From assembly GCA_000092065.1 (NCBI GenBank), contig CP000594.1: a stretch of 64,000 nucleotides of DNA; one strand, written 5' to 3'. The position numbers and the translations under genes are program-made. Origin of the DNA: Ostreococcus lucimarinus. Its lineage: Eukaryota. Below are positions 1-64,000 of this stretch, one piece after another (within the stretch, counting starts at the first letter, position 1; the number at the start of each line of letters is the position of its first letter). A model generated the notes under the pieces. That model did not search any database. It was not told the DNA's origin and saw only the letters and a list, made by a program, of their open reading frames with translations.

Positions 1-26
1 TTCCCTCCGCCACGAGCGCCGCGACG

Positions 27-1499
27 ATGGTAGCCGACGATCGACAGCGAAATCGCGCGCTCGGACGGCGTCGTGCGACGGCAATACGCTTAGCCTTTAG
101 TGCGCTCATGTTCACGTGCGCGGCGAACTCGCTGGTGTGGCTTCAGGGATTGACGTCGAGCGCGGGTGCTACCGAACGCGAAGTGTCATCACGCGCGCGA
201 CGTCGAGATGCGGAGACGTGTAAAGTCGATGCGCCGACGAGGCTGGCTGAACGTACGGCGCGTGATAGACTTTTCGGGTACAGACGACGAGACGTAGGCG
301 CGCTCGCGGCGTTGCGAGGCGATGGTGTGACGCTCTCAACGTCGACGACGCGCTGGCGCGATCTCCAATATGGAGACGCACTGGATCGGTACGGGTTCTT
401 TGTTACGTCTGAACCGGTTTTAAGCGAGAAAGAGGCGGACAAGACGCGGGCGCACCTGCTCAGTCTGTTGCGAAGTACGGATGTGTACGAGCAAAACGAT
501 GGGTGTCTCGGCGAACTTGCGGACTGTCAGGAGAGATTTGATTTGTCTCTTCGACTCACAACGACTGTGACACGCGCGGTGAATAAGATTGTGTCCACAC
601 TTAAGCCCGCACTGGTGGATATATTCGGCGATGAAGACTGTGAACTCGTAGAACTGAGTGCGTTGATCACATGTAAAGGCTCACCCACGCAAGGCATCCA
701 CAGTGATGCGGAAGGGGTGAAAGGAGACGATCGACTTGTCAGCGTGTTCGTATCATTACAAGACACCCCCACGAATCTTGGTCCAACGCACGTTTTCTTT
801 AACTCACCGAATGCTGTAACAGAGTTTGACTACTATTCCGCACTCATGCTGATGAGGATTGTGGCGGCCGAGCTCAAGAACTCGACGGTTGCGTTAAGAG
901 ATCATGGTCTTGGTGATATTTATATCAAGCAAGGCGTCGCAGCCATCCCAGAAAACGAGGTTGCGACAGAAGAAGAACTAAAATTCTTCAATGCGCACTG
1001 TAGAGTCGATGAGAGGGATAATACACTGGCATTCTATCCCCCTTGGGAGTCCTCCCCAAACGCCCGTCTCGTGTTTGGCGTCGTCGCTGCTACGCGACAG
1101 GGAGCCGCTCTCGTGTATGACTCGCGGACTCAACACAGAGGTGGAGCTAACACAGTAGGAGCGCGAGTACAACTTATGTTTAGTTTTCAGACGAAGCGTG
1201 CTTTTGTGGCTGGGTCGACATTCACAATGCGACGTAGGTATCATCGCATTGAACGCATGCCACTGACCCTCATGGAGAGAGCGACTCTGACATCATTTGG
1301 GCATGAATACGAGAAAAGCAAGTCGAACCTTGCGTGGTACCTGCGAGTATTCGGAAAGATACGCCTTCGAGACTTCCCATTACGAGCTGACACCACTGAT
1401 CAGGAACGTGAATGGGTGAATGCTGACTTAGTGCAAAACTCTGAAAACAAGTCGGACTTTGATGTCGATAGGATGGGGTTACAAGGTGGAGTGTTGTGA
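27..1499 (+). CDS. Membrane-anchored 2-oxoglutarate/Fe(II) dioxygenase-like protein (PhyH-like), 490 aa
   Basis: ATG-initiated 490-aa ORF with an N-terminal hydrophobic anchor (AIRLAFSALMFTCAANSLVWL). Candidate HxD (GIHSDAE) and distal H/R (SRTQHRGGAN) resemble phytanoyl-CoA-dioxygenase-type enzymes. Product assigned by eye only. Confidence 0.5.
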   Translation: MVADDRQRNRALGRRRATAIRLAFSALMFTCAANSLVWLQGLTSSAGATEREVSSRARRRDAETCKVDAPTRLAERTARDRLFGYRRRDVGALAALRGDGVTLSTSTTRWRDLQYGDALDRYGFFVTSEPVLSEKEADKTRAHLLSLLRSTDVYEQNDGCLGELADCQERFDLSLRLTTTVTRAVNKIVSTLKPALVDIFGDEDCELVELSALITCKGSPTQGIHSDAEGVKGDDRLVSVFVSLQDTPTNLGPTHVFFNSPNAVTEFDYYSALMLMRIVAAELKNSTVALRDHGLGDIYIKQGVAAIPENEVATEEELKFFNAHCRVDERDNTLAFYPPWESSPNARLVFGVVAATRQGAALVYDSRTQHRGGANTVGARVQLMFSFQTKRAFVAGSTFTMRRRYHRIERMPLTLMERATLTSFGHEYEKSKSNLAWYLRVFGKIRLRDFPLRADTTDQEREWVNADLVQNSENKSDFDVDRMGLQGGVL

Positions 1500-1537
1500 T
1501 GTAGATGTTGGTATAATTGCAGTTACCTCGACTACCG

Positions 1538-1723
1538 CTACATCATGCTCATGTTTGTTTTAAGTTCCTCTTCGAATCGAACGGTGCTCGGGTAATGCTC
1601 GGCGACCGGCGGCTCCTCAGAAATTTCTCCAGGTTCGTCAGAAGGCTCTTCAGATTGAACTGGATTCTTAACTATGATATTGTATGGTGTACCATCGGAC
1701 ATCGCGCGCAATATATTGGACAT
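1538..1723 (-). CDS. Hypothetical small acidic protein (61 aa), element-borne, divergent from the helicase gene
   Basis: ORF MSNILRAMSDGTPYNIIVKNPVQSEEPSDEPGEISEEPP... The first 17-18 codons recur at 47060-47116 (copy B), where the repeat is truncated. No recognisable domain; coding status unproven. Confidence 0.25.
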   Translation of the reverse strand: MSNILRAMSDGTPYNIIVKNPVQSEEPSDEPGEISEEPPVAEHYPSTVRFEEELKTNMSMM

Positions 1724-2064
1724 AACTTTTCATACTTAAAGGGGAGCCGCGTGATACACGAGGGACCATCTCACCACGAAGAAATGGGCACCTCTGGTAC
1801 CGAAAAACGTGGCACCCTCGTTCACGCGCGACCACTCTTGAGCCATGAACGGGAGCGACCCATCAAAGGAGACACGCGCACACCGATTCTCGACCACCCG
1901 TCTTCGCCGTGTGCTTTGCAGTACCCCGATCTCGTCGAAAAAGTAGCAAAATGTTGACCAGTGGGGCGTGCTGGCGTGCTTTTCCAGGCTGTTGAAAAAC
2001 TTGAAAATCAGTCATCGCGCCGATGTGACCAGGAAAAACACGGCTTAAAGAATTCTTTTCTTAT

Positions 2065-3096
2065 GTGATATATATGGACGCCAGAGAATTTACGAACGGC
2101 ATGCATCTGATCCCACTCGACCAGGACAAGGAACCAACATGCGGCAGGGGGTTCCTCGATGAAGCAAACTATGAACAGAACACGCAGAAAGTCATCCCAG
2201 GAGAAATGTACGGCGTGCTGACAGGGCGACCGAACCGTGTCCTCGTCGTCGACTGGGATTGTTACGGTGGCAAGTGCGAGTTTGAACTCACGGAAGAAAT
2301 GTTGACGCGCAAGGTTGGCGGGGAAGGCGCGTACATCGTCAAAACGCGATCAGGCGGGTACCACACGTACTTCGCATGGGACGAAGAACGAGTCGGCGAT
2401 TGGAAAGGCACAGTAGGCATCGAAGGGTTCGTCGATATCCGTACGACGGGTAACTACGTGGTCGGTGCCCATGCCCCGGGCTACGAGCTACTCCGAGGAG
2501 ACATCAACAATTTACCACCAATGCCCAACGATTTGTACAGTTTCTTTGATGGCAAAGTCGGTCACAAGGTCGAACGCGCCGACACGGAGTGCAGCTTTAC
2601 GCAAGCATCTGTGACACCTTTGCTCGAGGACATGGGGTTCACCGGCATACATTGGCTCAGTGGAGCGACATCGTATGATTTTGAATGCGACCAATGTCGC
2701 CCACAGCGAGGCACCTCTGTGGGCCAATGTCCTTGCTGTGGGGGCTTCCACGAAGGCAATGGAAAGGGCGGCGGGAACCACTTTTACGTCGCCGAGGTCG
2801 GCCTCGGCGTGCTCACCGTGAAAAACCATGGCAACTGCAAGCCCAGGCAGTTTCGCTTTGAGGTTGGGTGTCTGGTGACCGGTATCACCGAAAAGGAGCA
2901 GAACGAAATCAAAGAGGGCACGTCTGCGGGCTACATCGAGGTCCGCCGTGAGTTCGAGAAGCACGTCGCAAAGATCTTGACCAAGGACCTCTTCTGCGAC
3001 GATAGCTGTTATGGAACCACCGGGGAGATCGCCAAATTCAGCGAGGCCGCTTTGGTGAGGCGCTATCGAGAACTCTCCTTTGTCGATGAGAACGGC
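2065..3096 (+). pseudogene. Truncated PrimPol-helicase gene (N-terminal AEP primase and Zn-ribbon part only, 344 codons)
   Basis: About 97 percent identical in protein to residues 1-344 of the 736-aa ORFs and retains VVDWD, SGGYHTYF and DIRTTGNYVVG. After FVDENG the 426-aa track ORF continues into unrelated sequence (antisense of another fragment), so the SF3 helicase half is missing. Confidence 0.85.
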
Positions 3097-3330
3097 GCGT
3101 CCGATGAGCGTCTTGCTCACGGTGCAACCGTCCTGTTGGACCTTGAACTGAATTTTGGCGAAAGAGAGAAAGTCCTCGGGATCATTTGTCTTTTCAAAGA
3201 GCGCATTCAGACGGTCGCAGAGGTCGTCGTTCTCCGCCCATTCGGCGATGCTCTTCCTCACTGCATCGGGCGCGACGGGCTTCGTCGCCTCGTACGCCTT
3301 GAGGAGCAGCGAACGCGAAACGAACCGGTG
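3095..3330 (-). pseudogene. Fragment resembling the C-terminal region of a second, divergent D5/P4-type helicase gene
   Basis: The minus-strand reading is ...LLLKAYEATKPVAPDAVRKSIAEWAENDDLCDRLNALFEKTNDPEDFLSFAKIQFKVQQDGCTVSKTLIGRA, with no start or stop of its own. Its last 37 nt overlap the fragment at 15111-15147. The family assignment is pattern-level inference only. Confidence 0.3.
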
Positions 3331-3415
3331 ATATATATATATTAAGTAAAATTTGGCTATTGAGTCTTCATATGGGAAGCGTACCGATTACAAATTTCTA
3401 CTTCTGGCCCATCAC

Positions 3416-4132
3416 TTACTCAGCTGACTGGCACGAGGTGTACAGGTTCGCTGGGTCGTCCACCTTGACGAACTCGTACTTCGCGTGAGGGCTTATGGTA
3501 CCGGGGAAAGAGCACTCTTGCTTGCCACCCTTATCTTGACAGTACTTGTTCCGCTGCTGACTATAGATGGAGGTCTTGCCGTCTGCCAGCGTGGCGAGAG
3601 TAAACTTGGCGCCGACGAAAATTTCTTCGCCCTCAGCCTCCTTCGGCACGTCACACATAATTAGAGTCTTCCTCCATCCCGGGGGACCACGACTGAGGGT
3701 GTCATCAGCGTCCGTCGCGCAACGGAACTCGGCACCCGTCTCGTCCAAGCGAGTGAGGGTGTAAAAATTGCCCTCGTTCTTCAGGTACACGAGCTTTGGA
3801 GCGTTGTTCGCCGCCGAGGGATCCTCAGACGCAACGCATCGCTGCGAACAGGCGAAGCCCCACTGTCCATTTCCAGCGGTTCCGATGTTATAGTTGCAGA
3901 AGTTTTGATTCATCATGTTAGTCCCATACTTCGATGGGACCCAACCCCCTCGCATCAAGTACGCTCCGTCCTCGAGCGTCGCGCCTTGGCCGAGCGTCGG
4001 AAAGTGTGTTGAACCGACTCCCACGAGCGCGACGACACCGAGACAAGCGATCACGAGCGTTTTACCTCGGCGCACGTCGCTCGCCGCCTTGGCCGCGCGC
4101 ACTTCATCGCGCAGAGGCGTCGATTCGTCCAT
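3416..4132 (-). CDS. Type II membrane / secreted Cys-containing protein of unknown function (238 aa from the first ATG)
   Basis: The track ORF 3416-4270 begins at a non-ATG codon. The first ATG (MDESTPLRDE...) is at 4132. A single TM segment (LVIACLGVVALVGVGS) is followed by a Cys-containing ectodomain. Confidence 0.55.
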   Translation of the reverse strand: MDESTPLRDEVRAAKAASDVRRGKTLVIACLGVVALVGVGSTHFPTLGQGATLEDGAYLMRGGWVPSKYGTNMMNQNFCNYNIGTAGNGQWGFACSQRCVASEDPSAANNAPKLVYLKNEGNFYTLTRLDETGAEFRCATDADDTLSRGPPGWRKTLIMCDVPKEAEGEEIFVGAKFTLATLADGKTSIYSQQRNKYCQDKGGKQECSFPGTISPHAKYEFVKVDDPANLYTSCQSAE

Positions 4133-4356
4133 CGAATTAGTGTTGAGCGAACCCCTTCCGGCTGCTGTTTCGATCCCGTCGACCACGATTAACGACGCGC
4201 GTGTTTCACTCGTGCGTCCGACGCGCTTTTTCCCGACGCGGTTCCCGACTGCACTGACGTGCGTCGTCAAGTGCCTCGTCGTCGAGGGTGCTCGAGTTTT
4301 ACTTTTACTGTTGACGCGCCACGTCGGATTCCGACAGGCCCAGGCGCGGCCGCAAT

Positions 4357-4488
4357 GCTACTTTAAACTTAGTATATTTTTTTTGAAAAAAGAGTAGTAA
4401 GAGTAATAAAAACAAACTTTTTGCTACTTTAAACTTAGTATATTTTTTTTGAAAAAAGAGTAGTAAGAGTAATAAAAACAAACTTTTT
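4357..4488. repeat. 2 x 66-bp AT-rich tandem duplication in the element terminal region
   Basis: The unit GCTACTTTAAACTTAGTATATTTTTTTTGAAAAAAGAGTAGTAAGAGTAATAAAAACAAACTTTTT starts at 4357 and again at 4423. Copy B has a single unit. Confidence 0.9.
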
Positions 4489-4583
4489 TTTGAGTTGCGG
4501 CACCCCAACATGATAAAACCGCACATCGACGTCGATGTACCACATGTAAGATTTCTCCAGAACCAATCGTGTGAGTGAAGTGG

Positions 4584-5081
4584 TCAAACCAAGCCACGCA
4601 ACTCGTCTACCGTAAATTGATACTTGTCGAGACTGCGCTTCGAAGGCAGCGTGCCGCGCGCTCGAGCATTCTTGAGGCACGTCTTACGCAGTATTCTTTT
4701 CGCGTGCTGCTTGTAATAATTGAGTTGTCTGTAGTTACCATCGCCGCCGTCCCGCTTCGGCGTATATTTAGCTCTGCCAAGGGTTCGACTCTCGTCCACG
4801 TTCTCGTGGCACGTGTGTTTCTGGCTGAGTCCAGCAGCTCGGGAGTTGAATAAGCCGTCACGCTTCTCTCTCATGTAGGCACTTTTACGTTGATGGAGCT
4901 CTCCAGCTGGAATGTCCTTTTCGAGAACTCTCACGTTCGCGTCGCCAAACTTGAAGATTGGATGCCGTGCGTATTTATGCGAGGCAAGGCGCGCTCTGAG
5001 CGAACCTGTCGTCGATCCGATGTACGTTTTGTTACATTTTGCATTATCGCTAAACATTTCGTACACGCATCCCGACGGCAT
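4584..5081 (-). CDS. GIY-YIG family nuclease (165 aa), element-borne
   Basis: ATG ORF. The N-terminal GCVYEM...KTYIGSTTGSLRARL...H matches the GIY...YIG...R signature. It differs at 15 of 165 aa from the copy at 15262-15759, with the changes clustered in a central linker. Confidence 0.8.
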   Translation of the reverse strand: MPSGCVYEMFSDNAKCNKTYIGSTTGSLRARLASHKYARHPIFKFGDANVRVLEKDIPAGELHQRKSAYMREKRDGLFNSRAAGLSQKHTCHENVDESRTLGRAKYTPKRDGGDGNYRQLNYYKQHAKRILRKTCLKNARARGTLPSKRSLDKYQFTVDELRGLV

Positions 5082-5258
5082 TTGTCCTGGTCACCTATCT
5101 ATCCCTAAGAAAATATAGTTGCCAAAAGTGCTCCTCTTGCGGTTTGCAGTCACATTCGAGAGATCATAGGTGCTCGTGTTGCTGCGTGGGGTGCAAGGTC
5201 TGGGATGTAGATATCGAACCGCCTGATTTCACACCTGGACGTTCGTGATCCGACGAGA

Positions 5259-5449
5259 CCTGACGAAATGACGAACTTGTTTTGTCGTCCCCAAATTCGT
5301 CAGCCCGTCGTTCGGTCACACTTTGTGTGTACCAATGATGAAAATGACGAAATGTTAAAATATTTCAATGTTTATTTTTATTTTAGATCTATGAAAAGCA
5401 ACAGTGTAGACCTTTATGAAAACAGTTCGTCATTCGTCATTTCGTCAGG
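5259..5449. other. Iteron / inverted-repeat / AT-rich block in the element spacer (origin-like), fragment 2 copy
   Basis: Same 191-bp block as 15927-16117 and 44245-44435: CCTGACGAAATGACGAAC ... AT-rich core ... GTTCGTCATTCGTCATTTCGTCAGG. Confidence 0.4.
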
Positions 5450-5657
5450 ATCCAAACCATGGTCTTTTTGGTGTCTTGTTGAGTCTTCATATTGCAAATG
5501 TACGAATCACAAAATTAGTATGAACACCAGACGACCGCCGGCGCGAGCTCCGTCTCCCCCGTTTACCCATTGTCCTTCAGCCACTCGAAGCACCCGTCGC
5601 GGTCAATTTCCCAATAGACGCCATTCTCGTCCCTAGCTTGCCTCAGGTGGTCCTCTT

Positions 5658-5841
5658 AATACACCAAAAAGTAAATGCAATTATGGTGTTTCATTATTCC
5701 ATACGAGTACCCCAGAACGACGAGTCGTGACCCATACGGTAAAAATATCACGTCCCGCCGGTCCGGTCCCCATAGTATATAGAATTTATACAATTCAGCC
5801 CGCGTCATTACGGGGGTACAGTAATCTATGTGTCCGACATT
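5658..5841 (+). repeat. Intergenic module R1, copy a
   Basis: CCAAAAAGTAAATGCA...TTTCATTATTCCATACGAGTAC...GACGAGTCGTGACCCATACGGTAAAAATATCACGTCCCGCCGGTCCGGTCCCCATAGTATA...GTACAGTAATCT. It recurs at 19862-20125 (same orientation) and 36231-36410 (inverted), with a partial copy at 51131-51177. Confidence 0.7.
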
Positions 5842-5868
5842 AAACTCGATTTTTGCTAGGGTTTAGCG
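5842..5868 (+). promoter_or_regulatory. Conserved 27-nt 5' motif AAACTCGATTTTTGCTAGGGTTTAGCG (contains a telo-box-like AAACCCTA core)
   Basis: Identical 27-mer at 36494-36520 (+) and 19754-19780 (-), each immediately upstream of and oriented toward a large gene. Confidence 0.6.
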
Positions 5869-5889
5869 TCCCCGGTGTCCCGCGCGCGC

Positions 5890-8800
5890 ATGCGTTGGCG
5901 CCGTCGACACTCGTCGACGCCCCGGCCCGCGGTCGTTCGCGTCCACACGGTTCAAGTAGTGCCCTTGGACGACGAACGTGCGCTTGTGCACCCTTGCGCG
6001 GATGAAGTGCGTTTCCATCGTGCGTCGCCGCCGTTCGGTCCTTTAAGGGCGACCGTAGCGCAACCGGGCGATCTCCGTGCGGACGGCGCGATGCCGGCGT
6101 ACGCATCGCAAGGAGTGCACACCGGGGGCACTGCGCCATTCGCGACGTACCGTGCAGCACAACACGCGTTTGCAACGCCAGACGGCATGCATTGGCGCGG
6201 TGGACGCAGCGTTTCATTGAAAATTGCGCGCAGCACTAGTGGGCAAAGCGGCTCGTTGGCACCCCAACGGGTCTTAAACACAATACTTGTTTTGTTCGGA
6301 TACTCGCCCAGGGATCTAGACACACGTGAGGGTAGTCGAAGGGCTAGCGTCCGGTGCCAAAAGAACATGCTCTTTGCTACGGCCACGTGGATGCTGCTAT
6401 TGCTCACGTCGTTTGTCGATGGGGCAATAGTAGACCGCGACGCTTTGAAAGTTGCAGTGGACAACTGTTTGGCGGCAAATGCCACTGGTAACTGCGATTG
6501 TAGCAGTGACTCTGTGGACTGCGGTACCGCTGGAAGTCTTCCCATCTCGCAGTGGGATACGAGCCGCGTGAACGATATGAATAGACTATTCAGCAACCAG
6601 GGTTCATTTAACGCGAATATCTCCGCGTGGGACGTGAGCGGCGTGACGGACATGACTCGAATGTTCGAGGGCGCTAATAGTTTCGCTCAGGACATCAGCT
6701 CGTGGAACGTGGTGAACGTCACGAGCATGGACACTATGTTCTATCGCGCGGATGCGTTCAACGCGCCCATCGGCAGTTGGAACACAGACGGCGTGACAAA
6801 CATGTTTCAGATGTTCCACTCAGCACATTTGTTCGATCAACCGATCGGAAGCTGGAACACGGAACGGGTGACGACCATGCAGTGTATGTTCATGTATGCG
6901 CGTGAATTCAATCAGGATATCAGCTCCTGGAACACGGCCAACGTGGTAAATATGTGGGATATGTTTTATAGTGCGGATGCGTTCAACCAGAACATTGGGT
7001 CATGGAACACAGAGGAGGTGACGGATATGAGGTACATGTTTTATAGTGCGGATGCGTTCAACCAGAACATTGGGTCATGGAACACAGAGAAGGTGACGGA
7101 TCTGAGCGGAATGTTTCAGGGCGCAGCGGCGTTCAACCAGGACATTGGCTCATGGAACACAGAGGAGGTGACAGACATGAGCGGAATGTTTCAGGGCGCA
7201 GCGGCGTTCAACCAGGACATTGGTTCATGGACGACGACGTCGGTGAAGAACATGGAGAGCATGTTCGAGGATGCGACGGCGTTCAACCAGAACATTAGCT
7301 CCTGGAACGTCAGTGCCGTCACAGACTTCGATCGGATGTTCTACACAGCGACCGCCTTCAACAAAGGCATAATCACCACGAAAACGACATGGACTGGCGC
7401 CACCGGCGCGTCCGCGACAGACATGTTCTCCGCCGCCACGGCGTGGCTGCAGAGGTATGAGTACACGACGAATCCCAGCGGAAGCGTCGTGAATGGTCCC
7501 GCGTCGGCTTGGAGTGTGAAGAAGTGTTCGTCCAATCAGTACGTTTTGAGCAACACATGCAAGGCGTGTGCCTCTGGCAAATTTCGCAGTGCTGGTGACG
7601 ACCCTGATGGCTCCAATACGGCGTGTACGTACGCGTCGCCGTTTGCTTCAAATACCCAGCTGAAAGACACGATCGAGTCTTCGTACTGCTTGGGAGGCAG
7701 CGACGCCACGGGCGCGAATTGCACGGACGGCAAGGGTATGTATATAGCGCAGTGGGATACGAGCTTGATCACGGATATGAATCACTTGTTCTACAACAAA
7801 ATTTCATTCGACGCCAATATCAGCACGTGGAACACGGCGAAAGTGACAAAAATGGATAGCATGTTTTCTCAAGCACGTGCATTTAACCAGAGGATTAATG
7901 AATGGAATACATCGAGCGTGGTGACAATGGAAGCTATGTTCCGCTACGCCGAGTCCTTTGACCAGCCCATTGGTGAGTGGAATACCGGAAGAGTCACCAA
8001 TATGAAAGACATGTTTTCGCAGGCGTCTGAATTCAATCAGAATATCGGTAATTGGGATACATCGAGTGTGACGACGATGGATACTATGTTTCGCTACACC
8101 GAGTCCTTTAACCAGCCCATTAGTGAGTGGAATACCGGAAGAGTCACCAATATGAAAGACATGTTTTCGCATGCGTACGCATTCAATCATTCAATCGGTG
8201 ACTGGAACACGGGTGCCGTGGAGAATATGGAGCTTATGTTCCAAAATACCGGCGTTTTCAACCAGGACATCAGCAGTTGGAACACGGCGGCGGTGACTCA
8301 GATGGACTCAATGTTTTACGGTGCTTCAGCCTTCAATTATGACATCACTGGTTGGAGTTCAGCAAGCCTTACGTCGTCGACGGACATGTTTCTCTCCGCG
8401 ACGGCTTGGCTGGCGAGGTACAAGAACACCGCCTCCCCAGGTAGCAAAAATGGGCCATCGTCGAACTGGCTCGGTCCCGGTCCGTTCACGACCAAGTCGG
8501 CGTTGGAGACCGCTACATGGAACTGCTTGGCGGGGAGCGCCGATGCCGATGGCAACTGCGACTGTACGACCGTCGATTGTGGCGCGGCGGTGTATGAATC
8601 GATTTCGAACTGGAACACGAGTTTGATCACGGACATGACCGGTTTGTTTGAAGGTAAGTCTTCATTCAACGCGAATATCGGCGGATGGAACACGGGGAGC
8701 GTCACAAACATGCACCAGATGTTTAACGGCGCGACTGCTTTCAACCAAGACATCGGTTCTTGGGATGTCTCGGATGTAGCGGACATGTATCAAATGTTCG

Positions 8801-11800
8801 GTAGCGCGTCCTCGTTCAATCAAAACATTGGGTCGTGGAACACAGGCAGTGTGACGGATATGAGCGGTATGTTCATGAATGCATCTGCGTTTAACCAGCC
8901 CGTTGGTGACTGGAACACAGGCAGCGTCGTGGATATGAGCGGCATGTTTGAGAGCGTGTCTGCGTTTAACCAGCCCATTGGTGAGTGGAATACCGGAAGA
9001 GTCACCAATATGAAAGAAATGTTTTCGCAGGCGTCTGAATTCAATCAGAATATCGGTAATTGGGATACATCGAGTGTGACGACGATGGATACTATGTTTC
9101 GCTACACCGAGTCCTTTAACCAGCCCATTAGTGAGTGGAATACCGGAAGAGTCACCAATATGAAAGACATGTTTTCGCATGCGTACGCATTCAATCATTC
9201 AATCGGTGACTGGAACACGGGTGCCGTGGAGAATATGGAGCTTATGTTCCAAAATACCGGCGTTTTCAACCAGGACATCAGCAGTTGGAACACGGCGGCG
9301 GTGACTCAGATGGACTCAATGTTTTACGGTGCTTCAGCCTTCAATTATGACATCACTGGTTGGAGTTCAGCAAGCCTTACGTCGTCGGCGAGCATGTTTC
9401 TCGACGCGCCGGCTTGGCTGGCGAGGTACAAGAACACCGTCGCCTCTGGTAGCAAAAATGGGCCATCGTCGAACTGGCTCGGTCCCGGTCCGTTCACGAC
9501 CAAGTCGGCGTTGGAGACCGCTACATGGAACTGCTTGGCGGGGAGCGCCGATGCCGATGGCAACTGCGACTGTACGACCGTCGATTGTGGCGCGGCGGTG
9601 TATGAATCGATTTCGAACTGGAACACGAGTTTGATCACGGACATGACCGGTTTGTTTGAAGGTAAGTCTTCATTCAACGCGAATATCGGCGGATGGAACA
9701 CGGGGAGCGTCACAAACATGCACCAGATGTTTAACGGCGCGACTGCTTTCAACCAAGACATCGGTTCTTGGGATGTCTCGGATGTAGCGGACATGTATCA
9801 AATGTTCGGTAGCGCGTCGTCGTTCAATCAAAACATTGGGTCGTGGAACACAGGCAGTGTGACGGATATGAGCGGTATGTTCATGAATGCATCTGCGTTT
9901 AACCAGCCCGTTGGTGACTGGAACACAGGCAGCGTCGTGGATATGAGCGGCATGTTTGAGAGCGTGTCTGCGTTTAACCAGCCCATTGGTGAGTGGAACA
10001 CAGGTAGCGTGGCGGATATGAACGGTATGTTCAGGAGCGCATCCGCGTTTAACGAGCCCGTTGGTGCATGGAACACAGGCAGCGTGACGGATATGAGCGG
10101 CATGTTTGAGAGCGTGTCTGCGTTTAACCAGCCCATTGGTGAGTGGAACACAGGTAGCGTGGCGGATATGAACGGTATGTTCAGGAGCGCATCCGCGTTT
10201 AACCAGCCGATTGGTGAGTGGGCCACAGGAAGCGTGGCGGATATGAGCGGCATGTTTGAGAGTGCATCCGCGTTTAACCAGCCGATTGGTGAGTGGGACA
10301 CAGACAGCGTGACGGATATGAGCAGCATGTTTGAGAGCGCGTCTGAATTCAATTATAACATCACTGATTGGAGTTCAGCTAGTCTCACGACGGACATGTT
10401 TCTCGATGCGACAGCTTGGCTGGGAAGATTTGCACGCAAAGATGGCGAAGACACCACTGATGGCCCACCATCCAAGTGGGGCGAACCGTGTGGCAATGAG
10501 TGGTACGATGCGACCTTTGAGGAGAAGTGTGAGCCAAGAGTGAACGGGATTGAAGTGAAAGGATGCAATTCTACGTGCGGGATAAAAGACAACTGGCGGT
10601 GCGACAATTTCGACTTGCTACGCCCCCCCGGTGATGACTTAGATAGCTACAATTGTACGTGCGACAACCCGGCGGGCACGTACGCATCGCCTGATCTTGA
10701 TTGTGCTCGCACAGATTGCATTTACGGCGAGCGGTGTCTCGCTAACGGCCTAGGCTGTGCGCCCGGTGCCGGTGGAAACGCATGCGACCGGTGTTTGACG
10801 GCCGCTGATATTGCCGAGCTTCCACTCAACGAACGAAGTCTCAGCAAGAATGGCTATTACAAGACTGGGCAGATGTGCACGGCTTGTCCAGAGACATCGG
10901 CTGGTCAACTTTTCGCTGCGGCTGCGGTTGTCGTCGTCCTCGCTTTTTGTGGTTTCAAAGCCTCTCAATTGATGGGCGCTCAAGCGACGAACAATTTGAA
11001 GAAAATTGTCGAGTCGCTGCAGTTCTTCTCTCTTTCGCTCAGTATGAGTATCAAGTGGCCTGGACCCGTACTCAATCTCGGTAAATATTTGGAAGCTTTC
11101 ACGTTCAGTATTGAGTTTCTACGACCCGAATGCGTCGCTACGGGGCTGAATTGGCTCAATATATTTTTGTCCTCAGTGTTTTTCGTTCCCGCTCTCATCT
11201 TCATAATCATCGTCGTGAACAATAGACGGGCGAAGCACCGTTACAAAACAACGGTGCGCGCGATCGACAGTGAACGACACGAGGATGGCGAAACAGTCTA
11301 CTGGATCAAGAAACCAGGTTTCTTGTGGGGTACGCGGAGAGCTTACGAGTCCAAGGGTGGAGATAAGATTGTTCGCGAGTTGCAGCGCCAGTATCGGTTT
11401 CGAGCCGCGCTTCGATCTTTCGGCGTACTGTCGCTGACCGTCCTATACCTTCCCATCGTGCGTATGTGCCTTCAGTCATACGATTGCATAAAGATAGACG
11501 GCGTGGATGGGCTTCGATTGGAGCATGACATAGATATCCTCTGTGAAAGCGAAGGGCACGTGATCATCCAGGCCGCCGCCGCGGTGATGTTGGCCATTGT
11601 CGGTATCGGCATGCCAATTTACGTCATAATGCAAGTTCGTAAGATCCGTTTGAGCGGTAAACTGGATGATCCACAGACTATCGACTCGTATGGTCCGTTC
11701 TACGACGTCTACCGGCGCGAGGAGCTCACACACGATCACAAATTGGAGATTGCGAGCATTCGACAAACCGCGGTCGAGTCGTCCTCATTTCGACGAGGCG

Positions 11801-12597
11801 AAGGCACGAGCGACGAACGTCCTTTCGATGCAGCAACTGATGATATTGCAGAAGAAATCGCAAATGAAGCCAGGGTCGATACGGAAGAAGATTCAAGCGA
11901 CGTTGATCGTGTTGACGTCGAGGACGATAGTGATACTCCACCACCTCAGAAAGTTGCATCCGGTCTCGGTAAGCTCGCTCGGGCGTTAACGATGACGAAG
12001 TCTGCTTTAGGCCGGACGACGTCAGCGAAAGCGCGCGAACGGGCACATCGAATGCACTGGAAGGACAGGTTCGCGCTTCACTACCTGGCCGTTGAACTAG
12101 TGCAGAAGAGTTGCGTCATTTTGACGACGTCTCCGCTAGTGGCCGAAACCGCGGTGAGCGGTTGGGCTCTGGTTGTCGTACACTGGTTTACCGGCGCCTT
12201 CGTCTACGTGTGTCAGCCTTGGCGCATCATGACGCTCGGCTTCGGCAAATACAAGGTGCGAAATTGCTTAAACAAAGTCGAGTCCTTGGCTGGATTTTTG
12301 CAGGGCGTGGGACCGTTCTTGGCGATGATCTTCCCTGTTCAGAGAAACGAGTTGGGCGAGGTGAAGCAAACTGTGACACTCTCAGCCATAACTGTCCTGC
12401 TGACCATCATAATCACCGGGCTGCTTTCTATTCGTATCATTGTTTTCGTCGGCGAACGCGTCGCCGTCAAACGAAAGAAGATGGACATTGACAAGGATCC
12501 CGAGAAATGCATGCAAAATGTTCACAAACAACTGGTCAAGCTCGCAACCAACAGAGCGATTGTGAGCATGTTGCTTTCAAGGCAGATTTCGACATAA
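5890..12597 (+). CDS. Large DUF285/BspA-like leucine-rich-repeat surface protein with Cys-rich stalk and C-terminal multi-pass TM region (~2,236 aa)
   Basis: 6.7-kb uninterrupted frame.
- It holds dozens of ~25-aa units of the type FN(Q/A)xIxxWNTxxVTxMxxMF.
- A hydrophobic segment MLFATATWMLLLLTSFVDG lies at 6367.
- A Cys-rich region lies at about 10.5-10.9 kb, followed by about 7-9 hydrophobic helices.
- The start is uncertain: an in-frame ATG at 5890 lies 22 nt after the 27-nt motif, and 6367 is the alternative. Confidence 0.85.
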   Translation: MRWRRRHSSTPRPAVVRVHTVQVVPLDDERALVHPCADEVRFHRASPPFGPLRATVAQPGDLRADGAMPAYASQGVHTGGTAPFATYRAAQHAFATPDGMHWRGGRSVSLKIARSTSGQSGSLAPQRVLNTILVLFGYSPRDLDTREGSRRASVRCQKNMLFATATWMLLLLTSFVDGAIVDRDALKVAVDNCLAANATGNCDCSSDSVDCGTAGSLPISQWDTSRVNDMNRLFSNQGSFNANISAWDVSGVTDMTRMFEGANSFAQDISSWNVVNVTSMDTMFYRADAFNAPIGSWNTDGVTNMFQMFHSAHLFDQPIGSWNTERVTTMQCMFMYAREFNQDISSWNTANVVNMWDMFYSADAFNQNIGSWNTEEVTDMRYMFYSADAFNQNIGSWNTEKVTDLSGMFQGAAAFNQDIGSWNTEEVTDMSGMFQGAAAFNQDIGSWTTTSVKNMESMFEDATAFNQNISSWNVSAVTDFDRMFYTATAFNKGIITTKTTWTGATGASATDMFSAATAWLQRYEYTTNPSGSVVNGPASAWSVKKCSSNQYVLSNTCKACASGKFRSAGDDPDGSNTACTYASPFASNTQLKDTIESSYCLGGSDATGANCTDGKGMYIAQWDTSLITDMNHLFYNKISFDANISTWNTAKVTKMDSMFSQARAFNQRINEWNTSSVVTMEAMFRYAESFDQPIGEWNTGRVTNMKDMFSQASEFNQNIGNWDTSSVTTMDTMFRYTESFNQPISEWNTGRVTNMKDMFSHAYAFNHSIGDWNTGAVENMELMFQNTGVFNQDISSWNTAAVTQMDSMFYGASAFNYDITGWSSASLTSSTDMFLSATAWLARYKNTASPGSKNGPSSNWLGPGPFTTKSALETATWNCLAGSADADGNCDCTTVDCGAAVYESISNWNTSLITDMTGLFEGKSSFNANIGGWNTGSVTNMHQMFNGATAFNQDIGSWDVSDVADMYQMFGSASSFNQNIGSWNTGSVTDMSGMFMNASAFNQPVGDWNTGSVVDMSGMFESVSAFNQPIGEWNTGRVTNMKEMFSQASEFNQNIGNWDTSSVTTMDTMFRYTESFNQPISEWNTGRVTNMKDMFSHAYAFNHSIGDWNTGAVENMELMFQNTGVFNQDISSWNTAAVTQMDSMFYGASAFNYDITGWSSASLTSSASMFLDAPAWLARYKNTVASGSKNGPSSNWLGPGPFTTKSALETATWNCLAGSADADGNCDCTTVDCGAAVYESISNWNTSLITDMTGLFEGKSSFNANIGGWNTGSVTNMHQMFNGATAFNQDIGSWDVSDVADMYQMFGSASSFNQNIGSWNTGSVTDMSGMFMNASAFNQPVGDWNTGSVVDMSGMFESVSAFNQPIGEWNTGSVADMNGMFRSASAFNEPVGAWNTGSVTDMSGMFESVSAFNQPIGEWNTGSVADMNGMFRSASAFNQPIGEWATGSVADMSGMFESASAFNQPIGEWDTDSVTDMSSMFESASEFNYNITDWSSASLTTDMFLDATAWLGRFARKDGEDTTDGPPSKWGEPCGNEWYDATFEEKCEPRVNGIEVKGCNSTCGIKDNWRCDNFDLLRPPGDDLDSYNCTCDNPAGTYASPDLDCARTDCIYGERCLANGLGCAPGAGGNACDRCLTAADIAELPLNERSLSKNGYYKTGQMCTACPETSAGQLFAAAAVVVVLAFCGFKASQLMGAQATNNLKKIVESLQFFSLSLSMSIKWPGPVLNLGKYLEAFTFSIEFLRPECVATGLNWLNIFLSSVFFVPALIFIIIVVNNRRAKHRYKTTVRAIDSERHEDGETVYWIKKPGFLWGTRRAYESKGGDKIVRELQRQYRFRAALRSFGVLSLTVLYLPIVRMCLQSYDCIKIDGVDGLRLEHDIDILCESEGHVIIQAAAAVMLAIVGIGMPIYVIMQVRKIRLSGKLDDPQTIDSYGPFYDVYRREELTHDHKLEIASIRQTAVESSSFRRGEGTSDERPFDAATDDIAEEIANEARVDTEEDSSDVDRVDVEDDSDTPPPQKVASGLGKLARALTMTKSALGRTTSAKARERAHRMHWKDRFALHYLAVELVQKSCVILTTSPLVAETAVSGWALVVVHWFTGAFVYVCQPWRIMTLGFGKYKVRNCLNKVESLAGFLQGVGPFLAMIFPVQRNELGEVKQTVTLSAITVLLTIIITGLLSIRIIVFVGERVAVKRKKMDIDKDPEKCMQNVHKQLVKLATNRAIVSMLLSRQIST
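7963..9978 (+). repeat. Near-identical 2 x 1,008-bp in-frame tandem duplication inside the DUF285 gene
   Basis: The unit starts with CAGCCCATTGGTGAGTGGAATACCGGAAGAG at 7963 and 8971. Track ORFs repeat at exactly +1,008 bp (8321/9329, 8337/9345, 8190/9198). Confidence 0.95.
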
Positions 12598-14399
12598 AGC
12601 GCCGTAAAGCACGCGCGAGGCTGGAAGATACCCGCCAAGCGATGTTATCGCGCATCGATATCTTGAAGTCACAACAGACCGACGAGGACCATTCCGATAA
12701 AATTACCGCGTTGTACGAAGTGGCGAATGAAATGGCACACATCGTGAATACGATCGTACCCCAAGCACCCCCAACCGGTCCCAACGCAGAAGGGTCTATC
12801 GAATTGCTGGATGAACAACTGGCATCAATTCTCAAGGACGTCGACGTCCGAGCGCGGGCGAACGCGTTAGATGCCCCAAATTCTGCGGCAGTACATATCG
12901 TGATGAAAGTCCACGCGTTCGATACAATCATATGTCGACTTGACGAACATTTGCTCGAATTCGCGGCGGCAGAACTTGTGAGTGAGCTTGCCGAGCTGGG
13001 TCGAAGACACGCTGAATTACGACATACGCGAAGTTGTGTCGCGATAGGTTTCGGTGACGCAGAGCTTCGAGCTACTTTCGATGCGCTACGATCGTCTATC
13101 GAGACACTTCGCCATGCCGTTGAGAACGACGACTTCGAAGCTGTATTCACCACTTTGAATGGTGGGAAGGAGATCATTGATTCTCACTTACGATGGTGTC
13201 GGGATCAATGTGAATTGTTCAAGAGCGCCGAGGACGAGCACCCCGATTTCCTCGAGGACGAGCCTCCACTGACGACCAAGTTTTTCAAGGCGACAGTCAA
13301 GGTGATACAATCCCATGAAAAGCAACTGTCTAAATTCAAATCGGAGTGTATTCGTAACTGGCCCCCGCTTTTCAAGAACTTTGGCCGCGTCAAGTACATA
13401 CAAGGCTTTGCTGAGCAACTTCAGAATCAACTCCATCTCGATCTCAATGAAAGCACGCCGGAGGAGGCCAAGGCTGTTTTCGATCAGGTGTTGGCCTTCA
13501 CAGATGGCTTCGCGGTTTGGTGCGGCGATTTAGTGGCACAGGTCGAAGGCTCAGATGTCTTCATCTTGTTTGAGCCAATCGCCCGCGCGATGATGGAAAG
13601 CTTGAAAGCCATCAGAACAGACGCTGAGTCGCAAAGTGCACTCGCGAGGCAAGCATTGAGTATGATAGATTATGCGGTGACGCAACGGGCGTTGGCCGCA
13701 ACGACGCGATCGGGCTTGCAGACAGCACTCGCAGATGGTACGTCTGCGCTTGAAGACCAGCTCGCCGCAGAAATTGCACACATGGACGCTGCGAAGATTT
13801 CTCGAGAGACTACTTTCGAGACCGACAAGATGCGCATCGAGGAAGCTTTGACTACATCAGAGCAAGAGTCGGACGGTAGGCGAGCGGTTTTAGAGGATGA
13901 CATTCGATCGCAACAGGACACTATCGCGCGGCTACAAAACTTGAAACGGGAAGAGGCCGCGGCATCGAGCTCTATAAACCCGTTGAAATGGGAGCGTTTC
14001 AGTCGAAGCACTGAGCTCGCCGAAGCTGTAAGTGCACTCCGTATGAGCAAACAAAACTTGAAGAATGAAGAGCTTGCAAATGAGAAGGCCCGCGGGGATG
14101 CCCGTAAGGCTGTTCATTCGTTGGAACGGGGCCTGAAAAAGGACCTGGTCGAATGTGACGTCCGAGCAAAAAAAATCCGAGACGATGTGGCAAAGGAGCT
14201 GAAGAAACAAACTCTGGATGCTCAGAGGAAGACACCCGAAGACGCTAAAGCCCATAAGGCTAGTCTGGCTTCCAGGCGCGCGGTGTTCCAGCAACAACGC
14301 GCCGCCGCCAAACTCATCGCGAGCGAAAGTAGAGAAGCTACGCGAATCCAAGCACAGCTTGCATACTACATGCGAAATTTAAAGGCGCGCGAATCGTGA
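12507..14399 (+). CDS. Coiled-coil protein of unknown function (630 aa; possibly starting at M46 = 12642, or continuous with the upstream gene)
   Basis: Long ORF rich in heptad-like E/K/R/L/A segments. It overlaps the end of the upstream ORF by 91 nt in another frame. No recognisable catalytic motif. Confidence 0.6.
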   Translation: MHAKCSQTTGQARNQQSDCEHVAFKADFDIKRRKARARLEDTRQAMLSRIDILKSQQTDEDHSDKITALYEVANEMAHIVNTIVPQAPPTGPNAEGSIELLDEQLASILKDVDVRARANALDAPNSAAVHIVMKVHAFDTIICRLDEHLLEFAAAELVSELAELGRRHAELRHTRSCVAIGFGDAELRATFDALRSSIETLRHAVENDDFEAVFTTLNGGKEIIDSHLRWCRDQCELFKSAEDEHPDFLEDEPPLTTKFFKATVKVIQSHEKQLSKFKSECIRNWPPLFKNFGRVKYIQGFAEQLQNQLHLDLNESTPEEAKAVFDQVLAFTDGFAVWCGDLVAQVEGSDVFILFEPIARAMMESLKAIRTDAESQSALARQALSMIDYAVTQRALAATTRSGLQTALADGTSALEDQLAAEIAHMDAAKISRETTFETDKMRIEEALTTSEQESDGRRAVLEDDIRSQQDTIARLQNLKREEAAASSSINPLKWERFSRSTELAEAVSALRMSKQNLKNEELANEKARGDARKAVHSLERGLKKDLVECDVRAKKIRDDVAKELKKQTLDAQRKTPEDAKAHKASLASRRAVFQQQRAAAKLIASESREATRIQAQLAYYMRNLKARES

Positions 14400-14711
14400 T
14401 ATAGCGGTCGTCTACGAGGAATACACGCATAGTCTAAACATGACCATCCTGTTGGAGAAGGAGCTGAGTTTCCGCTTCGTTACGGATGAGATTGTCGCGA
14501 GGAGATGAGCCTTCAAATTCGGGGCGATGGCTCACAAATCAGGCAAGGGAAGACAGGTGCACGTGCAAACTCTCAGCGGAAAGAGTTCATCGTCTCGAAG
14601 ATCTCGGTGTTTGGTGAGACAAACTCGACACACAGCAGGAGCACTTCACTGCCTGAGTGTACAGAAGATGTAACTAGCCTGAAGCGTTCGACCGTTGAGA
14701 CCTCAAGTTTT

Positions 14712-14759
14712 GGTGCCCTCGCTTAAGATTTCTTCAGAATAGAATCTCTGAAAGCAAGG
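14712..14759. repeat. 48-bp 3'-flank module with a short hairpin (TTCAGA...TCTGAA)
   Basis: GGTGCCCTCGCTTAAGATTTCTTCAGAATAGAATCTCTGAAAGCAAGG recurs at 43111-43158 with a few substitutions. Both copies lie downstream of the stop of a large plus-strand gene. Confidence 0.5.
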
Positions 14760-15013
14760 GATGCTCAAAGCAGCAAAAATGACTTCCTACTACGGGCCAC
14801 ACAGGACGCCGAGCCCGATTTCTCTGTGCGTTCCGACCCCCCTTAACAGCGGACCCTTGGGTCTTAAGAAATTTCAACCTTTAAGGTTATAGGTTATATA
14901 GGTTATAGGTTTATTTATAAAGTTTACATGTGACGTTTTTTTTCAAAAATGGAAAAAAAAGTGACGGAGAGAAAGTTCCTCACAGGACCTCCAACCACTA
15001 AACCCATAACCGG

Positions 15014-15148
15014 TCACTCTTCCTCGCCCCGTTCTTTGATACACGTTCGCCCCACGACGGTTCGACCTGAAATTTTTTTCGGTTTGGCTTCGAACCCGAG
15101 CTTGGTCAGCGCGCGTCCGATGAGCATCTTGCTCACGGTGCAGCCGTT
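15014..15148 (-). pseudogene. C-terminal 44 codons plus stop of the second helicase-like gene family (fragment)
   Basis: The minus-strand reading is NGCTVSKMLIGRALTKLGFEAKPKKISGRTVVGRTCIKERGEEE*. Its first 37 nt match 3095-3131 (35 of 37). It abuts the left end of element copy A. Confidence 0.3.
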
Positions 15149-15261
15149 AAAAATATCAACTTTTTTGTTTCAGTTGGGGCACCCCAACATGATAAAACGC
15201 TCATCGACGTTGATGTACCGCATGTACGATTTCTTCAGAACCAATCGTTCGAGTGAAGTGG

Positions 15262-15759
15262 TCAAACCAAGCCACGCAACTCATCTACCGTAAATTGATA
15301 CTTGTCGAGACTGCGCTTCGAAGGCAGCGTGCCGCGCGCTCGAGCATTCTTGAGACACGTCTTACGCAGTATTCTTTTCGCGTGCTGCTTGTAATAATTG
15401 AGTTGTCTGTAGTTACCATCGCCGCCGTCCCGCTTCGGCGTATATTGAGCTCTGCTGTAGGCCAGACTCTCGTCCACGTTCTCGTGGCACGCGTGTTTCC
15501 GACTGCGTCCAGGAACTCGGGAGTTGAATACGCCGTCGCGCTTCTCTCTCATGTATGCACTTTTACGTTGACGGAGCTCTCCAGCTGGAATGTCCTTTTC
15601 GAGAACTCTCACGTCCGCGTCGCCAAACGTGAAGATTGGATGCCGTGCGTATTTATGCGAGGCAAGGCGCGCTCTGAGCGAACCTGTCGTCGATCCGATG
15701 TACGTTTTGTCACATTTCGCATTATCGCTAAACATTTCGTACACGCATCCCGACGGCAT
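15262..15759 (-). CDS. GIY-YIG family nuclease (165 aa), element-borne
   Basis: ATG ORF with GCVYEM / KTYIGST / R / E(MREKRDG) / N(FNSR) signature order. The C-terminal 60 aa are identical to the 4584-5081 copy. Confidence 0.85.
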   Translation of the reverse strand: MPSGCVYEMFSDNAKCDKTYIGSTTGSLRARLASHKYARHPIFTFGDADVRVLEKDIPAGELRQRKSAYMREKRDGVFNSRVPGRSRKHACHENVDESLAYSRAQYTPKRDGGDGNYRQLNYYKQHAKRILRKTCLKNARARGTLPSKRSLDKYQFTVDELRGLV

Positions 15760-15926
15760 TTGTCCTGGTTACCTGTCTATCCCTAAGAAAATATTGTTGT
15801 CAAAAGTCCTCCTGCTGCGGTTTGCAGTCGCATTCGAGAGACCGTATCGCTGCGTGGGCTGCAAGGTCTGGGATGTAGATATCGAACCGCCCGATTTCAC
15901 ACCTGGACGTTCGTGATCCGTCGAGA

Positions 15927-16117
15927 CCTGACGAAATGACGAACTTGTTTTGTCGTCCCGAAATTCGTCAGCCCGTCGTTCGGTCACACTTTGTGTGTAC
16001 CAATGATGAAAATGACGAAATGTTAAAATATTTTAATGTTTATTTTTATTTTAGATCTACGACAAGCAACAGTGTAGACCTTTATGAAAACAGTTCGTCA
16101 TTCGTCATTTCGTCAGG
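15927..16117. other. Iteron / inverted-repeat / AT-rich block between helicase and nuclease genes (candidate replication origin or bidirectional regulatory region)
   Basis: The heptamer TGACGAA occurs at 15929, 15937 and 16013, and its complement TTCGTCA at 15964, 16094, 16101 and 16109. An 18-bp inverted repeat brackets an AT-rich core (AATGATGAAAATGACGAAATGTTAAAATATTTTAATGTTTATTTTTATTTTAGATCT). Confidence 0.4.
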
Positions 16118-16182
16118 ATCCAAACCATGGTCTTTTCGGTGTCTTGTTGAGTCTTCATATTGCAAATGTACGAATCACAAAA

Positions 16183-18393
16183 TTAGTATGAACACCAGAC
16201 GACCGCCGGCGCGAGCTCCGTCTCCCCCGTGTACCCATTGTTCTTCAGCCACTCGAAGCACCCGTCGCGGTCAATTTCCCAATAGACGCCATTCTCGTCC
16301 CTACCTTGCCTCAGGTGGTCCTCGCGCATTGGGATCCTGTGGCCCTTTTCCTTCTTGAAGAAGTCCTTGAGCTTATTGCCGACCCTGGTCGCGCTATCTT
16401 GACCGCGCGTAGCCGCTGGCAACCACGTCTGGTATTCGATGAAGATGTCACTGTTGCGGATTTTATTTCCAACCCACTTCTCAGGGAATTCAACAGTGAC
16501 GCAATGCTCAAACCATCGAGTGAACTTGGGCATGCAGCCACGCTTCATTTCCGAATACGCGTCGGTCGTAGGTCTGTCTTTCACGTAGTCAAAAGTCGAT
16601 AGGTCGAGCCCCATGAGGTGGTCGTAGATCGCCCTCAAGTTCCTCAGATCCTTGATGTACACGTCGCGGAATTCCTTCAAGAATCCAGTCTGGTCGTTCA
16701 AGTGCGTGAGCAGTGGCTCCATAACGACGAACCGACGATCACTCATTTCCAGAAAAACGGGGTAGTCGTCGTTCGAGAAAAATAGGAACCCAACCAGATT
16801 CATGATGACGTACAGCTGCACGTGCTTCGGGTTGATTGTGAAACTCGTGTCCGTGAGCATCGATTTCAGCAACTTTCTATACATTTTCATGATGCACTCA
16901 TCTGCTTCGTTCAACGCGAGACACTTTTTGCCTTCAATCATGTTCGCATGCGTCCCAAATATGTCCTTTTTCGGATCAGCCGTCTCATGAAACGTCTTGC
17001 CCATGAGCGCATGAAGCAGGTGCAGGAAAGTGCCCTTGCCGGTACCTTGGACTCCTCGAAACACGAGCGACGTGATCGGCTTCTCTTCGGGTCTCTGGAA
17101 GAGACACGCGAACCAATTCAAAGCGTACTCGAGCGCATTTTCTGAACCGCCACATAGCACCAGGAGGAGCTCGAGGAAAGGCTTTACGTCGCCCTCTTTG
17201 CCCAGTTCACTGGGGATGCCTTCGACCGGATAGCCTCGCCACAGATTGTACGTCTTGTTGCTGCAGTTTTTCGGGACGACATCGAGGGTATCGTACACCC
17301 GTTTATTGTCGTCGTCGAGCCACTTTTCGATGAACCCGTTCTTCTTGCCTTTCCTCAAGACACCGTTCTCATCGACAAAGGAGAGTTCTCGATAGCGCCT
17401 CACCAAAGCGGCCTCGCTGAACTTGGTAATGTCCCCGGTGGTTCCATAACAGCTATCGTCGCAGAAGAGGTCCTTGGTTAAGATCTTTGCGACGTGCTTC
17501 TCGAACTCACGGCGGACCTCGATGTAGCCCGCAGACGTGCCCTCTTTGATTTCGTTCTGCTCCTTTTCGGTGATACCGGTCACCAAACACCCAACCTCAA
17601 AGCGAAACTGTCTGGGCTTGCAGTTGCCATGGTTTTTCACGGTGAGCACGCCGAGACCGACCTCGGCGACGTAAAAGTGATTCCCACCGCCCCTTCCATT
17701 GCCTTCGTGGAAGCCCCCACAGCAAGGACATTGGCCCACAGTGGTGCCTCGCTGTGGGCGACATTGGTCGCATTCAAAATCATACGATGTCGCTCCACTG
17801 AGCCAATGTATGCCCGTGAACCCCATTTCCTCGAGCAAAGGTGTCACAGATGCTTGCGTAAAGCTGCACTCCGTGTCCGCGCGTTCGACCTTGTGACCGA
17901 CTTTGCCATCAAGGAAACTGTACAAATCGTTGGGCATCGGTGGTAAATTGTTGATGTCGCCTCGGAGTAGCTCGTAGCCCGGGGCATCGGCACCGACCAC
18001 GTAGTTACCCGTCGTACGGATATCGACGAACCCTTCGATGCCCACCGTGCCTTTCCAATCGCCGAATCGTTCTTCGTCCCATGCGAAGTACGTGTGGTAC
18101 CCGCCTGATCGCGTTTTGACGATGTACGCGCCTTCCCCGCCAACCTTGCGCGTCAACATTTCTTCCGTCAGTTCAAACTCGCACTTGCCACCGTAACAAT
18201 CCCAGTCGATGACGAGGACACGGTTCGGTCGCCCTGTCAGCACGCCGTACATTTCTCCTGGGATGACTTTCTGCGTATTCTGTTCATAGTTTGCTTCATC
18301 GAGGAACCCTCTGCCGCATGTTGGCTCCTTGTTCTGGTCGAGTGGGATCAGATGCATGCCGTTCGTAAATTCTCTGGCGTCCATATATATCAC
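16183..18393 (-). CDS. PrimPol (AEP primase) / Zn-ribbon / D5-like SF3 helicase fusion protein, 736 aa
   Basis: Intact ATG ORF.
- AEP motifs: VIDWD, SGGYHTYF, DIRTTGNYVVG.
- Cys cluster: CDQCRPQRGTTVGQCPCCGGFHEG.
- Walker A is GVQGTGKGT, Walker B is LALNEAD and motif C is FFSND.
- A second copy at 44501-46711 differs at 13 of 736 aa. Confidence 0.9.
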   Translation of the reverse strand: MIYMDAREFTNGMHLIPLDQNKEPTCGRGFLDEANYEQNTQKVIPGEMYGVLTGRPNRVLVIDWDCYGGKCEFELTEEMLTRKVGGEGAYIVKTRSGGYHTYFAWDEERFGDWKGTVGIEGFVDIRTTGNYVVGADAPGYELLRGDINNLPPMPNDLYSFLDGKVGHKVERADTECSFTQASVTPLLEEMGFTGIHWLSGATSYDFECDQCRPQRGTTVGQCPCCGGFHEGNGRGGGNHFYVAEVGLGVLTVKNHGNCKPRQFRFEVGCLVTGITEKEQNEIKEGTSAGYIEVRREFEKHVAKILTKDLFCDDSCYGTTGDITKFSEAALVRRYRELSFVDENGVLRKGKKNGFIEKWLDDDNKRVYDTLDVVPKNCSNKTYNLWRGYPVEGIPSELGKEGDVKPFLELLLVLCGGSENALEYALNWFACLFQRPEEKPITSLVFRGVQGTGKGTFLHLLHALMGKTFHETADPKKDIFGTHANMIEGKKCLALNEADECIMKMYRKLLKSMLTDTSFTINPKHVQLYVIMNLVGFLFFSNDDYPVFLEMSDRRFVVMEPLLTHLNDQTGFLKEFRDVYIKDLRNLRAIYDHLMGLDLSTFDYVKDRPTTDAYSEMKRGCMPKFTRWFEHCVTVEFPEKWVGNKIRNSDIFIEYQTWLPAATRGQDSATRVGNKLKDFFKKEKGHRIPMREDHLRQGRDENGVYWEIDRDGCFEWLKNNGYTGETELAPAVVWCSY

Positions 18394-18695
18394 ATAAGAA
18401 AAGAATTCTTTAAGCCGTGTTTTTCCTGGTCACATCGGCGCGATGACTGATTTTCAAGTTTTTCAACAGCCTGGAAAAGCACGCCAGCGCGCCCCACTGG
18501 TCAACGTTTTGCCACTTTTTCGACGAGATCGGGGTACTGCAAAGCACACGGCGAAGACCCGAGAGATCAGCAGATCGACGAACTCCGCAGTGAGCTCAGT
18601 GACATCGTGTCAAGACTGGAGGCGGTGGAGAGCGCCTAATCATCGTTTTTCTATATCGCGCCATTCGTGGACAACAAAATATACGTCCACATATA

Positions 18696-19691
18696 TTAAC
18701 TCCCCGTGCTTGCCTCGTCCAAATTGGCATCGCCCATGCGCCGTCGAAGCGAAGACGTGTCATCTCCCGAACCACTGAGCGCCTTTAGCGCGCCCTCTAC
18801 GCCACGAAGCGCGCTGTAAAGAAGGTCTTGGGCGCCAACTTTGTTGTACCAATCTTGGAAGCTTTTGCACGCACAAAATTGCTTCTCAGGTCCCCATTCA
18901 GGCTGCCACTTTGGTACGTTACACTGACCATAACCATCATAGTTAACGTATCCATCAACGCTGAGGTTACTGCCATCGCAGCCAATGACACCCACAGGAT
19001 GAACAATGAAGCTACTTGAGCCACTTCGGTGGCCAACATACTGGGGTGGACATGACCCATAATTCCCACGATAATTCCACAGTGTGAGCCTCTGTTGTTC
19101 CATTTTCGCCTCGTAGCTGCGCAACGCATCGCTCAACTCCTCGAGGTTGCGTTCCAAAGATACACTAGTCCTTTTTCTTTTGTGTTGCTGGAGTTGTTCA
19201 GAGGCGTGTTCTTTTATGTCGGCAATTTTATCGGGCAAGCCTTTCAAATCTGCGATAACCGCATCCACATCGGCGCACATCGCGTTCAATGAATTGTCTT
19301 TCTCTTTTAATTTCGCACGAGTGTCCTCGATGTGCTGCGGGATAACCGACCGTCGCGTTTCGGAGATATTCTCGTCTTGTAGCTGCGCTTCCAGAACTCG
19401 GATATCTTTATCGATGCGCTCTACGGTGCGAAGATAACTCGCCCGTAAGAGGCGCTTGAACTCCTCGAGGCCGTCGGGCGTCGGTTTGTCATACTCGTCT
19501 CGTGATCTGGCGAATTTCTCGTAGCATGGGTCCTTGAAGAATGGCTTGTTCTTGTACGAGCGCTCGAGATCATCCTCCGCTGTTTTGACCGCCTCTGACT
19601 CCGCCGTGCCGTTCATCCAGTCCGGTTGCAGCGACGGGTCTAATGAGTTCGTTCTCCATGTCGGTGAGGCGTGCGCGACTGAATCGGTCAT
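18696..19691 (-). CDS. Coiled-coil protein with Cys-containing C-terminal domain, unknown function (331 aa from the first ATG)
   Basis: The track ORF 18696-19769 starts at a non-ATG codon inside the conserved 5' motif. The first ATG (MTDSVAHASP...) is at 19691, 62 nt after the motif. Confidence 0.6.
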   Translation of the reverse strand: MTDSVAHASPTWRTNSLDPSLQPDWMNGTAESEAVKTAEDDLERSYKNKPFFKDPCYEKFARSRDEYDKPTPDGLEEFKRLLRASYLRTVERIDKDIRVLEAQLQDENISETRRSVIPQHIEDTRAKLKEKDNSLNAMCADVDAVIADLKGLPDKIADIKEHASEQLQQHKRKRTSVSLERNLEELSDALRSYEAKMEQQRLTLWNYRGNYGSCPPQYVGHRSGSSSFIVHPVGVIGCDGSNLSVDGYVNYDGYGQCNVPKWQPEWGPEKQFCACKSFQDWYNKVGAQDLLYSALRGVEGALKALSGSGDDTSSLRRRMGDANLDEASTGS

Positions 19692-19719
19692 CGCGTGCGT
19701 CGATGAGTGGCGCCGACAC

Positions 19720-19751
<32 letters not shown>

Positions 19752-19753
19752 GC

Positions 19754-19780
<27 letters not shown>
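19754..19780 (-). promoter_or_regulatory. Conserved 27-nt 5' motif (reverse-strand copy)
   Basis: CGCTAAACCCTAGCAAAAATCGAGTTT is the exact reverse complement of the 27-mer at 5842 and 36494. The following leader resembles that of the 36586 gene up to the ATG. Confidence 0.6.
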
Positions 19781-19786
<6 letters not shown>

Positions 19787-19835
19787 TTGTCGATTTTTAA
19801 CACGTTTACAGTGGAACCTCTGCGGTTTTTGACGC

Positions 19836-19861
19836 CTAAACCCTAATTTCTAAACCCTAAT
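19836..19861. repeat. Two interstitial plant-type telomere-like units (CTAAACCCTAA x2)
   Basis: CTAAACCCTAATTTCTAAACCCTAAT lies directly adjacent to module R1 copy b. Confidence 0.6.
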
Positions 19862-20125
19862 GTGTAAATACGAGTACGACGTTTCATTAACCCATACGAG
19901 TACCCCCGAACGACGAGTCGTGACTCATACGGTAAAAATATCACGTCCCGCCGGTCCGGTCCCCATATACTATGGAATTTATGCTATTCAGCCCGCGCAA
20001 ACAGTCGGGTAGATTACTGTACAGTAATCTACCCGTATCTTACTGTACAGTAATCTGTGCGCGGAATCAGTAATCTGTACCCGGAATGACGCGGGATGTG
20101 GCGTAATCTATACCCGACATCCCGT
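19862..20125 (+). repeat. Intergenic module R1, copy b, with an expanded right part containing a 30-bp perfect palindrome
   Basis: The core matches 5690-5841. The right part holds four GTAATCT-containing units. CGGGTAGATTACTGTACAGTAATCTACCCG at 20006-20035 equals its own reverse complement. Confidence 0.65.
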
Positions 20126-20437
20126 GTTCTGTACACTGTGGGGCTTCAGGCCGCCGAGTATGATTAAGCCTATTTTGCATCACAATTGTCGGTCTACTCT
20201 TAACATTTGGCGGACTCGCGTTACATGCTATTCTGATCGAGTGGAATTTTCCATAGTTATTGTCCGTATGTTGAACGGCCCTCTCTTAAGATTGGGTGCG
20301 CATCTGAAGCGAGGCTTCCAGGATCTGAACAGTCGTGTACAGGTGGTTCGGTTAACGGCGTCTTCTGTACCCTCAGGTGGCGAACTTCATCTCCAAGATA
20401 TCAGGTTTTTGTGCCAAAACACACTCACTTCTTCGAC

Positions 20438-23400
20438 TCAACGGCTTGATTCCAAGGTCGAGCCGTAATCATACGCTCGCGAGCCTACGAACACCGCATC
20501 GCACTCGTTTATTGGCGCGCGTCGCGACTTACGACGTACAATCGCCACAAACGCAACAAAGGTAAACATCGCAAGGTACAGAGTTAATGTGAAGGGTCGA
20601 GGCGCCCCCAATCTGGCTCTCGACTGTTGCACGGCGTTACATTCGCACAGTTCCAATGCCTTGCTTCGTTGCTCGGCATTTTTCCAGTTACGCGTGAAGC
20701 TGACATTAAAGTTTGCGACTCCACGAAACATTTCGTCGACGTTCGCGTCAGCGCTCAATACCCACGAATTCAGATCTTGATTGAAACTTTTGGCGAAAGC
20801 AAACATCCGATGAAAGCTCTTGACGTTGGAGACGTTCCAATCGCTTAGGTTTTGATTGAAATTTCGATTGTACGCGAACATTTCTGACATGTCCGTAGCA
20901 GACGCCGTGTTCCACGCACTGATGATGGTCGCCGCCGTCGATCCAACGCCATTCAGACTATCGTAATGTGTTTGAAATAGACTTCTGAAATTCCTCACCT
21001 CACTTGTATCCACCATGTTTAGAGGCCCAAATCTACAACAGTAGCTGTACTTCGAGAAATTCGACCCCATGCAGTTACTCCGAGCTGACTCTTGGCTTCG
21101 GCAGGAGCGTATCACTTGGTATAAACTCGAACGATCGCCACGAAGTGGTGATAAACCTTGCGCCGTACCAGAATACGCAAAGAGATCTATAAACTGTTGA
21201 TGATCGCTTCGGTGAGTATTGACTTGTTTTTCCTTGATATTTTCGGCAAATGACGGCGAACGATAGCTTGGATTCAGAAAGTAGGTGGAATGGAACATCC
21301 CGTAAGCGGTCGTAACCGAGGAAACATCCCACGTCCACTTTCGCAAATCGCGCGAGAATGCGCGCGCGCCATTGAACATGTATTGCATGTTCTGAACTTT
21401 TTTCACGTTCCATGACGACAAATCCTGATCAAAACTTGTCGCATATTGAAACATTTTCACCATCGTCCCGACTTGCGCGACATTCCAAGATCCGATTGAC
21501 GCGTTGAAGTCTCTCCGATTTTGGAAAAGTTCATTCATGTTCGTTACCCTACTGACATCCCACGTCTCCATGGTCCCAAACTGTAAGTCTCGACACATAC
21601 CTCCGACGGGATCGACTTCCAAACATTTATCTATGATATCATCGATGTTGTCGTTATCGATGTGCTCCATAACTTTGGTTTCAGCGATTTTCGGTTTCCA
21701 ATTGCACGGGGGGCCATGTCTCATGTTCGACTTGCTGATTGAGACGAGTTTGAAATCGAACGAGCTCCGTCTGCCTCTTGCATAGTGACTGAACCATTTG
21801 GTAACGCGAACTTCGTCCTTCAATGCGTACTTCACCTTCCACGCGGCGGCGTTCAGGAACATGTCACCCACGATTGGCTGCAGAACGGTCGATTGCGACG
21901 TTGCGTGCTGGGCGAGACAAACGTACTCGCCTCGAACGGCAGCTTCGCCGCGGCCCCAATTTGTAATGTCGGCATCAAACATCCAAGCGTCGTCAAACAT
22001 TTTATAAAAGTCTGTGACTGATCTCACGTTCCAATCCCCCAAGTCTCCGTTAAATTTATAGGCGTTGGAAAACATCTGGTTCATGTCTTCAACCTGGGCG
22101 ACGTTCCAAAGTTTCAAAGAGCCCCGGAATCGACGCGCGCCGTAGAACATGCGGAACATACTCGTGACTGAAGCAACGTTCCAGTTTTCGATATTGCCAT
22201 TGAAGTCGCGTGCGCCCGAGAAGGCTTCAGACATATCGAACACACCTGAAGTATTCCAGGTTGACATCGCGCCATACTTGGAGTCGACGCAAGCGCCATC
22301 AGTGGGATGTGTCTCCAAACATTTGCCGACGGCGTACAAGAAATTACCTTGATGTACTTCGGCGAAGGTTGATGAATTCGTTGAGTTCTTGCTCGTTGTA
22401 GGCACGGTGCACTTAGCTGGCGAAGCACGATTTGGTTTCTTCGCCAACCCAACACAGTCGACATCACCATATATGGCGTGGCGACCATATTTCCCGTCTT
22501 TGTCGCGCCCCCACTTGTAGCCAATTTTCGTATTGTATTCCAGGCAAGTGCGCGGCTTGCAGGTCCACTTCGACACGGGACCAGAGAGAGACCACGTTCT
22601 TCTACGTTCGTGGCCTTCGCGCGTGCATGCCTCAAGCCAGGCCGTCGCAAGACCAAACATATTGGCACTCCCCAACCTGTCCAGACTCGCGGAATCCCAC
22701 TTGGAGATATCTTGCGCAAACTTCGACGCGCCGTAAAACATCCCCTCCATATTGTACACGTTGCGTACGTCCCAATTGCCAATGTCTTGATTGAAACTCG
22801 AAGCGCCTTGAAACATGCGCAACATAAATGTTACGGAACTCACATCCCAAGCAGATATATCGCCATCGAACTGGTCTCTGCCCTTAAATGCCTCGCGCAT
22901 GTCGGTGACTCGGCTTACGTCCCAGCCAGACATACATCCGTGTCTAAATCCAGAGCAGTCTCCGTACTTTGGGTCTTCACTCAAGCATTCTTCAATCGCA
23001 TCATAGAAGACAGCATTTTCAATGTTTACGTGCTTTCGTTTCCAAACAATCGGTGGTCCATCACTTTTCCCTCCGACGGCGAGAGGATCGCGATAAAACT
23101 CCATTTGAAACTCCGTGATGCCGTCGAACATCTTCGTCGAAACTTCCAACGAAGCCGTCGACCAAGAAGTGACATCAGGAAAGTCTGGGACCACTACTCT
23201 GGAAAACATCTCGCGCATGTTTTTCACTTTTCGCACATTCCAGTGCGATATCTCTGATGGGATCTTTCCAAAGCGAACGCCCTTGAACATCATTTCCATA
23301 CTTGTAGCCGAACTCGTGTCCCATGAAGCAAATCCTGAAGGCAAGCGGGTAGTGCGATATCGCGATGAAAACATGCTCCTAAAGTTCGTTATACCAATGG

Positions 23401-26400
23401 TGCGCATGTTGGATACATCGCAGGTCGTCGACACGGGTGAATTCAAACCAGAAAACATGGAATCAGCATCGACGTTTGATCCGAAACTCCATGAGATGTT
23501 GACATCCGTGCACTCAGAACCCTTCATCATTGCCTTGATATCATTGGCAGAGTCTAGTTTCCACGCGCTCGCTTGACGAAGAATGGGTGGTTTTGAGAAA
23601 GCAAACGCGGATTGCATCTTCTGAACTCGTTTAGGATCCCATTTGCCAAGACCGTCGATGGCGTCGTGACCAATCCGAGCAAATGCAAGCTCCATGCTCT
23701 TCACATTCCTCACGTCCCAAGAACCAATATCGCCGATGCGTCCTTGATTTGTCATTTTGAAGAATATTCCGTCCATGTTGGTGACCGAGGAGACATCCCA
23801 ATGTTTGAACATATTGTGCCAATCACGCCCCAGACCACTGAAGGTGAACCGCATGCTCCGCACGCTACTTACATTCCACGCACCCAAGTTACCAAAAGTC
23901 GCTCCCGGTAGAATGACCACAGTGCGTGGAACATCTAATCTGAAACGCGTTTCGGAATGCGAAGATGCCTTCCATTCTCCCGTATCATTGAAATACCGTT
24001 CTCCATATCTGAAAATGTGGTAATTATAGCGCTGCATGAACATTGCATCCATGTTCACGACTGAACTCGTGTTCCACTGTGACAAGTCGCCCACGTCGCC
24101 TTCAAAATCCTCAAACATCGCACCCATGTCCGTCACGGAGCTCACGTCCCATCTCGACAGGTCACGTGAAAAGTTGGGCGCGTCCTTGTATGCAGCACCA
24201 AACTCTCCAGGGCTTGCTTGAAAGAATTTCCATCGCAAACATACGTAGCCGAACGTTCGGTAATGTCCCGGAAACGCGGCTTGGTCAAACTGAAAGTGGT
24301 TAACAGTACCAATTTTGAACGCGTACGACATGTCGGTTACTCGCGAGACATCCCATTCTGACATCGGCCCGTATCTCAATTCGCATGTCGTTAAATTCTT
24401 TCTGCATGCGATGATCGCGGTATAGAAATCATCATCTGTACGAGTCAAGTTGAGTGGTTTGGATACCAGAGCGCTCAAAAGTCGGCGTCCAAGTGGAAGC
24501 CGAACAGGATCGTCGATACTTTTACCCAAACGTGCGCTGACGCTCATCGCCGGCGACTTGGCGGAGGTGAGCTCCTCTTCGAGCCTTCGCAGCTTGGCCC
24601 GCAAACCTACAAGCCCTCGGTTCCTCGGATTGCGAGCCTCGATCCGCGCAATTTTTGTGCGGAGCTTTGTCATTTCCGGCGTCGGGCTCGGTGGCGGCGG
24701 GCTCGGACTTGTCGACGGCGTGTCGCCGAAGAGCTCCTCTTCGAGCCTTCGCAGCTTGGCCCGCAAACCTACAAGCCCTCGGTTCCTCGGATTGCGAGCC
24801 TCGATCCGCGCAATTTTTGTGCGAAGCTTTGTCATTTCCGGCGTCGGGCTCGGTGGCGGCGGGCTCGGACTTGTCGACGGCGTGTCGCCGAAGAGCTCCT
24901 CTTCGAGCCTTCGCAGCTTGGCCCGCAAACCTACAAGCCCTCGGTTCCTCGGATTGCGAGCCTCGATCCGCGCAATTTTTGTGCGGAGGTTTGTCATTTC
25001 CGGCGTCGGGCTCGGTGGCGGCGGGCTCGGACTTGGTGTAGTCGTCAGATAATCGATCGATGAGCTCGGCGATTGACTCGGACTCGGCGAGCTCTTCTCT
25101 TCGTCAGCGTCCTCCTCTTCGTCAGCATGTTCGACTTCGTCTTTGTCTGCCTCTTCGTCCTCCTCTTCGTCTGCATTGTAAGGCGATGGACTCGGACTCG
25201 GCGAGCTCTTCTCTTCGTCAGCGTCCTCCTCTTCGTCAGCATGTTCGACTTCGTCTTTGTCTGCCTCTTCGTCCTCCTCTTCGTCTGCATTGTAAGGCGA
25301 TGGACTCGGACTCGGCGAGCTCTTCTCTTCGTCAGCGTCCTCCTCTTCGTCAGCATCTTCGACTTCGTCTTTGTCTGCCTCTTCGTCCTCCTCTTCATCT
25401 GCATTGTAAGGCGATGGACTCGGACTCGGCGAGCTCTTCTCTTCGTCAGCGTCCTCCTCTTCGTCAGCATGTTCGACTTCGTCTTTGTCTGCCTCTTCGT
25501 CCTCCTCTTCGTCAGCATTGTAAGGCGATGGACTCGGACTCGGCGAGCTCTTCTCTTCGTCAGCGTCCTCCTCTTCGTCAGCATGTTCGACTTCGTCTTT
25601 GTCTACCTCTTCGTCCTCCTCTTCGTCAGCATTGTAAGGCGATGGACTCGGACTCGGCGCACTTGCTTGTGCGTCGATACCTGTATATTCTGGTTCATCG
25701 GATGGCGTGTAGTTCTGAAATGGTTCATACGAATCTGTGGTTGTATTCGTTTTACTCGACGCAGCACGATGACCGATGGTATCCGCGTCGACCTCAAAAC
25801 TAAAATTGCCATTAAGACGGAAACTGGACTCCTTAGAGTCAAGAATTGCTTGGTCGTCGTCACTCACGGATACTTTATCGAGAATTTTGAGCGAATGTAT
25901 CGTTGGTAGCGGAGCACCTAGTACACTGCGGCGTACGTCATGAAGACGATCGCGAGTGGACAGCAAACGACGGTGACTTGGGCTCGTGGCAGTACACATC
26001 TTGAACAGTTTCTCGTCGTGCAATGACGAATATAGTACCTTTTTGCTTCGGGCGAGCACATCAAAGCTTGAAGTAAGTAGCGCGTCTAAATGACTCGGTA
26101 TACCAACGCCCCTCACGGACGTTAACAATTCAAACGAAGAAGCTCGTGGCGGTAAACTTTTCAGCTTTTCACGCCTCGCCCACGGGAGAGGCTTGGCAAG
26201 GTCTACCATTTCTTCCTCACCGTCTTCATTTTCGCATTTCCCATCGTCGTCGTAGACGCACATTTGACAGGTTGTCTCGTTGATGCTTGCTACATACTTG
26301 AGCGGTAGTTCGGGCAGTACAATATTCTGTAAAAAGCCAGTCACGTTTCCCACGATACTCAAACCCTGCTCTGAATCGGGATATTTCCCCCAGAAATTGA

Positions 26401-29400
26401 GCACCGGTTTGACGTGAAGATCCAGAAGGGTCCCGAATCGACTCTTCACATCACGCGCACCGTGGAAATTACTCTTTGATCGGTTCACCATGGCGTACAA
26501 AGGCCGAAGCGCATCTGTTGGCTCGACAAGTCGAGTTTCACATTCACCCCATGCCGCGCGAATCAAATCTTCGTACACATACGTCACATCCGATGTGTTG
26601 AACCATTGGCGTTTGCAATTATGATTCAGCGTGTGCAGCATCCATTTTCGCGCTTCGATATCGCAGAACGGCCGAGTAACTTGAATGACATCCTCCATGA
26701 GAATTTTGTGTATCTCTGGGTCCTCTTTGCATTTTAATGTCATAGATACTGAGCGTATCATCTTGTAGAATGTGCTCGGGTAATACATCGCGTGTGGGCG
26801 AAATACGGCGTACACACGCTTGATGAGGGTTTGATTCGTGATTGACGCCACGTCGATGTGGTTAATGAGCGTCTCCCAAGCCTCGATGTTGTGTGGATTC
26901 GATTCTAACGCTGAGAGTAAAATCGCACCGACGCGATCGACAACTTGAGCGCCAGCATCCATGTACACGTTCTGGAACAAAAGCATCGCCAAGCGCGTCT
27001 CAACGTACGAATCCAACCCTTTGCTTACCGCTCTTGAAAGTGCACGGACATGGTCGACGGAAACGATGGCATTCTTCTTCACACCTGGCGCGTTACGATG
27101 TTCCAAAATACTCAACGTCGTTCTCGCAAACGTCGAGTTGGTGGGCCAATGCAGTGGTACCGTACGCCACAAGCGCGAGAGTTCATCAAATTTAAAGCTA
27201 ATACCTCCAGGAATGGCTCCCCTCTTTTTGGAAACTTTCGTCGGGATCCCGAGACATGTTTGCATACCGATGGACAGATAAGCGATCATCGCGGCGTCAC
27301 CGCCGTCTTGAGCGATCCGTGGAAGAGAATTCGGGTGCCAGTTTGACGCCTTGCATAGAGTTTCCGCGCGTTCGGTGACGTTTGCGTGATTCAACCTCAA
27401 CCAAGTTGTATTGAGATTCCTTCTGCTGGCAATGTGCATGCATTCACTCGTTGGAAAGTGCGCACCAGCGTGCATGGCTACGACTGGCCACGGAATTCGA
27501 CCAAAATTCATCGCTCCGTTGACGTTTGCATTCAACGTGCTGTGCATGTAGTGAATTGCCTGGAGCGGACTCGGATTCAATTCTCGACTTCCTGGCATGG
27601 CCAATGTCCCATTTATGAGCTTCTTCCTGATTTCACAGACATCGCCGACTTCTTCATCCCGAGACTGATCCAAAAGCGTTGAAGTAGAGTCTGCGATGAA
27701 ATTCATATGACGATAATTGAAAGCTGTCGCAAGGATAGCATCGGATATGTTCGCGGCATCACCTCTAAAATAATTTGCCAAATATCGCACGTGATCCAAC
27801 GCTTTCATGTGCGTCGGCATCGTTAGACTATAAAGTGCTTTTCGAAACGAAACGCCTTGGCTTAACTTGGTGTGTTCTATCCATTCCCAAATAGGGTCGC
27901 TCTGCGGTATTCTCGTCAGCCGCTTGCTGAGACGCTCGTTGGATTCGAGAACTTGTTTTGAAAGCGCCTCACTCCAAGCACCCTTTGCATTTTGAACAGC
28001 AATCAAGAGCTCGTCTTGTGGAAACGCTGTGAGGAAACCACGACGCATAAATGTGTGCTCAGCAGAAATGTCCGAACGTGATAGAGAGGACAAATCAAAT
28101 TGAAGATGATGAATGAGCCGACACGTACCCGCGGCCGCAAACCCAATGAAGACGAATCCTGGGCACTTGGGCGTGTTCATACACAGAGAAGAGCACACAT
28201 CGACGGACACAGACACCGGCGACACTGGATAACTCGTCATCGTCATTTGCGGGAGGAGAACAAAATGAGTTGCAGCCGCTCGTCGCGCTGTGGTGTTCCA
28301 TGCGTGCGGTAAATCCATGATCGGTGTTGACCCTGAGACGCTGATTCTCGGCCGCGAGCCTTTAAACAGATTTGAGGAGCACCCTGTCTGTTGTTCCGAG
28401 GGTTTTGTCACGGGGTCGCAGACGACATCGCAATGCGCGTCTTCGTCATCCCTTCGAACACACTCTACGTCACGAATACGGATGCCGTTGATGCACGCGC
28501 CCCACGTAGTTTTCACGCGCCAGGACGCGCCTACACATCTGGGAATCTGAACATCGCAAGCGCCAGTTTCACCGCGTGTCCAACCATTCAAGCAGGTACA
28601 CTTGTAGTCGTAAGTCCAAGGTTTCGTGTCGTGATAATGTTTCTCACATGCGCCATTCGCGCACGACGTTGCGCCTCTTCTGGTTAAAGAGCAAGCTTGA
28701 GGAGGACACTCTTCACGCGTGTTGCAACTCCGAATACTTTCTGGCCTCGCGAGGGGACATAGAGCGCTTCTGGCGAGAGTCCCATTGGCATACGTACACG
28801 ATAACGATCTGACTTGAAAGGGCCGAGCGTCGTAGTCCAAAGTAGCACACTGTGCGCTGCACTCGCCATATGGCATACTGATCCAGTCAGCGTCGTCTCG
28901 TGGAGGCGGCGCGTAACATTCACGTTCGCGAAAATCTGTCATGATTACCCCGTCAGGTCGAGGGACAAAGCAACATCCATGATCTTCGCATACCAAAGCA
29001 CGAACTTCAGGGCTCGTGGAGCCCCGTCGATCATCGCTCTCGTAGCCAGCACACACCATTCTTCCGGAGTCTTGTCTACACTGCGCATCGCAATGGAAAT
29101 GATTACAGAATTCCTTTTCAGTAGGCTTTTCTGCGTGCGTACAGTGATCATCGGGCAGCGTTATATTTGTGCCTCTTTCGTCTTCGTGCGAGCACCAGAC
29201 CCTACGAATGCGCACTCCACCACCACACGATTTGGAACAAGAGGTAAAAGGGGAGGATTTCCAACGCACGAATTTGAGCTTTGTGAAGAAGCTTGACTGG
29301 ACGGAACTCACCACGAATTCGCGTAGGCCGTCGATCGTGACTGGGTGTTCGTACTCGACATTCGTGTACAACGTTGATCCAGATTCGCTCTCAATCGGCT

Positions 29401-32400
29401 TTGGTAAATCACTTCGTGAACGCACACCGTGAGGTTGTTCGGCGTCACCGCACGCAGATGACCATAAAGTACACTGTCCACTCGGCGAATATTCAGCCGC
29501 CGTGCACGAATTCTCTAGCGCGCATAGCGAAACGCATTCACTTGAAGAATTTGCATCTCGTGTCGCACCATTTCCAGTACAACGCTTCTTCAAGCATGAA
29601 CGAGAGAAAGTGCCATCCCGAACTAGGTCCGGCTCGGTAAATTCAATGGTCGCACACAATGGTATCACTTCACTAGGATTTTCCATCGGCGATCCGGACT
29701 TTTTAACTTGTCTTGTACCCCAAGTACCGTAGATTGGTGGGAGTGTGGGTATGACGTTATCCATCGCGCTCCAAAAGAAGCCAATCGCCACGCTATCAGC
29801 GTCGCACGCAAGATGATCGATATCGGAACTTTCCGGTATATCGTGCTCGGTGTAGTCCTTGACGCTGAATCCTGCCGGCACCCCGCATCGAGGCATGACA
29901 CCTGTAGTGTTTTCCGAAGATCCAAGAATGCCGGCAATACCGGTGAGGACTTGGCCGGGTGGACATAAAATACGAATCATACTTTCACCTCGATTGCGAT
30001 AGGCAGCGTTAACACTACGAGGTTTCCATCCATCGGTGTTGTAAATCTTGTTGCCTTGAGCGCTACCGCTTAAAACCTCTCCGGTAGTGGGATCAGTATA
30101 TCCATAGCCTGAAGTGAGGCTCAACGGGTGCGCCAACATACGCGATGTCATACCATGAATCTCCCCATTGAATCCAGGCCAATGTTGGAACTCTGTGTAT
30201 CTTTCGCTTGAAACGCACAAAGAGCTGCGAAGACGAAGTCGACACGTGCGGCGTAAGTGCTCAGAGCCAACGTTTAGGAATGGCACACCACTGGAAGTGC
30301 GATAACTTCCTCCAAAACGATTAACTCCATTGTCACCGAATGTGTTGGCCTTGGCCTGAAAAGCCATCCACAGCGAGTTGTCGCACGCAATCGCGTCCAC
30401 GGGCGCGTGCCAATCATCGGTGAGCATTTGAACTTCGCCACCCCTAAATCGTGTGTTATGCGATGCCTTCTCGCGTCCAAAAGGTCTGGTCCATTGCTCC
30501 TTGACTATAGCTTCGCATTCGCAGTAACCCCATCGGGAAAGCTTTTTGTTTGTGAAACAAGCTAGACGCGTACGATTTGGATCAATGTCTATAGAACACT
30601 GCGGATTAATCACGTCAGCGTTGCGTGGGTCTCTACTGAACATGACGTTACACGGAGCGCCATTCGCGTTTCCACCACAGGTTCGTCTCGGTTTCGCTTG
30701 ATACAGTCCCCCCTTAATTTTAGTGACGCTTCGAGGGGCGGCGCACTTTTGCGATTCGTCAAGCGATCCAGGAACATCATCTGATTCTGTGATGACAACC
30801 GAGACGTTTGCAAGTCGACCTCGGTTTTCTTCAGACGCGTACGGATATACAATAACTTTGGAAATGTCGACAACCCGACCAAGATCAATCATGAGGAAGT
30901 TTTGAGGGGTGTCCATCCGCATCGTGCTATAACGTTGCCATGTGCTATAACGTTGCCATGATATAGCACGATCGCTATATCCCGGTGATTTCTCCCCGTC
31001 GATGAGTGCAGGCCAATTTCCGGTTGCAGGCCAATTTCCGGTTCCGGTTGCGCTGATGGCAACATTCTCACCATTTTTGTCAATGATTTCCAATTCAGCA
31101 ATGTAGTAGCGGTACTCTCTACAACAAGAATTCCTCCAAGAGCTGCAGCAACTGTACGCGTACGTTTGATGATCTCCAGGTTTGACGTGCTTCCGCACGA
31201 TGACGTATCGTCCCCGTCCCCCCGCCACGGTGTAGTTGTCGTGAACGCCACTCAACTCACGAGTAACGCAGGGGGCATGAGTACGCATGTTCTCTTTGAC
31301 GCAGGAATCAAGCCCACTACGCCGTGGTATTTTTTCACTTGTTGAGCCGATGAACACGCCCCCCGTGGGAGGCGAGAAAGAGCCAGTTCGCTGGGCGGGA
31401 AGAAAATCGAATATTTGACCGTCTCCAGAATGCACGCTGTAATGACGGTCTTCGACGCCATCAATATGATCAGTTCGATCACCTTCAGCACGAAGGTATT
31501 CCAAATTGGAATTCCGCACGTATCGGCGCTGAGCCATTCCGTATGGTTTCCGACCAAACACGTGCATTGACATGAAGAAGTTCCGTAAACGTCTAAAGGA
31601 GACAGCAGAGACGTTGAAGAAATGAGCTCGGAATCCAGCCAGGCCCTCTGGAAGCTCTTGATCAAATCCAGCGGGAATTTGAATAACTCTGCGAGACGCA
31701 TACGTTTCATTTACCGAAGGATACCAATCCCAGTCTTCTCTTCGTGCAATTGTATCGAAATAAAATTCGTGCAAGGCTGATGGTACCTTGTGCAGAACGT
31801 AATTTTCACCACGTAGTCGACAGAACCGTTGAATAAGTCCGCGTTCGTCGACGCTGTCGGCGTGTACGAATTCGCCCTTGAGCCAAGAGTGAGGCATATG
31901 CGTTCTCAACTGCGACCCGTCGTGATTCATCTCATCGAGAGAAAGCGCGCTCGGACCGTAATCAAATCCGACGCACAGCGCATTCGCCTTGCAGCGTTGC
32001 GCGCAGAATTCCTTGAAGACCCCATGTTGACGCGAAACACTCGTCTTCGAGAGCGCAAAAGCCGGGTAGTGCGGAAGAACATCCGACATTGTGTATCGTT
32101 CCAACAAGTCTCCGCCAAAACCAATCACCCCGCTGGTGATTCGTCTATCCTTGATCACACCAGTCGCGTCCGGGCGCGTGACGCTCGTCTTGTAGATTTG
32201 AGTTTTCTCCGGAATCGACCCTGTCGTATAGCCCTGAAACCACGTCATGTCGCGAAGATCGATTTCGAAGATACCGAGATCGTGCCAGTTCGCAGCCTTC
32301 GAACACCGACTTGAGTCAGAGGCGTCGCATAAGCAAACGTGACCCCGGCGATCAACAAACGAGTCGCTCTTTTGGGCGCTCATATCCAACTCGAGATCGC

Positions 32401-35400
32401 GCCATTCCAAAAACGGGCGCATGGACGTCTCAATCTTTTGGTCGCGGGAATACAACTCTCCCGACAACAAGCCCGCACAAGTGGATTGGTTTACAGACTG
32501 GACTGAATCGACAGCACCGGGAAAGCACTGGCTCAAGGGATATCGACGTCGTTCAAATGTATCCGGCAAACCTTTGTCTCGTAGTCTTTGGAGAGCCTTT
32601 TTGTCGTACCTGTATGGTGCACGCATGCTGTACGACAAGTCCTCTTCGACGGGTCGGCCGACCGGCCGGACAATGTGATCACTTTGCCGAGCGAGCGTAG
32701 TCTCGGCCCAAATGGTGGTAGTATCGTCCCACGCGCCCATACATCCGACGTTGTCGCCCGCAAGCAGTCGTATCCATGCCTTGCGAGGTATTATGGACGT
32801 CCCACCTTCAACAAAGATCATATTCGTACGCTGACCAGAGAGCAGCCGCTTCGGCCCAAATCGTATCTGCTGCTCATCATATTTGGGAATACAAACGCTA
32901 GCCTTGTCGTCAAAACCATACTTGGCGCCGATCCGACGCGCGCATTGCAATCCGTAAGCGCACTGGTCGTCGCTCATGCAATGTCCTTCGTACGCCTGGC
33001 ATACCTCTCCACCTCCGAGACCTCCACAGTAGTCGTAGTCACCATTCGTGAGATTGAATCGAGCGTTGTAAGCTTCCTTGTTTTCAAAGTAGCCATCAGA
33101 GCCCGAAAAATCGGCGCAACACGCGTACGGGTGAATTTCACTCTCCAGCGCGCACTGCTTTCCAGGAAGTCCCCCTCGAGAAGCGACGAAATATCCTCTG
33201 TCTGTAGCGTTTCCACACGTTTCGTTTGTCCAATAATACTTGCCGACGATATTTGGATCTCCATAACGTCTGGGGTTGCCTCCCCATTGCGTTCGTACGT
33301 AGCTGAGATCACATGTGTCACCGAATGCAAACCCACCGACGACGCCGCTAAGAAGTTCGTTCGCTGAACACAGACGCGTGCCAGCCTGCGCACACTGTCG
33401 CATGGCAAAATGACGCGAGCCAATGCTCTTGCCGCTCACGCCAGGCAAATTTCCTCTCGCGACGTGTTCCATATCACTCAATGCCTTTTTACACTGCTCC
33501 GATTTCTTTGCGCTCGCATCTCGATCAAAGCATGCGGAAGTGTCCGGAGCCACGGCTCTGAAGCCAGGCGCGCCGCACGTGTCAGAGCCTTGCCTCAGCG
33601 CAAAATAGTTTTTGAAAGTGAATCCGTCGGGCTGCATTCCGCCTTCAAGCTTTTCACAGTTCCGTGTCACGTTACACTCATTGTAGCATATTTGCTCAAT
33701 CTCGGGTGGCCCATGACCAACCAATAAACCAATCCAACCGCTGGTATAGCGGCTAGAGTTTTTCGTCAAACTTGCCTTATCGTACGCAATAAGCCCTTGA
33801 GGATCATATGAATGCCAGTCCAAGTCGTATCGCTTCTCGCAGTAGTGAAGTGGCACCTCGCGCACGCAAGGATTTATCATATCACCAGCCGCAAAACACT
33901 TTACCTCCCGACGACGCGACACTGAGCATGTTTCAAAATCGGACGTCCAGTTCCGTGCGAGGCATGGCGACCATTCACCGATAGAGTAAAAATGATTATG
34001 TTGAAACACAATTCTGACAGTGTCATCGTCACCCGTTTTCAGCCTCAGGCCGTAATGCCATCCTTTCATTTGTGCATCCGCAGCGCCATTCACCATCACA
34101 GAAAGATCGCCCTCCAAATCACCAACGCCGTACTTTTTCTGAGTTTTAAAGTCGGTGAAACTCGCCACACAAATGGACTCTCGCCTATTGAAGTTAAACG
34201 AGTTGCAAGCCATGTTGCGAGTTGGACCTTTTTTTAGCGAATCACAGAGCGCAATACACTCTGCCATAGTGAAGGCGGCGCTGCTCTCGATCGCAATGGC
34301 TGGTACGTACTTTTCCGGGTACAAGCGATAATTGTCCTTCATTTTGTTGTCAAATCGACTGCACGCTCCTCGATTACTTCCGAGCATCGCGGATCCAACA
34401 GTATGCGTACAGGGTCCAAGTTTCGTGTCACCTCTGCAGCATGAGCGACCACACTGTGTGACTACGTTGGTCTTCGTGCGAGGCGCCATAGTCCCAGTGA
34501 TTGTATTTCTTCTCTCAGGGCACTGTAAACGGTTCCATTCCAAGTGTATCGAAAGTCTTCCGCCGACGATGGGGTCAATACATCCAGTGTCATCAATCTC
34601 GTTGCCATGATAACACTCGTGACCGGTCAGATTCTTGGCGAAATCAAAGCAGCACCCGTAATCATGGCACGCGCGCGCGCGAGAATCAATGGACATGAAC
34701 TCACTTCGAACGTCGCCGTAGTACGCCGTACACTTGAAACGATCTTCCATTTTAAGCGCACAATCAGCTTTACAAGAGTGGGTGTTACACTCTCGAGAAG
34801 TCTGTGGTAAAACACCACAGATGTGATCTTGGAGCTGCTCGCCGGATGTGGTGTTGACGCAAATCGCGCTCCGCGTTTGTCCACCTCGCTCGCACTTTCG
34901 CGAACAGTTACTCCATTCGCTAATTTCCCATCGGAATCCAAGTGGGTCTTCACCGTAACAATCAGCGTAGCCCCACAAGCCAGGCTTGGAGGTGTAGCAC
35001 CAAGGTCTCGTGGAAGGCTCGGCCGGCGCACGACCCACAAGGGTTGGTTCAAAGAATTCAACGACTGTCTGCCTTTGACGCGCGTTATAGTCGGTGGTAA
35101 AGGGAAAGACGCACGGCGCGCCACCAGCTGTACCTTCACACGTCGGTATCGCTCTTGAATGCACGACAAAATCTGCATCATTGAGCATCGAAGAGCCATC
35201 GGTGACGCTCTTGAGCAACATCGCGCTCGTCGTCGACACATCAAACGGACGCGTTGTCGAAAGTCCAAGCGTGTCGTGCTTTTTGTACATCCGCGCGGCA
35301 CAGTCCGTCGTGTTTATGCACGTATAATACCCTTGGCATTGGGAATCGCTTGCACAAAGCGTTCGTAGCCCAGTCTCTGATTTCCCGTTCACCGCGCGCC

Positions 35401-35908
35401 AAGCGAGAAGATCTGGAAACGCAACCATTTTCCCCTTGTGCGCCTTCCACTTGGCCTTGGAGTGCACACTCTTCTTGCGATAAAAATCACTCTCCGCCGC
35501 TCGTTGTAACCCGAATCCGCGACCGACCAAAGTACAGAAGTCCGTGGTCAGATCCTTCTTGAAACCCGCGCAGGCGAACCCTTTCGCGTCGCACTCGCGT
35601 TCACACGCGTCGAAAGACTCATAAGTCTCCATCAGGTTACTCCCGACTGGAATGCGGCTTCCGTGCCACCAATAATTTGTTAAATCATCCTCCAACGACC
35701 CAAGAGCGGCTTCGGGAACGTTCACGCCCGCTTTTTTCATGGCGCGCCCCAAGCGTCCTTCGGGAACGCACCAAGCATATGCCGTTCGACCGTGAATTCC
35801 GATTAACACGAACGTAGCGACGAGGATGAACGCGGCCGAGTTCCACCCAATCCATCTATCGCGCGTTCTTGTTCTTCTCGTCGTCATCGGTGCGTCAACG
35901 CCCGTCAT
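20438..35908 (-). CDS. Giant mosaic surface protein, 5,156 aa (signal anchor; PAN/Apple, TSP1, trefoil-like, FN2-like, EGF-like and discoidin-like modules; acidic and coiled-coil tandem repeats; DUF285/BspA-like LRRs; C-terminal TM anchor)
   Basis: 15.5-kb uninterrupted ATG ORF.
- TSP1 signatures include WSNCSRKCERGGQTRSAIC and CSKSCGGGVRIRRVWC.
- Trefoil-like signatures include C..R..C......C.DYGCCFD and C.DHGCCF.
- There are several PAN-like Cys patterns.
- The C-terminal third is full of W(D/N)VSxVTxMxxMF units.
- The C-terminal TM segment is LYLAMFTFVAFVAIV. Confidence 0.9.
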   Translation of the reverse strand: MTGVDAPMTTRRTRTRDRWIGWNSAAFILVATFVLIGIHGRTAYAWCVPEGRLGRAMKKAGVNVPEAALGSLEDDLTNYWWHGSRIPVGSNLMETYESFDACERECDAKGFACAGFKKDLTTDFCTLVGRGFGLQRAAESDFYRKKSVHSKAKWKAHKGKMVAFPDLLAWRAVNGKSETGLRTLCASDSQCQGYYTCINTTDCAARMYKKHDTLGLSTTRPFDVSTTSAMLLKSVTDGSSMLNDADFVVHSRAIPTCEGTAGGAPCVFPFTTDYNARQRQTVVEFFEPTLVGRAPAEPSTRPWCYTSKPGLWGYADCYGEDPLGFRWEISEWSNCSRKCERGGQTRSAICVNTTSGEQLQDHICGVLPQTSRECNTHSCKADCALKMEDRFKCTAYYGDVRSEFMSIDSRARACHDYGCCFDFAKNLTGHECYHGNEIDDTGCIDPIVGGRLSIHLEWNRLQCPERRNTITGTMAPRTKTNVVTQCGRSCCRGDTKLGPCTHTVGSAMLGSNRGACSRFDNKMKDNYRLYPEKYVPAIAIESSAAFTMAECIALCDSLKKGPTRNMACNSFNFNRRESICVASFTDFKTQKKYGVGDLEGDLSVMVNGAADAQMKGWHYGLRLKTGDDDTVRIVFQHNHFYSIGEWSPCLARNWTSDFETCSVSRRREVKCFAAGDMINPCVREVPLHYCEKRYDLDWHSYDPQGLIAYDKASLTKNSSRYTSGWIGLLVGHGPPEIEQICYNECNVTRNCEKLEGGMQPDGFTFKNYFALRQGSDTCGAPGFRAVAPDTSACFDRDASAKKSEQCKKALSDMEHVARGNLPGVSGKSIGSRHFAMRQCAQAGTRLCSANELLSGVVGGFAFGDTCDLSYVRTQWGGNPRRYGDPNIVGKYYWTNETCGNATDRGYFVASRGGLPGKQCALESEIHPYACCADFSGSDGYFENKEAYNARFNLTNGDYDYCGGLGGGEVCQAYEGHCMSDDQCAYGLQCARRIGAKYGFDDKASVCIPKYDEQQIRFGPKRLLSGQRTNMIFVEGGTSIIPRKAWIRLLAGDNVGCMGAWDDTTTIWAETTLARQSDHIVRPVGRPVEEDLSYSMRAPYRYDKKALQRLRDKGLPDTFERRRYPLSQCFPGAVDSVQSVNQSTCAGLLSGELYSRDQKIETSMRPFLEWRDLELDMSAQKSDSFVDRRGHVCLCDASDSSRCSKAANWHDLGIFEIDLRDMTWFQGYTTGSIPEKTQIYKTSVTRPDATGVIKDRRITSGVIGFGGDLLERYTMSDVLPHYPAFALSKTSVSRQHGVFKEFCAQRCKANALCVGFDYGPSALSLDEMNHDGSQLRTHMPHSWLKGEFVHADSVDERGLIQRFCRLRGENYVLHKVPSALHEFYFDTIARREDWDWYPSVNETYASRRVIQIPAGFDQELPEGLAGFRAHFFNVSAVSFRRLRNFFMSMHVFGRKPYGMAQRRYVRNSNLEYLRAEGDRTDHIDGVEDRHYSVHSGDGQIFDFLPAQRTGSFSPPTGGVFIGSTSEKIPRRSGLDSCVKENMRTHAPCVTRELSGVHDNYTVAGGRGRYVIVRKHVKPGDHQTYAYSCCSSWRNSCCREYRYYIAELEIIDKNGENVAISATGTGNWPATGNWPALIDGEKSPGYSDRAISWQRYSTWQRYSTMRMDTPQNFLMIDLGRVVDISKVIVYPYASEENRGRLANVSVVITESDDVPGSLDESQKCAAPRSVTKIKGGLYQAKPRRTCGGNANGAPCNVMFSRDPRNADVINPQCSIDIDPNRTRLACFTNKKLSRWGYCECEAIVKEQWTRPFGREKASHNTRFRGGEVQMLTDDWHAPVDAIACDNSLWMAFQAKANTFGDNGVNRFGGSYRTSSGVPFLNVGSEHLRRTCRLRLRSSLCVSSERYTEFQHWPGFNGEIHGMTSRMLAHPLSLTSGYGYTDPTTGEVLSGSAQGNKIYNTDGWKPRSVNAAYRNRGESMIRILCPPGQVLTGIAGILGSSENTTGVMPRCGVPAGFSVKDYTEHDIPESSDIDHLACDADSVAIGFFWSAMDNVIPTLPPIYGTWGTRQVKKSGSPMENPSEVIPLCATIEFTEPDLVRDGTFSRSCLKKRCTGNGATRDANSSSECVSLCALENSCTAAEYSPSGQCTLWSSACGDAEQPHGVRSRSDLPKPIESESGSTLYTNVEYEHPVTIDGLREFVVSSVQSSFFTKLKFVRWKSSPFTSCSKSCGGGVRIRRVWCSHEDERGTNITLPDDHCTHAEKPTEKEFCNHFHCDAQCRQDSGRMVCAGYESDDRRGSTSPEVRALVCEDHGCCFVPRPDGVIMTDFRERECYAPPPRDDADWISMPYGECSAQCATLDYDARPFQVRSLSCTYANGTLARSALCPLARPESIRSCNTREECPPQACSLTRRGATSCANGACEKHYHDTKPWTYDYKCTCLNGWTRGETGACDVQIPRCVGASWRVKTTWGACINGIRIRDVECVRRDDEDAHCDVVCDPVTKPSEQQTGCSSNLFKGSRPRISVSGSTPIMDLPHAWNTTARRAAATHFVLLPQMTMTSYPVSPVSVSVDVCSSLCMNTPKCPGFVFIGFAAAGTCRLIHHLQFDLSSLSRSDISAEHTFMRRGFLTAFPQDELLIAVQNAKGAWSEALSKQVLESNERLSKRLTRIPQSDPIWEWIEHTKLSQGVSFRKALYSLTMPTHMKALDHVRYLANYFRGDAANISDAILATAFNYRHMNFIADSTSTLLDQSRDEEVGDVCEIRKKLINGTLAMPGSRELNPSPLQAIHYMHSTLNANVNGAMNFGRIPWPVVAMHAGAHFPTSECMHIASRRNLNTTWLRLNHANVTERAETLCKASNWHPNSLPRIAQDGGDAAMIAYLSIGMQTCLGIPTKVSKKRGAIPGGISFKFDELSRLWRTVPLHWPTNSTFARTTLSILEHRNAPGVKKNAIVSVDHVRALSRAVSKGLDSYVETRLAMLLFQNVYMDAGAQVVDRVGAILLSALESNPHNIEAWETLINHIDVASITNQTLIKRVYAVFRPHAMYYPSTFYKMIRSVSMTLKCKEDPEIHKILMEDVIQVTRPFCDIEARKWMLHTLNHNCKRQWFNTSDVTYVYEDLIRAAWGECETRLVEPTDALRPLYAMVNRSKSNFHGARDVKSRFGTLLDLHVKPVLNFWGKYPDSEQGLSIVGNVTGFLQNIVLPELPLKYVASINETTCQMCVYDDDGKCENEDGEEEMVDLAKPLPWARREKLKSLPPRASSFELLTSVRGVGIPSHLDALLTSSFDVLARSKKVLYSSLHDEKLFKMCTATSPSHRRLLSTRDRLHDVRRSVLGAPLPTIHSLKILDKVSVSDDDQAILDSKESSFRLNGNFSFEVDADTIGHRAASSKTNTTTDSYEPFQNYTPSDEPEYTGIDAQASAPSPSPSPYNADEEEDEEVDKDEVEHADEEEDADEEKSSPSPSPSPYNADEEEDEEADKDEVEHADEEEDADEEKSSPSPSPSPYNADEEEDEEADKDEVEDADEEEDADEEKSSPSPSPSPYNADEEEDEEADKDEVEHADEEEDADEEKSSPSPSPSPYNADEEEDEEADKDEVEHADEEEDADEEKSSPSPSQSPSSSIDYLTTTPSPSPPPPSPTPEMTNLRTKIARIEARNPRNRGLVGLRAKLRRLEEELFGDTPSTSPSPPPPSPTPEMTKLRTKIARIEARNPRNRGLVGLRAKLRRLEEELFGDTPSTSPSPPPPSPTPEMTKLRTKIARIEARNPRNRGLVGLRAKLRRLEEELTSAKSPAMSVSARLGKSIDDPVRLPLGRRLLSALVSKPLNLTRTDDDFYTAIIACRKNLTTCELRYGPMSEWDVSRVTDMSYAFKIGTVNHFQFDQAAFPGHYRTFGYVCLRWKFFQASPGEFGAAYKDAPNFSRDLSRWDVSSVTDMGAMFEDFEGDVGDLSQWNTSSVVNMDAMFMQRYNYHIFRYGERYFNDTGEWKASSHSETRFRLDVPRTVVILPGATFGNLGAWNVSSVRSMRFTFSGLGRDWHNMFKHWDVSSVTNMDGIFFKMTNQGRIGDIGSWDVRNVKSMELAFARIGHDAIDGLGKWDPKRVQKMQSAFAFSKPPILRQASAWKLDSANDIKAMMKGSECTDVNISWSFGSNVDADSMFSGLNSPVSTTCDVSNMRTIGITNFRSMFSSRYRTTRLPSGFASWDTSSATSMEMMFKGVRFGKIPSEISHWNVRKVKNMREMFSRVVVPDFPDVTSWSTASLEVSTKMFDGITEFQMEFYRDPLAVGGKSDGPPIVWKRKHVNIENAVFYDAIEECLSEDPKYGDCSGFRHGCMSGWDVSRVTDMREAFKGRDQFDGDISAWDVSSVTFMLRMFQGASSFNQDIGNWDVRNVYNMEGMFYGASKFAQDISKWDSASLDRLGSANMFGLATAWLEACTREGHERRRTWSLSGPVSKWTCKPRTCLEYNTKIGYKWGRDKDGKYGRHAIYGDVDCVGLAKKPNRASPAKCTVPTTSKNSTNSSTFAEVHQGNFLYAVGKCLETHPTDGACVDSKYGAMSTWNTSGVFDMSEAFSGARDFNGNIENWNVASVTSMFRMFYGARRFRGSLKLWNVAQVEDMNQMFSNAYKFNGDLGDWNVRSVTDFYKMFDDAWMFDADITNWGRGEAAVRGEYVCLAQHATSQSTVLQPIVGDMFLNAAAWKVKYALKDEVRVTKWFSHYARGRRSSFDFKLVSISKSNMRHGPPCNWKPKIAETKVMEHIDNDNIDDIIDKCLEVDPVGGMCRDLQFGTMETWDVSRVTNMNELFQNRRDFNASIGSWNVAQVGTMVKMFQYATSFDQDLSSWNVKKVQNMQYMFNGARAFSRDLRKWTWDVSSVTTAYGMFHSTYFLNPSYRSPSFAENIKEKQVNTHRSDHQQFIDLFAYSGTAQGLSPLRGDRSSLYQVIRSCRSQESARSNCMGSNFSKYSYCCRFGPLNMVDTSEVRNFRSLFQTHYDSLNGVGSTAATIISAWNTASATDMSEMFAYNRNFNQNLSDWNVSNVKSFHRMFAFAKSFNQDLNSWVLSADANVDEMFRGVANFNVSFTRNWKNAEQRSKALELCECNAVQQSRARLGAPRPFTLTLYLAMFTFVAFVAIVRRKSRRAPINECDAVFVGSRAYDYGSTLESSR
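24569..25040 (-). repeat. About 3 x 162-bp in-frame tandem repeat (54-aa unit TPSTSPSPPPPSPTPEMTKLRTKIARIEARNPRNRGLVGLRAKLRRLEEELFGD)
   Basis: Units start at 24569, 24731 and 24893 and are almost identical at the nucleotide level. Confidence 0.9.
25094..25663 (-). repeat. 5 x 114-bp in-frame tandem repeat (38-aa acidic unit SSPSPSPSPYNADEEEDEEADKDEVEHADEEEDADEEK)
   Basis: 114-bp periodicity (for example ATGGACTCGG at 25186 and 25300), with only single substitutions between units. Confidence 0.9.
30924..30959 (-). repeat. Perfect 2 x 18-bp in-frame micro-duplication (WQRYST x2)
   Basis: GTGCTATAACGTTGCCAT occurs at 30924-30941 and 30942-30959. Confidence 0.9.
31018..31053 (-). repeat. Perfect 2 x 18-bp in-frame micro-duplication (GNWPAT x2)
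   Basis: GCAGGCCAATTTCCGGTT occurs at 31018-31035 and 31036-31053. Confidence 0.9.
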
Positions 35909-36150
35909 GGGCGTTCGATTCTCGACCTCGTTGCCACGGATGGTGTTGGCGGAAACCTCGAGTGATAGCGCGGGTGAGTCTCGAACGAACGGGTGAGTTA
36001 CGGGTGAGTCTCGAACGACTGTTTCTTTTCTCGGCCACGCGCGCGTTTTCTTTTGTCCGCCTCTCTCTCTCGCGCGCGTCGTCGAGTGATGCTGGTGCCG
36101 CTCGTGACGGATTTAAGGGCTTGAACACCCGCGTGTAAAGGCAGACACTT

Positions 36151-36230
36151 TATATAGCACTTTGGGAGGTTAAAAGGTGTCCCAAAGTCTCATACATTGG
36201 CCTATACTTTGGCAACATCCCGCGCTTTGA
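36151..36230 (+). repeat. Intergenic module R2, copy a (TATATAGC followed by a hairpin)
   Basis: TATATAGCACTTTGGGAGGTTAAAAGGTGTCCCAAAGT...ATCCCGCGCTTTGA. The 9-bp stem is ACTTTGGGA/TCCCAAAGT. An 80-bp homologue lies at 48791-48870. Confidence 0.6.
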
Positions 36231-36410
36231 TTACAGTACAGTAATATAACCCCCGCCAATGCGCGGGATGAATGGCATACATTCCATAGTATATGGGGAC
36301 CGGACCGGCGGGACGTGTGATTTTTACCGTATGGGTCACGACTCGTCATTCGGAGTACTCGTATGGAATAATGAAACACCATAACTGCATTTACTTTTTG
36401 GTTCATTAAA
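36231..36410 (-). repeat. Intergenic module R1, copy c (inverted relative to copies a and b)
   Basis: Its reverse complement aligns with 5658-5830 (CCAAAAAGTAAATGCAGTTATGGTGTTTCATTATTCCATACGAGTAC...CCGCCGGTCCGGTCCCCATA...). Confidence 0.65.
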
Positions 36411-36493
36411 AAAACCGTACGGGCATTTACTGCAGAATTGGCCACTTTTCGCGCGGGTTTCACTGGACACGTGTCAAAAACGTGGCTTTTCTG

Positions 36494-36520
36494 AAACTCG
36501 ATTTTTGCTAGGGTTTAGCG
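36494..36520 (+). promoter_or_regulatory. Conserved 27-nt 5' motif, third copy
   Basis: Exact AAACTCGATTTTTGCTAGGGTTTAGCG, 65 nt upstream of the ATG at 36586. Confidence 0.6.
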
Positions 36521-36585
36521 TCTCAGTGTCCCGACGGAGATACAGTGCGGGGATCCCGTCGGCAGCACTCTCCGTCGCGCACGCA

Positions 36586-39500
36586 ATGTCGAAGAAATCT
36601 GATCCACTGTATGTACCAGTCAACACGTGTGAAGACGACACAGTCGGTCTTCTTCGGACGATCGATGAAGTTCAAGTAGACGAGGGTGAAACCAACGTTA
36701 CTTCGCCCGAAGATAATAATTGTGACGGCGGCGTTCGAGTAGTAGACATGGTTGGGTTGATACGGAACGGGCTGCATGCGCGGAGGTGCGCGAGCAGACG
36801 ACGGTCCACCGCGATCATCCACGTTTTGTTAACTGTCGTTCTGGCAAGTTTTTTGCGTTCGACCTTGGCGTTTGAAAGGACAGATGGGTTTCAAGGCGAG
36901 CTTGAAGATACCGCACACGAAGGACCGGGAGCATCAAGGAGTTCGGTGGCGAACGAAACCGCGGCGCTGGGGTGTGCATGGGGGATACCTTGTCCGCCAG
37001 TGGCTCAGGCGGTGGTGGATGTCGTGTCAGATCCACATGGTGCTGCCGAAGATGCTGCGAACCTGGCTGGAGATGGACTCAATAGTGCTGTAGATGCAGC
37101 AGCGGCTGGGGCAACATTTTTGTACGATCAAGGGACGGCAGCCGCGAGCGCAGCAGCGGCAGCGGCGACAGAGTTGGCGTCGGCTGGATTTGAATTCGCC
37201 AAGGGTGCGGCCACAAGCGCATACGCGATGGGTTGCTCCGCGGCGGCGATGGCTTGGAACACGGCGACGGCGGTCTATGACCGTATGAGCGACCCAGAAA
37301 AATTTTTGTCAGACATGATTGACAGCTTTCCCACATCTTTGGGGGATTTGAAGTCGCTTTCGGGCAAGGCACTCGCAGTCGGTGGAGAAGCCTTCGTGGA
37401 GATGAATGCGAATAATCCCGTTGGACGCCAAGCGCTCGCTGCTGTCAAAAAGGCAAACGAAATCGGCGGCAAGTACGGTTTCGAGAACCTTCAGAAATTC
37501 ACCGCTGTGGGCGCGTCGTTGACGAATCGCGTTATCCCCGGCGGTGGCATAATTTTTGAAGCCGTGGACGTCGTCGGTGAAACGGCGCAAGATGCTGTGG
37601 ATACTGCGATTCTCATCGTGGAGTCTATGCTCAACGCTCTTGAGTGCAAAGTGTCGCCAGTCGATGTTATGGAGGTGATACAAAAAGTTGTCATCGAACA
37701 AATATCAAGCTGGAATGCGTTTGCGAAAATGTTCGAGGAGAAGAAGGGGACTGACTTCTTCTACAAACTCGATCATGTCATCTGCAATACTCTTTGGACA
37801 GTGGCTATGCCGCATGCGGACTTGATGGTGACGGCGATTGGCGTCCTCCTGGAAAAAGTCCAAGCCACTTGTCCAGGAGTTATCCCAGCGGATTCCAAAC
37901 CAGCAGCTACGCTGGGGTTGATTTTTGACGCGTCTGTAAAAGGGGGCTCAATGAAAGGTGTATCTGCTGAGGTTGGCATCGGTGCTGACATTGATGGGAA
38001 CAAATTTTGCTATTTCGGCTCCTGCGCTTACGCAGGTATATCGTTTGGTGGCTACGGTGCTGATGGGACGATGTTGGCGGGACTCAGTGTTTGGAAGTCT
38101 ATGGATTCAGTTCCGGGCACCTCGAGTACATTTGCGTTCGCGGCCGATATCACCATGCCATTACTCCCCTCGTTTGATCCCGGAGTCACGTTCGTTTCAA
38201 ACGACGCCGGGCTCATCGGCATCAGTGTCTCAAAAGAAATCCCCGGCGGCGACGAACCAAGTGGTGAATTTTCGGTCACGAAAGGGCGATGCGTAACGCC
38301 TGTTTGTGTCAAGACAGATGGTAATCCTTGTGGTGAGGGTCAGGCTGCTTGGTCCGACGTGGGCTCGCATGCGACTGCTGCAGTGGAGGCGATCAAGACG
38401 GATGAGTGCATAGTTGCTGGTGCCGGTGTGATTGAACAAAATGGTGGAATTTCCGTGAGTCGAGAAATCCGGTTACCGGCGTCTGGGGTGAACCTTCTTG
38501 CCGATGCTGAGGCAAACCCGACGGGAATGAAGAATTTTAAGCCCTCAAGCGTGAGGATTCCTGAGGGTAAATTCTTACTTGCGTTTACCGGTGGTGATGA
38601 AGCATTTAAGGGGAGCGAGACAGTGATTCGTAGCTATAAGTCAAAACTCAACAACCGTTTGTATTCAATGACGTCCTTTGTCGTTTCTGACATTGCAGCC
38701 GAGTTTCACGAAGAAGCGCCAAAATCAGTTGGCCCAGAACATGCTGGTTCAATCAGTAAATGTAAAGCGATGTGCGCGGTGAAGAAACACTGCTGCAATA
38801 CGGATGAATCCATCGGAAGTAACCAGTATCTAAGCTGCCTACAGGCATGCGTCGTCCGCGTGCGTGGAACCGACGAGCGGACATGTAACTCTTACTGTGC
38901 ATCTGCAACGACTTCTCGTCACATTAATGGTTACATGTACAACCTCGCAACATCTTGCGCTGATGTCGTTGCATCCGAAGGAAAGTTATGTTCTACTCGG
39001 TACGGTAGCGATCGTTCAACCTGCCTATACGGTTGTTCGATCGGACGCGACCCCGAACAATCGCTCGCAGTCGTCAAATCCACTGGATTCTATATGCAAC
39101 TTCCTGCGGCACATGTTACCCCCAGGTCGACGAATAATTTGCGCGATCGGACGTTGAGTAGTGTGATTGTTCGAGCCGGGTTTGTTGTTAAACTGTACGC
39201 CGGGCGCGACCTGAAAGGTCAATACCTGACGCTCGGGAGTTCGGCGACGCTGTATGGTAACCATGCGAGGTTCTATTCATCCTTACGCGGATCATTCCCG
39301 AACACGAAGTTTGCCTGGGCAAATTTCAATGACAGAACTCGGAGCATCGCCATCTTGGAGGCGCCTGTGACGCTTTATACGCAACCCAATTTCCATGGCG
39401 ATCATGAATCAAAACTTGAGCATGCATTTGACTACACCAGTCTCGGTCCGACAGTCGGGGACAGGCATGTTAATTCCATCTTTCTAAGAGAAGGATCTGT

Positions 39501-42500
39501 GGTTGAAGTATACGAGGGACGCAGTTTCAACGGTCGAGGCATGCAGTTCATATCCAGCGTATCAGATGTCCGCCGCGCAACTGAATCCATCGGTGACCTT
39601 TCTAGACCGACATGGCAAAGAGTTTATGGAACTGCAAGTATGGTTGACGCGGGTCGTGAAGAAGTATATAGTATTCACGCAGATGACGTCGCAAATACAA
39701 AGCCAGTTGATAATTCTGGTGACTGGTCGGACTTTTTGACACTGAAGTGGAGTCATATTTCTGTTGGGCCCACAGGCCATGTATGGGCGATTCGTAAACC
39801 TTACGGCAACGCTTATCACTGCATGCCACATCAAACCTCTTGCAAGACCAAATGGGAGTATACCAGGCTCACCCAGCTGGATGCTGGAAGTTTGTACGTT
39901 TGGGGGGTGACGTACTCGGGATACGTATACAGGCATCTCGTGAACACACACGAGGGTTCATGGACACGTGTAAATGCGCCAGATACGATGAAGCATATCT
40001 CAATAGGCCCAAGTGGCGATGTCTGGGCGGTATCGACGACGAATAAAGTATATTTCTGCGTGCATCCGTGTACTGGATCGTGGCGTGTCATCGGCGCATC
40101 CGCACCCGTAAAACGTCTCATATTTACTGTGAACAATGACAAATATATGGCTCGTGTCGATTTGAAGACTGACGGTAGTATTAATTTCAACGCTGGTCAT
40201 AAAGTAGCTGGCTGGTTGAGTCTAAGCGGAATCACGTACGCCACGAGCGGTCTCAACTATCTTTCCCTAAACTCGCGTTATTGGGAACATTATAGTGGCA
40301 TGAATGGCTACTGGTCGCCAGCCCAATACTCGTGCTCGAACGGCCTCGTTTCTGTGACTGGGCTCGTGAAGACAAAAAATCATGGCTGGGGGCAGGTCAT
40401 CGGTACTCTCCCGTCAGGGTGTCGTCCGACGAAAGCACTCATCTTCACCACGAATAACCACGATGAGCAGGCGCGAGTGAACGTATACGCCGACGGGACG
40501 ATCAAATGGGGTGCCGGCGGCAAGGGTCACGGATGGTTGAGCCTAAGTAACATTGTCTTTTCGACCAGTGGCAACGCGCTTTTACCTCTGAGCAATGGTT
40601 GGGCGCACTACAGTGGCACGAGTGGCTACTGGTCGCCTGCTGAGTACTCGTGCGCCGACGGCCTCGTGGTCTTGAGTGGATTAGTACGCGGTAGTAACTG
40701 GGGTTCTACTATCGGCACTCTTCCTCCGGGTTGTCGTCCGAAACAAGCTCTCATCTTCACCACGAACAACAGCGATAAGCAAGCGCGAGTGAACGTGTCA
40801 CCGGGGGGGGTGATCAAATGGTCACGTGGTGGCAAGGGCCACGGTTGGTTGAGCCTGAGCGGCATCGTATTTGCAATGACTGGGCTGCAGTTGATGCCTC
40901 TGAGCAACGGTTGGAAGTACTATAACGGCGCGAGAACGAGCGGGTATTGGGCACCCGCACAGGTCGCGTCTGTGCGCGGCCTCACCGTTGCTCAAGGCCT
41001 TATCAAAGGCGGTGGATGGGGTGGAACAATGGCAAAAATTACCGGTGGATGCGGATATATGAGTGATTTAATGTCCCTGACTAAGAAGAACGCGGGTCAA
41101 CATAGCACAGCACATAATGGCGTTGCAAGCCGCCCGTTGACGTCGACTCCAAATGGGCGCTGGGGGGGTGGCACGTGCACGCACACGAATCATGCGTCCG
41201 ACCCATGGTGGCGACTTGATATGGGGACGACGAGGACCTTGAGTTCGGTGGAGTTGTTGAATCGCAACGACTGCTGCAGTGACCGCTTTATCGGCCTCCG
41301 CGTCTACATCAGCAATCATAACTCCTACGTAAAGGATCATCCGAGTAACAAACAGTGCGGGCAGACGTTGGGATCGCCGAATACTGCCTGGAATATATTC
41401 GACTGCGGCGATGCCATCTCTGGGCGCTACGTATACGCCACCCTATATGGTAAAGCAGCACCGTTAACTATCTGCGGTGTCAGGATGTTCGAATCAAATA
41501 CGATGATAAAGCAGCTGGACGTTGGAAAGCGCTATGTTTACGGAACCAGTACGAATGGTCATCTTTTTAAAATCCGTGCCGATGGGGGCGAGGATAACTG
41601 GTCCCTCGTACATCGTTATAGCGAATTCGGCGGTATTGATGCCAATTATGTTTCAGTCTCACCGCATTCCGAACAATCGTCGTTCCTGTGGGTTACAAAC
41701 CAAGCGAACGAAATTTATCGCCAATCCATCGGAATACAAATCTCTTCCATGAGAGTCGCCTCGGCAATCGTAACTGCTTACAAAGGTGTGGGATTTACCG
41801 GTGATAGTCTGCCCCTGACTTCCGGTTTTTATAACTTTAAGACGCTCGAGGCAGACTCAGACGCCGGATTTAAGCTCACGAACCTCAGAGCGTTTGTGCG
41901 AAGCATCAAGTCTATAAGGATCCATCCAGACTACGAGGTTGAGCTGCGCGGTTATAATCAAGCACGAGCAGTCGTCACCTCTAGTACAATGGGAGTACAC
42001 GATTTTCATAAACTGGACACAGAGGGCAAGGAACACGAAGAGAATATAGTTGGAGCTACAAGATTTCCGCGACCGAGCGGTGTCTCACGCAAATCGACGT
42101 TTATGCCAATCGAAGCAACTACGCTAGGAACATGGATCCAAACACGAACTGCCAACGTTTACGTGATGTCAGATCTATCAGCCACCCCAAGTGCTCTCAT
42201 TAGGTACATTGCTGCGTACGGCGATGCAGAATATTGCAAAATGATCATGTTTCACGTGCGTCACGGCGATGAAGTCTCTGTTGTGCCTGAGGAGGCTGGA
42301 TATGCGACTTTTGGCATCAGAGATGCGTCTTCCGACAAGTGTCAGAATCGCGACGGTGTACTATCGCTCTGGCGTATAAAGCAAACTCCGAGATTGGCGC
42401 GCCGCGCGACAGATGCAGGCTACGGCATCGGAAAGTTGAAATTCTCGATTTTGGGAGGCTGGACGGGAGAAATAGCCTCAATGAAAGTGATGAGAAAACT

Positions 42501-42996
42501 CACTTATGTCCAAGGGTACTCCGGTGGCCGTCATCGTAATGAGGGAGGAAATCCAAAACGGACTCCACGAGAATGTCGGGACATCGCTAAAAGCAAGGGT
42601 TTACCTGCCTGGGGATTTCGAACCGGCCGTCATAATGATCCTAACTGGCGGTTTACGTGCTTCTTTTATGAGCACGGATTTGGGAGATTTGCGGGTAATG
42701 ATGACACAATGCATATGACAGGATGCGTCGATATATCCCGAAAGACCGCAAATGGCTGCGCACTGAGCGCATCAGCCAGCGCGCGGTTGGGTTCTGAAGA
42801 CTTAGAGACTTACCCTCGCGCGATGGCGAGACCAAAGGCGAGACTGCTAGAATCAGACTGGTACTATATCTCTGTCTGCTGTGTTCTCGTCAGCCTAGCG
42901 TCTGTGGTAGCGTTCGTCGCATTTCGACGCTCGCGAACGTCGGGCAAACGCATTCTACTTGAACGAGTCTCAACGAACTACGGTGCCACAATTTAA
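36586..42996 (+). CDS. Large membrane-anchored lectin-like protein, 2,136 aa (beta/gamma-crystallin-like, tectonin-like, three ~105-aa repeats, F-type (fucolectin-like) lectin domain, C-terminal TM)
   Basis: Uninterrupted ORF whose first ATG is MSKKSDPLY.
- The F-type-lectin-like signature is HTNHASDPWWRLDMG...VELLNRNDCCSDRF.
- Tectonin-like units include HISVGPTGHVWAI, YVWGVTYSGYVYRH and HISIGPSGDVWAV.
- Crystallin-like Greek-key patterns include VTLYTQPNFHG and VVEVYEGRSFNG.
- TM segments are AIIHVLLTVVLASFL and VCCVLVSLASVVAFVAF. Confidence 0.85.
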   Translation: MSKKSDPLYVPVNTCEDDTVGLLRTIDEVQVDEGETNVTSPEDNNCDGGVRVVDMVGLIRNGLHARRCASRRRSTAIIHVLLTVVLASFLRSTLAFERTDGFQGELEDTAHEGPGASRSSVANETAALGCAWGIPCPPVAQAVVDVVSDPHGAAEDAANLAGDGLNSAVDAAAAGATFLYDQGTAAASAAAAAATELASAGFEFAKGAATSAYAMGCSAAAMAWNTATAVYDRMSDPEKFLSDMIDSFPTSLGDLKSLSGKALAVGGEAFVEMNANNPVGRQALAAVKKANEIGGKYGFENLQKFTAVGASLTNRVIPGGGIIFEAVDVVGETAQDAVDTAILIVESMLNALECKVSPVDVMEVIQKVVIEQISSWNAFAKMFEEKKGTDFFYKLDHVICNTLWTVAMPHADLMVTAIGVLLEKVQATCPGVIPADSKPAATLGLIFDASVKGGSMKGVSAEVGIGADIDGNKFCYFGSCAYAGISFGGYGADGTMLAGLSVWKSMDSVPGTSSTFAFAADITMPLLPSFDPGVTFVSNDAGLIGISVSKEIPGGDEPSGEFSVTKGRCVTPVCVKTDGNPCGEGQAAWSDVGSHATAAVEAIKTDECIVAGAGVIEQNGGISVSREIRLPASGVNLLADAEANPTGMKNFKPSSVRIPEGKFLLAFTGGDEAFKGSETVIRSYKSKLNNRLYSMTSFVVSDIAAEFHEEAPKSVGPEHAGSISKCKAMCAVKKHCCNTDESIGSNQYLSCLQACVVRVRGTDERTCNSYCASATTSRHINGYMYNLATSCADVVASEGKLCSTRYGSDRSTCLYGCSIGRDPEQSLAVVKSTGFYMQLPAAHVTPRSTNNLRDRTLSSVIVRAGFVVKLYAGRDLKGQYLTLGSSATLYGNHARFYSSLRGSFPNTKFAWANFNDRTRSIAILEAPVTLYTQPNFHGDHESKLEHAFDYTSLGPTVGDRHVNSIFLREGSVVEVYEGRSFNGRGMQFISSVSDVRRATESIGDLSRPTWQRVYGTASMVDAGREEVYSIHADDVANTKPVDNSGDWSDFLTLKWSHISVGPTGHVWAIRKPYGNAYHCMPHQTSCKTKWEYTRLTQLDAGSLYVWGVTYSGYVYRHLVNTHEGSWTRVNAPDTMKHISIGPSGDVWAVSTTNKVYFCVHPCTGSWRVIGASAPVKRLIFTVNNDKYMARVDLKTDGSINFNAGHKVAGWLSLSGITYATSGLNYLSLNSRYWEHYSGMNGYWSPAQYSCSNGLVSVTGLVKTKNHGWGQVIGTLPSGCRPTKALIFTTNNHDEQARVNVYADGTIKWGAGGKGHGWLSLSNIVFSTSGNALLPLSNGWAHYSGTSGYWSPAEYSCADGLVVLSGLVRGSNWGSTIGTLPPGCRPKQALIFTTNNSDKQARVNVSPGGVIKWSRGGKGHGWLSLSGIVFAMTGLQLMPLSNGWKYYNGARTSGYWAPAQVASVRGLTVAQGLIKGGGWGGTMAKITGGCGYMSDLMSLTKKNAGQHSTAHNGVASRPLTSTPNGRWGGGTCTHTNHASDPWWRLDMGTTRTLSSVELLNRNDCCSDRFIGLRVYISNHNSYVKDHPSNKQCGQTLGSPNTAWNIFDCGDAISGRYVYATLYGKAAPLTICGVRMFESNTMIKQLDVGKRYVYGTSTNGHLFKIRADGGEDNWSLVHRYSEFGGIDANYVSVSPHSEQSSFLWVTNQANEIYRQSIGIQISSMRVASAIVTAYKGVGFTGDSLPLTSGFYNFKTLEADSDAGFKLTNLRAFVRSIKSIRIHPDYEVELRGYNQARAVVTSSTMGVHDFHKLDTEGKEHEENIVGATRFPRPSGVSRKSTFMPIEATTLGTWIQTRTANVYVMSDLSATPSALIRYIAAYGDAEYCKMIMFHVRHGDEVSVVPEEAGYATFGIRDASSDKCQNRDGVLSLWRIKQTPRLARRATDAGYGIGKLKFSILGGWTGEIASMKVMRKLTYVQGYSGGRHRNEGGNPKRTPRECRDIAKSKGLPAWGFRTGRHNDPNWRFTCFFYEHGFGRFAGNDDTMHMTGCVDISRKTANGCALSASASARLGSEDLETYPRAMARPKARLLESDWYYISVCCVLVSLASVVAFVAFRRSRTSGKRILLERVSTNYGATI

Positions 42997-43110
42997 ACAA
43001 ATCATTTCAAACCATCCTATTATTGGCATTGTGGTAAGTACAATCGACCTCACGGAAAAGGCAGGCGGTACTGGCGTCGAAGAGTCGCGTGAGATTTCGC
43101 TTAAGATTTC

Positions 43111-43158
43111 GGCACCCTCGCTTAAGATCTCTTCAGAATCGAATCTCTGAACGCAAGG
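43111..43158. repeat. 48-bp 3'-flank module, second copy
   Basis: GGCACCCTCGCTTAAGATCTCTTCAGAATCGAATCTCTGAACGCAAGG, matching 14712-14759. Confidence 0.5.
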
Positions 43159-43578
43159 CGTGGATGTACATTAAACCATGAACGAGGCGGGACACGGTTC
43201 GATTTTTGGATTACAAGTGTAGGTCTACTTTTACGTTTCGTGGACTCCGCTCGAGTCGGCCGATGTCACCATGTCAGGTGTTTCGAGTGCACTAGAGACG
43301 TGACCGCCGATACACAGGACGTCGAGCTCGGCGTGCCTGATTTCACGACTCGGCGACCATGGTTTGAAACCGAAATGACCATCGGCTTCAGGCCCAGGCG
43401 CGGCCGCAATGCTACTTTAAACTTAATTTTTTTTTTTTGAAAAAAGAGTAGTAAGAGTAATAAAAATAAACTTTTTTTTTGTTTGAGTTGGGGCCCCCCC
43501 AACATGATAAAACCGCACATCGACGTTGATGTACCACATGTAAGATTTCTCCGGGAACCAATCGTGTGAGTGAAGTGG

Positions 43579-44075
43579 TCAAACCAAGCCACGCAACTCA
43601 TCGACCGTAAATTGATACTTGTCGAGACTGCGCTTCGAAGGCAGCGTGCCGCGCGCTCGAGCATTCTTGAGGCACGTCTTACGCAGTATCTTTTCGCGTG
43701 CTGCTTGTAATAATTGAGTTGTCTGTAGTTACCATCGCCGCCGTCCCGCTTCGGCGTATATTGAGCTCTGCTGTAGGCCGGACTCTCGTCCACGTTCTCG
43801 TGGCACGCCTGCTTCTGGCTGCGTCCAGTAGCTCGGGAGTTGAATAAGCCGTCACGCTTCTCTCTCATGTAGGCACTTTTACGTTGATGGAGCTCTCCAG
43901 CTGGAATGTCCTTTTCGAGAACTCTCACGTCCGCGTCGCCAAACGTGAAGATTGGATGCCGTGCGTATTTATGCGAGGCAAGGCGCGCTCTGATCGAACC
44001 TGTCGTCGATCCGATGTACGTTTTGTCACATTTCGCATTATCGCTATACATTTCGTACACGCATCCCGACGGCAT
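43579..44075 (-). pseudogene. GIY-YIG nuclease gene with a 1-bp deletion (frameshift after codon 129)
   Basis: 497 nt against 498 nt in copy A. GCAGTATCTTTTCG (~43689) replaces GCAGTATTCTTTTCG. The 269-aa track ORF (43266-44075) is read-through into the AT-rich terminal region. Confidence 0.8.
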
Positions 44076-44244
44076 TTGTCCTGGTTACCTATCTATCCCT
44101 AAGAAAATATTGTTGCCTCCTCCTGCGGTTTGCAGTCACATTCGAGAGACCATAGGTACTCGTGTCGCTGCGTGGGGTGCAAGGTCCGGGATGTAGATAT
44201 CGAACCGCCCGATTTCACACCTGGACGTTCGTGATCCGTCGAGA

Positions 44245-44435
44245 CCTGACGAAATGACGAACTTGTTTTGTCGTCCCGAAATTCGTCAGCCCGTCGTTCG
44301 GTCACACTTTGTGTGTACCAATGATGAAAATGACGAAATGTTAAAATATTTTAATGTTTATTTTTATTTTAGATCTATGACAAGCAACAGTGTAGACCTT
44401 TATGAAAACAGTTCGTCATTCGTCATTTCGTCAGG
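44245..44435. other. Iteron / inverted-repeat / AT-rich block, copy B
   Basis: Same block as 15927-16117. Confidence 0.4.
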
Positions 44436-44500
44436 ATCCAAACCATGGTCTTTTTGGTGTCTTGTTGAGTCTTCATATTGCAAATGTACGAATTACAAAA

Positions 44501-46711
44501 TTAGTATGAGCACCAGACGACCGCCGGCGCGAGCTCCGTCTCCCCCGTGTACCCATTGTTCTTCAGCCACTCGAAGCACCCGTCGCGGTCAATTTCCCAA
44601 TAAACGCCCTTCTCGTCCCTACCTTGCCTCAGGTGGTCCTCTTGCATTGGGACCCTGTGGCCCTTTTCCTTCTTGAAGAAGTCCTTGAGCTTATTACCGA
44701 CCTTCGTCGCGCTATCTTGACCGCGCGCAGCCGCTGGCAACCACGTCTGGTATTCGATGAAGATGTCACTGTTGCGGATTTTATTTCCAACCCACTTCTC
44801 AGGGAATTCAACAGTGACGCAATGCTCAAACCATCGAGTGAACTTGGGCATGCATCCACGCTTCATTTCCGAATACGCATCGGTCGTAGGTCTGTCTTTG
44901 ACGTAGTCAAAGGTCGATAGGTCGAGCCCCATGAGATGGTCGTAGATTGCCCTCAAGTTCCTCGGATCCCTGATGTAAACCTCGCGGAATTCCTTCAAGA
45001 ATCCAGTCTGGTCGTTCAAGTGCGTGAGCAGTGGCTCCATGACGACGAACCGACGATCACTCATTTCCAGAAAGACCGGGTAGTCGTCGTTCGAGAAAAA
45101 TAGGAACCCAACCAGATTCATGATGACGTACAGCTGCACGTGCTTCGGGTTGATTGTGAAACTCGTGTCCGTGAGCATCGACTTCAGCAACTTTCTATAC
45201 ATTTTCATGATGCACTCATCTGCTTCGTTCAACGCGAGGCACTTTTTGCCTTCAATCATGTTCGCATGCGTCCCAAATATGTCCTTTTTCGGATCAGCCG
45301 TCTCGTGAAACGTCTTGCCCATGAGCGCGTGAAGCAGGTGCAGGAAAGTGCCCTTGCCGGTACCTTGGACTCCTCGAAACACGAGCGACGTGATCGGCTT
45401 CTCTTCGGGTCTCTGGAAGAGACACGCGAACCAATTCGAAGCGTACTCGAGCGCATTTTCTGAACCGCCACATAGCACCAGGAGGAGCTCGAGGAAAGGC
45501 TTCACGTCGCCCTCTTTGCCCAGTTCACTGGGGATGCCTTCGACCGGGTAGCCTCGCCACAGATTGTACGTCTTGTTGCTGCAGTTTTTCGGGACGACGT
45601 CGAGGTTATCGTACACCCGTTTATTGTCGTCGTCGAGCCACTTTTCGATGAACCCGTTTTTCTTGCCTTTCCTCAAGACACCGTTCTCATCGACAAAGGA
45701 GAGCTCTCGATAGCGCCTCACCAAAGCGGCCTCGCTGTACTTGGTAATGTCCCCGGTGGTTCCATAACAGCTATCGTCGCAGAAGAGGTCCTTGGTTAAG
45801 ATCTTTGCGACGTGCTTCTCGAACTCACGGCGGACCTCGATGTAGCCCGCAGACGTGCCCTCTTTGATTTCGTTCTGCTCCTTTTCGGTGATACCGGTCA
45901 CCAAACACCCAACCTCAAAGCGAAACTGTCTGGGCTTGCAGTTGCCATGGTTTTTCACGGTGAGCACGCCGAGACCGACCTCGGCGACGTAAAAGTGATT
46001 CCCACCGCCCCTTCCATTGCCTTCGTGGAAGCCCCCACAGCAAGGACATTGGCCCACAGTGGTGCCTCGCTGTGGGCGACATTGGTCGCATTCAAAATCA
46101 TACGATGTCGCTCCACTGAGCCAATGTATGCCCGTGAACCCCATTTCCTCGAGCAAAGGTGTCACAGATGCTTGCGTAAAGCTGCACTCCGTGTCCGCGC
46201 GTTCGACCTTGTGACCGACTTTGCCATCAAGGAAACTGTACAAATCGTTGGGCATCGGTGGTAAATTGTTGATGTCGCCTCGGAGTAGCTCGTAGCCCGG
46301 GGCATCGGCACCGACCACGTAGTTACCCGTCGTACGGATATCGACGAACCCTTCGATGCCCACCGTGCCTTTCCAATCGCCGAATCGTTCTTCGTCCCAT
46401 GCGAAGTACGTGTGGTACCCGCCTGATCGCGTTTTGACGATATACGCGCCTTCCCCGCCGACCTTGCGCGTCAACATTTCTTCCGTGAGTTCAAACTCGC
46501 ACTTGCCACCGTAACAATCCCAGTCGATGACGAGGACACGGTTCGGTCGCCCTGTCAGCACGCCGTACATTTCTCCTGGGATGACTTTCTGCGTATTCCG
46601 TTCATAGTTTGCTTCATCGAGGAACCCCCTGCCGCATGTTGGCTCCTTGTCCTGGTCGAGTGGGATCAGATGCATGCCGTTCGTAAATTCTCTGGCGTCC
46701 ATATATATCAC
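44501..46711 (-). CDS. PrimPol (AEP primase) / Zn-ribbon / D5-like SF3 helicase fusion protein, 736 aa (copy B)
   Basis: Intact ATG ORF with all motifs as in 16183-18393 and 13 aa substitutions relative to copy A. Confidence 0.9.
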   Translation of the reverse strand: MIYMDAREFTNGMHLIPLDQDKEPTCGRGFLDEANYERNTQKVIPGEMYGVLTGRPNRVLVIDWDCYGGKCEFELTEEMLTRKVGGEGAYIVKTRSGGYHTYFAWDEERFGDWKGTVGIEGFVDIRTTGNYVVGADAPGYELLRGDINNLPPMPNDLYSFLDGKVGHKVERADTECSFTQASVTPLLEEMGFTGIHWLSGATSYDFECDQCRPQRGTTVGQCPCCGGFHEGNGRGGGNHFYVAEVGLGVLTVKNHGNCKPRQFRFEVGCLVTGITEKEQNEIKEGTSAGYIEVRREFEKHVAKILTKDLFCDDSCYGTTGDITKYSEAALVRRYRELSFVDENGVLRKGKKNGFIEKWLDDDNKRVYDNLDVVPKNCSNKTYNLWRGYPVEGIPSELGKEGDVKPFLELLLVLCGGSENALEYASNWFACLFQRPEEKPITSLVFRGVQGTGKGTFLHLLHALMGKTFHETADPKKDIFGTHANMIEGKKCLALNEADECIMKMYRKLLKSMLTDTSFTINPKHVQLYVIMNLVGFLFFSNDDYPVFLEMSDRRFVVMEPLLTHLNDQTGFLKEFREVYIRDPRNLRAIYDHLMGLDLSTFDYVKDRPTTDAYSEMKRGCMPKFTRWFEHCVTVEFPEKWVGNKIRNSDIFIEYQTWLPAAARGQDSATKVGNKLKDFFKKEKGHRVPMQEDHLRQGRDEKGVYWEIDRDGCFEWLKNNGYTGETELAPAVVWCSY

Positions 46712-47181
46712 ATAAGAAAAGAATTCTTTAAGCCGTGTTTTTCCTGGTCACATCGGCGCGATGACTGATTTTCAAGTTTTTCAACAGCCTGGAAAAGCAC
46801 GCCAGCACGCCCCACTGGTCAACATTTTGCCACTTTTTCGACGAGATCGGGGTACTGCAAAGCACACGGCGAAGACGGGTGGCCGATGATCCATGTGTCC
46901 GTGTCTTCTCTGATGATTCGCTCCCGTTCATGGCTCAAGTGGTCGCGCGACCTCGCGCGTGAACGAAGGTGCCAAATTTTAGGTACCAGAGGTGCCCATT
47001 TCTTCGTGGTGAGATGGTCCCTCGTGTACCACGCCGCTCCCCTTTAAGTATGAAAAGTTATGTCCAATATATTGCGCGCGATGTCCGATGGTACACCATA
47101 CAATTTCATAGTTAAGCCACACTTATTATATGACGACAGTGCCTACCTGTCGGTGGTCACGGAAAAGTTGCGTCTCAGACT

Positions 47182-47320
47182 GAGGATGGCGTGGCTCATG
47201 CGAGCTATATATACCTCATATATACATATATTAACACTTATAACACTATTAATGTACAATTGATTGGATGAGGTGCTCAGTCCACCCGCGCGAGGTCAAC
47301 AGCAGCAATTGTCTATGCAC
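47182..47320. repeat. Module R3, copy a (about 139 bp; includes the last codons and 3' flank of the metallothionein-like gene)
   Basis: GAGGATGGCGTGGCTCATGCGAGCTATATAT...TTGATTGGATGAGGTGCTCAGTCCACCCGCGCGAGGTCAACAGCAGCAATTGTCT recurs as a direct repeat at 48869-49007. Confidence 0.8.
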
Positions 47321-47643
47321 TTGGAGCATGAGTTTTTGCACTCGCACGACGGACACGCGCAGGAGGTGCATCCGCACGACTTACACGTGGTCGCATCGGG
47401 ACACGCGCATTTGTCGGGGCCACAAGCATCACAGTCTTTCGGGCAGCACGCCTTGTCCGTGGACTCAGATTGTACCGTCCGTGCTGCAACCCGCGTCGGG
47501 CGCGAGACGACGCGCACGGCGCGTGGCGCGGTTCTTGACAATACGAAATCTGGTATCTGCGTACTCTTTACCTTAACGGCGGAGACTTTGAGCATTGTTG
47601 CGTCGAGGAATGGGCCAAGGGTAAGTAACCTCGTGGTCGGCAC
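47296..47643 (-). CDS. Metallothionein-like Cys-rich protein with an N-terminal extension (115 aa, or 99 aa from M17)
   Basis: The C-terminal 52 aa contain 18 Cys in CxC/CxxC/CC arrangements (KACCPKDCDACGPDKCACPDATTCKSCGCTSCACPSCECKNSCSKCIDNCCC). The N-terminal 45-60 aa are S/T/R/V/A-rich, like a transit peptide. Confidence 0.6.
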   Translation of the reverse strand: MPTTRLLTLGPFLDATMLKVSAVKVKSTQIPDFVLSRTAPRAVRVVSRPTRVAARTVQSESTDKACCPKDCDACGPDKCACPDATTCKSCGCTSCACPSCECKNSCSKCIDNCCC

Positions 47644-47810
47644 GTGCCCGCCTTATACAATCGACGCCTGAAAAGGGAGACTGGATGAGATCGAGGGCAC
47701 CCCGTGAGCGATCACTCTTCGACGCGGAACTCGTTCCTGTAGACGGCCAGCCACCACTCGAACGACCATACGGCAGCACAAAAGTACATCCACAACGTGT
47801 ACGTATCGAA

Positions 47811-48542
47811 ATGGCTGCCTATACTCAAGCGACGTTAACAGCACCTTCGTCGTCGACAGCCGTAAGCAATTCGAAGATAAGACTACGCCGTTCACGAACA
47901 ACTACGCGCACACATTCTGATCCGTCCGAAAGTACGCCGTTGAGTGAAGAGGCGCAAATCATAGTTGATGCATCGGAGGCGTACCCAGCGCAGACAAGCG
48001 TGGATTATTCGTTCGCAAGGAGTGGGTTCAGTAACCAGTGTGAACGAGCACTCAACGAGCAAATCAATGTCGAGTACAATATTTCGTACGTCTATCACGC
48101 CATGTGGGCGTACTTCAATCGTGACAATATCGCATTGGCTGGCTTTGCTGAACACTTTCGAAAAGAGTCACTGGAGGAGCGTGCGCATGCGGAACAACTC
48201 ATGGAGTACATGAACTTACGAGGCGGCAAAGTTGAGCTCCAACAATTGTTACCACCACAGAGTGAATACGATCGCCCGGAGAAAGGATGCGCACTATTAG
48301 CCCTGGAGCTGAGTTTGAGTCTCGAAAAGTTGAATAAAGAGAAACTGTGTGAACTGCATCGCGTCGCTGAGGATGCAGGAGACGCACATATGTGCGATTT
48401 TATTGAAGGCGAGTTATTAGACTCGCAGGTTCAAAGTGTGCGACAGGTTAGCGAGATGGTCGCCACGCTATTACGCATGGGACCGCCAGCAGATGGTATG
48501 GCAACTTGGCACTTCGATCAAACCTTACTTGAGGTGGCATAG
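47811..48542 (+). CDS. Ferritin with an N-terminal targeting-like extension (243 aa)
   Basis: Ferritin-like four-helix signature: NEQINVEYNISYVYHAMWAYF...FRKESLEERAHAEQLMEYMNLRGG...ALELSLSLEKL...DAHMCDFIEGELLDSQV. The first ATG in the 285-aa track ORF is at 47811. Confidence 0.85.
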   Translation: MAAYTQATLTAPSSSTAVSNSKIRLRRSRTTTRTHSDPSESTPLSEEAQIIVDASEAYPAQTSVDYSFARSGFSNQCERALNEQINVEYNISYVYHAMWAYFNRDNIALAGFAEHFRKESLEERAHAEQLMEYMNLRGGKVELQQLLPPQSEYDRPEKGCALLALELSLSLEKLNKEKLCELHRVAEDAGDAHMCDFIEGELLDSQVQSVRQVSEMVATLLRMGPPADGMATWHFDQTLLEVA

Positions 48543-48651
48543 AAGCGGATTGTATCTCGTTGAGTCTAGTCACTTTCGTGTGCTCGTTTCGTTGGTTTCT
48601 GGTTACGAGTTCTTCCGTTGTTCTAAATATAACATATATTTAGACATATCC

Positions 48652-48779
48652 AAACCCTAGTACAATCACCCTAGGGTTTAGTCAAACTTTAATCAGTTTT
48701 ATCTAAATTAATTTTCATCTGTCGTCGCGAAAGATGAATCCTCGCGACAGAAAAACAGGTCTAAACCTTAAACCCTAAC
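48652..48779. repeat. Cluster of telomere-like AAACCCTA motifs in a convergent intergenic region
   Basis: AAACCCTAG at 48652, palindromic CCCTAGGGTTTA at 48669, and CTAAACCTTAAACCCTAAC at 48761-48779. Confidence 0.55.
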
Positions 48780-48790
48780 TTCGGTTGGGC

Positions 48791-48870
48791 TATATAGCAC
48801 TTTGGGCGGTTAAAACCGCGCCCAAAGCCCCATATATTGTCCCATGTTTCGGCCAAATCCCGCGCTTTGA
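48791..48870 (+). repeat. Intergenic module R2, copy b
   Basis: TATATAGCACTTTGGGCGGTTAAAACCGCGCCCAAAG...AATCCCGCGCTTTGA. Homologous to 36151-36230, with the hairpin retained through different stem bases. Confidence 0.6.
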
Positions 48871-49007
48871 GGATGGCGTGGCTCATGCGACCTATATATG
48901 CCTCATGCGTACATATATTAACATTTATAAGGGTATTAATACATAATTGATTGGATGGGGTGCTCAGTCCACCCGCGCGAGGTCAACAGCAGCAATTGTC
49001 TTTGCAC
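48869..49007. repeat. Module R3, copy b (retains only ...CKDNCCC-stop of a metallothionein-like 3' end)
   Basis: Direct repeat of 47182-47320. It lies in the 3' flank of the minus-strand gene 49178-50968. Confidence 0.8.
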
Positions 49008-49177
49008 TGATCAGTCCGTGTTTGACAAGGAGACGTTCGCGCGAAAGTGAGTGGAGTGAGATAAGCAAAATTGGGATTTTTTGTTATTTAAAATGACTTC
49101 TTTTATATCGACGATCTTGTCTCGATTATACGCTGACCTTCGCGGGTGCTTGTTGTACTTGTACGTACACGACCCAG

Positions 49178-50968
49178 CTAGTCCGCTTTGTTGTGGATCT
49201 TGTCGCACTTGTCGAAAGCGTATGCGGCGACGGTACTGCTGACCCCGGACGGATCAAAGACTGATGCGAGCTCAGCTGCCGCGCGGACCGCATCCGTCTC
49301 TGATTCCGCGCTGTTTACGTTTTTCATCGCAGAAAAATAGCCGGTAGTCTTACCAACCGCCTCCATACCTTGGTCGAGACTATTTGCCGCCTTTTTCAAA
49401 GCAGCAAGCTTACTCCCAGCTTCGGCAACGTTAGCACCGGCACGGGCTGCAGCCTTGGCCCCAGTTGTCGCAGCTCCACTACTCCCAGCGGTCGCTACAA
49501 ATGCAATAATTTCCAACGGCCCGAGAATCATATTAGTTACCGCGGAGCCACAAGCGGCGTCATCTTTTGCGGCACCCATACCGCAGTTCACCCACTTCTC
49601 ACCGCTCACTGTTGGAGGTTGGCCCCAGCAAACTGGACCGACGCCATTGTAACCACTGCGACATTTCTTGTAACACAAACCAGCGTCGTACTCCAAACCA
49701 GGAGGACACGTGGCTGCTTCAAAGCCGTGTGAGCAGTATATCTTTTTCGGGCAACTCGGCGCAATTCCATGTGCGTACCCATTGCCGGTGCAAGAAACGC
49801 CGCACAAGTTGCAGCCAATCCGGTTCGGATGACTGCTAGGGCAAGGAGGATAACAAAGTCCAAGACAGTCTTGTCTTCCTTTTCTGCTACAGTGCCTTCC
49901 GCCGCATACGAGTCTTGTCCTCGCGTTCCCCAAAAGGCGTCGACCGTTGGCCGCATGTTCGCCAAGGGTGGATGATGATGATGACCAGTACTCCCAGCCA
50001 CACTGGACGGTACCAACACCACGACCGCGGTTACCTCTGTTACAAAAAAGACCATGATCATTCCAGCCCGAGCCGCAGCGTTGATGGCAGTCGTAGCCAA
50101 ATCTGGCATAATTACCGAGGTGGTGGCATTTGGTATAGCACAAGACGCCCCCTGCAATTGTTTCTTTATTGGAAGGGCAATGAGACGGGACTTTGCCCAC
50201 ATCGCGGCCGTATGAGTTTTTCCAACAGAACTCGACGGTGATGGCGTTCGCAACGACAGCACCCTTCGCATTCGACGCAGCACTTACACCATCACTAAAG
50301 CTGTCCCATTTTCCGCCCAACCGAGCAGATAGCATCGCTTCGTGTACCTCCAATAATGCCTTGTCTTGCTCAATCTCTTCGTGCAGTTTTTGCATATATG
50401 CTGAGACGTTCACTGGCGCCGGTTGCGTCGCACCCTCATCCACCGTGGCCTGCCAAACGAAGTTCGAATGCTCATCATTAGCAAGATTTTCATCGTCACG
50501 CCTGCGCAAATGTTGTTTAAGCATCTTAATTCGTAATAGCGTCGCGTTTCTTCCGCCCTTGGTCGATATGAACATGCCATCCTCGGCTCCTGCCGCATTC
50601 AACCTGGGTTCGGCACCTGGGATCACCTCCCCAGGACCCGCACTCCCGAGCAACGCGTGGACTTCTGGACCGAATTCCATCTCGTCAACGAATTCGTCCA
50701 AGTGATCAGGGAGATCAAATTCACCCTGGATCGAGTGCGCGGACAATCCCAGCAACGCAGACGGCCCTTTCGGTGCACTTTCACGGTACGAGAACGAAAT
50801 CACACCCACAGCAAACAGCACAGCGGCCTGCTTCACGGTACACCAGCCGCATGCCGCCGCTTTTCGCCCTTCACGTTCCTCCGTTTGTTGCCAACTGCGA
50901 GCGCCGTCGTTCGACGAGCCGGGCGCGCCGTATGTCTCACTAATCGCCGCCGCTTCGTACGTCGGCAT
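49178..50968 (-). CDS. Cys-rich membrane protein of unknown function, 596 aa
   Basis: ATG ORF with an N-terminal TM segment (AAVLFAVGVISFSY), a repetitive Cys pattern (..CP.G....G.LCY.KC..GY.GVGPVCW..) and an Ala/Gly-rich C-terminal part. Confidence 0.65.
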   Translation of the reverse strand: MPTYEAAAISETYGAPGSSNDGARSWQQTEEREGRKAAACGWCTVKQAAVLFAVGVISFSYRESAPKGPSALLGLSAHSIQGEFDLPDHLDEFVDEMEFGPEVHALLGSAGPGEVIPGAEPRLNAAGAEDGMFISTKGGRNATLLRIKMLKQHLRRRDDENLANDEHSNFVWQATVDEGATQPAPVNVSAYMQKLHEEIEQDKALLEVHEAMLSARLGGKWDSFSDGVSAASNAKGAVVANAITVEFCWKNSYGRDVGKVPSHCPSNKETIAGGVLCYTKCHHLGNYARFGYDCHQRCGSGWNDHGLFCNRGNRGRGVGTVQCGWEYWSSSSSTLGEHAANGRRLLGNARTRLVCGGRHCSRKGRQDCLGLCYPPCPSSHPNRIGCNLCGVSCTGNGYAHGIAPSCPKKIYCSHGFEAATCPPGLEYDAGLCYKKCRSGYNGVGPVCWGQPPTVSGEKWVNCGMGAAKDDAACGSAVTNMILGPLEIIAFVATAGSSGAATTGAKAAARAGANVAEAGSKLAALKKAANSLDQGMEAVGKTTGYFSAMKNVNSAESETDAVRAAAELASVFDPSGVSSTVAAYAFDKCDKIHNKAD

Positions 50969-51130
50969 AGTTTGTTCCTTTAGTCGAGCGTCGGATTGTG
51001 GCGAAACGGCGGGTGCCCTCGGTCGGTCGGACGGACTTTCGCGGTCGGTCGGACGAGGGGCCCGTTGGCGCCCCGCGGGTGTGTGTACCAGCCCTTAGGG
51101 TTTAATGTATATTAATGTATTTATGGGTAT

Positions 51131-51177
51131 CATCCCGCGCAATTCGAGGGGTAGATTACTGTACTGTACAGTAACCC
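51131..51177 (+). repeat. Partial R1-type module (right part only) at the compositional boundary
   Basis: CATCCCGCGCAATTCGAGGGGTAGATTACTGTACTGTACAGTAACCC, preceded by CTTAGGGTTTA at about 51093. Confidence 0.5.
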
Positions 51178-51222
51178 TCTAGTAGAACACGCTAGGTGAA
51201 ATCAAGCGCCGCGACCGTACGC

Positions 51223-51304
51223 TTATTCTCGTCGGCGTTTGCCGCTGCCGCTGCTACTGCTACTGCTACTGCTACTGCTCGAGGACGAGCTCGAAGACGA
51301 ACTT

Positions 51305-51342
<38 letters not shown>

Positions 51343-51912
51343 CCACGTCGATTCATCCTCGTCTTCATCCTCTCTTAATTCATCCGCAAACTCGCGCGAA
51401 CTGCGCACCAAAGCCTCTTCAAACTGCCGCTGCGCCTCGCTCCGCGCGCCTTCGAATCGAAACACCAACCGCGGCGTGTGTTTCATCGTCAACATCTTCG
51501 ACAGCATCGTCCGTATTTTCTGCGCGTTCCGCTCCAACGCGTTCCCCGCGATGTGTTCCTCCCCCATCCGCGTCGTTCCGTACAGCACGTGCACCGTCTT
51601 AAAATCTTTCGACACGCGCGCGTCCATCACGTTCGCCCCCGTGCCGTCAAACTTGTGCGCCAGCTCCTCGTGCACCACGCGCTTCAGCGCTTTGCGCACG
51701 CGCGCGCTCTGTCGAATCTGCGCCTTGTCCTGATCGATCGTCGTCCGCTCCACCTCGATCGGGCGTCGCGCCGCGCGCGGGCGCCGCGTCGTCGTCCCCG
51801 CGAAGTGCGCGCCGCTCGCCGCGCTCGCCGCGCCGCGCTCGCGCGCGCCCGCGCGCGCCGACGACGCCGTCGCGGTCAGGCGCATCAGCGCTCGCGTCGC
51901 GCGTCGACGCAT
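51223..51912 (-). CDS. RBFA: Ribosome-binding factor A (RbfA)-like protein with organelle-targeting-like N-terminus and poly-D/poly-S tail (229 aa)
   Basis: RVRKALKRVVHEELAHKF...VMDARVSKDFKTVHVLYG...KIRTMLSKMLTMKHTPRLVFRFEG fits the RbfA pattern. Of the 399-aa track ORF, only the part from the ATG at 51912 is plausible. Confidence 0.7.
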
Positions 51913-52008
51913 CGTCGCGTCCCGCGTCGCGTCGCGTCGCGTCCCGAGCGCCGCGATGTCCCGAGCGCCAATCGCCGCCGCGCCGCTCGGCGCCGCGCGC
52001 GGGACGCG

Positions 52009-52887
52009 ATGCCACCGCCGACGCGCGCGACGCCCGCGCGCGGCGCGCCCGACGTCGCCCGCGAGTGGGCGGCCGCGGGCGTCGGGTGCGCGCTCGCGGA
52101 CACGGTGTTCAACCCGCTCGAGGTGCTCAAGGTTCGCGCGCAACAACGACCGGACGCGGTCGCGCTGCGAGCGCTCGCGCGCGAGGCGATCGCGCGCGAT
52201 GGATTCGCGCGGGGCTTGCTCGCGCCGGGACTCGCGGCGACGTGGATGCGAGGGCTGTCGTACACGGGGTTTCGAATCGGGCTGTACCCGACGACGCGGG
52301 ACGAGGCGCTGCGCGTCTTCGGCGGCGACGGCGTCGGCGCGCGAGTGCTCGCGGGGGCGGTCACGGGCGGGATAGGCGCGGTGGTGTTTAATCCGATCGA
52401 CGTCGTGCGAGTGCGGATGCAATCGAGCGAGTGCGGGTATCGAAGCACGGTGGGGGCGTTCGCGGAGGTGGCGAGAGAGGAAGGCGTGAGACGCGGATTG
52501 TGGCGAGGCGCGGGGGCGTGCGTGGCGCGCGCGATGACGCTGTCGGGGTCGCAGTTAGCGACGTATGATGTCAGTAAACGATGGTTGTTGAAAAATGGGA
52601 CGTTTAGCGAGGACGCGCCGCCGTTGCACTTTACGTGCTCGTTCGCGAGCGGCGTCGTCGCGCAAACCGTCACGCAACCCGTGGACACGCTCAAGACGCT
52701 CGTCATGTCCAACGTCGGCGACAAGCGAGGCGCGATGACCATCGCGCGCGATGTCATCGCCAATCACGGCGTTCGCGGGTTATACAGGGGCTACTTTGCC
52801 GCAGCCGCGCGACAAGGTCCAGTCATGACGCTCCAAATGCCCATAGTAGAGGCGCTCAGAAGATTTTTGGGCCTCGAATACTTTTGA
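52009..52887 (+). CDS. Mitochondrial carrier family (SLC25) protein, 292 aa
   Basis: Three carrier signatures of the PxD/ExxK/R type: NPLEVLKVRAQ, NPIDVVRVRMQ and QPVDTLKTLVM. The start is the ATG at 52009, 96 bp from the divergent RbfA start. Confidence 0.85.
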   Translation: MPPPTRATPARGAPDVAREWAAAGVGCALADTVFNPLEVLKVRAQQRPDAVALRALAREAIARDGFARGLLAPGLAATWMRGLSYTGFRIGLYPTTRDEALRVFGGDGVGARVLAGAVTGGIGAVVFNPIDVVRVRMQSSECGYRSTVGAFAEVAREEGVRRGLWRGAGACVARAMTLSGSQLATYDVSKRWLLKNGTFSEDAPPLHFTCSFASGVVAQTVTQPVDTLKTLVMSNVGDKRGAMTIARDVIANHGVRGLYRGYFAAAARQGPVMTLQMPIVEALRRFLGLEYF

Positions 52888-53034
52888 ACTTTCGAGCGCG
52901 CGAGATTCGACGCTCGCAGCGATTCGTTGTATTTATCATCTATTCTTTCAGCGCGCTCGAAGCCTTCCCTCGCGCGTCGCGGTGCCAGAGCGCGGCCAAC
53001 CTCGTCCGTACCTCACACCTCGACGCGCCGAAGC

Positions 53035-53808
53035 ATGCGCGCCGCGACGTCGCCGCGGGTTCGCGCCGCCCTACGGCCGTCGACGCGTCTTTCGCGCGTG
53101 CGCACATCGCGCGCGACTCACACGCGCGCGGAGCCGTCGAAAAGCGAGGAAAAGGCGTCGAAAGACGCGCAAGATGAAGATGACGCGTTCGCGATTGATT
53201 TATCCGTCGACGTCGAAAAGGAGTTCAAACGCGGCCTGGAGTTCGGGAACACTGAAGTGCGCGCGCGCTTCCGCCCAGAGGCGATCTCTGAAGTCGACCG
53301 CGGGTTGCCGATCGCGGATTCGCTCGTCGCGGTGTCCGCGCAGGTGCTCGTGGCGGTGGCGGCGCTCAGCGCGGGAAACATTCCGTCGTGGTTGGCGCCG
53401 ATTGGACCGAGGTGGCGTGGATTAGCGTATTTGTTGCCCGCAATCGTGCATGGGGCGAAATTAGCGAGCGTGTGGGTCGTGGGGGGGCTGGCGGGGAAGG
53501 CGTACGAGCGGAAGGCGTTCGATGGGACGTTTCGGGAGGCTATGCGACGAACGGTGAGCGGCGGATGTTTCGCCGTGGGGCTGCTGATATTTATCACGCA
53601 GATTGAAGTGGCGCATAAGTTTCACGAGTTAGGGTTGGGAGATCCCGTGCTTGAATCGTCGCCCGAGGGTGATTTAGTGATAAATGGAGCACTGTCTGAG
53701 CTTTTGGTTGACATCTTCAGCGAAGCCGGCGCGTTGCTGACGTGGCGAGCGATTAGGTGGAACACGTCGCCGACTGATCCGGCATCATTGCTGGAGGAGG
53801 AAGAGTAG
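53035..53808 (+). CDS. Hypothetical organelle-targeted membrane protein, 257 aa
   Basis: The ORF from the first ATG has an R/S/T/A-rich N-terminus followed by 3-4 hydrophobic helices. No recognisable family. Confidence 0.55.
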   Translation: MRAATSPRVRAALRPSTRLSRVRTSRATHTRAEPSKSEEKASKDAQDEDDAFAIDLSVDVEKEFKRGLEFGNTEVRARFRPEAISEVDRGLPIADSLVAVSAQVLVAVAALSAGNIPSWLAPIGPRWRGLAYLLPAIVHGAKLASVWVVGGLAGKAYERKAFDGTFREAMRRTVSGGCFAVGLLIFITQIEVAHKFHELGLGDPVLESSPEGDLVINGALSELLVDIFSEAGALLTWRAIRWNTSPTDPASLLEEEE

Positions 53809-53887
53809 CGATTAATTGTTGTGATTCGATTCTTGTATTATATTATTTTCAACTTTCAATTCGTGTGTGTGTATTTGAGCGCACGCG

Positions 53888-56425
53888 TCATTCTTCGCCC
53901 CACGCTTGGTCGGCACTGCCCGCGTTCTCTTGGTCTTGTTGCGCGGCGCCTCGCAAGTGAGGCGGAACCCATTTCACCTGGGACGAAGTCGGGCGATCTT
54001 GTTCGTTGGAGATATCGTTTGACGTGGACTTTGTGAACGCACTGTCCATCATGATCTTTCCGGGAGGCTTCGCCGGTGCGGGCGCCTTCTCGGGTTCGGG
54101 TTCGGGTTCGGGCGCACGCCCACCTCCCCTCTTCTTTTCGGCTTTTCGTTTCTCCGACAACAAGTTGCCGCCCGAAAACTCTTCGCGCAACTTGGCTTTG
54201 TAATCGTCGAACGATCCATTGAAAACTTGTACGCTTCCTGGGACCGGAGGATTGGATTTCATGTCGCCCTTCGTGACAATCCAAATTTCATCGACGACGA
54301 GCGAAATGAGACGCTCGTCGTGCGAGACTAACACGACGCCGCCTTCGAAGTTGTTGAGCGCCATGGCAAGTGACTCGATCGTTTCCAAGTCAAGATGGTT
54401 AGTAGGTTCATCCAAAAGGAGAATGTGAGGTTGCTTCCACGCGAGTTCGGCAAATGCTAGACGTGACTTTTGCCCGCCGGACAAAACTTTAATCGGCTTT
54501 GTCGCGAGCTCGCCAGACAGGCCGAATCGACCCAAGTACGCTCGCGCCGTCTCTATAGGCATTTCGCTGTCTAGTCTCTTCATGTGCGCTACGCAATCTT
54601 CCTCCAAGTTCATCGTCTCCAAGTGATGTTGAGAGAAACGCGCTAGCCGAAGCTTGGTGTGACGATTAATCCAACCTTTGGTGGGCAAAATGTCACCCTC
54701 GAGAAGCTTCAAAAACGTCGATTTACCAGCCCCGTTCGGTCCGACGATTGCGACTCGGCTATCCATGTCTAACCCAAAGTCTAAGTTTTGGTACAAGGTT
54801 TGATAGCCTTCGTAACCGAACGCGACGTTCATCACGGAGATGCACGGTGGCGGCAACGGCGACGCGGATGGGAAATTGATGCGTAGATACGGATCATCGT
54901 AATCCACGTCCACCCGCTCGCTCTGTAATTTTTCGAGCATCTTCATGCGACATTGTGCCTGACGCACCATTTTCTTGTGACCTTGCCCAAATCGCTGAAT
55001 GAATTGCTTCAGAGATGACTCTCGCAAACTTTGGTTTCGCTGCATCGCCTCCTCGTTGGCTCGGTGCTCAGCGCGCACCTTGAGGAAGGTATCGTAGGAT
55101 CCGCCGTAGTAGCGCAACTTTTTGTGGTGCAAGAAAATTGTTGCCGTCGTGCAATCGTTCAAAAAGCCGCGATCGTGCGACACGATGAGGACCGTCTTTT
55201 CCCACTTTCGTAAAAACTCTTCGAGCCACGTCAAAGCGTGCACGTCCAAGTGATTCGTCGGTTCGTCCAGCAACAACAAATCCGGCGTCATGAACAGCGC
55301 CGCCGCGAGCGCGATGCGCATGCGCCAACCACCGGAAAATTCTTTCGTCGCCTTCATTTGCTCCTCGGGATCGAAACCGAGACCGCCCAGAATTTGTCCC
55401 GCGCGCGCCGTCGCCGTGTCGGCGTCTATTTCGTCCAGGCGCTCGTACACCTCGTTCAAGTCGATGCCATCGATTTGATCGAGTTCTTCGTCCAACATTC
55501 GCTTCTCTAGATTGAGCAAGTACAGACGCTCGGTGTCGGTCTCCACGACGGTCTGCAACGCGGACCGCTCGTCCGGTGACGCCTCTTGCTCGACGTGAAT
55601 GATGTGCAAAAATTCTGGCAACTTGATGACGCGTTCGGAAATCGCTCGCAACAGCGTCGACTTGCCGCATCCATTTCGACCGACCAAACCGTACTTCGTC
55701 CCGAACACTAACTTCAAAACCCCTTCCTGAATCAACTCATCGCGTCCGCCGTAGAGCTGAATACCGCTGATGTGAATGTCCATGTTACAGTTGGCGCGAC
55801 GATTCGCATCCGGGCCGCTTCGAATGTGAAAGCCCAAATCCTCCGAGCTCAACCGCCCCCCGTTCGCCGCGATTCGCGCCTCCCGCTCCTTCCTCGCCCG
55901 CTCCTCCTTTTTCTTCCTCGCTTGTTCCTCTTGCTCTTGCTTCACGCTCAACATTTTCCTCGTCTTCGCCTTGCCTCGCACGACTTTTTCCTCCGGCAGC
56001 GTCTCGCCGTTCGCCACCCTCTCCCCGTTTTCCCTCGCTCGCTTCACCCTCGCCAGCATCACCCTGTACTGCTGACAGCACTCCATCGCGTCTCGTCCAT
56101 CGACGTGCGTCGCGATCGCCTCCCACCTCTCCTCATCGCTCGTCGCCGCGTCCCTCGCCGCCGACGTCCCTCGCGCTCGCAAGCCCTCCACGAGCGCCAG
56201 GTCCTCCGCCTCGTCCCACGCCCCACCGCGTCGCGCGTCCTCGCGCGTCCGTCCCTCGTCCCGCGTCTCGCCCGCGTCGCCCGCGTCCTCGCGCGCCTCC
56301 GCGCGCGTCGCCTTGGCCGCGTCGCGCGCCGCGCGCTTCGCCGCGAGCGCCGCGCGCTTCGCCTCCTTCTCTCGATTCTTCTGTTCGAGCGCTTCGAGTC
56401 GCTCGCGCTCCTTCCGCGTGCTCAT
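53888..56425 (-). CDS. ABCF-type (GCN20/ABCF3-like) soluble ABC ATPase with a K/E-rich N-terminus containing a SANT/Myb-like segment, 845 aa
   Basis: It has two nucleotide-binding domains and no TM domain. Walker A is GRNGCGKST and GPNGAGKST, the signatures are FSGGWRMR and LSGGQKSR, and Walker B is LLLDEPTNHLD twice. Confidence 0.9.
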   Translation of the reverse strand: MSTRKERERLEALEQKNREKEAKRAALAAKRAARDAAKATRAEAREDAGDAGETRDEGRTREDARRGGAWDEAEDLALVEGLRARGTSAARDAATSDEERWEAIATHVDGRDAMECCQQYRVMLARVKRARENGERVANGETLPEEKVVRGKAKTRKMLSVKQEQEEQARKKKEERARKEREARIAANGGRLSSEDLGFHIRSGPDANRRANCNMDIHISGIQLYGGRDELIQEGVLKLVFGTKYGLVGRNGCGKSTLLRAISERVIKLPEFLHIIHVEQEASPDERSALQTVVETDTERLYLLNLEKRMLDEELDQIDGIDLNEVYERLDEIDADTATARAGQILGGLGFDPEEQMKATKEFSGGWRMRIALAAALFMTPDLLLLDEPTNHLDVHALTWLEEFLRKWEKTVLIVSHDRGFLNDCTTATIFLHHKKLRYYGGSYDTFLKVRAEHRANEEAMQRNQSLRESSLKQFIQRFGQGHKKMVRQAQCRMKMLEKLQSERVDVDYDDPYLRINFPSASPLPPPCISVMNVAFGYEGYQTLYQNLDFGLDMDSRVAIVGPNGAGKSTFLKLLEGDILPTKGWINRHTKLRLARFSQHHLETMNLEEDCVAHMKRLDSEMPIETARAYLGRFGLSGELATKPIKVLSGGQKSRLAFAELAWKQPHILLLDEPTNHLDLETIESLAMALNNFEGGVVLVSHDERLISLVVDEIWIVTKGDMKSNPPVPGSVQVFNGSFDDYKAKLREEFSGGNLLSEKRKAEKKRGGGRAPEPEPEPEKAPAPAKPPGKIMMDSAFTKSTSNDISNEQDRPTSSQVKWVPPHLRGAAQQDQENAGSADQAWGEE

Positions 56426-56563
56426 GCCGTCGTCGAGCGCCGCGCGTTTCGCGTAACGTCGCGTCGCGCGTCCTCGCTCGACGTCGCGATCGCGCGCCGC
56501 GCCGCGCCACGCGCCGACGAGTGCGCGCGACGACGACGTCTCGAGCGATTCGCAATCCGCACC

Positions 56564-57031
56564 ATGACGCGCGTCGTGCGCGGCGTGCGCCTGCGCGCCG
56601 CCTTCGTCGCGCCCGACGTCGACGCCGACGTCCTCGACGCGTCGAGCGATCTCGCGCGGCGCTTCCGGCGACGCCGCGACGCGACGCGCGACGCGCGGTC
56701 GTCGACGCCGTCGCTCTTTTCGTCGTCGACCGACGCCGACGCGCGCGCGATCGCGACGTCGAGCGACGCGCGCGACGCGCGCGACGACGACGCGGTCGAA
56801 CGCAGGGAGGCGGCGATCGCGACGACGCGGGTCTCGAACGCGTGCGATCGCGCGACGGCGGCGCTGGCGGTGGATTTAAGGATCGATCCGACGCGCGTCG
56901 GCGATTTCGCGCGCGGGTTGGAGGAGATGGCGCGGATGGGGTTCGTCGACGACGGGACGTGCGCGGGCGCGCTGGTGCGGTGCGGCATGGACGTCGCGCG
57001 CGCGGTGGAGACGGTGCTCGCGTCGCGGTGA
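56564..57031 (+). CDS. Small protein with a C-terminal UBA-like domain (155 aa), hypothetical
   Basis: Only the last third of the 419-aa track ORF looks protein-like. LEEMARMGFVDDGTCAGALVRCGMDVARAVETVL resembles a UBA fold. The start is the ATG at 56564, 138 bp from the divergent ABCF start. Confidence 0.4.
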   Translation: MTRVVRGVRLRAAFVAPDVDADVLDASSDLARRFRRRRDATRDARSSTPSLFSSSTDADARAIATSSDARDARDDDAVERREAAIATTRVSNACDRATAALAVDLRIDPTRVGDFARGLEEMARMGFVDDGTCAGALVRCGMDVARAVETVLASR

Positions 57032-57185
57032 CGCGCGAACGCGGAGACGGTGACGCGCGCGCGACGATCAGGCATTCGTCATTCGTTGTAACGCACTCGT
57101 AACGAACTCGACATCGCGCGACGCGCGGGCGACGCGCGGGCGACGGCGACGGTGGACGACGACGCGGATCGACGCGCGACGGTCG

Positions 57186-60143
57186 ATGGACTTCGTCGCG
57201 CGCGCGCGGGCGAGGGAGACGCCGCGCGGAGGAGGACAGGAGGCGACGACGTCGGCGACGTCGGGAAGGGAGATTTTGCTGCGCGAGGCGAGGGACGCGA
57301 GAGACGCGCGGCGGTGGGCGCGCGAGCGCGCGAGCGCGGCGGTGCGGTGTCAACGCGCGCGTCGGAGGCACGTGGCGCGACGGGAGGCGACGCGGCGGGA
57401 GATCGAGGCGTTGGACGCGGTGATTGAGAGAATGGCGAGGGAGGCGAACGCGAACGCGAACGCGAACGCGAAGGCGACCGTCGCGTTTTTCGACGTCGCG
57501 ATCGCGATCTTGCGCAGGAGGGGAAGTTTTAAGGAAATGGGACTCGAACGTGCGTTCCGAGCGTACGCGCTGGCGCTGAAGTGGGTGGAGGGATTGCGAA
57601 TGGGATACGACGCCGGGACGCTCGAGGCGCTCGCGACGAACGCGTTGGCGACGGCGAGCGACGAAGACGCGAGGGCGCGTTTACCGGCACTCGTGGCGTG
57701 TGCGGTGAAATTCGCGTGCGGATTGTGTGATGCGGATGAAAATTTGGCGGCGCGCGTGCACGGTGCGGTGTGTGAGGCGTTGACGGTGGTGTTGGAGGCG
57801 GACGGGTTCGAGCATCGCGCCGTCGTGGCGCGAGCGCTCGCGCCGTCGGCGTTTGCGCCGTTGACGAGCGGTGGTGACGACGCGTCGTTCAGCGCGCTCG
57901 CTGTGCGTTTGCTCGGCATACCGCAGTTGCGAACAAATCTACCTGCCGATGCCGTGCGCATTCTGGAAGAGCCGAAAACGTTGACGCGCGTGCTCCGCGC
58001 GTGTTCGGCGAGACGCAATCGAGGCGCCGAGTGCGCGATTGAAAACGTTCTCGCGTTGATGTGCAAAGGCAGTAAGGGAGGCGAAAACGTTCGAGCTTTC
58101 GCGGAAGCGGATGATGATAACAGTGTCACGGCATTGCGCGCGCTCGCAGAGTTGTCCGCGAGCGCGCGAGCGCAATCAGCGAATTGGCACAGTCGACTGT
58201 CAAGCGAAAGTCGATTTCGAGCGAGCGCGACGAACGCGATGAGCGAGACGTGGTTTTTGGCGAGCTTAGTCGGCGGAAACGACGGGTGCATCGCATCGCC
58301 CGATAAAGCAGCCGAAGTGGCGTCGCTTTACGCCGAGTTGTCGCGCGCGAATAAAGATGGAGTGTATTCGGCGTGCGCTTTTTCACCTGGCTACTTGCAC
58401 TCGCTGTGGAACCATCTCGCGCGAGCGTTGTCGCTGCCAAGCAAAGTCTCAGACTCTGATCGTGCGTCGTGGGTCGCCTCGACGTTCGCGCACCGAGGCA
58501 TATTAGATTTATCACACTCCGAGCTGGAGAGATTTGGTTATTTCTGCTCGGCGTACACGTACCTTCTCGTCGTTTTGCGAGACAAGCAATTCTTTGAAGA
58601 GCAAAAGCCGTTCTCGCTGGACGAGCAGCGAGCCATAGCGGTGGCTGTGAACACTTTGATTGTTCGCTCGCATGCGTCGAATCAAGTACACTTAATCACA
58701 GAAGATATGAAGCGGTCTATAAATGCCGCGAGTGAGTTACTTCACGCGCTCACCACGCGCGATGCGCGACGCGCCTTTGCGCCGAAGGAATTGTGGCTTG
58801 CGCCGAATTCCATGGAGCTCGAGCCAGCAGTCGCCGCGTCGGCTTTGCAATCACAAATCGACGGCGGCGCGCCGACACAAATCACGGGTTTGCTGAACGA
58901 TTGTCCACATGCTTTGTCCTTCGACGAACGAGTGAAGATATTTCGTGAACTCATCAAGGCCGACAGACTCAAGGCTGGATATAGACCACAAGCCGGCGGT
59001 GCGGACGCGGCGCACGGCGATACATTTGCGCGGCCGGTGGCGCAGGTGACACTGCGACGCGAGAGCGTACTAGAGGATACGCTCACGTCAGTTTTACCTC
59101 TCGGTGCGAAAGCTCGAGGACGCATACTCGTGAAATTCGTCAACGCTGCGGGTCAAGAAGAGGCTGGCATTGACGCCGGAGGTTTATTCAAAGAGCTCCT
59201 CAGTCAAGTCACCGAACAAGGCCTCGACCCGAACCGCGGGTTGTTTCAGTCCAACGCCACTGGACTGATTTATCCGAGCCCTCGCGCAGGAGACACGCAC
59301 GAAGGGATATTGCTTCTTGAGATGATTGGAATGATGATCGGAAAGGGAATGTACGAAGGTATTTTGCAGGACATAAACATGGCACCATTCTTCGCGGCGC
59401 ACGTTTTGGGAACAGCGCGAACGATTGACGACATTCCCAGCCTTGATGAAGATCTGGCGCGATCGATCGTACAAATATTAGAATATGAAGGTGATGTCGC
59501 CGATCTGTGTTTAGACTTCACTTGCAGCGAAGAGATTTATGGCGAGCTTGTGACCAGAGAACTCGTCGCCGGCGGGAGAGACGTTGAAGTGACGGCGGCG
59601 AACAAATTATTCTACGTCTTCTCACTAGCAGATTACCACTTGAATCGACGCATTGCGACGCCAATGCTCGCTTTCATGCGAGGTCTAACGAAAATCATCA
59701 ATCAACGCTGGCTCAGGCTGTTCAATGTGACAGAGTTGAGTCTACTTCTCAGCGGCGGTGAATCCGCGATAGACGTCGACGATTGGGAGCTCCACACAAG
59801 ATACTCGGGTGGATATTCGTCCTCGAGCGCGACGGTGCGCAACTTTTGGCGCGTGATGCGAAAATTTACCCCAAAACAGCGCCAAGACGTCTTAAAATTC
59901 GTTACGTCGTCACCAAGACCACCGCTCCAAGGATTCAAGCACCTCAATCCGCCCTTTGTCATTCACAAAGTTCGCTGTGAGGCTTCGATGTTCGCCTACT
60001 TCGGCGCTACCGACGTGCGTCGCCTTCCCAGCGCCAGCACGTGTTTCAATATGCTCAAGCTTCCAAATTACCGCCGCGCGTCGACGCTGGAAAAATCCGT
60101 GTCGTACGCCTCGCAATCTCGAGCCGGTTTCGAGCTTAGTTAA
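57186..60143 (+). CDS. HECT-domain E3 ubiquitin ligase (UBE3B/UBE3C / UPL6-like, IQ-like N-terminus), 985 aa
   Basis: The C-terminal HECT domain ends ...LPSASTCFNMLKLPNYRRASTLEKSVSYA with the catalytic-Cys context. An N-terminal basic IQ-like segment is AAVRCQRARRRHVARRE. Confidence 0.9.
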   Translation: MDFVARARARETPRGGGQEATTSATSGREILLREARDARDARRWARERASAAVRCQRARRRHVARREATRREIEALDAVIERMAREANANANANAKATVAFFDVAIAILRRRGSFKEMGLERAFRAYALALKWVEGLRMGYDAGTLEALATNALATASDEDARARLPALVACAVKFACGLCDADENLAARVHGAVCEALTVVLEADGFEHRAVVARALAPSAFAPLTSGGDDASFSALAVRLLGIPQLRTNLPADAVRILEEPKTLTRVLRACSARRNRGAECAIENVLALMCKGSKGGENVRAFAEADDDNSVTALRALAELSASARAQSANWHSRLSSESRFRASATNAMSETWFLASLVGGNDGCIASPDKAAEVASLYAELSRANKDGVYSACAFSPGYLHSLWNHLARALSLPSKVSDSDRASWVASTFAHRGILDLSHSELERFGYFCSAYTYLLVVLRDKQFFEEQKPFSLDEQRAIAVAVNTLIVRSHASNQVHLITEDMKRSINAASELLHALTTRDARRAFAPKELWLAPNSMELEPAVAASALQSQIDGGAPTQITGLLNDCPHALSFDERVKIFRELIKADRLKAGYRPQAGGADAAHGDTFARPVAQVTLRRESVLEDTLTSVLPLGAKARGRILVKFVNAAGQEEAGIDAGGLFKELLSQVTEQGLDPNRGLFQSNATGLIYPSPRAGDTHEGILLLEMIGMMIGKGMYEGILQDINMAPFFAAHVLGTARTIDDIPSLDEDLARSIVQILEYEGDVADLCLDFTCSEEIYGELVTRELVAGGRDVEVTAANKLFYVFSLADYHLNRRIATPMLAFMRGLTKIINQRWLRLFNVTELSLLLSGGESAIDVDDWELHTRYSGGYSSSSATVRNFWRVMRKFTPKQRQDVLKFVTSSPRPPLQGFKHLNPPFVIHKVRCEASMFAYFGATDVRRLPSASTCFNMLKLPNYRRASTLEKSVSYASQSRAGFELS

Positions 60144-60205
60144 ACGTAGCCGCTTGTAGCAAGCTCGAGCGCACGAGCCAAACCACACACATCGCCGCTC
60201 GCGCG

Positions 60206-60535
60206 ATGCCCAAACGCCGCGGTAAATCCGGTCGTAAACACGACGGTCCGACGCTCCCCGGCGTGCTGTTCCGCCAGCTCGACGGTTTCGACGACGGCGG
60301 CACCGACGGTGTCCCGACCAAAAAGCGCACCGACCCGAAACTCGACCGAAAGGCGCGCCGAAACGCCGCCAAGGCGGAAGCGGCGAAGAAACGCCAGGCG
60401 AGCGCGAAGTGGAAGGCTGACGGCGCGGCGCGGCGCCGAGAATCGCGGCAGACGAGCGACGACAAACGCACGGTGGCGACGAACGCGCACGCCGGCGGCG
60501 GCTCGAAGATTTCCGTCGACGACGACGATGGACGC

Positions 60536-60572
<37 letters not shown>

Positions 60573-62617
60573 AAAGAGATAGAGCTGAAAAGAAACGTGC
60601 GGTCAATACGTCGGAGGCCGCGGTGAAGCGGGTCAAGACGGTGAAGGAGTCGAAGACGACCATGCGCGCTTCGATGCGAGAGGCGTATGAGCGGGACGAG
60701 GCGAACGCGAGACGGTTGGAGAAGAAGCTGAAGGGAAGGAAAGGACCGGACGATGGGTTGGATTCTTTGTTCGAGGGATTGCCCGGTATGGACTTTTTGG
60801 AGGAGGAATACGGCGAGGATGATGAAGAGGCAGAGGGGAGCGAAGACGATGAAGAGGGCGAGGACGACGAGAGCGATGAGAGCGATGAGAGCGATGACGA
60901 AGAGGAAGAAGAGAGCGGAGACGAAGATTTGGGCGACGAGGACGCTGAAAACGAGATACAAGGGCATGAAACAAAAATGTCTGATCCGACGGCGAACACG
61001 GGGAAGTATATACCGCCGGCACAACGTGCATTGATGGCGGCCGCCGCGGGGAAATCGCCCGGCTTTGAGCAGTGCGCGAGGCAAATCAGAGGTTTGATGA
61101 ATAGAATGGGCGAGGCGAACGTGGCCGGCATCGTCAACGATGTCTCAGATTTAGCGCAAAAGTATCCTCGCTTGGAAGTGTGCGACGCAGCGACGAAAGA
61201 AATCATGGTTGCCCTCACCGAGGGGCCTCGCGCGAGCGACCAATACTCCGCCGCCATCGCGGGCTTCGTCGCCGGCATTGCGGGCTCCATCGGGCCTGAA
61301 GCTGGCGCGCGCTTCGGCTCGGCCATTTGCGTAAGATTAGAACAAGAGCAAATGGATGGAAAGGCGAGATCATGTAGCAACATAGTGAACGTTCTCGCGA
61401 GATTGTACACGTGCGGGCTGTTTCCGTCGGCGTGTTGTTACGGTTTTCTAGTCACCTTGGCCAAGAGTTTGAGTGAGCTCGACTCTACGCTCATGCTCAC
61501 CTTGCTTCGCATCGCAGGGAACCGCTTGCGTTCAGAAGATCCAGTGGGGATGAAAGAGTTCATCTTGGCTTTGCAAGCACGCGTGGCTGAGTTACAGAAG
61601 GAGCGCGGCGACGGCGAAGACGGCGGCCAACTCTCAAAGCGCGCACGCTTGATGCTCGAGATGGTCATCGATTTGAAAAACAACAAGAAGCGAGACAGCG
61701 CACAAGATGTCGGTAAAGATCAGTGGGGCTTCCCTGTCGCGCTCAGCAAGTGGTTGCGGGGGACAAACGTGGGCGAGGCTACCGTGGCGCTTCGCGCATT
61801 GACGTACGAAAAGCTCATCAAAACTGAGAGTCAGAAAGGCCAGTGGTGGTTACCCGACGCCGCAGGAACTGCAGAGTGGTTCGCGGCGCGTGCAGCGCAA
61901 GGTGCGATCACCGAACAAGCTGGGAAGACACGCGAGGGTGGTGAGTTGCTTCAACTTGCGAAGAAGATGCGAATGAACACAGAAACGCGTCGAGCCATTT
62001 TTTGCGTCGTCATGGGCGCAGATGATTTTGCCGATGCTCTCGAGCGTTTACTGCGCTTACCACTCGCTGACAAGCAAGATCGTGAAATTCCTCGCGTTCT
62101 GCTCGAGTGCTGTCTTCAAGAAAAGGCGTACAATCCGTACTACGAGGTTCTCGCCAGCAAATTGTGCGAGCGTCAGCGCTCGCATCGGCTGACGTTTCAG
62201 CTCTGCATTTGGGATCAGCTCAAAGAGATCGACGATCCGTCATCTTCGGTCAGACGCATATCGAACATGGCGCGATTTTTTGCCGGATTGGTGCTTTCAG
62301 GTGCGCTCGCACCGACTGCGCTCAAGGCTTTGGAATTCGGCGTCGACATCGCGCCGCGCGTCGCGCTCCATCACAAGCTCTTCCTCCAAACTGTCCTAGA
62401 CGATCGCTCGCGAACGTCTGCCGCAGATAGCCTCTTCCAAAGGATTGCTGTCCACCCAGAACTCATGTCCGCCAAGGCTGGCTTCTTACGACTTCTTCGT
62501 GATCCTGCGTCGCTGGCCGCCGTCGCCGTCGGCGGCTCGAGCGATCCTAAAGCCGCCGCCAAGCGGCTCGCTGCGCGCGCCGGTGCGGCGCGCAACCTCC
62601 TCGGTGGCGTCTCGTGA
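60206..62617 (+). CDS. NOM1/SGD1-like nucleolar protein with MIF4G and MA3 domains, 803 aa
   Basis: Basic/acidic N-terminus. The MIF4G-like region is IRGLMNRMGEANVAGIVNDV... and the MA3-like region is TETRRAIFCVVMGADDFADALERLLRL...QEKAYNPYYEVLASKLCE. Confidence 0.75.
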
Positions 62618-62764
62618 TGATAGCACTATTTAGTAATTCACATTCCTAGCGAAATATACACATCCTCGGCGAATGCATCGGCACCGAAGTCGTCCGAATC
62701 CGTCGCGACGGCGCGACTTCGATGCTAACCCTCGTCGCTCGACCACTCTGGCGCTCGCGCGACG

Positions 62765-63772
62765 ATGTCGTCGTCGTCCGTCGCGACTCGATGCGCGCGC
62801 CTCGCACGAGCGATGGTCACGCCGCTCATCGAACGCCCCGCGCGCGCGCTATCGTCCTCGTGCGCGCACGCCGACGCGGCGGCGCGCGACGTCGCGACGA
62901 TCGCCGGCGGCTCGACCGCGAGTTCGACCGCGAATCCAGCGCGCGCACGACGCGAACGCGCGAGCGGCGCGCGCGCGAGCGCGACTGGGATGTTTGTGCG
63001 CGAGTACGCGGCGCGTGGGCGGACGTTCGCGTCGACGTCGGGGTCGGGAGACGAGGGCGAAGGCGCCGAAGGCGACGCGAGTGAAGCCGCCGCGAGCGAA
63101 AGCGTGACGGAGGAGAAAACGATGACCACGGAGAGCGCTGAGGATGGTGGGTGGGTGTTCGGGATAAAAAACCAGCGAAGACCGACCAGGAGGGATAAAG
63201 GGTCGTACGATGGATTCTTGACGGAGATGGATTCGTATCCCACGCGTCACGACGTTCGGGACGTGTACAACGCTCGAGAGTGGGTGGAGGCGAGTCTGGA
63301 AGAGAGCTGCGCGCGAGCGGAGGAACTCATCGATAAGATGATGCGTGGTGTGAGAGAGGGCGAAGAGTTGGCGGCGAAGTACGCCGATGTGTTCCCGAAG
63401 ACGCTCGGTGAAGAAGTCGATCCGGAAGCGGTGTTGACGTGGACGAGCGAATTCATCATGGAGCCGGGAGACGAGCAGGAGCACCCGCTCAACTGGAAGG
63501 TTTCGATGGAAGTGAACCTGAGCGAGTTACAGCGCGTCACTGGTTTAAGCGATGAGGCTATCGAGTACATCAAGCTGTTGGTGGACAAGAGGTACAACGC
63601 GAAGCAAGACGTATTGCGGATTGTGTGCCGAAGAAACGCCAATCGCGAGCACAACAGACAGTGGTGCTTAAAGGTGCTGTACGATTTAATTCAAGAAGGC
63701 AATAGAGAGTACCCTAGCGACTCTTATCAGTTTACTGGGAATTTAGGAGGCGACAACGCGGGCGAGGCGTAA
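62765..63772 (+). CDS. Mitochondrial small-subunit ribosomal protein S35 (MRP-S35/S24 family)-like, 335 aa
   Basis: ATG ORF with a targeting-like N-terminus. EHPLNWKVSMEVNLSELQRVTGLSDEAIEYIKLLVDKRYNAKQDVLRIVCRRNANREHNRQWCLKVLYDLIQEG matches the family pattern as I recall it. Confidence 0.6.
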   Translation: MSSSSVATRCARLARAMVTPLIERPARALSSSCAHADAAARDVATIAGGSTASSTANPARARRERASGARASATGMFVREYAARGRTFASTSGSGDEGEGAEGDASEAAASESVTEEKTMTTESAEDGGWVFGIKNQRRPTRRDKGSYDGFLTEMDSYPTRHDVRDVYNAREWVEASLEESCARAEELIDKMMRGVREGEELAAKYADVFPKTLGEEVDPEAVLTWTSEFIMEPGDEQEHPLNWKVSMEVNLSELQRVTGLSDEAIEYIKLLVDKRYNAKQDVLRIVCRRNANREHNRQWCLKVLYDLIQEGNREYPSDSYQFTGNLGGDNAGEA

Positions 63773-63891
63773 ACTCACTTTTATTAATATCATCGGAGCG
63801 CCGATTTTAGAAAATAATTCTTGGTTTGTTTTATTGACACCGTACACTTGTTCGCGATCTACCCGACCAGCGAATGAATGAATGGAAGCGT

Positions 63892-64000
63892 TTACTTCTT
63901 CGATTCATCCGCATACTTGCCCTTCATGACCCCGTACAAGCCCGCACCGACGATGGCGATGGCGGAACCGACCAGCGTTTGCGTGGAAATCTTGTTTCCG
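63892..64000 (-). CDS. 3' end of a DMT-superfamily (triose-phosphate / nucleotide-sugar transporter-like) gene, partial at the window edge
   Basis: The minus-strand reading ...GNKISTQTLVGSAIAIVGAGLYGVMKGKYADESKK* is a typical last TM helix plus basic tail. Only 36 codons are visible. Confidence 0.4.
   Translation of the reverse strand, partial: GNKISTQTLVGSAIAIVGAGLYGVMKGKYADESKK

Follow-up and report, generated by a model that had tools for sequence, protein, structure and literature searches.

The low-GC part of this 64,000-nucleotide stretch of Ostreococcus lucimarinus DNA (here referred to as the window) contains a small set of intergenic blocks that recur in both orientations, which raises the question of what these blocks are and how they came to be arranged in this way. 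An earlier note, made from the letters of the window, distinguished three of them (R1, R2 and R3) and proposed that they could be protein-binding cassettes, remnants of a small non-autonomous element, or a small-RNA gene. The window is nuclear DNA and encodes the exact O. lucimarinus CCE9901 proteins ABO99584 and ABO99774.

Repeat modules and cassette architecture

The copies of R1 are present where they had been placed, and the three pairwise matches found by self-BLAST of the window all lie far above chance. R1a (5656-5817) and R1c (36409-36249) agree at 89% identity (E = 6e-51), R1a (5688-5804) and R1b (19881-19997) at 92% (E = 2e-41), and R1b (19881-20029) and R1c (36377-36229) at 86% (E = 3e-39). 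The R2 pair (36151-36230 and 48791-48870, 81.5% identity) and the R3 pair (47181-47321 and 48868-49008, 90% identity) were likewise found as described, together with the exact 30-nt palindrome at 20006-20035 and four GTAATCT units that are legible within 20025-20110. Related cores had been noted elsewhere in the window, and TTACTGTAC indeed occurs 8 times compared with 0.18 expected, at 5816, 20014-20053, 36236 and 51156-51174. R1a does begin at the truncation of an element fragment, with similarity to the element stopping at 5655-5657 and similarity to R1 starting at 5656.

Some of the boundaries had to be redrawn. R1b had been given as 19862-20125, of which 19862-20035 stands, whereas 20036-20125 is a second palindrome core followed by a decayed arm of another type. 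The partial R1 copy at 51131-51177 (here R1d) is a related arm, but its real span is 51037-51175. The reshuffling of R1 applies to R1a, which alone is flipped relative to its leader; R1b and R1c are collinear with their leaders and together form inverted repeats of ~290 nt (19754-20029 and 36520-36229). The supposed telomere-like repeats beside R1b amount to two isolated AAACCCTA octamers with 6 nt between them. Tandem head-to-tail CCCTAAA units are absent and the octamers are separated by TTTCT-type spacers, and a telomere array was rejected because only isolated octamers are present. The double-telobox linker is conserved in at least 12 other loci, and the octamer occurs 9 times in the window compared with 0.53 expected, every time within these modules.

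What had been missed is that R1, R2 and R1d are three arm types (L, H and S, respectively) of a single palindrome-centred unit, and that they belong to one dispersed family of intergenic cassettes located in low-GC, repeat-rich Ostreococcus DNA. The centre of the cassette is the palindrome (GGGGG)TAGATTACTGTACAGTAATCTA(CCCCC), with the core TTACTGTACAGTAA mostly extended to GGGGGTAGATTACTGTACAGTAATCTACCCCC. Outward from the centre, and mirrored on both sides, there is a variable spacer of 6-8 nt, then a CATCCCGCGC box, and ~20 nt beyond it a TATA-like box that is oriented away from the centre and lies ~45 nt from the axis. The outermost part is a leader specific to the arm type; the L arm continues into two telobox octamers and then the T leader, whose end lies ~20-240 nt (in most cases 60-160 nt) upstream of the first ATG opening a long ORF. 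Pile-ups of the copies reveal the mirrored layout as well as the three types of arm. Among 38 distinct centres, 16 are two-armed (9 L/S, 4 S/S, 2 H/L and 1 L/L) and 16 one-armed. Conservation is block-wise, with invariant boxes interspersed with variable spacers, and the length of the centre changes in 5-nt steps. Folded as single-stranded DNA, the 30-nt palindrome reaches -13.1 kcal/mol (z = -6.6) and L/S cassettes form ~100-nt hairpins (z = -6.0 for a 141-nt L/S cassette).

The features of the window are as follows.

5656-5826 (+): R1a, L arm with TATA-like box facing left (self-BLAST); its centre has a 10-nt internal deletion (GGGGGTA/CAGTAATC)
5840-5910 (+): truncated T leader with telobox TAGGGTTT at 5857-5864 (nhmmer E = 8.5e-13, 3' half of the profile only), directly upstream of a long DUF285-repeat ORF
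19702-19861 (-): full T leader with double-telobox linker (nhmmer E = 2e-39), directed at ATG 19694 of a 332-aa minus-strand gene
19862-20005 (+): R1b, L arm; TATA-like palindrome CCATATACTATGG at ~19964-19976 facing left toward T
20006-20035 (no strand): cassette centre, the exact 30-nt palindrome CGGGTAGATTACTGTACAGTAATCTACCCG
20036-20125 (+): second centre core (20040-20053), two CAGTAATCTGT.C.CGGAAT units and the decayed right arm, which reads GACGCGGGATGTGG... and includes an 8-bp hairpin
36020-36230 (+): R2a, H arm at 36151-36230 (CATCCCGCGC box, CTTTGGG...CCCAAAG hairpin and TATATAGC) with leader at 36020-36150 directed at ATG 35908 of a 5156-aa minus-strand gene
36231-36244 (no strand): centre c, TTACAGTACAGTAA, an imperfect core variant
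36245-36410 (-): R1c, L arm with TATA-like box facing right
36411-36576 (+): linker (palindrome CCGTACGG and TTTTCGCGCG site), then full T leader (nhmmer E = 1.3e-32) directed at ATG 36586 of a 2136-aa gene
43096-43184 (+): M module, shared 3' flank with hairpin TTCAGA...TCTGAA, located 100 nt beyond the 2136-aa gene's stop codon, with a further copy of 44 nt at 14716-14759
47181-47321 (-): R3a, the 3' end of a Cys-rich, metallothionein-like ORF, with its final 8 codons (...CIDNCCC*) followed by ~110 nt of 3' flank
48791-48870 (+): R2b, orphan H arm ending at the centre edge (...CCCGCGCTTTGA/GGATGG...), with teloboxes at 48652-48777 immediately to its left
48868-49008 (-): R3b, the R3a gene end in fragmentary form (...CKDNCCC*), preceded by stop codons
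51037-51149 (+): R1d, S arm with leader, telobox at 51096-51103, TATATTAATG and CATCCCGCGC box, directed at ATG 50968 of a 596-aa minus-strand gene
51150-51175 (no strand): centre d, GTAGATTACTGTACTGTACAGTAAC, with one additional TGTAC unit and without right arm, at the boundary from low-GC to normal-GC DNA
~19964-19976 (-), 36286-36297 (+), 36150-36160 (-) and 51108-51117 (-): TATA-like boxes

R3 is of a different kind from R1 and R2, namely a duplicated gene 3' end and not part of a cassette. Another repeat of similar identity in the region is a repeated element of 3.4-3.7 kb, whose copies are 94-97% identical.

Dispersal in wild genomes and position relative to gene starts

The earlier note had held that confinement of the modules to the window, as local duplications, would speak against its reading. 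The modules recur far outside it, and that objection consequently falls away. Metagenome contigs were searched with an exact 20-mer from R1, a seed that biases the census toward conserved copies. The full R1 was present in 32 of the 40 loci matched by the 20-mer, at ~80-95% identity, with differing flanks and in Ostreococcus-like contigs, and most R1-bearing loci had a GC content of 0.44-0.56. A 390-nt unit of the R2a type occurs at 94% identity in two metagenome loci (L013 and L039). R1 is frequently found at contig ends in metagenome assemblies. One contig (L050) ends 2 nt before an ATG, precisely at the start of the repeated T module.

A bias in position and orientation had been proposed as a check, and it is strong and directed toward gene starts. 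The T leader points at an ATG-opened ORF of at least 80 aa within 250 nt in 13 of 18 cases, compared with 2 of 14 for the opposite direction. All 9 AAACCCTA octamers of the window lie in upstream-type modules in a fixed orientation, as expected of a telo-box, and in 13 of 18 cases the telobox of T is 20-240 nt ahead of an ATG-opened ORF. Two-armed cassettes are located between divergent ORFs in the window (35908 on the minus strand and 36586 on the plus strand) and in five metagenome loci (L004, L032, L027, L042 and L059), and in layout they thus resemble bidirectional core promoters, with outward core elements between divergent genes. The TATA-like boxes are separated from the downstream ATGs by 245-290 nt, a large distance for so compact a genome. 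Not all arms face a gene: R1a points at the repeated-element fragment, R2b at the 3' end of a ferritin gene, and the right arm of R1b is decayed. Among the roles proposed in the earlier note, protein-binding cassettes fit this anatomy best, with its mirrored boxes, TATA-like boxes, teloboxes and E2F-like sites.

The proteins encoded downstream of the cassettes are mostly unrelated, as determined by all-against-all BLASTP of 36 flanking ORFs, and a shared promoter of one paralogous family was rejected on this basis. An ancient promoter of the 596-aa gene was rejected as well, the closest homologue found (88% nucleotide identity) having different, high-GC neighbours and no cassette. The two genes have in common an 18-nt stretch, CACAATCCGACGCTCGAC, ~15-40 nt upstream of the ATG, and no similarity was seen further upstream when the sequences were compared by eye. 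The cassette does not belong to any particular gene. A viral origin was rejected after exact searches with the R1 core, the T core and the palindrome each gave no match in 2.9 million viral contigs, and an LTR was dropped, as T abuts ATGs and no tRNA primer-binding-like sequence was seen on reading.

Exchange of partners at the palindromic centres

Near-identical genomes differ in the partners rejoined at the centre. Nine metagenome contigs from nine samples (L051-L059) match the window at 99.6% identity or more as far as position 51168, and to the right of it they show five different partners; the populations sharing centre d are ~99.6-99.9% identical. One contig (L035) joins 20027 to 51162, and three (L052, L053 and L058) join 51168 to 20040, so that the right half of R1b, from 20040 onward, is attached to the centre of R1d. 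These are reciprocal junctions for a 31-kb block, and the sequence flanking each of them left and right is 100% identical to the window. For each of the four window centres, near-identical environmental contigs show alternative partners, those of centres a and c being found in L039/L013 and L017. The left flank of R1a is matched at 99.4-99.6% identity by L039/L013, where the centre is intact and followed by an H arm. The junctions are imprecise and scatter by about -5 to +12 nt around the axis; the switch point in L017, at centre c, lies off the axis, ~60 nt inside the arm.

Assembly chimeras were considered as the source of the junctions and rejected. The pieces of the window overlap by just 13 nt at both 20027/51162 and 51168/20040, whereas L052 was assembled at k = 141, which makes a misjoin through the repeat unlikely for this contig (L056 was assembled at k = 119). 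Elsewhere the argument is one of recurrence: the 51168/20040 junction is found in three separately assembled samples, and 20027/51162 in one contig, L035. We conclude that closely related genomes in the wild have exchanged adjacent gene blocks at the palindromes or close to them (within ~60 nt at one centre). On a weaker alternative reading, the clustering of breakpoints could simply follow from the centre being the longest stretch of exact identity between different cassettes.

Candidate explanations and implications for outlier DNA

The explanation that we favour, at a probability of about 55%, is that the modules are portable bidirectional promoter and leader cassettes with a palindromic centre that is a hotspot of breakage and rejoining. 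It is from position, orientation and motif content that we infer promoter activity, and the arms would act as divergent core promoters and 5' leaders for whichever genes flank them. The centre would fold into a hairpin or cruciform and become a preferred site of breakage and rejoining, the likeliest chemistry being hairpin-induced double-strand breaks followed by end joining or recombination with other centres. Gene blocks with their own promoter arms would be deleted, duplicated or circularised and then re-partnered. Re-partnering at the centres would account for the modules being reshuffled in both orientations and, as the blocks carry their promoter arms, for the alignable upstream DNA shared by unrelated genes. 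A hairpin-capable centre, breakpoints clustered at or near the centre of symmetry and 16 one-armed centres are consistent with a rearrangement hotspot.

It is highly improbable that R1 or R2, or both, are structured small-RNA genes, even though ~100 nt are conserved downstream of a TATA-like box and the R2 hairpin contains one A-T to C-G change. The pairing said to be kept in the R2 stem comes down to that single pair, which a third variant (L013/L039) disrupts with A.G, and a T5 run lies near the predicted start. When R1 and R2 were folded and inspected for compensatory changes, as the earlier note had suggested, they were no more stable than shuffled sequences (z-scores: L arm, -0.69; R2, -0.4 to -0.9), and RNAalifold on 26 L arms gave a covariation term of -0.37 kcal/mol, with a compensatory change in one sequence at 1 of 22 predicted pairs. 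Folded as single sequences, the L arm, both strands of R2, the T leader and M gave z-scores from +0.2 to -1.2, and a structured RNA was rejected. Rfam yielded no match at gathering thresholds in the whole window and one chance-level match (E = 9) in a permissive run on 35900-36650, and ARAGORN detected no tRNA in the window. It is also improbable that the modules are neutral debris, that is, duplicated gene 5' regions scrambled in a rearrangement-prone region into repeats without a role. Other repeats at similar identity do occur nearby (the 3.4-3.7 kb element, R3 and M) and some arms are orphaned or decayed, but debris would hardly be common to unrelated genes right up to their ATGs, show a strong orientation bias, keep invariant boxes amid variable spacers, or persist in dozens of copies at 80-95% identity at different loci.

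We regard a non-autonomous DNA transposon, of which the cassettes would be copies or remnants, as rather unlikely. It could be a foldback or MITE-type element that happens to bear outward promoters, or the centre could consist of two Tc1/mariner-type ends (...ACTG TA CAGT...; end CAGTAATCTACCCCC) abutting over TA, in which case the gene blocks between centres would be the mobile units. The cassettes are indeed dispersed, multi-copy, short, non-coding, near genes, present in both orientations, strongly symmetric and prone to break assemblies. The core reads TA-CTG-TA-CAG-TA and varies in length by C(A/T)GTA units, which is the form of Tc1/mariner excision footprints, although slippage of a (TGTAC)n repeat looks identical. 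Block 20040-51168 is seen as a filled site in the window, as an "empty" junction in L035 and as an end-to-end junction in L052, L053 and L058. However, the symmetry is about the middle and not the ends as in MITEs and foldback transposons: the outer ends, the T leader and the S/H leader, are unrelated and not inverted repeats of each other. Copies have no sharp boundary in common, similarity fading at differing points near the ATGs, and neither target-site duplications nor flanking direct repeats are visible in the cassette pile-ups. Random insertion would not place T within tens of nucleotides of ATGs, the junctions are scattered with no fixed end, and the polymorphism is one of partner exchange at the centre instead of insertion versus empty site. 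A Pfam scan of 19 longer ORFs (9 from the low-GC part; the 5156-aa, the 2240-aa and most short ORFs excluded) found no DDE transposase and no tyrosine or serine recombinase; what it did detect was a Prim-Pol/helicase protein, located in the repeated element, and a GIY-YIG match below threshold. A classical transposon was rejected for want of outer terminal inverted repeats, target-site duplications and such domains in these 19 ORFs, and the small non-autonomous element of the earlier note is not supported in its classical form. Dedicated att- or lox-like sites, with 13-nt inverted arms GGGGGTAGATTAC around a symmetric TGTACA spacer, at which a recombinase encoded elsewhere excises, inverts and reinserts gene blocks of 15-31 kb, are about as improbable as neutral debris. 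The geometry fits, each of the four window centres has alternative partners (one has five), and the reciprocal deletion and circle or tandem junctions are 100% identical to the window on either side. Nevertheless, the exchange is not conservative, with 5-nt gains and losses, one-armed joins to unrelated DNA and the off-centre switch in L017, and none of the 19 scanned ORFs matched a tyrosine or serine recombinase. By analogy only, the cassettes resemble integron attC sites and gene cassettes, and shufflons, in being intergenic imperfect palindromes at which gene blocks are exchanged, excised and reordered. They differ from integrons in their eukaryotic host, in that no integrase was found in the scanned ORFs and in their imprecise joints; integron cassettes lack outward promoters, which the Ostreococcus site appears to have.

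Breakage and rejoining at promoter cassettes, the reading we prefer, can be compared with known systems for each of its two halves. Palindrome-mediated rearrangement hotspots are known from the human AT-rich palindromic repeats behind t(11;22) and from engineered yeast palindromes. As in those systems, the cassettes can form hairpins or cruciforms and have independent breakpoints at or beside the centre of symmetry, with small losses and gains. Unlike them, the cassettes are far shorter (16-32 nt perfect, ~100-130 nt imperfect), exist in dozens of dispersed copies that recombine mutually, and are built into gene upstream regions. The likeness to plant promoters lies in the telo-box, E2F-like (TTTCCCGC/TCCCGCGC) and TATA-type motifs at fixed position and orientation upstream of ATGs, AAACCCTA(A) being a plant telo-box promoter element (PMC1794593). 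In plants such motifs are independently evolved short sites, whereas here they lie within a unit of 130-350 nt that aligns at 80-95% across unrelated genes.

The region also resembles the outlier regions of Mamiellales (big and small outlier chromosomes), which are low-GC, repeat-rich, hypervariable between strains, highly transcribed, tied to virus resistance and endowed with giant and lineage-specific genes (10.1101/2025.04.21.649811; PMC5082852; PMC13390643). It may differ from the outlier chromosomes in that the low-GC island of the window may lie on a standard chromosome. The papers searched do not describe palindrome-centred cassettes or breakpoints at them; in PMC13390643 one microhomology of 4 nt is reported, and another fusion site is said to show no specific pattern.

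These observations bear on two questions about outlier DNA, namely by what means it rearranges so rapidly and why its genes behave alike. With a unit of 130-350 nt that lies upstream of many unrelated genes in such DNA and marks where gene order differs between near-identical wild genomes, both would become directly testable. A practical point for assemblers and annotators is that short-read assemblies are broken by the cassettes. More speculatively, and in our view unlikely on present evidence, the centres could be the joints of a eukaryotic gene-block shuffling system, in which blocks of 15-31 kb with giant surface-protein genes and promoter-bearing half-sites at their ends are cut out (perhaps as circles), duplicated and inserted again at other centres. 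If this were true, shuffling would lead to rapid variation of cell-surface gene content and expression in Ostreococcus populations, and would provide a concrete mechanism for the hypervariable outlier DNA that has been linked to virus resistance.

Architecture and spread of the cassettes

Aligning the copies on their palindromic core identifies the repeat R1 as the long (L) arm of an imperfect palindrome of larger size, with the consensus ...GTAAATRCA-TTATGGTGTTTCATTATTCCATACGAGTACCCC-GAACGACGAGTCGTGACCCATACGGTAAAAATATCAC-GTCCCGCCGGTCCGGTCCCC-ATATACTATGGAATTTATGCCATTCATCCCGCGC-N6-8-GGGGGTAGATTACTGT/ACAGTAATCTACCCCC-N6-8-GCGCGGGATGA..., the slash marking the centre. The opposite side of the centre is occupied by an inverted S arm, GATGATAGCCATAAATCAATTAATATATG (R1d, listed in the earlier note as a partial R1 copy), by an inverted H arm (the repeat R2), in which GATGTTGCCAAAGTATAGGCC is followed by a hairpin and GCTATATAA, or, more rarely, by another L arm. 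The 38 distinct centres include 16 with two arms (nine L/S, four S/S, two H/L and one L/L) and 16 with one. Conservation is block-wise, with the boxes and the centre nearly invariant and the variation located in the outer linkers and in the 6–8 nt spacer between the CATCCCGCGC box and the centre. At its outer end, the L arm is joined by a linker, of which two or three types occur (a double-telobox type, another with the palindrome CCCGTACGGG and a TTTTCGCGCG site), to a leader, T, with the sequence ...ACGTGTCAAAAACGGGCCTTTTCTGAAACTCGATTTTTGCTAGGGTTTAGCGTCTCCGGTTTTCCGACGGAGGAATTGCGTGCGGGCAGATCGCGTCGTCGGCGCCAC. The copies thus form a dispersed family of cassettes with a common architecture. GTAC cores (CCCGTACGGG, CTGTACAG) are repeated among the cassettes. 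The TATA-like palindrome of the L arms occurs in two forms, CCATATACTATGG and CCATAGTATATAG (for example at ~19964–19976 and 5769–5781, respectively), which differ by a central 3-nt inversion resembling the loop flips of hairpins elsewhere.

All modules listed in the earlier note (R1, R2, R3 and the palindrome) are present and significant in terms of identities, E-values and motif counts, and several are redrawn here. The copy R1b, placed at 19862–20125, is R1 over 19862–20035, while in 20036–20125 the palindrome core is repeated and a decayed arm comes after it. Of the R1 copies said to lie in both orientations, only R1a is flipped relative to the leader; R1b and R1c, taken together with the adjoining leaders, are collinear inverted repeats of ~290 nt flanking a 5156-aa gene. 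The "telomere-like repeats" beside R1b are two isolated AAACCCTA octamers. R3, taken for an intergenic block, covers the final eight codons of a metallothionein-like minus-strand ORF together with its 3' flank; the copy R3b is a dead remnant of a gene end of this kind.

Scanning the whole window with profiles detected three T copies and six arms, every one of them within the low-GC part. A metagenome scan, seeded by the exact R1 20-mer GTCCCGCCGGTCCGGTCCCC, as is the resulting census, yielded 40 loci, of which 8 were high-GC chance matches and 32 contained full-length R1 at ~80–95% identity; the modules are therefore not merely local duplications. Apart from the modules T, S arm, R3 and M (a shared 3'-flank module), most of the 32 loci have nothing in common with the window, and several contain two or three R1 copies. 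Many metagenome contigs terminate within R1, as is usual where a repeat interrupts assembly. The modules were absent from viral contigs in searches with the R1 core, the T core and the palindrome.

Relationship of the cassettes to genes

A positional bias towards gene starts is seen in a strong link between the orientation of T and ORF starts. An ATG-initiated ORF of at least 80 aa occurs within 250 nt after T in 13 of 18 testable distinct copies, compared with 2 of 14 in the opposite direction, and in several copies the ATG lies ~10–40 nt past the end of T. Two-armed cassettes are found between divergent ORFs in the window (35908, minus strand, and 36586, plus strand) and at the metagenome loci L004, L027, L032, L059 and L042, the last being a locus 10 kb left of the window. 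The proteins downstream of the cassettes are mostly unrelated to one another, so the cassette is not a promoter conserved within a single paralogous family. For the 596-aa gene, the closest homologue found (88% nucleotide identity) has different high-GC neighbours and no cassette; by eye, the upstream DNA of the two has an 18-nt stretch in common ~15–40 nt before the ATG and nothing beyond.

Because TATA-like, E2F-like and telobox motifs stand at fixed positions, and because the telo-box is described as a promoter motif in plants (PMC1794593), we regard the arms as putative divergent core promoters with leaders. Module M (~90 nt, conserved, with a TTCAGA...TCTGAA hairpin) is situated 60–320 nt past the stop codons of unrelated genes, at 43096–43184 and 14716–14759 in the window, at 5495–5559 in L042, and also in L007, L014, L019, L028 and L037. 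Its orientation relative to the preceding gene is constant across copies, and it looks like a common 3' flank that may serve as a 3'-end or terminator cassette.

Palindrome centres as joints between arrangements

The most informative result is the junction polymorphism at the centres: in near-identical genomes, alternative junctions cluster at or near palindrome centres. Contigs encoding the exact 596-aa protein came from nine different metagenome samples, and these nine match the window at ~99.6–99.96% identity from the gene through the S arm to 51168–51169. Past this point, the window and L051–L059 show five arrangements.

Arrangements beyond position 51168–51169
Type 1 (window, L051): high-GC region beyond the centre
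Type 2 (L052, L053, L058): window 20040–20569 at 100% identity, comprising the right half of R1b and the 3' side of the 5156-aa gene
Type 3 (L054): start of an H-like arm, then other DNA
Type 4 (L055, L057, L059): hybrid H/L arm and T-type linker, then another gene in L059, the only contig of this type long enough to reach it
Type 5 (L056): inverted S arm

In contig L035, window 18432–20027 (the L arm of R1b) is fused to 51162–51272 with 100% identity on both sides. The junctions 20027/51162 (L035) and 51168/20040 (type 2) are reciprocal for the 31.1-kb block 20040–51168, which would consequently be missing from some genomes, while others would have it as a circle or a tandem repeat. Its cargo comprises the 5156-aa and 2136-aa genes, one repeated element, the Cys-rich gene, ferritin and the 596-aa gene. 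Misassembly of the type-2 junction is unlikely, as the window pieces overlap by only 13 nt at each of the two reciprocal junctions, L052 was assembled with k = 141, and the junction occurs in three different samples; the L035 junction is less secure because it comes from a single contig.

Other centres behave similarly. At R1a, L039 and L013 are 99.4–99.6% identical to the window on the left; their centre is intact and is followed by an H arm and a different gene, where the window has a 10-nt centre deletion followed by a truncated T and a DUF285 gene. At R1c, L017 (99.4% identity over 7 kb) has high-GC DNA on the opposite side, with the switch ~60 nt off the axis. R2b breaks off where the centre would begin and is fused there to R3b. 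The joints are inexact: one-armed copies often stop at ...ACTGTAC, other joints are up to ~12 nt past the axis, and the core length varies by 5-nt (TGTAC)n steps. Folded as single-stranded DNA, the 30-nt palindrome and a whole L/S cassette form strong hairpins (z ~−6).

These results lead us to infer that the centres break because they form hairpins, and that repair of the breaks would proceed through end joining or recombination with a different centre. The perfect 30-nt palindrome and duplicated core of R1b resemble a scar left by such a join, in which the half-site of the L arm would have been copied symmetrically, followed by 4 nt of filler and the incoming centre. The motif ...ACTG-TA-CAGT... 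may instead represent abutting Tc1/mariner-like transposon ends. The two outer ends of the cassette unit are unrelated to each other, neither a common sharp end nor a target-site duplication is visible among the copies, and no transposase or recombinase domain was detected in 19 window ORFs (the 5156-aa and 2240-aa ORFs not among them), where the nearest related matches are the repeated element's Prim-Pol/helicase protein and a GIY-YIG match below threshold. These findings speak against a classical transposon, and the same properties of the ends speak against the earlier suggestion of remnants of a small non-autonomous element. A dedicated recombinase acting at the centres is a further, less probable alternative.

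A small-RNA gene in R1 or R2 had also been proposed, along with preserved pairing in the R2 stem. One compensatory pair is indeed present there, but it is disrupted in a third variant. Neither Rfam nor a tRNA search gave a match, the L arm, R2, T and M did not fold better than shuffled sequence, and covariation across 26 L arms was essentially nil, which speaks against a structured RNA and leaves a small RNA unlikely. It is likewise unlikely that the cassettes are neutral debris. Breakage and rejoining at the centres is the reading we favour.

The low-GC island

GC content is ~50% from position 1 to ~51,170 and 54–71% in the remainder. The rise (from ~50% to 60–70%) falls on the one-armed R1d palindrome centre at ~51150–51175, 50 nt past the stop codon of an RbfA-domain gene (51223–52422, minus strand). 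Pfam matches to HECT, MIF4G/MA3, ABC-F and ferritin mark the window DNA as eukaryotic, and two ORFs are exact O. lucimarinus CCE9901 proteins, ABO99584 and ABO99774 (record of 708,927 bp). The low-GC part contains ferritin, a Cys-rich ORF and the following features.

Giant ORFs and repeated element in the low-GC part
5875–12597 (+), 2240-aa ORF made up of DUF285/BspA-like repeats of ~25 aa
20438–35908 (−), 5156-aa ORF with the same repeats in its C-terminal third and tandem DNA repeats of 162 and 114 nt at 24551–25773
36586–42996 (+), 2136-aa ORF with Tectonin and F5/8 type C domains
15148–18558, repeated element
43389–47116, repeated element
1667–3095 (−) and 4335–5657 (+), repeated element, split copy

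The three copies of the element measure 3.4–3.7 kb, are 94–97% identical and encode a 736-aa Prim-Pol and DUF5906 (D5-like helicase) protein and a 165-aa ORF, the source of the sub-threshold GIY-YIG match; the element contains no capsid or integrase genes. An AT-rich unit of 66–88 nt (…GCTACTTTAAACTTAGTATATTTTTTTTGAAAAAAGAGTAGTAAGAGTAATAAAAACAAACTTTTT) is located at its left end (4335–4488, 43389–43476), tandemly duplicated in copy A. The element lies a few hundred nt downstream of M in two blocks, and its right end is followed by R3 in two places. The Cys-rich metallothionein-like ORF (47296–47590, minus strand) is back to back with ferritin (47685–48542, plus strand), and the variant haplotype L041 (10552–13028) has CobW/COG0523 and GTP cyclohydrolase II genes in that neighbourhood, so that the island holds several metal-homeostasis genes. 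In the high-GC part, perfect (TCG)n/(CGA)n trinucleotide runs at 51303–51342 and 60537–60574, inverted and 9.2 kb apart, probably encode acidic or serine-rich repeats.

In accession order, ABO99584 is number 5934 among the proteins. Setting this number against the gene counts listed for each chromosome in PMC2367439 (Table 1) points tentatively to chromosome 14 for the window record. The recognised outlier chromosomes are 2 and 18, and chromosome 14 is not among these. Should this assignment be right, a low-GC island of outlier type, at least 61 kb long, would reside on a "standard" chromosome.

In published work, the outlier regions of Mamiellales have a low GC content, are rich in transposable elements or genes specific to a lineage, and show hyperactive transcription and structural hypervariability (preprint 10.1101/2025.04.21.649811; PMC5082852; PMC13390643). 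The papers searched describe neither a palindrome-centred cassette nor breakpoints at one. The ingredients are known singly, namely palindrome fragility, bidirectional promoters, teloboxes and dispersed repeats. What appears to be new is their combination in a portable, putative promoter unit that is common to unrelated genes and whose centre is the recurrent joint of alternative gene orders.

Follow-up and report, generated by a model that had tools for sequence, protein, structure and literature searches.

The closest described protist counterparts of the protein reported here are the micronemal adhesins of apicomplexans (TRAP/MIC2, MIC4 and the EGF-bearing MICs), type I proteins with TSP1, PAN/apple and EGF-type ectodomains, in which TRAP-family tails carry an acidic, Trp-terminated motif. 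Marine bacteria also encode giant surface proteins within hypervariable islands, SwmB of Synechococcus among them, and Chlamydomonas has hydroxyproline-rich sexual agglutinins. Surface proteins with TSP1, PAN/apple, kringle or PARCEL domains have established ligand-binding roles. Cells of Ostreococcus are naked, measure ~1 µm across and have a minimal genome, and to our knowledge no means by which they recognise mates, viruses or bacteria has been described. A catalogue of PARCEL surface proteins (Roske et al., 2010; PMC2996958) includes entries from Ostreococcus and Micromonas. That catalogue lists XP_001421477.1, most likely the NCBI model of the giant gene of O. lucimarinus CCE9901 described here, with only 11 repeats, and the passages of it drawn on here treat the PARCEL repeats alone, not the Cys-rich mosaic.

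The Ostreococcus protein resembles each of these systems in part. It shares TSP1 and PAN/apple modules with the apicomplexan adhesins, but is 5-10 times larger, has no vWA domain, shows no overall homology to them, and has a tail without the acidic, Trp-terminated motif; beyond their repertoire it has kringle/FN2-like and trefoil-like modules, a TPR-containing domain and PARCEL arrays. As with SwmB and other hypervariable-island proteins and the Chlamydomonas agglutinins, it is a very large, repeat-rich planktonic surface protein from a strain-variable locus, and its (SP)n linkers recall green-algal hydroxyproline-rich glycoproteins, in which such tracts are hydroxylated and O-glycosylated; it is, however, unrelated in sequence to SwmB and the agglutinins. 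The last ~1,250 aa of the ectodomain are genuine PARCEL repeats, as in PARCEL/DUF285 surface proteins such as Mollicutes lipoproteins, but unlike in other PARCEL proteins they make up only the membrane-proximal quarter, the remaining 3,800 aa being a eukaryotic Cys-rich mosaic.

The window analyzed is a 64,000-nucleotide stretch of O. lucimarinus contig CP000594.1. A single ATG-start ORF occupies exactly 20438..35908 on the minus strand, where all features given below also lie; its 5,156 codons run without interruption to the stop and specify a protein of 5,156 aa, in agreement with an earlier sequence-only reading that had claimed a one-ORF, 15.5-kb intronless gene without giving its strand. 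By our own arithmetic, the chance of 5,156 open codons is (61/64)^5156, or ~e^-247 (the DNA is ~51% GC), and the ORF is thus not a chance product. The same frame is uninterrupted in two environmental copies, L009 (98-99% identical to the CCE9901 gene) and L010 (93-94% identical in DNA), which with CCE9901 gives three open genotypes. Because the exact 5,156-aa product had no match in a 15-billion-protein collection, the NCBI gene model must differ from this ORF. With dN/dS below 1 as well (see below), 20438..35908 is, as far as sequence can tell, a real gene kept by selection.

Kyte-Doolittle analysis of the whole protein resolved two hydrophobic segments only, at aa ~20-43 and aa 5106-5124. 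The first belongs to a signal peptide or signal anchor (aa 1-44; 35777..35908) with an Arg-rich N-region, a hydrophobic core (peak 2.02, aa 20-38) and the end AYA|W. A signal anchor had been proposed here; the signal sequence stands, but given the AYA|W end and the classical signal peptide of one relative, cleavage as a signal peptide is no less likely than retention as an anchor. The second is a predicted transmembrane helix (aa 5106-5124; 20537..20593; Kyte-Doolittle 2.29) with RRKSRR directly after it, in keeping with the C-terminal anchor that had been proposed, and it precedes a short tail (aa 5125-5156; 20441..20536) that the positive-inside rule would place in the cytoplasm. A 3,247-aa paralog ends in a coiled-coil-like segment and a transmembrane helix, and the C-terminal anchor is a trait of the core family defined below.

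The TSP1 assignment was confirmed (PF19030, 73.5 bits against a cutoff of 23.8), although only four repeats were recovered where at least five had been counted: aa 327-379 (34772..34930; E 6.3e-8, 33.2 bits), aa 2216-2273 (29090..29263; the best stretch, covering profile positions 1-55 of 55), aa 2340-2402 (28703..28891; among three PF19030 stretches in aa 2001-2600, and by alignment) and aa 2456-2511 (28376..28543; PF19030 stretch aa 2471-2510, and by alignment). Their motifs are of the WxxW/CSxxCG type, and the Cys residues in WSNCSRKCERGGQTR and FTSCSKSCGGGVRIR are invariant in five relatives. A candidate fifth repeat at aa ~640-690 was ruled out, being without any Pfam match. Three PAN/apple repeats were likewise recovered, at marginal scores (PF00024, 22.2-28.3 bits against a gathering cutoff of 21.4), at aa 527-588 (34145..34330; 19.7-22.8 bits), aa 2115-2152 (29453..29566; 22.2 bits, E 1.2e-4) and aa 2557-2612 (28073..28240; 22.2-22.8 bits, with PAN_4 at 19.6 bits). 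In an environmental paralog, PAN_1 reached 40-42 bits at residues 562-595, a segment matched to aa 527-588 by position, not by alignment. A PAN-like pattern at aa ~1300-1365 had no Pfam match in the 5,156-aa protein and was discarded. A weak N-terminal PAN/apple-like Cys module (aa 95-135; 35504..35626), without a Pfam match, was delineated by family profile A9, whose sole solved-structure match, to the apple domains of T. gondii MIC4, was not significant (E 0.29).

Kringle/FN2-like modules were placed at aa 255-318 (34955..35146; profile A4, with Pfam fn2 below cutoff) and aa 1742-1799 (30512..30685; alignment and profile A4). On the 5,156-aa protein Pfam fn2 reached 11.7 bits against 22.2, over seven profile positions, and Kringle gave no match. 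The A4 profile, built from 10 family copies, matched the solved structures of HGF (1.7e-11), plasminogen (3.1e-11), MMP-9 (6.9e-5), plasminogen kringle 2 (4.7e-4) and fibronectin FN2 (4.9e-4), with E values of 1.7e-11 to 1e-3 overall, such that the FN2/kringle segments of the sequence-only reading hold by family profile against solved chains but not by Pfam cutoff. Canonical kringles have six Cys and FN2 domains four, one of them following the aromatic cluster; copy 1 has four Cys, with the second FN2 Cys position unconserved, and copy 2 has extra Cys. Trefoil was the top Pfam match for both proposed trefoil modules, at aa 379-436 (34601..34774; PF00088 E 0.011, 16.0 bits, spanning profile positions 1-42 of 43) and aa 2272-2334 (28907..29095; E 0.0094, 16.2 bits), but neither reached the cutoff of 21, and the paralog modules score 16.5-18.0 bits. 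A trefoil-like six-Cys pattern (CC pair, R-x-x-C-G, GCC[FW]) is kept in 10 copies with a C2-C3 loop of ~20 residues; the loop of canonical trefoils is ~9 residues. The top three solved-structure matches of the corresponding profile (A3) were the GAA/MGAM trefoil domains (E 0.5-2.7).

Two further module calls fell below threshold, namely an EGF-like unit (aa 2400-2452; 28553..28711; PF00008, E 0.12) and a discoidin/F5-8C-like insertion (aa 1541-1725; 30734..31288), the latter with partial coverage by PF22633 (E 4e-4, 21.3 bits against 27.8) and PF00754 (17.0 against 28.2). The insertion is a gap in the database relatives P0061, P0062, P0063 and P0197, and it holds two 18-nt microduplications (30924-30960 and 31007-31043, by TRF), neither of which is in the 231-kb environmental contig L011. 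It has no similarity to the neighboring tectonin/F5-8C gene, ruling out a copy from there. For ~1,500 aa of the core no match was found in Pfam or solved-structure searches; against solved structures, aa 735-1010 matched the LYVE-1 Link domain only, without significance (E 0.23), and aa 1800-2100 gave no match. Taken together, the domain matches, the topology and the kringle/FN2 profile bear out the adhesion-type, secreted and membrane-anchored architecture that had been suggested.

The part of the core described earlier as a ~700-aa helical region with no recognizable motif (aa 2615-3230; 26219..28066) is indeed free of Pfam matches but not purely helical, consisting of an alpha/beta domain followed by TPR-like repeats. 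A first AF2 model, built on five sequences, was poor (pLDDT 49) and gave weak TPR matches only in Foldseek; top Foldseek matches of the region include menin, TgpA and PNGase, all non-significant (E 0.29-5.5). Sequence searches of this region alone against solved structures returned nothing significant, with no match to solved transglutaminase-like chains. DGG[VL]C and QPxH are present in 16 of 18 aligned sequences, with Gly after the Cys in 15 of those, and the exceptions are the 5,156-aa protein and P0197. At the sites that read DGG[VL]CG...QPGH in relatives, the 5,156-aa protein has DGGDAAM and KKRGAIPG, the conserved Cys being replaced by Ala and the conserved His by Gly; P0063 retains DGGLCG and QPQH. 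The relatives have a conserved Cys at a helix N-terminus, a conserved His before a beta-strand and TPR-like helices thereafter, a possible resemblance to transglutaminase-like (papain-like) domains with attached TPR repeats; the catalytic Cys and His of such enzymes are missing in the 5,156-aa protein.

The acidic and coiled-coil tandem repeats noted previously correspond to 5.2 copies of a 114-nt repeat (25068..25659; 98% matches), encoding acidic units of 38 aa with (SP)n on either side, and 2.9 copies of a 162-nt repeat (24569..25035; 99%), encoding 54-aa units in which a Pro/Ser-rich linker is joined to a basic helical segment; the protein contains tracts of SPSPSPSP and PSPSPPPPSPTP. This stalk varies in repeat number and structure between haplotypes: the 114-nt array differs in both L010 and L011, and the 162-nt array has 4 copies in L011 versus 2.9 in CCE9901. 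PARCEL/DUF285 arrays follow in about five blocks at aa ~3840-5090 (20639..24391), as delimited by PF03382, TIGR02167 and motif count. The ~1,200 aa of DUF285 anticipated from sequence were strongly borne out at ~1,250 aa (PF03382, 543 bits against 25, in eight stretches; TIGR02167 PARCEL, 138 bits against a cutoff of 30), with at least 19 canonical W[DN]xSxVxxM units in a tandem ~25-aa arrangement. Sequence search of the PARCEL blocks against solved structures gave no match. Identity to the neighboring PARCEL gene is only 24-28%, so the PARCEL part is not a recent duplicate of it.

The conserved core spans aa 67-3265 and is collinear in relatives, with many invariant Cys. Genomes of Ostreococcus and Micromonas type encode this core of ~3,200 aa, an annotated Micromonas pusilla protein being one example, as do two marine metagenome contigs, and to call the domain mix unusual for a picoalga was therefore an overstatement. 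The annotated protein, XP_003058792.1 of M. pusilla CCMP1545 (MICPUCDRAFT_47261, "predicted protein," 3,986 aa), falls in the same 90% cluster as P0063, which is collinear with aa ~76-3132 at ~30% identity and has TSP1 and PAN; unlike the 5,156-aa protein, XP_003058792.1 has no PARCEL arrays, and its gene sits among housekeeping genes in an ordinary conserved neighborhood. Since the core is collinear with giant proteins of M. pusilla and of metagenomic contigs, the gene is not a one-off. In Ostreococcus-type members the core is fused to PARCEL arrays, and because P0197 (5,351 aa) has the same order of core, PARCEL arrays and C-terminal hydrophobic anchor at 37% identity, the fusion is not an artefact. 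A word-indexed homology search with aa 1-2650 yielded three distant matches and missed the near-identical partial products on L010 and L011, for which reason we did not take the lack of a match in that search as absence in nature. Full-text literature searching turned up no description of the giant core family, and the 5,156-aa protein appears to belong to a previously undescribed family of giant adhesin-like membrane proteins.

In describing the gene as "fast-evolving," the sequence-only reading went further than substitution rates allow. Compared with the 93-94%-identical copy over ~3,400 codons (dS 0.08-0.17), dN/dS was 0.12-0.61, with 0.27 over the compared core (aa 1107-3254), 0.12 in both the TSP1/trefoil/PAN cluster and the helical domain, and 0.23-0.61 in other core segments; the PARCEL part gave 0.37. 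These values indicate purifying selection on most of the protein, the relaxed or variable parts being the aa 1541-2100 segment, with raised dN/dS, and the stalk repeats only. Against L011, which is 98.3% identical, dN/dS was 0.41. L011 carries ~8 frameshifting 1-2-nt indels, which may reflect decay of the gene in some genotypes or indel errors in assembly. Against the same contig, dS was 0.01 in the N-terminal 3,270 aa and 0.07 in the C-terminal part, indicating that the two halves have partly separate histories.

The gene lies in low-GC DNA (~50 kb) adjoining repeated mobile-element-like copies, as had been described, but to read low GC as the sign of an accessory region goes too far, given that the relatives are also less GC-rich than their own ordinary flanks and that low GC is thus partly a property of the family genes. 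The variation expected between strains was found among near-identical haplotypes in the flanks, the upstream neighbor and the stalk repeats: similarity to an environmental haplotype ends exactly at 20045 and 35989, and a head-to-head core-family paralog sits in L011 and L014 where CCE9901 has the tectonin/F5-8C gene. Two PARCEL genes and the tectonin/F5-8C gene, all three giant and all with surface-type domains, lie within this ~50 kb. Primase-helicase/GIY-YIG elements and short intergenic repeats occur at the locus; the DUF5906 element protein had no relatives in IMG/VR. A tentative, and on balance doubtful, extension is that the locus does in a eukaryote what hypervariable surface-protein islands do in marine bacteria: core paralogs, PARCEL genes and a tectonin/discoidin gene would be swapped between near-identical haplotypes, perhaps with help from the elements and repeats, under virus, grazer or mate recognition, and within the family an extracellular Cys-His enzyme domain would have become a pure binding module upon PARCEL fusion.

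We favor, with a probability of about 0.6, one functional gene encoding a predicted giant type I membrane glycoprotein of adhesion or recognition, a role inferred by analogy with ligand-binding TSP1, PAN/apple, kringle and PARCEL proteins. The predicted chain starts with a signal sequence, continues as an ectodomain of ~5,060 aa and, beyond a single transmembrane helix near its C-terminus, ends in a tail of 32 aa. The distal tip would be the Cys-rich mosaic of PAN/apple, kringle/FN2-like, TSP1, trefoil-like and EGF-like modules, with the lineage-specific discoidin-like insert and unmatched stretches; below it would come the alpha/beta domain and TPR-like repeats, having lost the family's conserved Cys and His, then the repeat stalk of (SP)n, acidic and helical units, and, nearest the membrane, a putative PARCEL/DUF285 solenoid of ~1,250 aa. 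Such a protein would project from the naked cell surface, its distal lectin-type modules could bind glycans or proteins displayed by other cells or particles, and the variable stalk may set its reach.

That the locus instead holds two units, a core gene ending at ~aa 3270 and a PARCEL gene, expressed or processed apart, with the ORF a recent fusion in CCE9901 or its product cleaved after translation, we consider quite unlikely. The alignment of PARCEL-less relatives does end at aa ~3265, gene callers break up the environmental copies, predicting a PARCEL protein of 1,423-1,473 aa apart from a piece upstream of it, dS against L011 is unequal between the halves, and the 2010 catalogue (PMC2996958) lists XP_001421477.1 with its 11 repeats only. 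A stop in L010 also falls near the core/PARCEL junction, 84 nt ahead of a scaffold gap, but it lies in 146 nt that match nothing, beside a 10-N join whose contig ends overlap by ~40 nt, and so looks like an assembly artefact. The frame, however, is continuous in CCE9901 and L009, the same fusion exists in P0197, and, as hydrophobic segments are found only at the two ends of the protein, the PARCEL part lacks a separate signal sequence.

Very unlikely, in our judgment, is that a variable region has left the gene behind as a relic, silent or in decay, that is open in CCE9901 only because its inactivation was recent. The frameshifts in L011, the site among mobile-element-like copies in low-GC DNA, and neighbor genes that are present, absent or rearranged between haplotypes would fit this, but not dN/dS of 0.12-0.6 across ~3,400 codons, a frame open in three genotypes, a dN/dS against L011 that is not ~1, or intact relatives of 3,200-5,350 aa in several taxa. 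It is unlikely, too, that the protein serves mainly in conflict with viruses or grazers, as their target or as a decoy (a prasinovirus receptor, decoy or surface shield), with this conflict driving replacement of giant genes between strains, a driver that has been proposed for the hypervariable islands of marine bacteria; the exchange of a tectonin/F5-8C gene and a core-family paralog at one position, the hypervariable stalk repeats, the raised dN/dS in aa 1541-2100 and the clustering of three giant surface-type genes speak for it, while purifying selection over most of the protein and the ordinary neighborhood of the Micromonas member speak against it.

The analysis thus defines a family of giant membrane proteins, in which the alpha/beta-plus-TPR domain, without a Pfam match, has about 200 database relatives, and indicates that green picoalgae carry kringle-like and probably trefoil-like modules. 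That a minimal genome devotes 15.5 kb to one such gene implies that the interaction it serves, be it with other cells, with viruses or with particles, is important. The locus, at which surface genes are replaced at the strain level, is a concrete candidate in which to study how marine picoeukaryotes resist viruses, mate and are grazed.

The giant gene is a real gene under purifying selection, and its locus is structurally variable. As the sequence-only reading had proposed, it is a single ATG-initiated ORF (20438..35908) of 5,156 codons without an internal stop. The ORF lies on the minus strand; since the probability of such an open frame at a GC of ~51% is (61/64)^5156, or ~e^-247, it is not a chance frame. 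An exact look-up of the 5,156-aa sequence in a collection of 15 billion proteins returned no match. From accession order on the minus strand, the NCBI model of the giant gene is most likely XP_001421477.1, listed with 11 repeats in a PARCEL catalogue (Roske et al., 2010; PMC2996958), and this model must therefore differ from the full ORF. The product has only two hydrophobic segments, one at aa ~20-43 (ending AYA before a W) and a second at aa 5106-5124, with RRKSRR after it; this suits a type I membrane topology, with a predicted ectodomain of ~5,060 aa and a tail of 32 aa. The C-terminal anchor proposed earlier is thus retained, and for the N-terminal segment a cleaved signal peptide is no less likely than a "signal anchor".

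Pfam supported four TSP1 repeats (73.5 bits versus a cutoff of 23.8), well above threshold although fewer than the five or more first counted, and three PAN domains which barely reached threshold (22-28 bits versus 21.4), in agreement with the PAN/Apple-like patterns noted from sequence. The ~1,200 aa of DUF285/BspA-type LRRs were likewise recovered, as ~1,250 aa at 543 bits, and correspond to PARCEL repeats in NCBIfam. Two CVFPF...WCYT...WGYxDC segments, previously read as FN2/kringle-like, fell below the Pfam fn2 cutoff, but a profile built from 10 copies in five family members and searched against solved structures matched kringle and FN2 domains, namely those of HGF (1.7e-11), plasminogen (3.1e-11; kringle 2, 4.7e-4), MMP-9 (6.9e-5) and fibronectin (4.9e-4). 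Each of the two GCCF segments directly follows a TSP1 repeat, and in each the best or sole Pfam match is Trefoil, but at E ~0.01 and 16 bits, under the cutoff of 21; a paralog reaches 18 bits, and the only three solved structures matched by a family profile are all trefoil domains (E 0.5-2.7). Taken together, these results are suggestive, not proof, of trefoil-like modules. The EGF-like unit (E 0.12) and the discoidin/F5-8C-like segment (E 4e-4, under cutoff) gave weak matches. Missing from the four database relatives (P0061, P0062, P0063 and P0197), the discoidin-like stretch (aa ~1510-1722) represents an insertion, and it carries two perfect 18-nt tandem microduplications, at 30924-30960 (WQRYST twice) and 31007-31043 (NWPATG twice); both are missing from L011, a 231-kb JGI contig, and are therefore recent in CCE9901, the strain of the window. 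The acidic and coiled-coil-type tandem repeats of the stalk were found as 114 nt x 5.2 copies (acidic units with SP tracts on either side) and 162 nt x 2.9 copies (a Pro/Ser linker and a basic helix).

The region at aa ~2615-3230, described earlier as a ~700-aa helical region without a recognized motif, indeed has no Pfam match, but contains TPR-matching repeats and modeled beta-strands. A profile built from five family members matched 210 representatives at E <= 1e-3, many of them proteins of 500-750 aa without a Pfam match. DGG[VL]C (the next residue mostly Gly) and QPxH are kept in 16 of 18 aligned sequences, and the stretch C-terminal to them matches TPR consensus proteins. The two exceptions are the PARCEL-fused giants: the giant protein, with DGGDAAM and KKRGAIPG at these positions, and P0197, which has also lost both motifs. 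In an AF2 model of aa 2801-3036 from the 18-sequence alignment (pLDDT 76), A2872, the Cys equivalent, opens a helix, after which come beta-strands and, further on, long helices. We tentatively consider a transglutaminase- or papain-like domain followed by TPR repeats, at somewhat below even odds; on our reading of the motifs, such a putative domain would be catalytically dead in the giant protein. The ~200 representatives related to this region (P0232-P0348) have conserved DGGVCGR and QPGH, then a TPR-like NPYNxEAW repeat. On one short contig (L013) such a representative adjoins a purE-type gene, which makes a bacterial origin probable for at least some of them.

The core (aa 67-3265) is collinear with the four relatives (P0061, P0062, P0063 and P0197) at ~28-38% identity, with many invariant Cys, placing the giant protein in a conserved family of predicted giant type I membrane proteins. 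P0063 falls in the same 90% cluster as Micromonas pusilla CCMP1545 XP_003058792.1, and its gene neighbors photolyase, RRM, eIF3 and aspartyl-protease genes. In P0197 (5,351 aa), core, PARCEL arrays and a C-terminal hydrophobic anchor succeed one another as in the giant protein, so the fusion is ancient in an Ostreococcus-like lineage and not an assembly or strain artefact. Relatives are lower in GC than their own flanks, at 0.50-0.53 versus 0.64 (L007) and 0.61-0.67 versus 0.70 (L005). An exact-word full-text search on Ostreococcus/Micromonas surface-domain proteins, its coverage mostly outside subscription journals, returned no paper on the core family; the PARCEL part alone was catalogued previously, as far as that listing goes (PMC2996958).

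Copies of the giant gene were present in three environmental assemblies: a YOSH21 scaffold (L009; window 27099-25606 at 99.5% and 24711-20045 at 98.5%, open save an N gap), a BATS20 scaffold (L010; 32590-26146 at 93.4% and 24212-20431 at 94%, open save N gaps and a contig-join artefact) and L011 (8354-24319, matching 35989-20045 at 98.3%). The L011 copy carries ~8 frameshifting indels of one or two bases, reflecting either assembly errors or very recent pseudogenisation; its dN/dS is 0.41. Nei-Gojobori dN/dS between the window and L010 was 0.23 (aa 1107-1540), 0.61 (aa 1541-1725), 0.43 (aa 1726-2100), 0.12 (aa 2101-2620 and again aa 2621-3254) and 0.37 (PARCEL part). The gene had been suggested to be fast-evolving; these values of 0.12-0.61 indicate purifying selection, with relaxation or variability confined to aa 1541-2100 and the stalk repeats. 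The stalk differs in every copy compared: five acidic and three helical units in the window, three long and two short acidic plus four helical units in L011, and in L010 an array of another kind, (DA)n/(EEEDA)n. Furthermore, dS against L011 differs between aa 1-3270 (~0.01) and aa 3271-5156 (~0.07), so the history of the two parts is mosaic.

The low-GC setting near mobile-element-like copies was supported, with GC of 0.49-0.55 over 1-50 kb and 0.54-0.71 beyond. The rise over 50001-64000 (peak 0.71 at 56-58 kb) marks the block edge, where ordinary genes start, e.g., a MIF4G-domain protein (60206-62617). Within 1-50 kb lie three giant surface-domain genes, the 15.5-kb gene being one of them. 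The one at 5890-12597 (plus strand; probably XP_001421294.1) encodes a 2,235-aa PARCEL/DUF285 protein (1,409 bits, 13 stretches) with only 24-28% identity to the PARCEL part of the giant protein, and has internal periodic repeats of 75 and 150 nt. The third, at 36586-42996 (plus strand; XP_001421296.1), encodes a 2,136-aa protein which matches tectonin, F5/8 type C and beta/gamma-crystallin and lacks an obvious signal peptide at its first ATG; this gene and the giant gene run away from each other on either side of a 677-nt spacer. Three ~97% identical element copies of 3.4-3.8 kb (1667-5474, internally rearranged with a truncated ORF; 15194-18558; 43555-47116) bracket the giant genes. Their products are a primase-helicase-like protein of 733 aa (DUF5906; E 1e-12 to the primase of phage NrS-1), without relatives found in IMG/VR, and a GIY-YIG protein; the ORF at 43266-44075 is the GIY-YIG protein XP_001421478.1. 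Together with XP_001421296.1, this product assigns the window to Ostreococcus lucimarinus CCE9901. Short intergenic repeat pairs (100-160 nt, 83-90% identical; 5671-5828/19864-20021, 5715-5817/36249-36351 and 47181-47321/48868-49008) sit at giant-gene ends and either side of a ferritin gene.

The variable character proposed for the locus is borne out by neighbors which change on both sides in environmental haplotypes. Downstream, L009 and L011 both part from the window exactly at 20045, L009 continuing through 3.4 kb of unrelated DNA and reaching, in opposite relative orientation, the other PARCEL gene at its 5' end. The repeats at 5671-5828 and 19864-20021 lie within a few tens of bases of the points at which haplotypes part from the window (~5825 and 20045). 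Upstream, L011 and L014 part at 35989, and a 3,247-aa core-family paralog (L014 563-10306, minus strand; L011 2-8119; haplotype ~98% identical to the window) stands head-to-head with the giant gene in the position of the CCE9901 tectonin gene. This paralog (28% identity to the giant protein) has TSP1, PAN and a sub-threshold trefoil match, keeps DGGICGR and QPKH, and ends in a coiled-coil-like segment and a TM helix, with PARCEL repeats absent. Additionally, L014 starts with 428 nt matching 51277-51162 and directly then 43416-43093 (92-93%), so this haplotype seems short of ~7.7 kb (43417-51161), on which CCE9901 carries the third element copy, the ferritin gene (47685-48542) and a gene with a 596-aa product. 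For ferritin, the ORF is of 285 aa, whereas NCBI gives a partial model of 180 aa.

We infer that the giant protein may mediate adhesion or recognition at the cell surface: its distal lectin-type modules would bind ligands, its variable stalk would set the reach, and its PARCEL solenoids would sit near the membrane.

What the first reader, a model, noticed from the sequence alone, without database searches (positions are those of the whole stretch)
36494..36585. Identical 27-nt telo-box-containing motif plus related leader at the 5' ends of three otherwise unrelated genes
AAACTCGATTTTTGCTAGGGTTTAGCG occurs three times without a mismatch: 5842-5868 (+), 36494-36520 (+) and 19754-19780 (-). Each copy points into a large ORF, namely the DUF285 receptor-like gene, the lectin-like gene and a coiled-coil gene.
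- In two cases the ATG follows after 62-65 nt, and the leaders are alike up to the start (GTCGGCAGCACTCTCCGTCGCGCACGCAATG against GTCGGCGCCACTCATCGACGCACGCGATG).
- In the third, an in-frame ATG lies 22 nt after the motif.
- Module R1 lies upstream of all three, in either orientation.
- The motif embeds AAACCCTA.

Established knowledge: in plants, the telo-box AAACCCTA(A) is a promoter element bound by TRB-type proteins.

Inference: this is a shared promoter or 5'-UTR cassette that co-regulates a set of accessory-region genes, or one spread by recombination.
Basis: partly seen in the sequence, partly recalled or inferred. Interest (0 to 1): 0.5.

Follow-up and report, generated by a model that had tools for sequence, protein, structure and literature searches.

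The report
Dispersed telo-box promoter-leader cassette, Ostreococcus
The identical 27-base motif is the best-conserved core of a roughly 150-base upstream cassette (about 400 bases with its R1 module) that sits, pointing into the gene and ending at or near the start codon, in front of dozens of unrelated and mostly strain-specific genes in wild Ostreococcus, so it is most likely a shared promoter/leader module that recombination moves between genes.

Summary
The 27-mer occurs exactly three times; no further copy exists within 3 mismatches and none appeared in 100 shuffles. Each copy points into an ORF, with R1 upstream.

The window is Ostreococcus lucimarinus CCE9901. All three copies lie in a 51-kb low-GC, transposon-rich island.

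The 27-mer is not a stand-alone element. It is the core of a cassette of about 150 nt:
- Its 21-nt core occurs in 97 marine metagenome contigs, upstream of at least 35-40 unrelated genes.
- 30 of 54 non-redundant copies are followed within 20-135 nt by an ORF of at least 100 codons, against 9.7% at random positions.
- The cassette consensus ends in an ATG.
- The 27-mer is the most constrained block (93% against 73-80% in the flanks); TAGGGTTTAG is the invariant part.

I found no conserved RNA structure, no Rfam family, no transposon protein and no viral copy.

At one locus the same cassette precedes two unrelated coding sequences, with homology ending at the ATG. This shows recombination-driven promoter/CDS swapping.

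The O. tauri orthologue of the coiled-coil gene lacks the motif, so the cassette is lineage-specific.

Promoter function and co-regulation remain inferred. The plant telo-box/TRB model does not transfer. I class it as a new variant of a known kind, of moderate interest.

The parts
36494..36520 (+). 27-mer core, copy 3. It contains CGATTTTTG (the inverted CAAAAATCG box) and the telo-box TAGGGTTTAG, with an internal imperfect inverted repeat AAACTC...GGGTTT.
   Evidence: Exact match. It is the most conserved block of the cassette family. Hairpin pairing is seen only within the 27-mer.
36448..36590 (+). Full cassette in front of the lectin-like gene: upstream CAAAAACG box, 27-mer, 65-nt leader, and the terminal ATG at 36586.
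   Evidence: nhmmer with the cassette profile, E=3e-29. blastn depth profile.
36230..36419 (+). R1 module, in the same orientation as the cassette.
   Evidence: nhmmer R1 profile. Inverted-repeat pairs I4-I6. Alignment A3.
36586..42996 (+). Downstream gene: 2136-aa Tectonin / F5-8 type C (discoidin) lectin-like protein, XP_001421296.1.
19754..19780 (-). 27-mer core, copy 2.
19687..19826 (-). Full cassette in front of the 331-aa coiled-coil-family gene. The terminal ATG is at 19691.
   Evidence: nhmmer E=1e-34.
19830..19859 (-). Two extra telo-boxes (TTAGGGTTTAGAAATTAGGGTTTAGG) between R1 and the cassette.
   Evidence: The same pair is present in 10 of 60 non-redundant cassettes.
19857..20028 (-). 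R1 module, in the same orientation as the cassette. Its outer end runs into the 28-nt perfect palindrome at 20007-20034.
18696..19691 (-). Downstream gene: 331-aa protein of the family that most often carries the cassette. Its own ancestral 5' end appears to be the cassette's 3' box.
5842..5868 (+). 27-mer core, copy 1.
5808..5934 (+). Cassette in front of the DUF285 gene, a subtype with the GCGCGCATGCG leader. The ATG at 5890 lies inside the conserved leader, so the true start may instead be 6091.
   Evidence: nhmmer E=8e-20. The same leader with an internal ATG is non-initiating in L068. ORF table.
5646..5830 (-). R1 module, inverted relative to the cassette.
5890..12597 (+). Downstream gene: DUF285-repeat giant surface-type protein.
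51109..51168 (-). Partial R1 (outer part), with a telo-box at 51096, at the border between the low-GC island and the normal-GC region.
   Evidence: (D16).

Best explanation
**What it is.** The 27-mer is the constrained core of a lineage-specific, multi-copy promoter-proximal/5'-leader cassette of Ostreococcus lucimarinus-type genomes. A full unit reads, in order:
- an optional R1 module (about 190 nt);
- zero or two telo-boxes;
- one or two CAAAAAYCG boxes;
- the 27-mer (an inverted CAAAAATCG box plus the telo-box TAGGGTTTAG);
- a 50-110-nt leader with the conserved blocks GGGCAGATCGCGTCGTCG and CCACTYGTCGMCGC;
- an ATG.

**Shown**
- The cassette is dispersed in front of dozens of unrelated genes.
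- It always reads into the gene.
- It ends at or near the start codon.
- The 27-mer, and above all TAGGGTTTAG, is much better conserved than its flanks.
- Cassette copies recombine with each other, so the same cassette can precede different coding sequences at one locus.

**Inferred**
- The cassette supplies transcription initiation and the 5' UTR, and often the start codon.
- The 27-mer is a composite DNA site for sequence-specific factors, probably Myb-type telomere-repeat binders. This would give a subset of accessory genes, many of them surface proteins, a common regulatory input.
- Because its invariant blocks are the only long identical stretches between copies, the cassette also acts as a landing pad for ectopic homologous recombination. 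That recombination swaps or recruits coding sequences behind a ready-made promoter.
- The cassette probably arose from the upstream region of the coiled-coil gene family. The short leader end of that family (GTCGACGC..GCGATG) is already present in O. tauri and in more distant homologues.
For: - **Copy number and diversity.** The 21-nt core is present in 97 metagenome contigs. They give 108 occurrences, about 60 non-redundant copies, at least 40 unrelated downstream sequence clusters and 35 protein families.
- **Diverged copies.** A further 40 copies were found with a profile.
- **Gene-start association.** 30/54 copies have an ORF of at least 100 codons starting 20-135 nt downstream, and 42/54 within 300 nt. 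The figure is 9.7% at random positions and 5/38 on the opposite side.
- **Terminal ATG.** The cassette consensus ends in GCGATG. In 15 of 50 cases that ATG (within 5 nt) opens the long ORF.
- **Sharp 3' edge.** Homology depth falls sharply at the ATG in the window copies.
- **Constraint.** In copies that lack the exact core, the 27-mer is 92.6% identical to consensus, against 73-80% for the flanks. In the cassettes seen in loci reached through proteins rather than through the motif, TAGGGTTTAG reads intact in each, while the left half of the 27-mer varies (by eye).
- **Paralogue comparison.** The window copy and the L001-type locus share 27/27 bases in the motif. The leader is about 72% identical and the upstream 100 nt are essentially unalignable, while the CDS is 87-89% identical.
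- **Recombination.**
  - A cassette of about 215 nt is 96-100% identical in front of an alpha/beta-hydrolase CDS and an aspartyl-protease CDS at the same locus, with homology ending at the ATG.
  - The L121 allele replaces the 27-mer plus leader.
  - L013 and L118 show breakpoints inside the leader.
- **Not RNA, transposon or virus.**
  - There is no consensus RNA fold and no covariation.
  - There is no Rfam hit.
  - None of the 20 downstream families scanned has a reverse transcriptase, integrase or transposase domain.
  - There are 0 viral contigs with the 21-mer, and one chance 18-mer match.
- **Relic mini-genes.** These read cassette, ATG, a few codons, then a gene 3' end carrying TGTAA. 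They fit transcription running from the cassette into the gene. That UGUAA is the green-algal polyadenylation signal is my own knowledge.
Against: - **No expression evidence.** No transcript, TSS or expression data could be reached, so 'promoter', '5' UTR' and 'co-regulation' are all inferences.
- **Ascertainment bias.** The metagenome set was collected with the exact 21-mer, which biases conservation estimates. I partly corrected for this with profile-found and protein-ascertained copies.
- **Shallow conservation.**
  - The O. tauri orthologue (82% identical) and an O. tauri-like contig lack the 27-mer and the telo-box.
  - One close paralogue keeps only a duplicated telo-box and the leader.
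- **Orphan copies.** About a quarter of copies have no obvious ORF downstream.
- **Only a subset of genes.** In one 12.6-kb low-GC stretch, only one of about ten genes carries a full cassette.
- **Length of the invariant block.** A block of 25-27 nt is longer than a typical transcription-factor site.
- **Non-independent ATG depletion.** The depletion of ATG in the leader is not independent evidence, because the copies are homologous.
Confidence: 0.6

Rival explanations
1. A neutral or selfish dispersed repeat (a MITE-like or mosaic intergenic module) with no regulatory role. On this reading it sits upstream of genes only because compact Ostreococcus genomes tolerate insertions nowhere else, and because it is co-duplicated with neighbouring genes.
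For: - The intergenic regions of the island are mosaics of several short repeated modules: R1, palindromic TTACTGTACAGTAA arrays, a GGGGCCCGTTGGCGCC module, and telo-box pairs by ferritin.
- R1 copies are highly similar to one another in different contexts (A3).
- Copies sit in transposon-rich low-GC DNA.
- Some cassettes are orphan or truncated.
- The cassette is absent from the O. tauri orthologue.
Against: - There is a strong orientation bias and a fixed relation to start codons.
- The 27-mer is far better conserved than the flanks although the copies are old enough to differ by 20-27% elsewhere.
- I saw no terminal inverted repeats by eye and could define no target-site duplication.
- No associated transposase or reverse transcriptase was found.
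Confidence: 0.2
2. The 27-mer is primarily a recombination signal: a site at which a nuclease or recombinase (for example the GIY-YIG enzyme of the neighbouring mobile element) or the general homologous-recombination machinery exchanges gene cassettes. Promoter function would then be secondary.
For: - Visible breakpoints recur at the edges of the invariant block (AAAC|TCGA, after GGGTTTAG) and at the ATG.
- Alternative coding sequences follow the same cassette.
- All three window copies lie next to copies of a TIR element that encodes PrimPol-helicase and GIY-YIG proteins.
- The 27-mer has an imperfect internal inverted repeat.
Against: - Breakpoints at the edges of the only perfectly identical stretch are what ordinary homologous recombination between diverged repeats would leave.
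- The inverted repeat is only 6 nt long with one mismatch.
- Most cassette contigs carry no such element.
- A recombination signal does not explain the orientation toward genes or the terminal ATG.
Confidence: 0.12
3. An RNA-level element. The 27-mer lies inside the 5' UTR and acts on the mRNA, through translation control, stability, or as a target of a small RNA or an RNA-binding protein.
For: - ATG is the rarest of seven same-composition trinucleotides from -160 to the start codon (13 against 21-74).
- The block length of 25-27 nt resembles a nucleic-acid-guided target.
- The AAACUC/GGGUUU hairpin is the only consensus pairing found.
- In plants, telo-boxes lie mainly in 5' UTRs (PMC3022908).
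Against: - There is no covariation and almost no folding energy: -3.2 kcal/mol for the alignment of 40 leaders.
- The ATG depletion is inherited with the repeat, so it is not independent evidence.
- The TSS is unknown.
Confidence: 0.08

Closest known systems
Plant telo-box (short interstitial telomere motif AAACCCTA) promoter / 5'-UTR element
   Same: - It has the same 8-10-nt sequence, identical to the organism's own telomere unit. The O. lucimarinus telomere motif is CCCTAAA (PMC8287931, Table 1).
- It lies promoter-proximally, tens of nt upstream of the ATG. In plants telo-boxes lie mainly in the 5' UTR, from -60 to +140 of the TSS (PMC3022908, PMC2576244).
- It is sometimes present in clusters of two or three.
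   Different: - It is embedded in a 27-nt invariant block and a homologous cassette of 150-400 nt. It is not an isolated short motif in otherwise unrelated promoters.
- The site II partner motif is not enriched.
- The downstream genes are accessory or surface genes, not the translation apparatus.
- TRB binders arose only in streptophytes (PMC10167121).
Promoters spread by repeats (solo LTRs, MITEs and other transposon-derived promoters)
   Same: A multi-copy homologous sequence supplies a ready-made upstream region to unrelated genes. It is found in transposon-rich DNA.
   Different: - I saw no terminal inverted repeats by eye, could define no target-site duplication, and found no element-encoded protein.
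- The 3' end coincides with the start codon.
- Spread appears to go through homologous recombination between copies rather than transposition.
Conserved upstream (ups) sequences of variant multigene families such as Plasmodium var (comparison from my own knowledge)
   Same: Conserved 5' flanks occur in recombination-prone, hypervariable and partly subtelomeric compartments. In O. tauri the coiled-coil orthologue lies 2.66 kb from a telomere. Ectopic recombination occurs between members.
   Different: Here the genes behind the conserved flank are unrelated to each other. There is no evidence of mutually exclusive expression.
Shared promoter motifs directly upstream of many ORFs in giant viruses and linear plasmids, such as the EhV-86 family of repeats or the mimivirus AAAATTGA motif (from my own knowledge)
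   Same: One sequence sits a short, nearly fixed distance before the ATG of many unrelated ORFs within one genomic compartment.
   Different: - This is a nuclear algal genome.
- The conserved unit is much longer.
- The 21-mer is absent from 2.9 million viral contigs.
Integron platform (common promoter plus recombination site that captures gene cassettes); a functional analogy only
   Same: Different coding sequences are found behind the same promoter-bearing sequence at one locus.
   Different: There is no integrase and no attC-like site on the captured genes. The system is eukaryotic, and the exchange is explained by homology.

Membership tests
Plant-type telo-box promoter element | Contains AAACCCTA(A), identical to the species' telomere repeat. 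| tested here: met
   All three copies carry TAGGGTTTAG. The telomere motif CCCTAAA is given for O. lucimarinus in PMC8287931, and (CCCTAAA)n caps O. tauri chromosome 9.
Plant-type telo-box promoter element | Lies within about -60 to +140 of the transcription start site, mostly in the 5' UTR. | not testable with these tools
   No TSS or transcript data were reachable. The position 62-110 nt before the ATG is compatible.
Plant-type telo-box promoter element | Topological association with site II (TGGGCY) or TEF boxes. | tested here: not met
   Site II is present in 4/60 cassettes, against 13.9 expected from shuffles. The TEF box was not scored.
Plant-type telo-box promoter element | Drives genes of the translation apparatus or cycling cells. 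| tested here: not met
   The downstream genes are DUF285, a lectin, an LHC-like protein, an ankyrin protein, an Asp protease, a DnaJ-ferredoxin protein, a weak sub-threshold methyltransferase match, and many with no Pfam hit.
Plant-type telo-box promoter element | Bound by TRB (Myb plus H1/H5) proteins. | not testable with these tools
   According to PMC10167121, TRBs first evolved in Klebsormidiophyceae, so a different Myb-type binder would be needed in a chlorophyte.
LTR / solo-LTR | Full-length copies flank gag-pol, with reverse transcriptase or integrase downstream of some copies. | tested here: not met
   None of the 20 downstream protein families scanned has an RT, integrase or transposase domain. 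The two cassettes flanking the gene in L117 are of different subtypes.
MITE / TIR transposon | Terminal inverted repeats and target-site duplications at the ends of the unit. | tested here: inconclusive
   By eye, the ends of the composite (ATTACTGTACAGTAATC... and ...CCACTCGTCGACGC..ATG) are not complementary. No target-site duplication could be defined, because no clean empty site was found.
Structured non-coding RNA / known RNA family | A conserved secondary structure with covariation, or a match to an Rfam model. | tested here: not met
   There is no Rfam hit at gathering threshold in the window. RNAalifold on 40 leaders gave -3.2 kcal/mol and 0 compensatory pairs. R1 gave -25.6 kcal/mol, but only 1 of 28 pairs covaries.
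Telomerase RNA template | A single-copy gene with a type-3 pol III promoter, a C-strand template, and a pseudoknot. | tested here: not met
   The reverse complement CTAAACCCTAG resembles a template, but the sequence is present in dozens of copies upstream of protein-coding genes.
Viral (prasinovirus or other) promoter or integrated virus | The same sequence is present in viral genomes. | tested here: not met
   0 of 2.9 million IMG/VR contigs carry the 21-mer. The single 18-mer hit has unrelated flanks.

The most novel reading that the evidence does not exclude
The cassette would be an 'expression adaptor' for the flexible genome of Ostreococcus. It would be a portable promoter, leader and start-codon unit whose invariant 27-mer serves two roles. 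It would be the binding site of a dedicated regulator. It would also be the homology patch through which ectopic recombination plugs new or shuffled accessory genes (surface proteins, candidate virus-interaction genes) into one common regulatory programme. Functionally this would be a eukaryotic, homology-driven counterpart of an integron platform or an expression site.
Probability: 0.15. Interest if true: 0.8.

Novelty: new variant of a known kind. Interest (0 to 1): 0.55.

Why it matters
- **An open regulatory question.** Low-GC outlier regions of Mamiellales are hypervariable, highly expressed and linked to virus resistance (PMC5082852, PMC13390643, bioRxiv 10.1101/2025.04.21.649811). How their genes are controlled, and how genes move in and out, is not known.
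- **A testable handle.** A defined, mutable 27-nt core shared by dozens of accessory genes gives a concrete reagent: reporter assays, pull-down of the binding factor, and expression clustering.
- **A possible mechanism for gene turnover.** The alternative coding sequences behind one cassette give a candidate mechanism, namely non-allelic recombination at promoter cassettes.
- **Evolutionary reach of telomere-like promoter motifs.** The finding also shows a telomere-like motif in a promoter-proximal position in a chlorophyte that, according to the literature, lacks the plant TRB family.
- **If the cassette is inert.** It would then be an ordinary dispersed repeat, of interest only for assembly and annotation.

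Tried and rejected
- **Chance.** Rejected: 0 of 100 shuffles gave any match.
- **Subtelomeric copy in L053.** The telomere repeats there are interstitial (3.5 units with unique sequence on both sides), not a chromosome end.
- **Telomerase RNA template.** Rejected on copy number.
- **Known RNA family or structured leader.** No Rfam hit and no covariation.
- **Viral origin.** No 21-mer in IMG/VR. The one 18-mer hit is a chance match in an unrelated AT-rich contig.
- **LTR or transposon-internal promoter.** No RT, integrase or transposase domain downstream.
- **Plant telo-box module with site II.** Not met.
- **TATA box.** Not enriched: 10/60 against 8.3 expected.
- **Transcript evidence.**
  - No poly(A)-tailed contig exists among the loci.
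  - Look-ups of the coiled-coil protein returned only metagenome contigs.
  - Contigs that start about 5 nt before the 27-mer are multi-gene DNA contigs, so they mark assembly breaks at the repeat, not start sites.
- **Automated search for homology ends at the ATG.** The search over all pairs was too noisy to use. It was replaced by measuring the profile end against the ORF start and by one clean locus.
- **N-terminal membrane anchors.** Present in 8 of 21 downstream families. This is suggestive only.
- **Position of the window on the chromosome.** This could not be obtained; the CCE9901 assembly is not in the gene-position index.
- **Literature.** No paper holds the motif string. The outlier-chromosome papers I read do not mention such a cassette.
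Full report
**Observation**

The 27-mer AAACTCGATTTTTGCTAGGGTTTAGCG occurs at 5842-5868 (+), 19754-19780 (-) and 36494-36520 (+).
- There is no other match, even with three mismatches, and none in 100 dinucleotide-preserving shuffles.
- Each copy points into an ORF.
- The downstream genes are a DUF285-repeat protein, a Tectonin / F5-8 type C protein, and a 331-aa protein without Pfam hits.
- Module R1 is upstream of all three: twice in the orientation of the motif and once inverted.

**Context**

Exact protein look-ups identify the window as Ostreococcus lucimarinus CCE9901, on a 708,927-bp chromosome. The lectin-like ORF from ATG 36586 is XP_001421296.1.
- Positions 1 to about 51,100 form a low-GC island: 51.6% GC against 60.4% for the rest.
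- The island holds three giant surface-type genes: DUF285 (2235 aa), TSP1 plus DUF285 (5156 aa), and the lectin (2136 aa).
- It also holds several copies or fragments of a mobile element with PrimPol/D5-like helicase and GIY-YIG genes.

**The motif is the core of a larger, widely dispersed cassette**

An exact scan for the inner 21 nt found no viral contig and 97 marine metagenome contigs.
- Together with the window, these give 108 occurrences and about 60 non-redundant copies (below 90% identity over -120..+140).
- They fall into at least 40 unrelated downstream sequence clusters, 32 upstream clusters and 35 downstream protein families.
- The alignment shows conserved sequence well beyond the 27-mer. 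Upstream lie one or two CAAAAAYCG boxes and TTTCTRAAAC.
- Downstream lies a leader with the blocks CTCCGGTTTTCCG, GGGCAGATCGCGTCGTCG and CCACTYGTCGMCGC. The consensus ends in GCGATG.
- In 14 of 60 copies, one or two further telo-boxes (TAGGGTTTAGAAATTAGGGTTTAG) lie about 60-75 nt upstream. The coiled-coil copy of the window is one of them.
- R1 (about 190 nt) lies upstream in the same orientation at a fixed offset in 41 of 74 R1 matches.
- blastn depth along the three window copies shows three tiers:
  - R1, at about 30-48 hits;
  - the core cassette, at more than 100 hits;
  - a sharp fall within 10-20 nt of the ATG.

**Association with gene starts**

- Of 54 non-redundant copies with enough downstream sequence, 30 have an ORF of at least 100 codons whose first ATG lies 20-135 nt after the 27-mer. 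42 have one within 300 nt.
- The same test at 20,000 random positions and strands of the same contigs gives 9.7%. On the opposite side of the cassette it gives 5 of 38.
- Measured from the end of the profile match, 50 of 74 unique cassettes are followed by a long ORF. In 15 of these 50, the ORF opens with the cassette's own terminal ATG (within 5 nt).
- Two further clusters, at about 95 and about 170-190 nt, belong to a subtype in which that ATG opens a short conserved mini-ORF.

The genes are heterogeneous:
- an LHC-like chlorophyll a/b protein;
- an ankyrin protein;
- a TAXi-type aspartyl protease;
- a DnaJ-ferredoxin protein;
- a protein with a weak, sub-threshold methyltransferase match;
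- many families with no Pfam hit.

Only one of ten tested proteins has a cluster mate at 90% or more in the CCE9901 proteome (ABO98646.1, on a 593,542-bp chromosome). Most are therefore strain-variable accessory genes.

Cassette contigs have a median GC of 52.8%, like the island. The cassette also occurs in other settings:
- next to core-type genes in low-GC DNA;
- flanking a single low-GC gene inside a normal 60-72% GC chromosome segment.

It is not upstream of every low-GC gene: only one of about ten in a 12.6-kb stretch carries it.

**Constraint**

A profile search found 40 more copies that lack the exact 21-mer. That sample is biased against motif conservation.
- Even so, the 27-mer is 92.6% identical to consensus, against 75% (upstream 40 nt), 73% and 80% (the two leader segments).
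- In the cassettes I read in loci reached through proteins rather than the motif (L098, L117, L127), TAGGGTTTAG is intact in each, while the left half varies (by eye).
- Between the window's coiled-coil locus and its L001-type relative:
  - the CDS is 87-89% identical;
  - the leader is about 72% identical;
  - the upstream 100 nt are barely alignable;
  - the 27-mer is 27/27.

The cassette copies are therefore old enough to have diverged by 20-27% around a block that has not changed.

**What it is not**

- **A known or structured RNA.** No Rfam family reaches threshold anywhere in the window.
  - RNAalifold on 40 leaders gives -3.2 kcal/mol and no compensatory pair.
  - The only pairing is AAACUC/GGGUUU inside the 27-mer, which at DNA level is an imperfect inverted repeat.
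  - R1 can fold (-25.6 kcal/mol), but only 1 of 28 pairs covaries.
- **A transposon-internal or LTR promoter.** No downstream family has a reverse transcriptase, integrase or transposase domain.
- **A telomerase RNA template.** Copy number excludes this.
- **A chromosome end in L053.** The telomere repeats beside that copy are interstitial.
- **Viral.** The single viral 18-mer match is a chance hit.

**Recombination**

L117 is 21 kb of a 582,632-nt contig with normal GC. A low-GC coiled-coil-family gene there is flanked by two cassettes of different subtype.
- The second cassette, about 215 nt long, is 96-100% identical in contigs where it precedes an alpha/beta-hydrolase CDS (L117-L120) and contigs where it precedes a TAXi aspartyl-protease CDS (L004, L033, L070, L018).
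- The upstream gene is shared at 96-97% identity. Homology stops at the ATG (alignment A4).
- Allele L121 keeps the cassette up to TTTTCTAGAAC. It then replaces the 27-mer plus leader (102 nt) with 269 nt of GC-rich sequence and rejoins at GCGATG.
- L118 differs from L117 upstream of a breakpoint in the leader of cassette 1.
- L013 joins the DUF285-type cassette to other sequence at the CCACTC box.
- Visible junctions recur at the edges of the invariant blocks. That is what homologous exchange between diverged repeats would leave.
- Relic mini-genes also occur: cassette, ATG, a few codons, then a gene 3' end with TGTAA.

**Evolutionary depth**

The coiled-coil family is the commonest cassette partner.
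- Its O. tauri orthologue (P0349, 82% identical) lies 2.66 kb from the telomere of chromosome 9 (CAID01000009.2, 713,054 bp).
- That orthologue has no 27-mer or telo-box, but keeps GTCGACGCACGCGATG directly before the ATG.
- More distant homologues (64% and 44% identical) also have GTCGAC...GATG or CACTCGTC...GCGATG there.
- A close paralogue (87% identical) has a duplicated telo-box plus leader but no left half of the 27-mer.

I infer that the 3' box of the cassette is the ancestral leader of this gene family. I also infer that the telo-box-bearing cassette arose in the O. lucimarinus lineage and spread from there.

**Comparison with known systems**

The core is a telo-box in sequence and in promoter-proximal position. 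In plants these lie mostly in 5' UTRs, from -60 to +140 of the TSS (PMC3022908, PMC2576244). It differs from the plant element in three ways:
- the plant partner motif site II is depleted (4/60 against 13.9 expected);
- the genes are not translation-related;
- TRB proteins arose only in streptophytes (PMC10167121).

The nearest functional analogies are repeat-borne promoters, conserved upstream regions of recombining gene families, shared promoter motifs of giant viruses, and integron platforms. None fits as a family.

No paper in the library holds the motif string. The outlier-chromosome papers I read do not describe such a cassette.

**Verdict**

- **Solid:** the structural finding. This is a dispersed, oriented cassette that abuts the ATG, with a constrained 27-nt telo-box core, shuffled between genes by recombination.
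- **Best-supported but untested:** its role as promoter/leader and as a shared regulatory input.
- **Scores:** new variant of a known kind; interest 0.55.

Noticed in passing
window 27-5516, 15162-18558, 43389-47116; L098 177-10488: A mobile element of about 10.3 kb bounded by 87-nt terminal inverted repeats. The repeats are window D10 (4335-4488 and 43389-43476) and L098 177-263 / 10354-10488. The element encodes 602-aa and 490-aa proteins without Pfam hits, a 736-aa PrimPol plus DUF5906 (D5-like) helicase, and a 269-aa protein that UniRef names GIY-YIG domain-containing. Several 97%-identical copies or fragments lie in the island, and the element sits in different contexts in metagenomes.
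   Followed up: partly
window 1-51100: A low-GC (51.6%) island inside a chromosome of about 60% GC. It carries three giant surface-type genes: DUF285 (2235 aa), TSP1 plus DUF285 (5156 aa, at 20438-35908), and a tectonin/discoidin lectin. This is content typical of Mamiellales outlier chromosomes, here on a 708,927-bp chromosome.
   Followed up: partly
window 20007-20034; L099 7323-7508: A 28-nt perfect palindrome, GGGTAGATTACTGTACAGTAATCTACCC, sits at the outer end of R1. In L099, arrays of TTACTGTACAGTAA build a palindrome of about 190 nt at the left side of the PrimPol element. The outer 65 nt of R1 often occurs as inverted pairs.
   Followed up: partly
window 51050-51170; L099 7170-7215; L013 1-140: Another short repeated module (GGGGYCCGTTGGCRCCCCGCGGGTGTGTGT) lies next to a partial R1 and a telo-box, exactly at the border of the low-GC island. 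The same pairing occurs at the edge of the mobile element in other contigs.
   Followed up: no
window 47181-47321 and 48868-49008; 48652-48780: The ferritin gene (47685-48542) is flanked by 141-nt direct repeats (90% identical). It is followed by an inverted pair of telo-boxes (AAACCCTAG...CCTAGGGTTTAG) and a third telo-box. Ferritin lies next to cassette-bearing DNA in other contigs too (L091, L135-L136).
   Followed up: partly
L117 9600-13500 vs L004, L018, L033, L070, L121: A hypervariable locus in a normal-GC chromosome. The same upstream gene and cassette are followed by either an alpha/beta-hydrolase or an aspartyl-protease CDS. A third allele lacks the 27-mer and leader.
   Followed up: yes
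L123 1-3700 (O. tauri chromosome 9 end): The O. tauri orthologue of the coiled-coil gene is subtelomeric, 2.66 kb from (CCCTAAA)n. Its upstream region has three CGATTACAC repeats instead of the cassette.
   Followed up: partly
L063, L111-L116: A 274-aa LHC-like chlorophyll a/b-binding gene carries the cassette. It has no close named relative: the next clusters are 42-58% identical, including Bathycoccus. It appears to be an accessory light-harvesting-like gene of wild Ostreococcus.
   Followed up: partly
L016, L040, L047, L071, L084; L127 5055-5190; L012, L018, L019, L117 9905-10000: Two conserved short reading frames are attached to cassettes. One is a frame of about 33 codons starting 6 nt after the 25-mer in the 'ATTATCG' variant, ending with TGTAA signals; it is probably a relic of an internally deleted gene. 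The other is an MLFTLNL-type mini-ORF opened by the cassette's terminal ATG, ahead of the main ORF.
   Followed up: no
window 24551-25773 and 6727-10372: There are long in-frame tandem repeats inside the giant genes: 114 nt x 6 at 98-99% identity, 162 nt x 3, and the 75/150-nt DUF285 periodicity.
   Followed up: no
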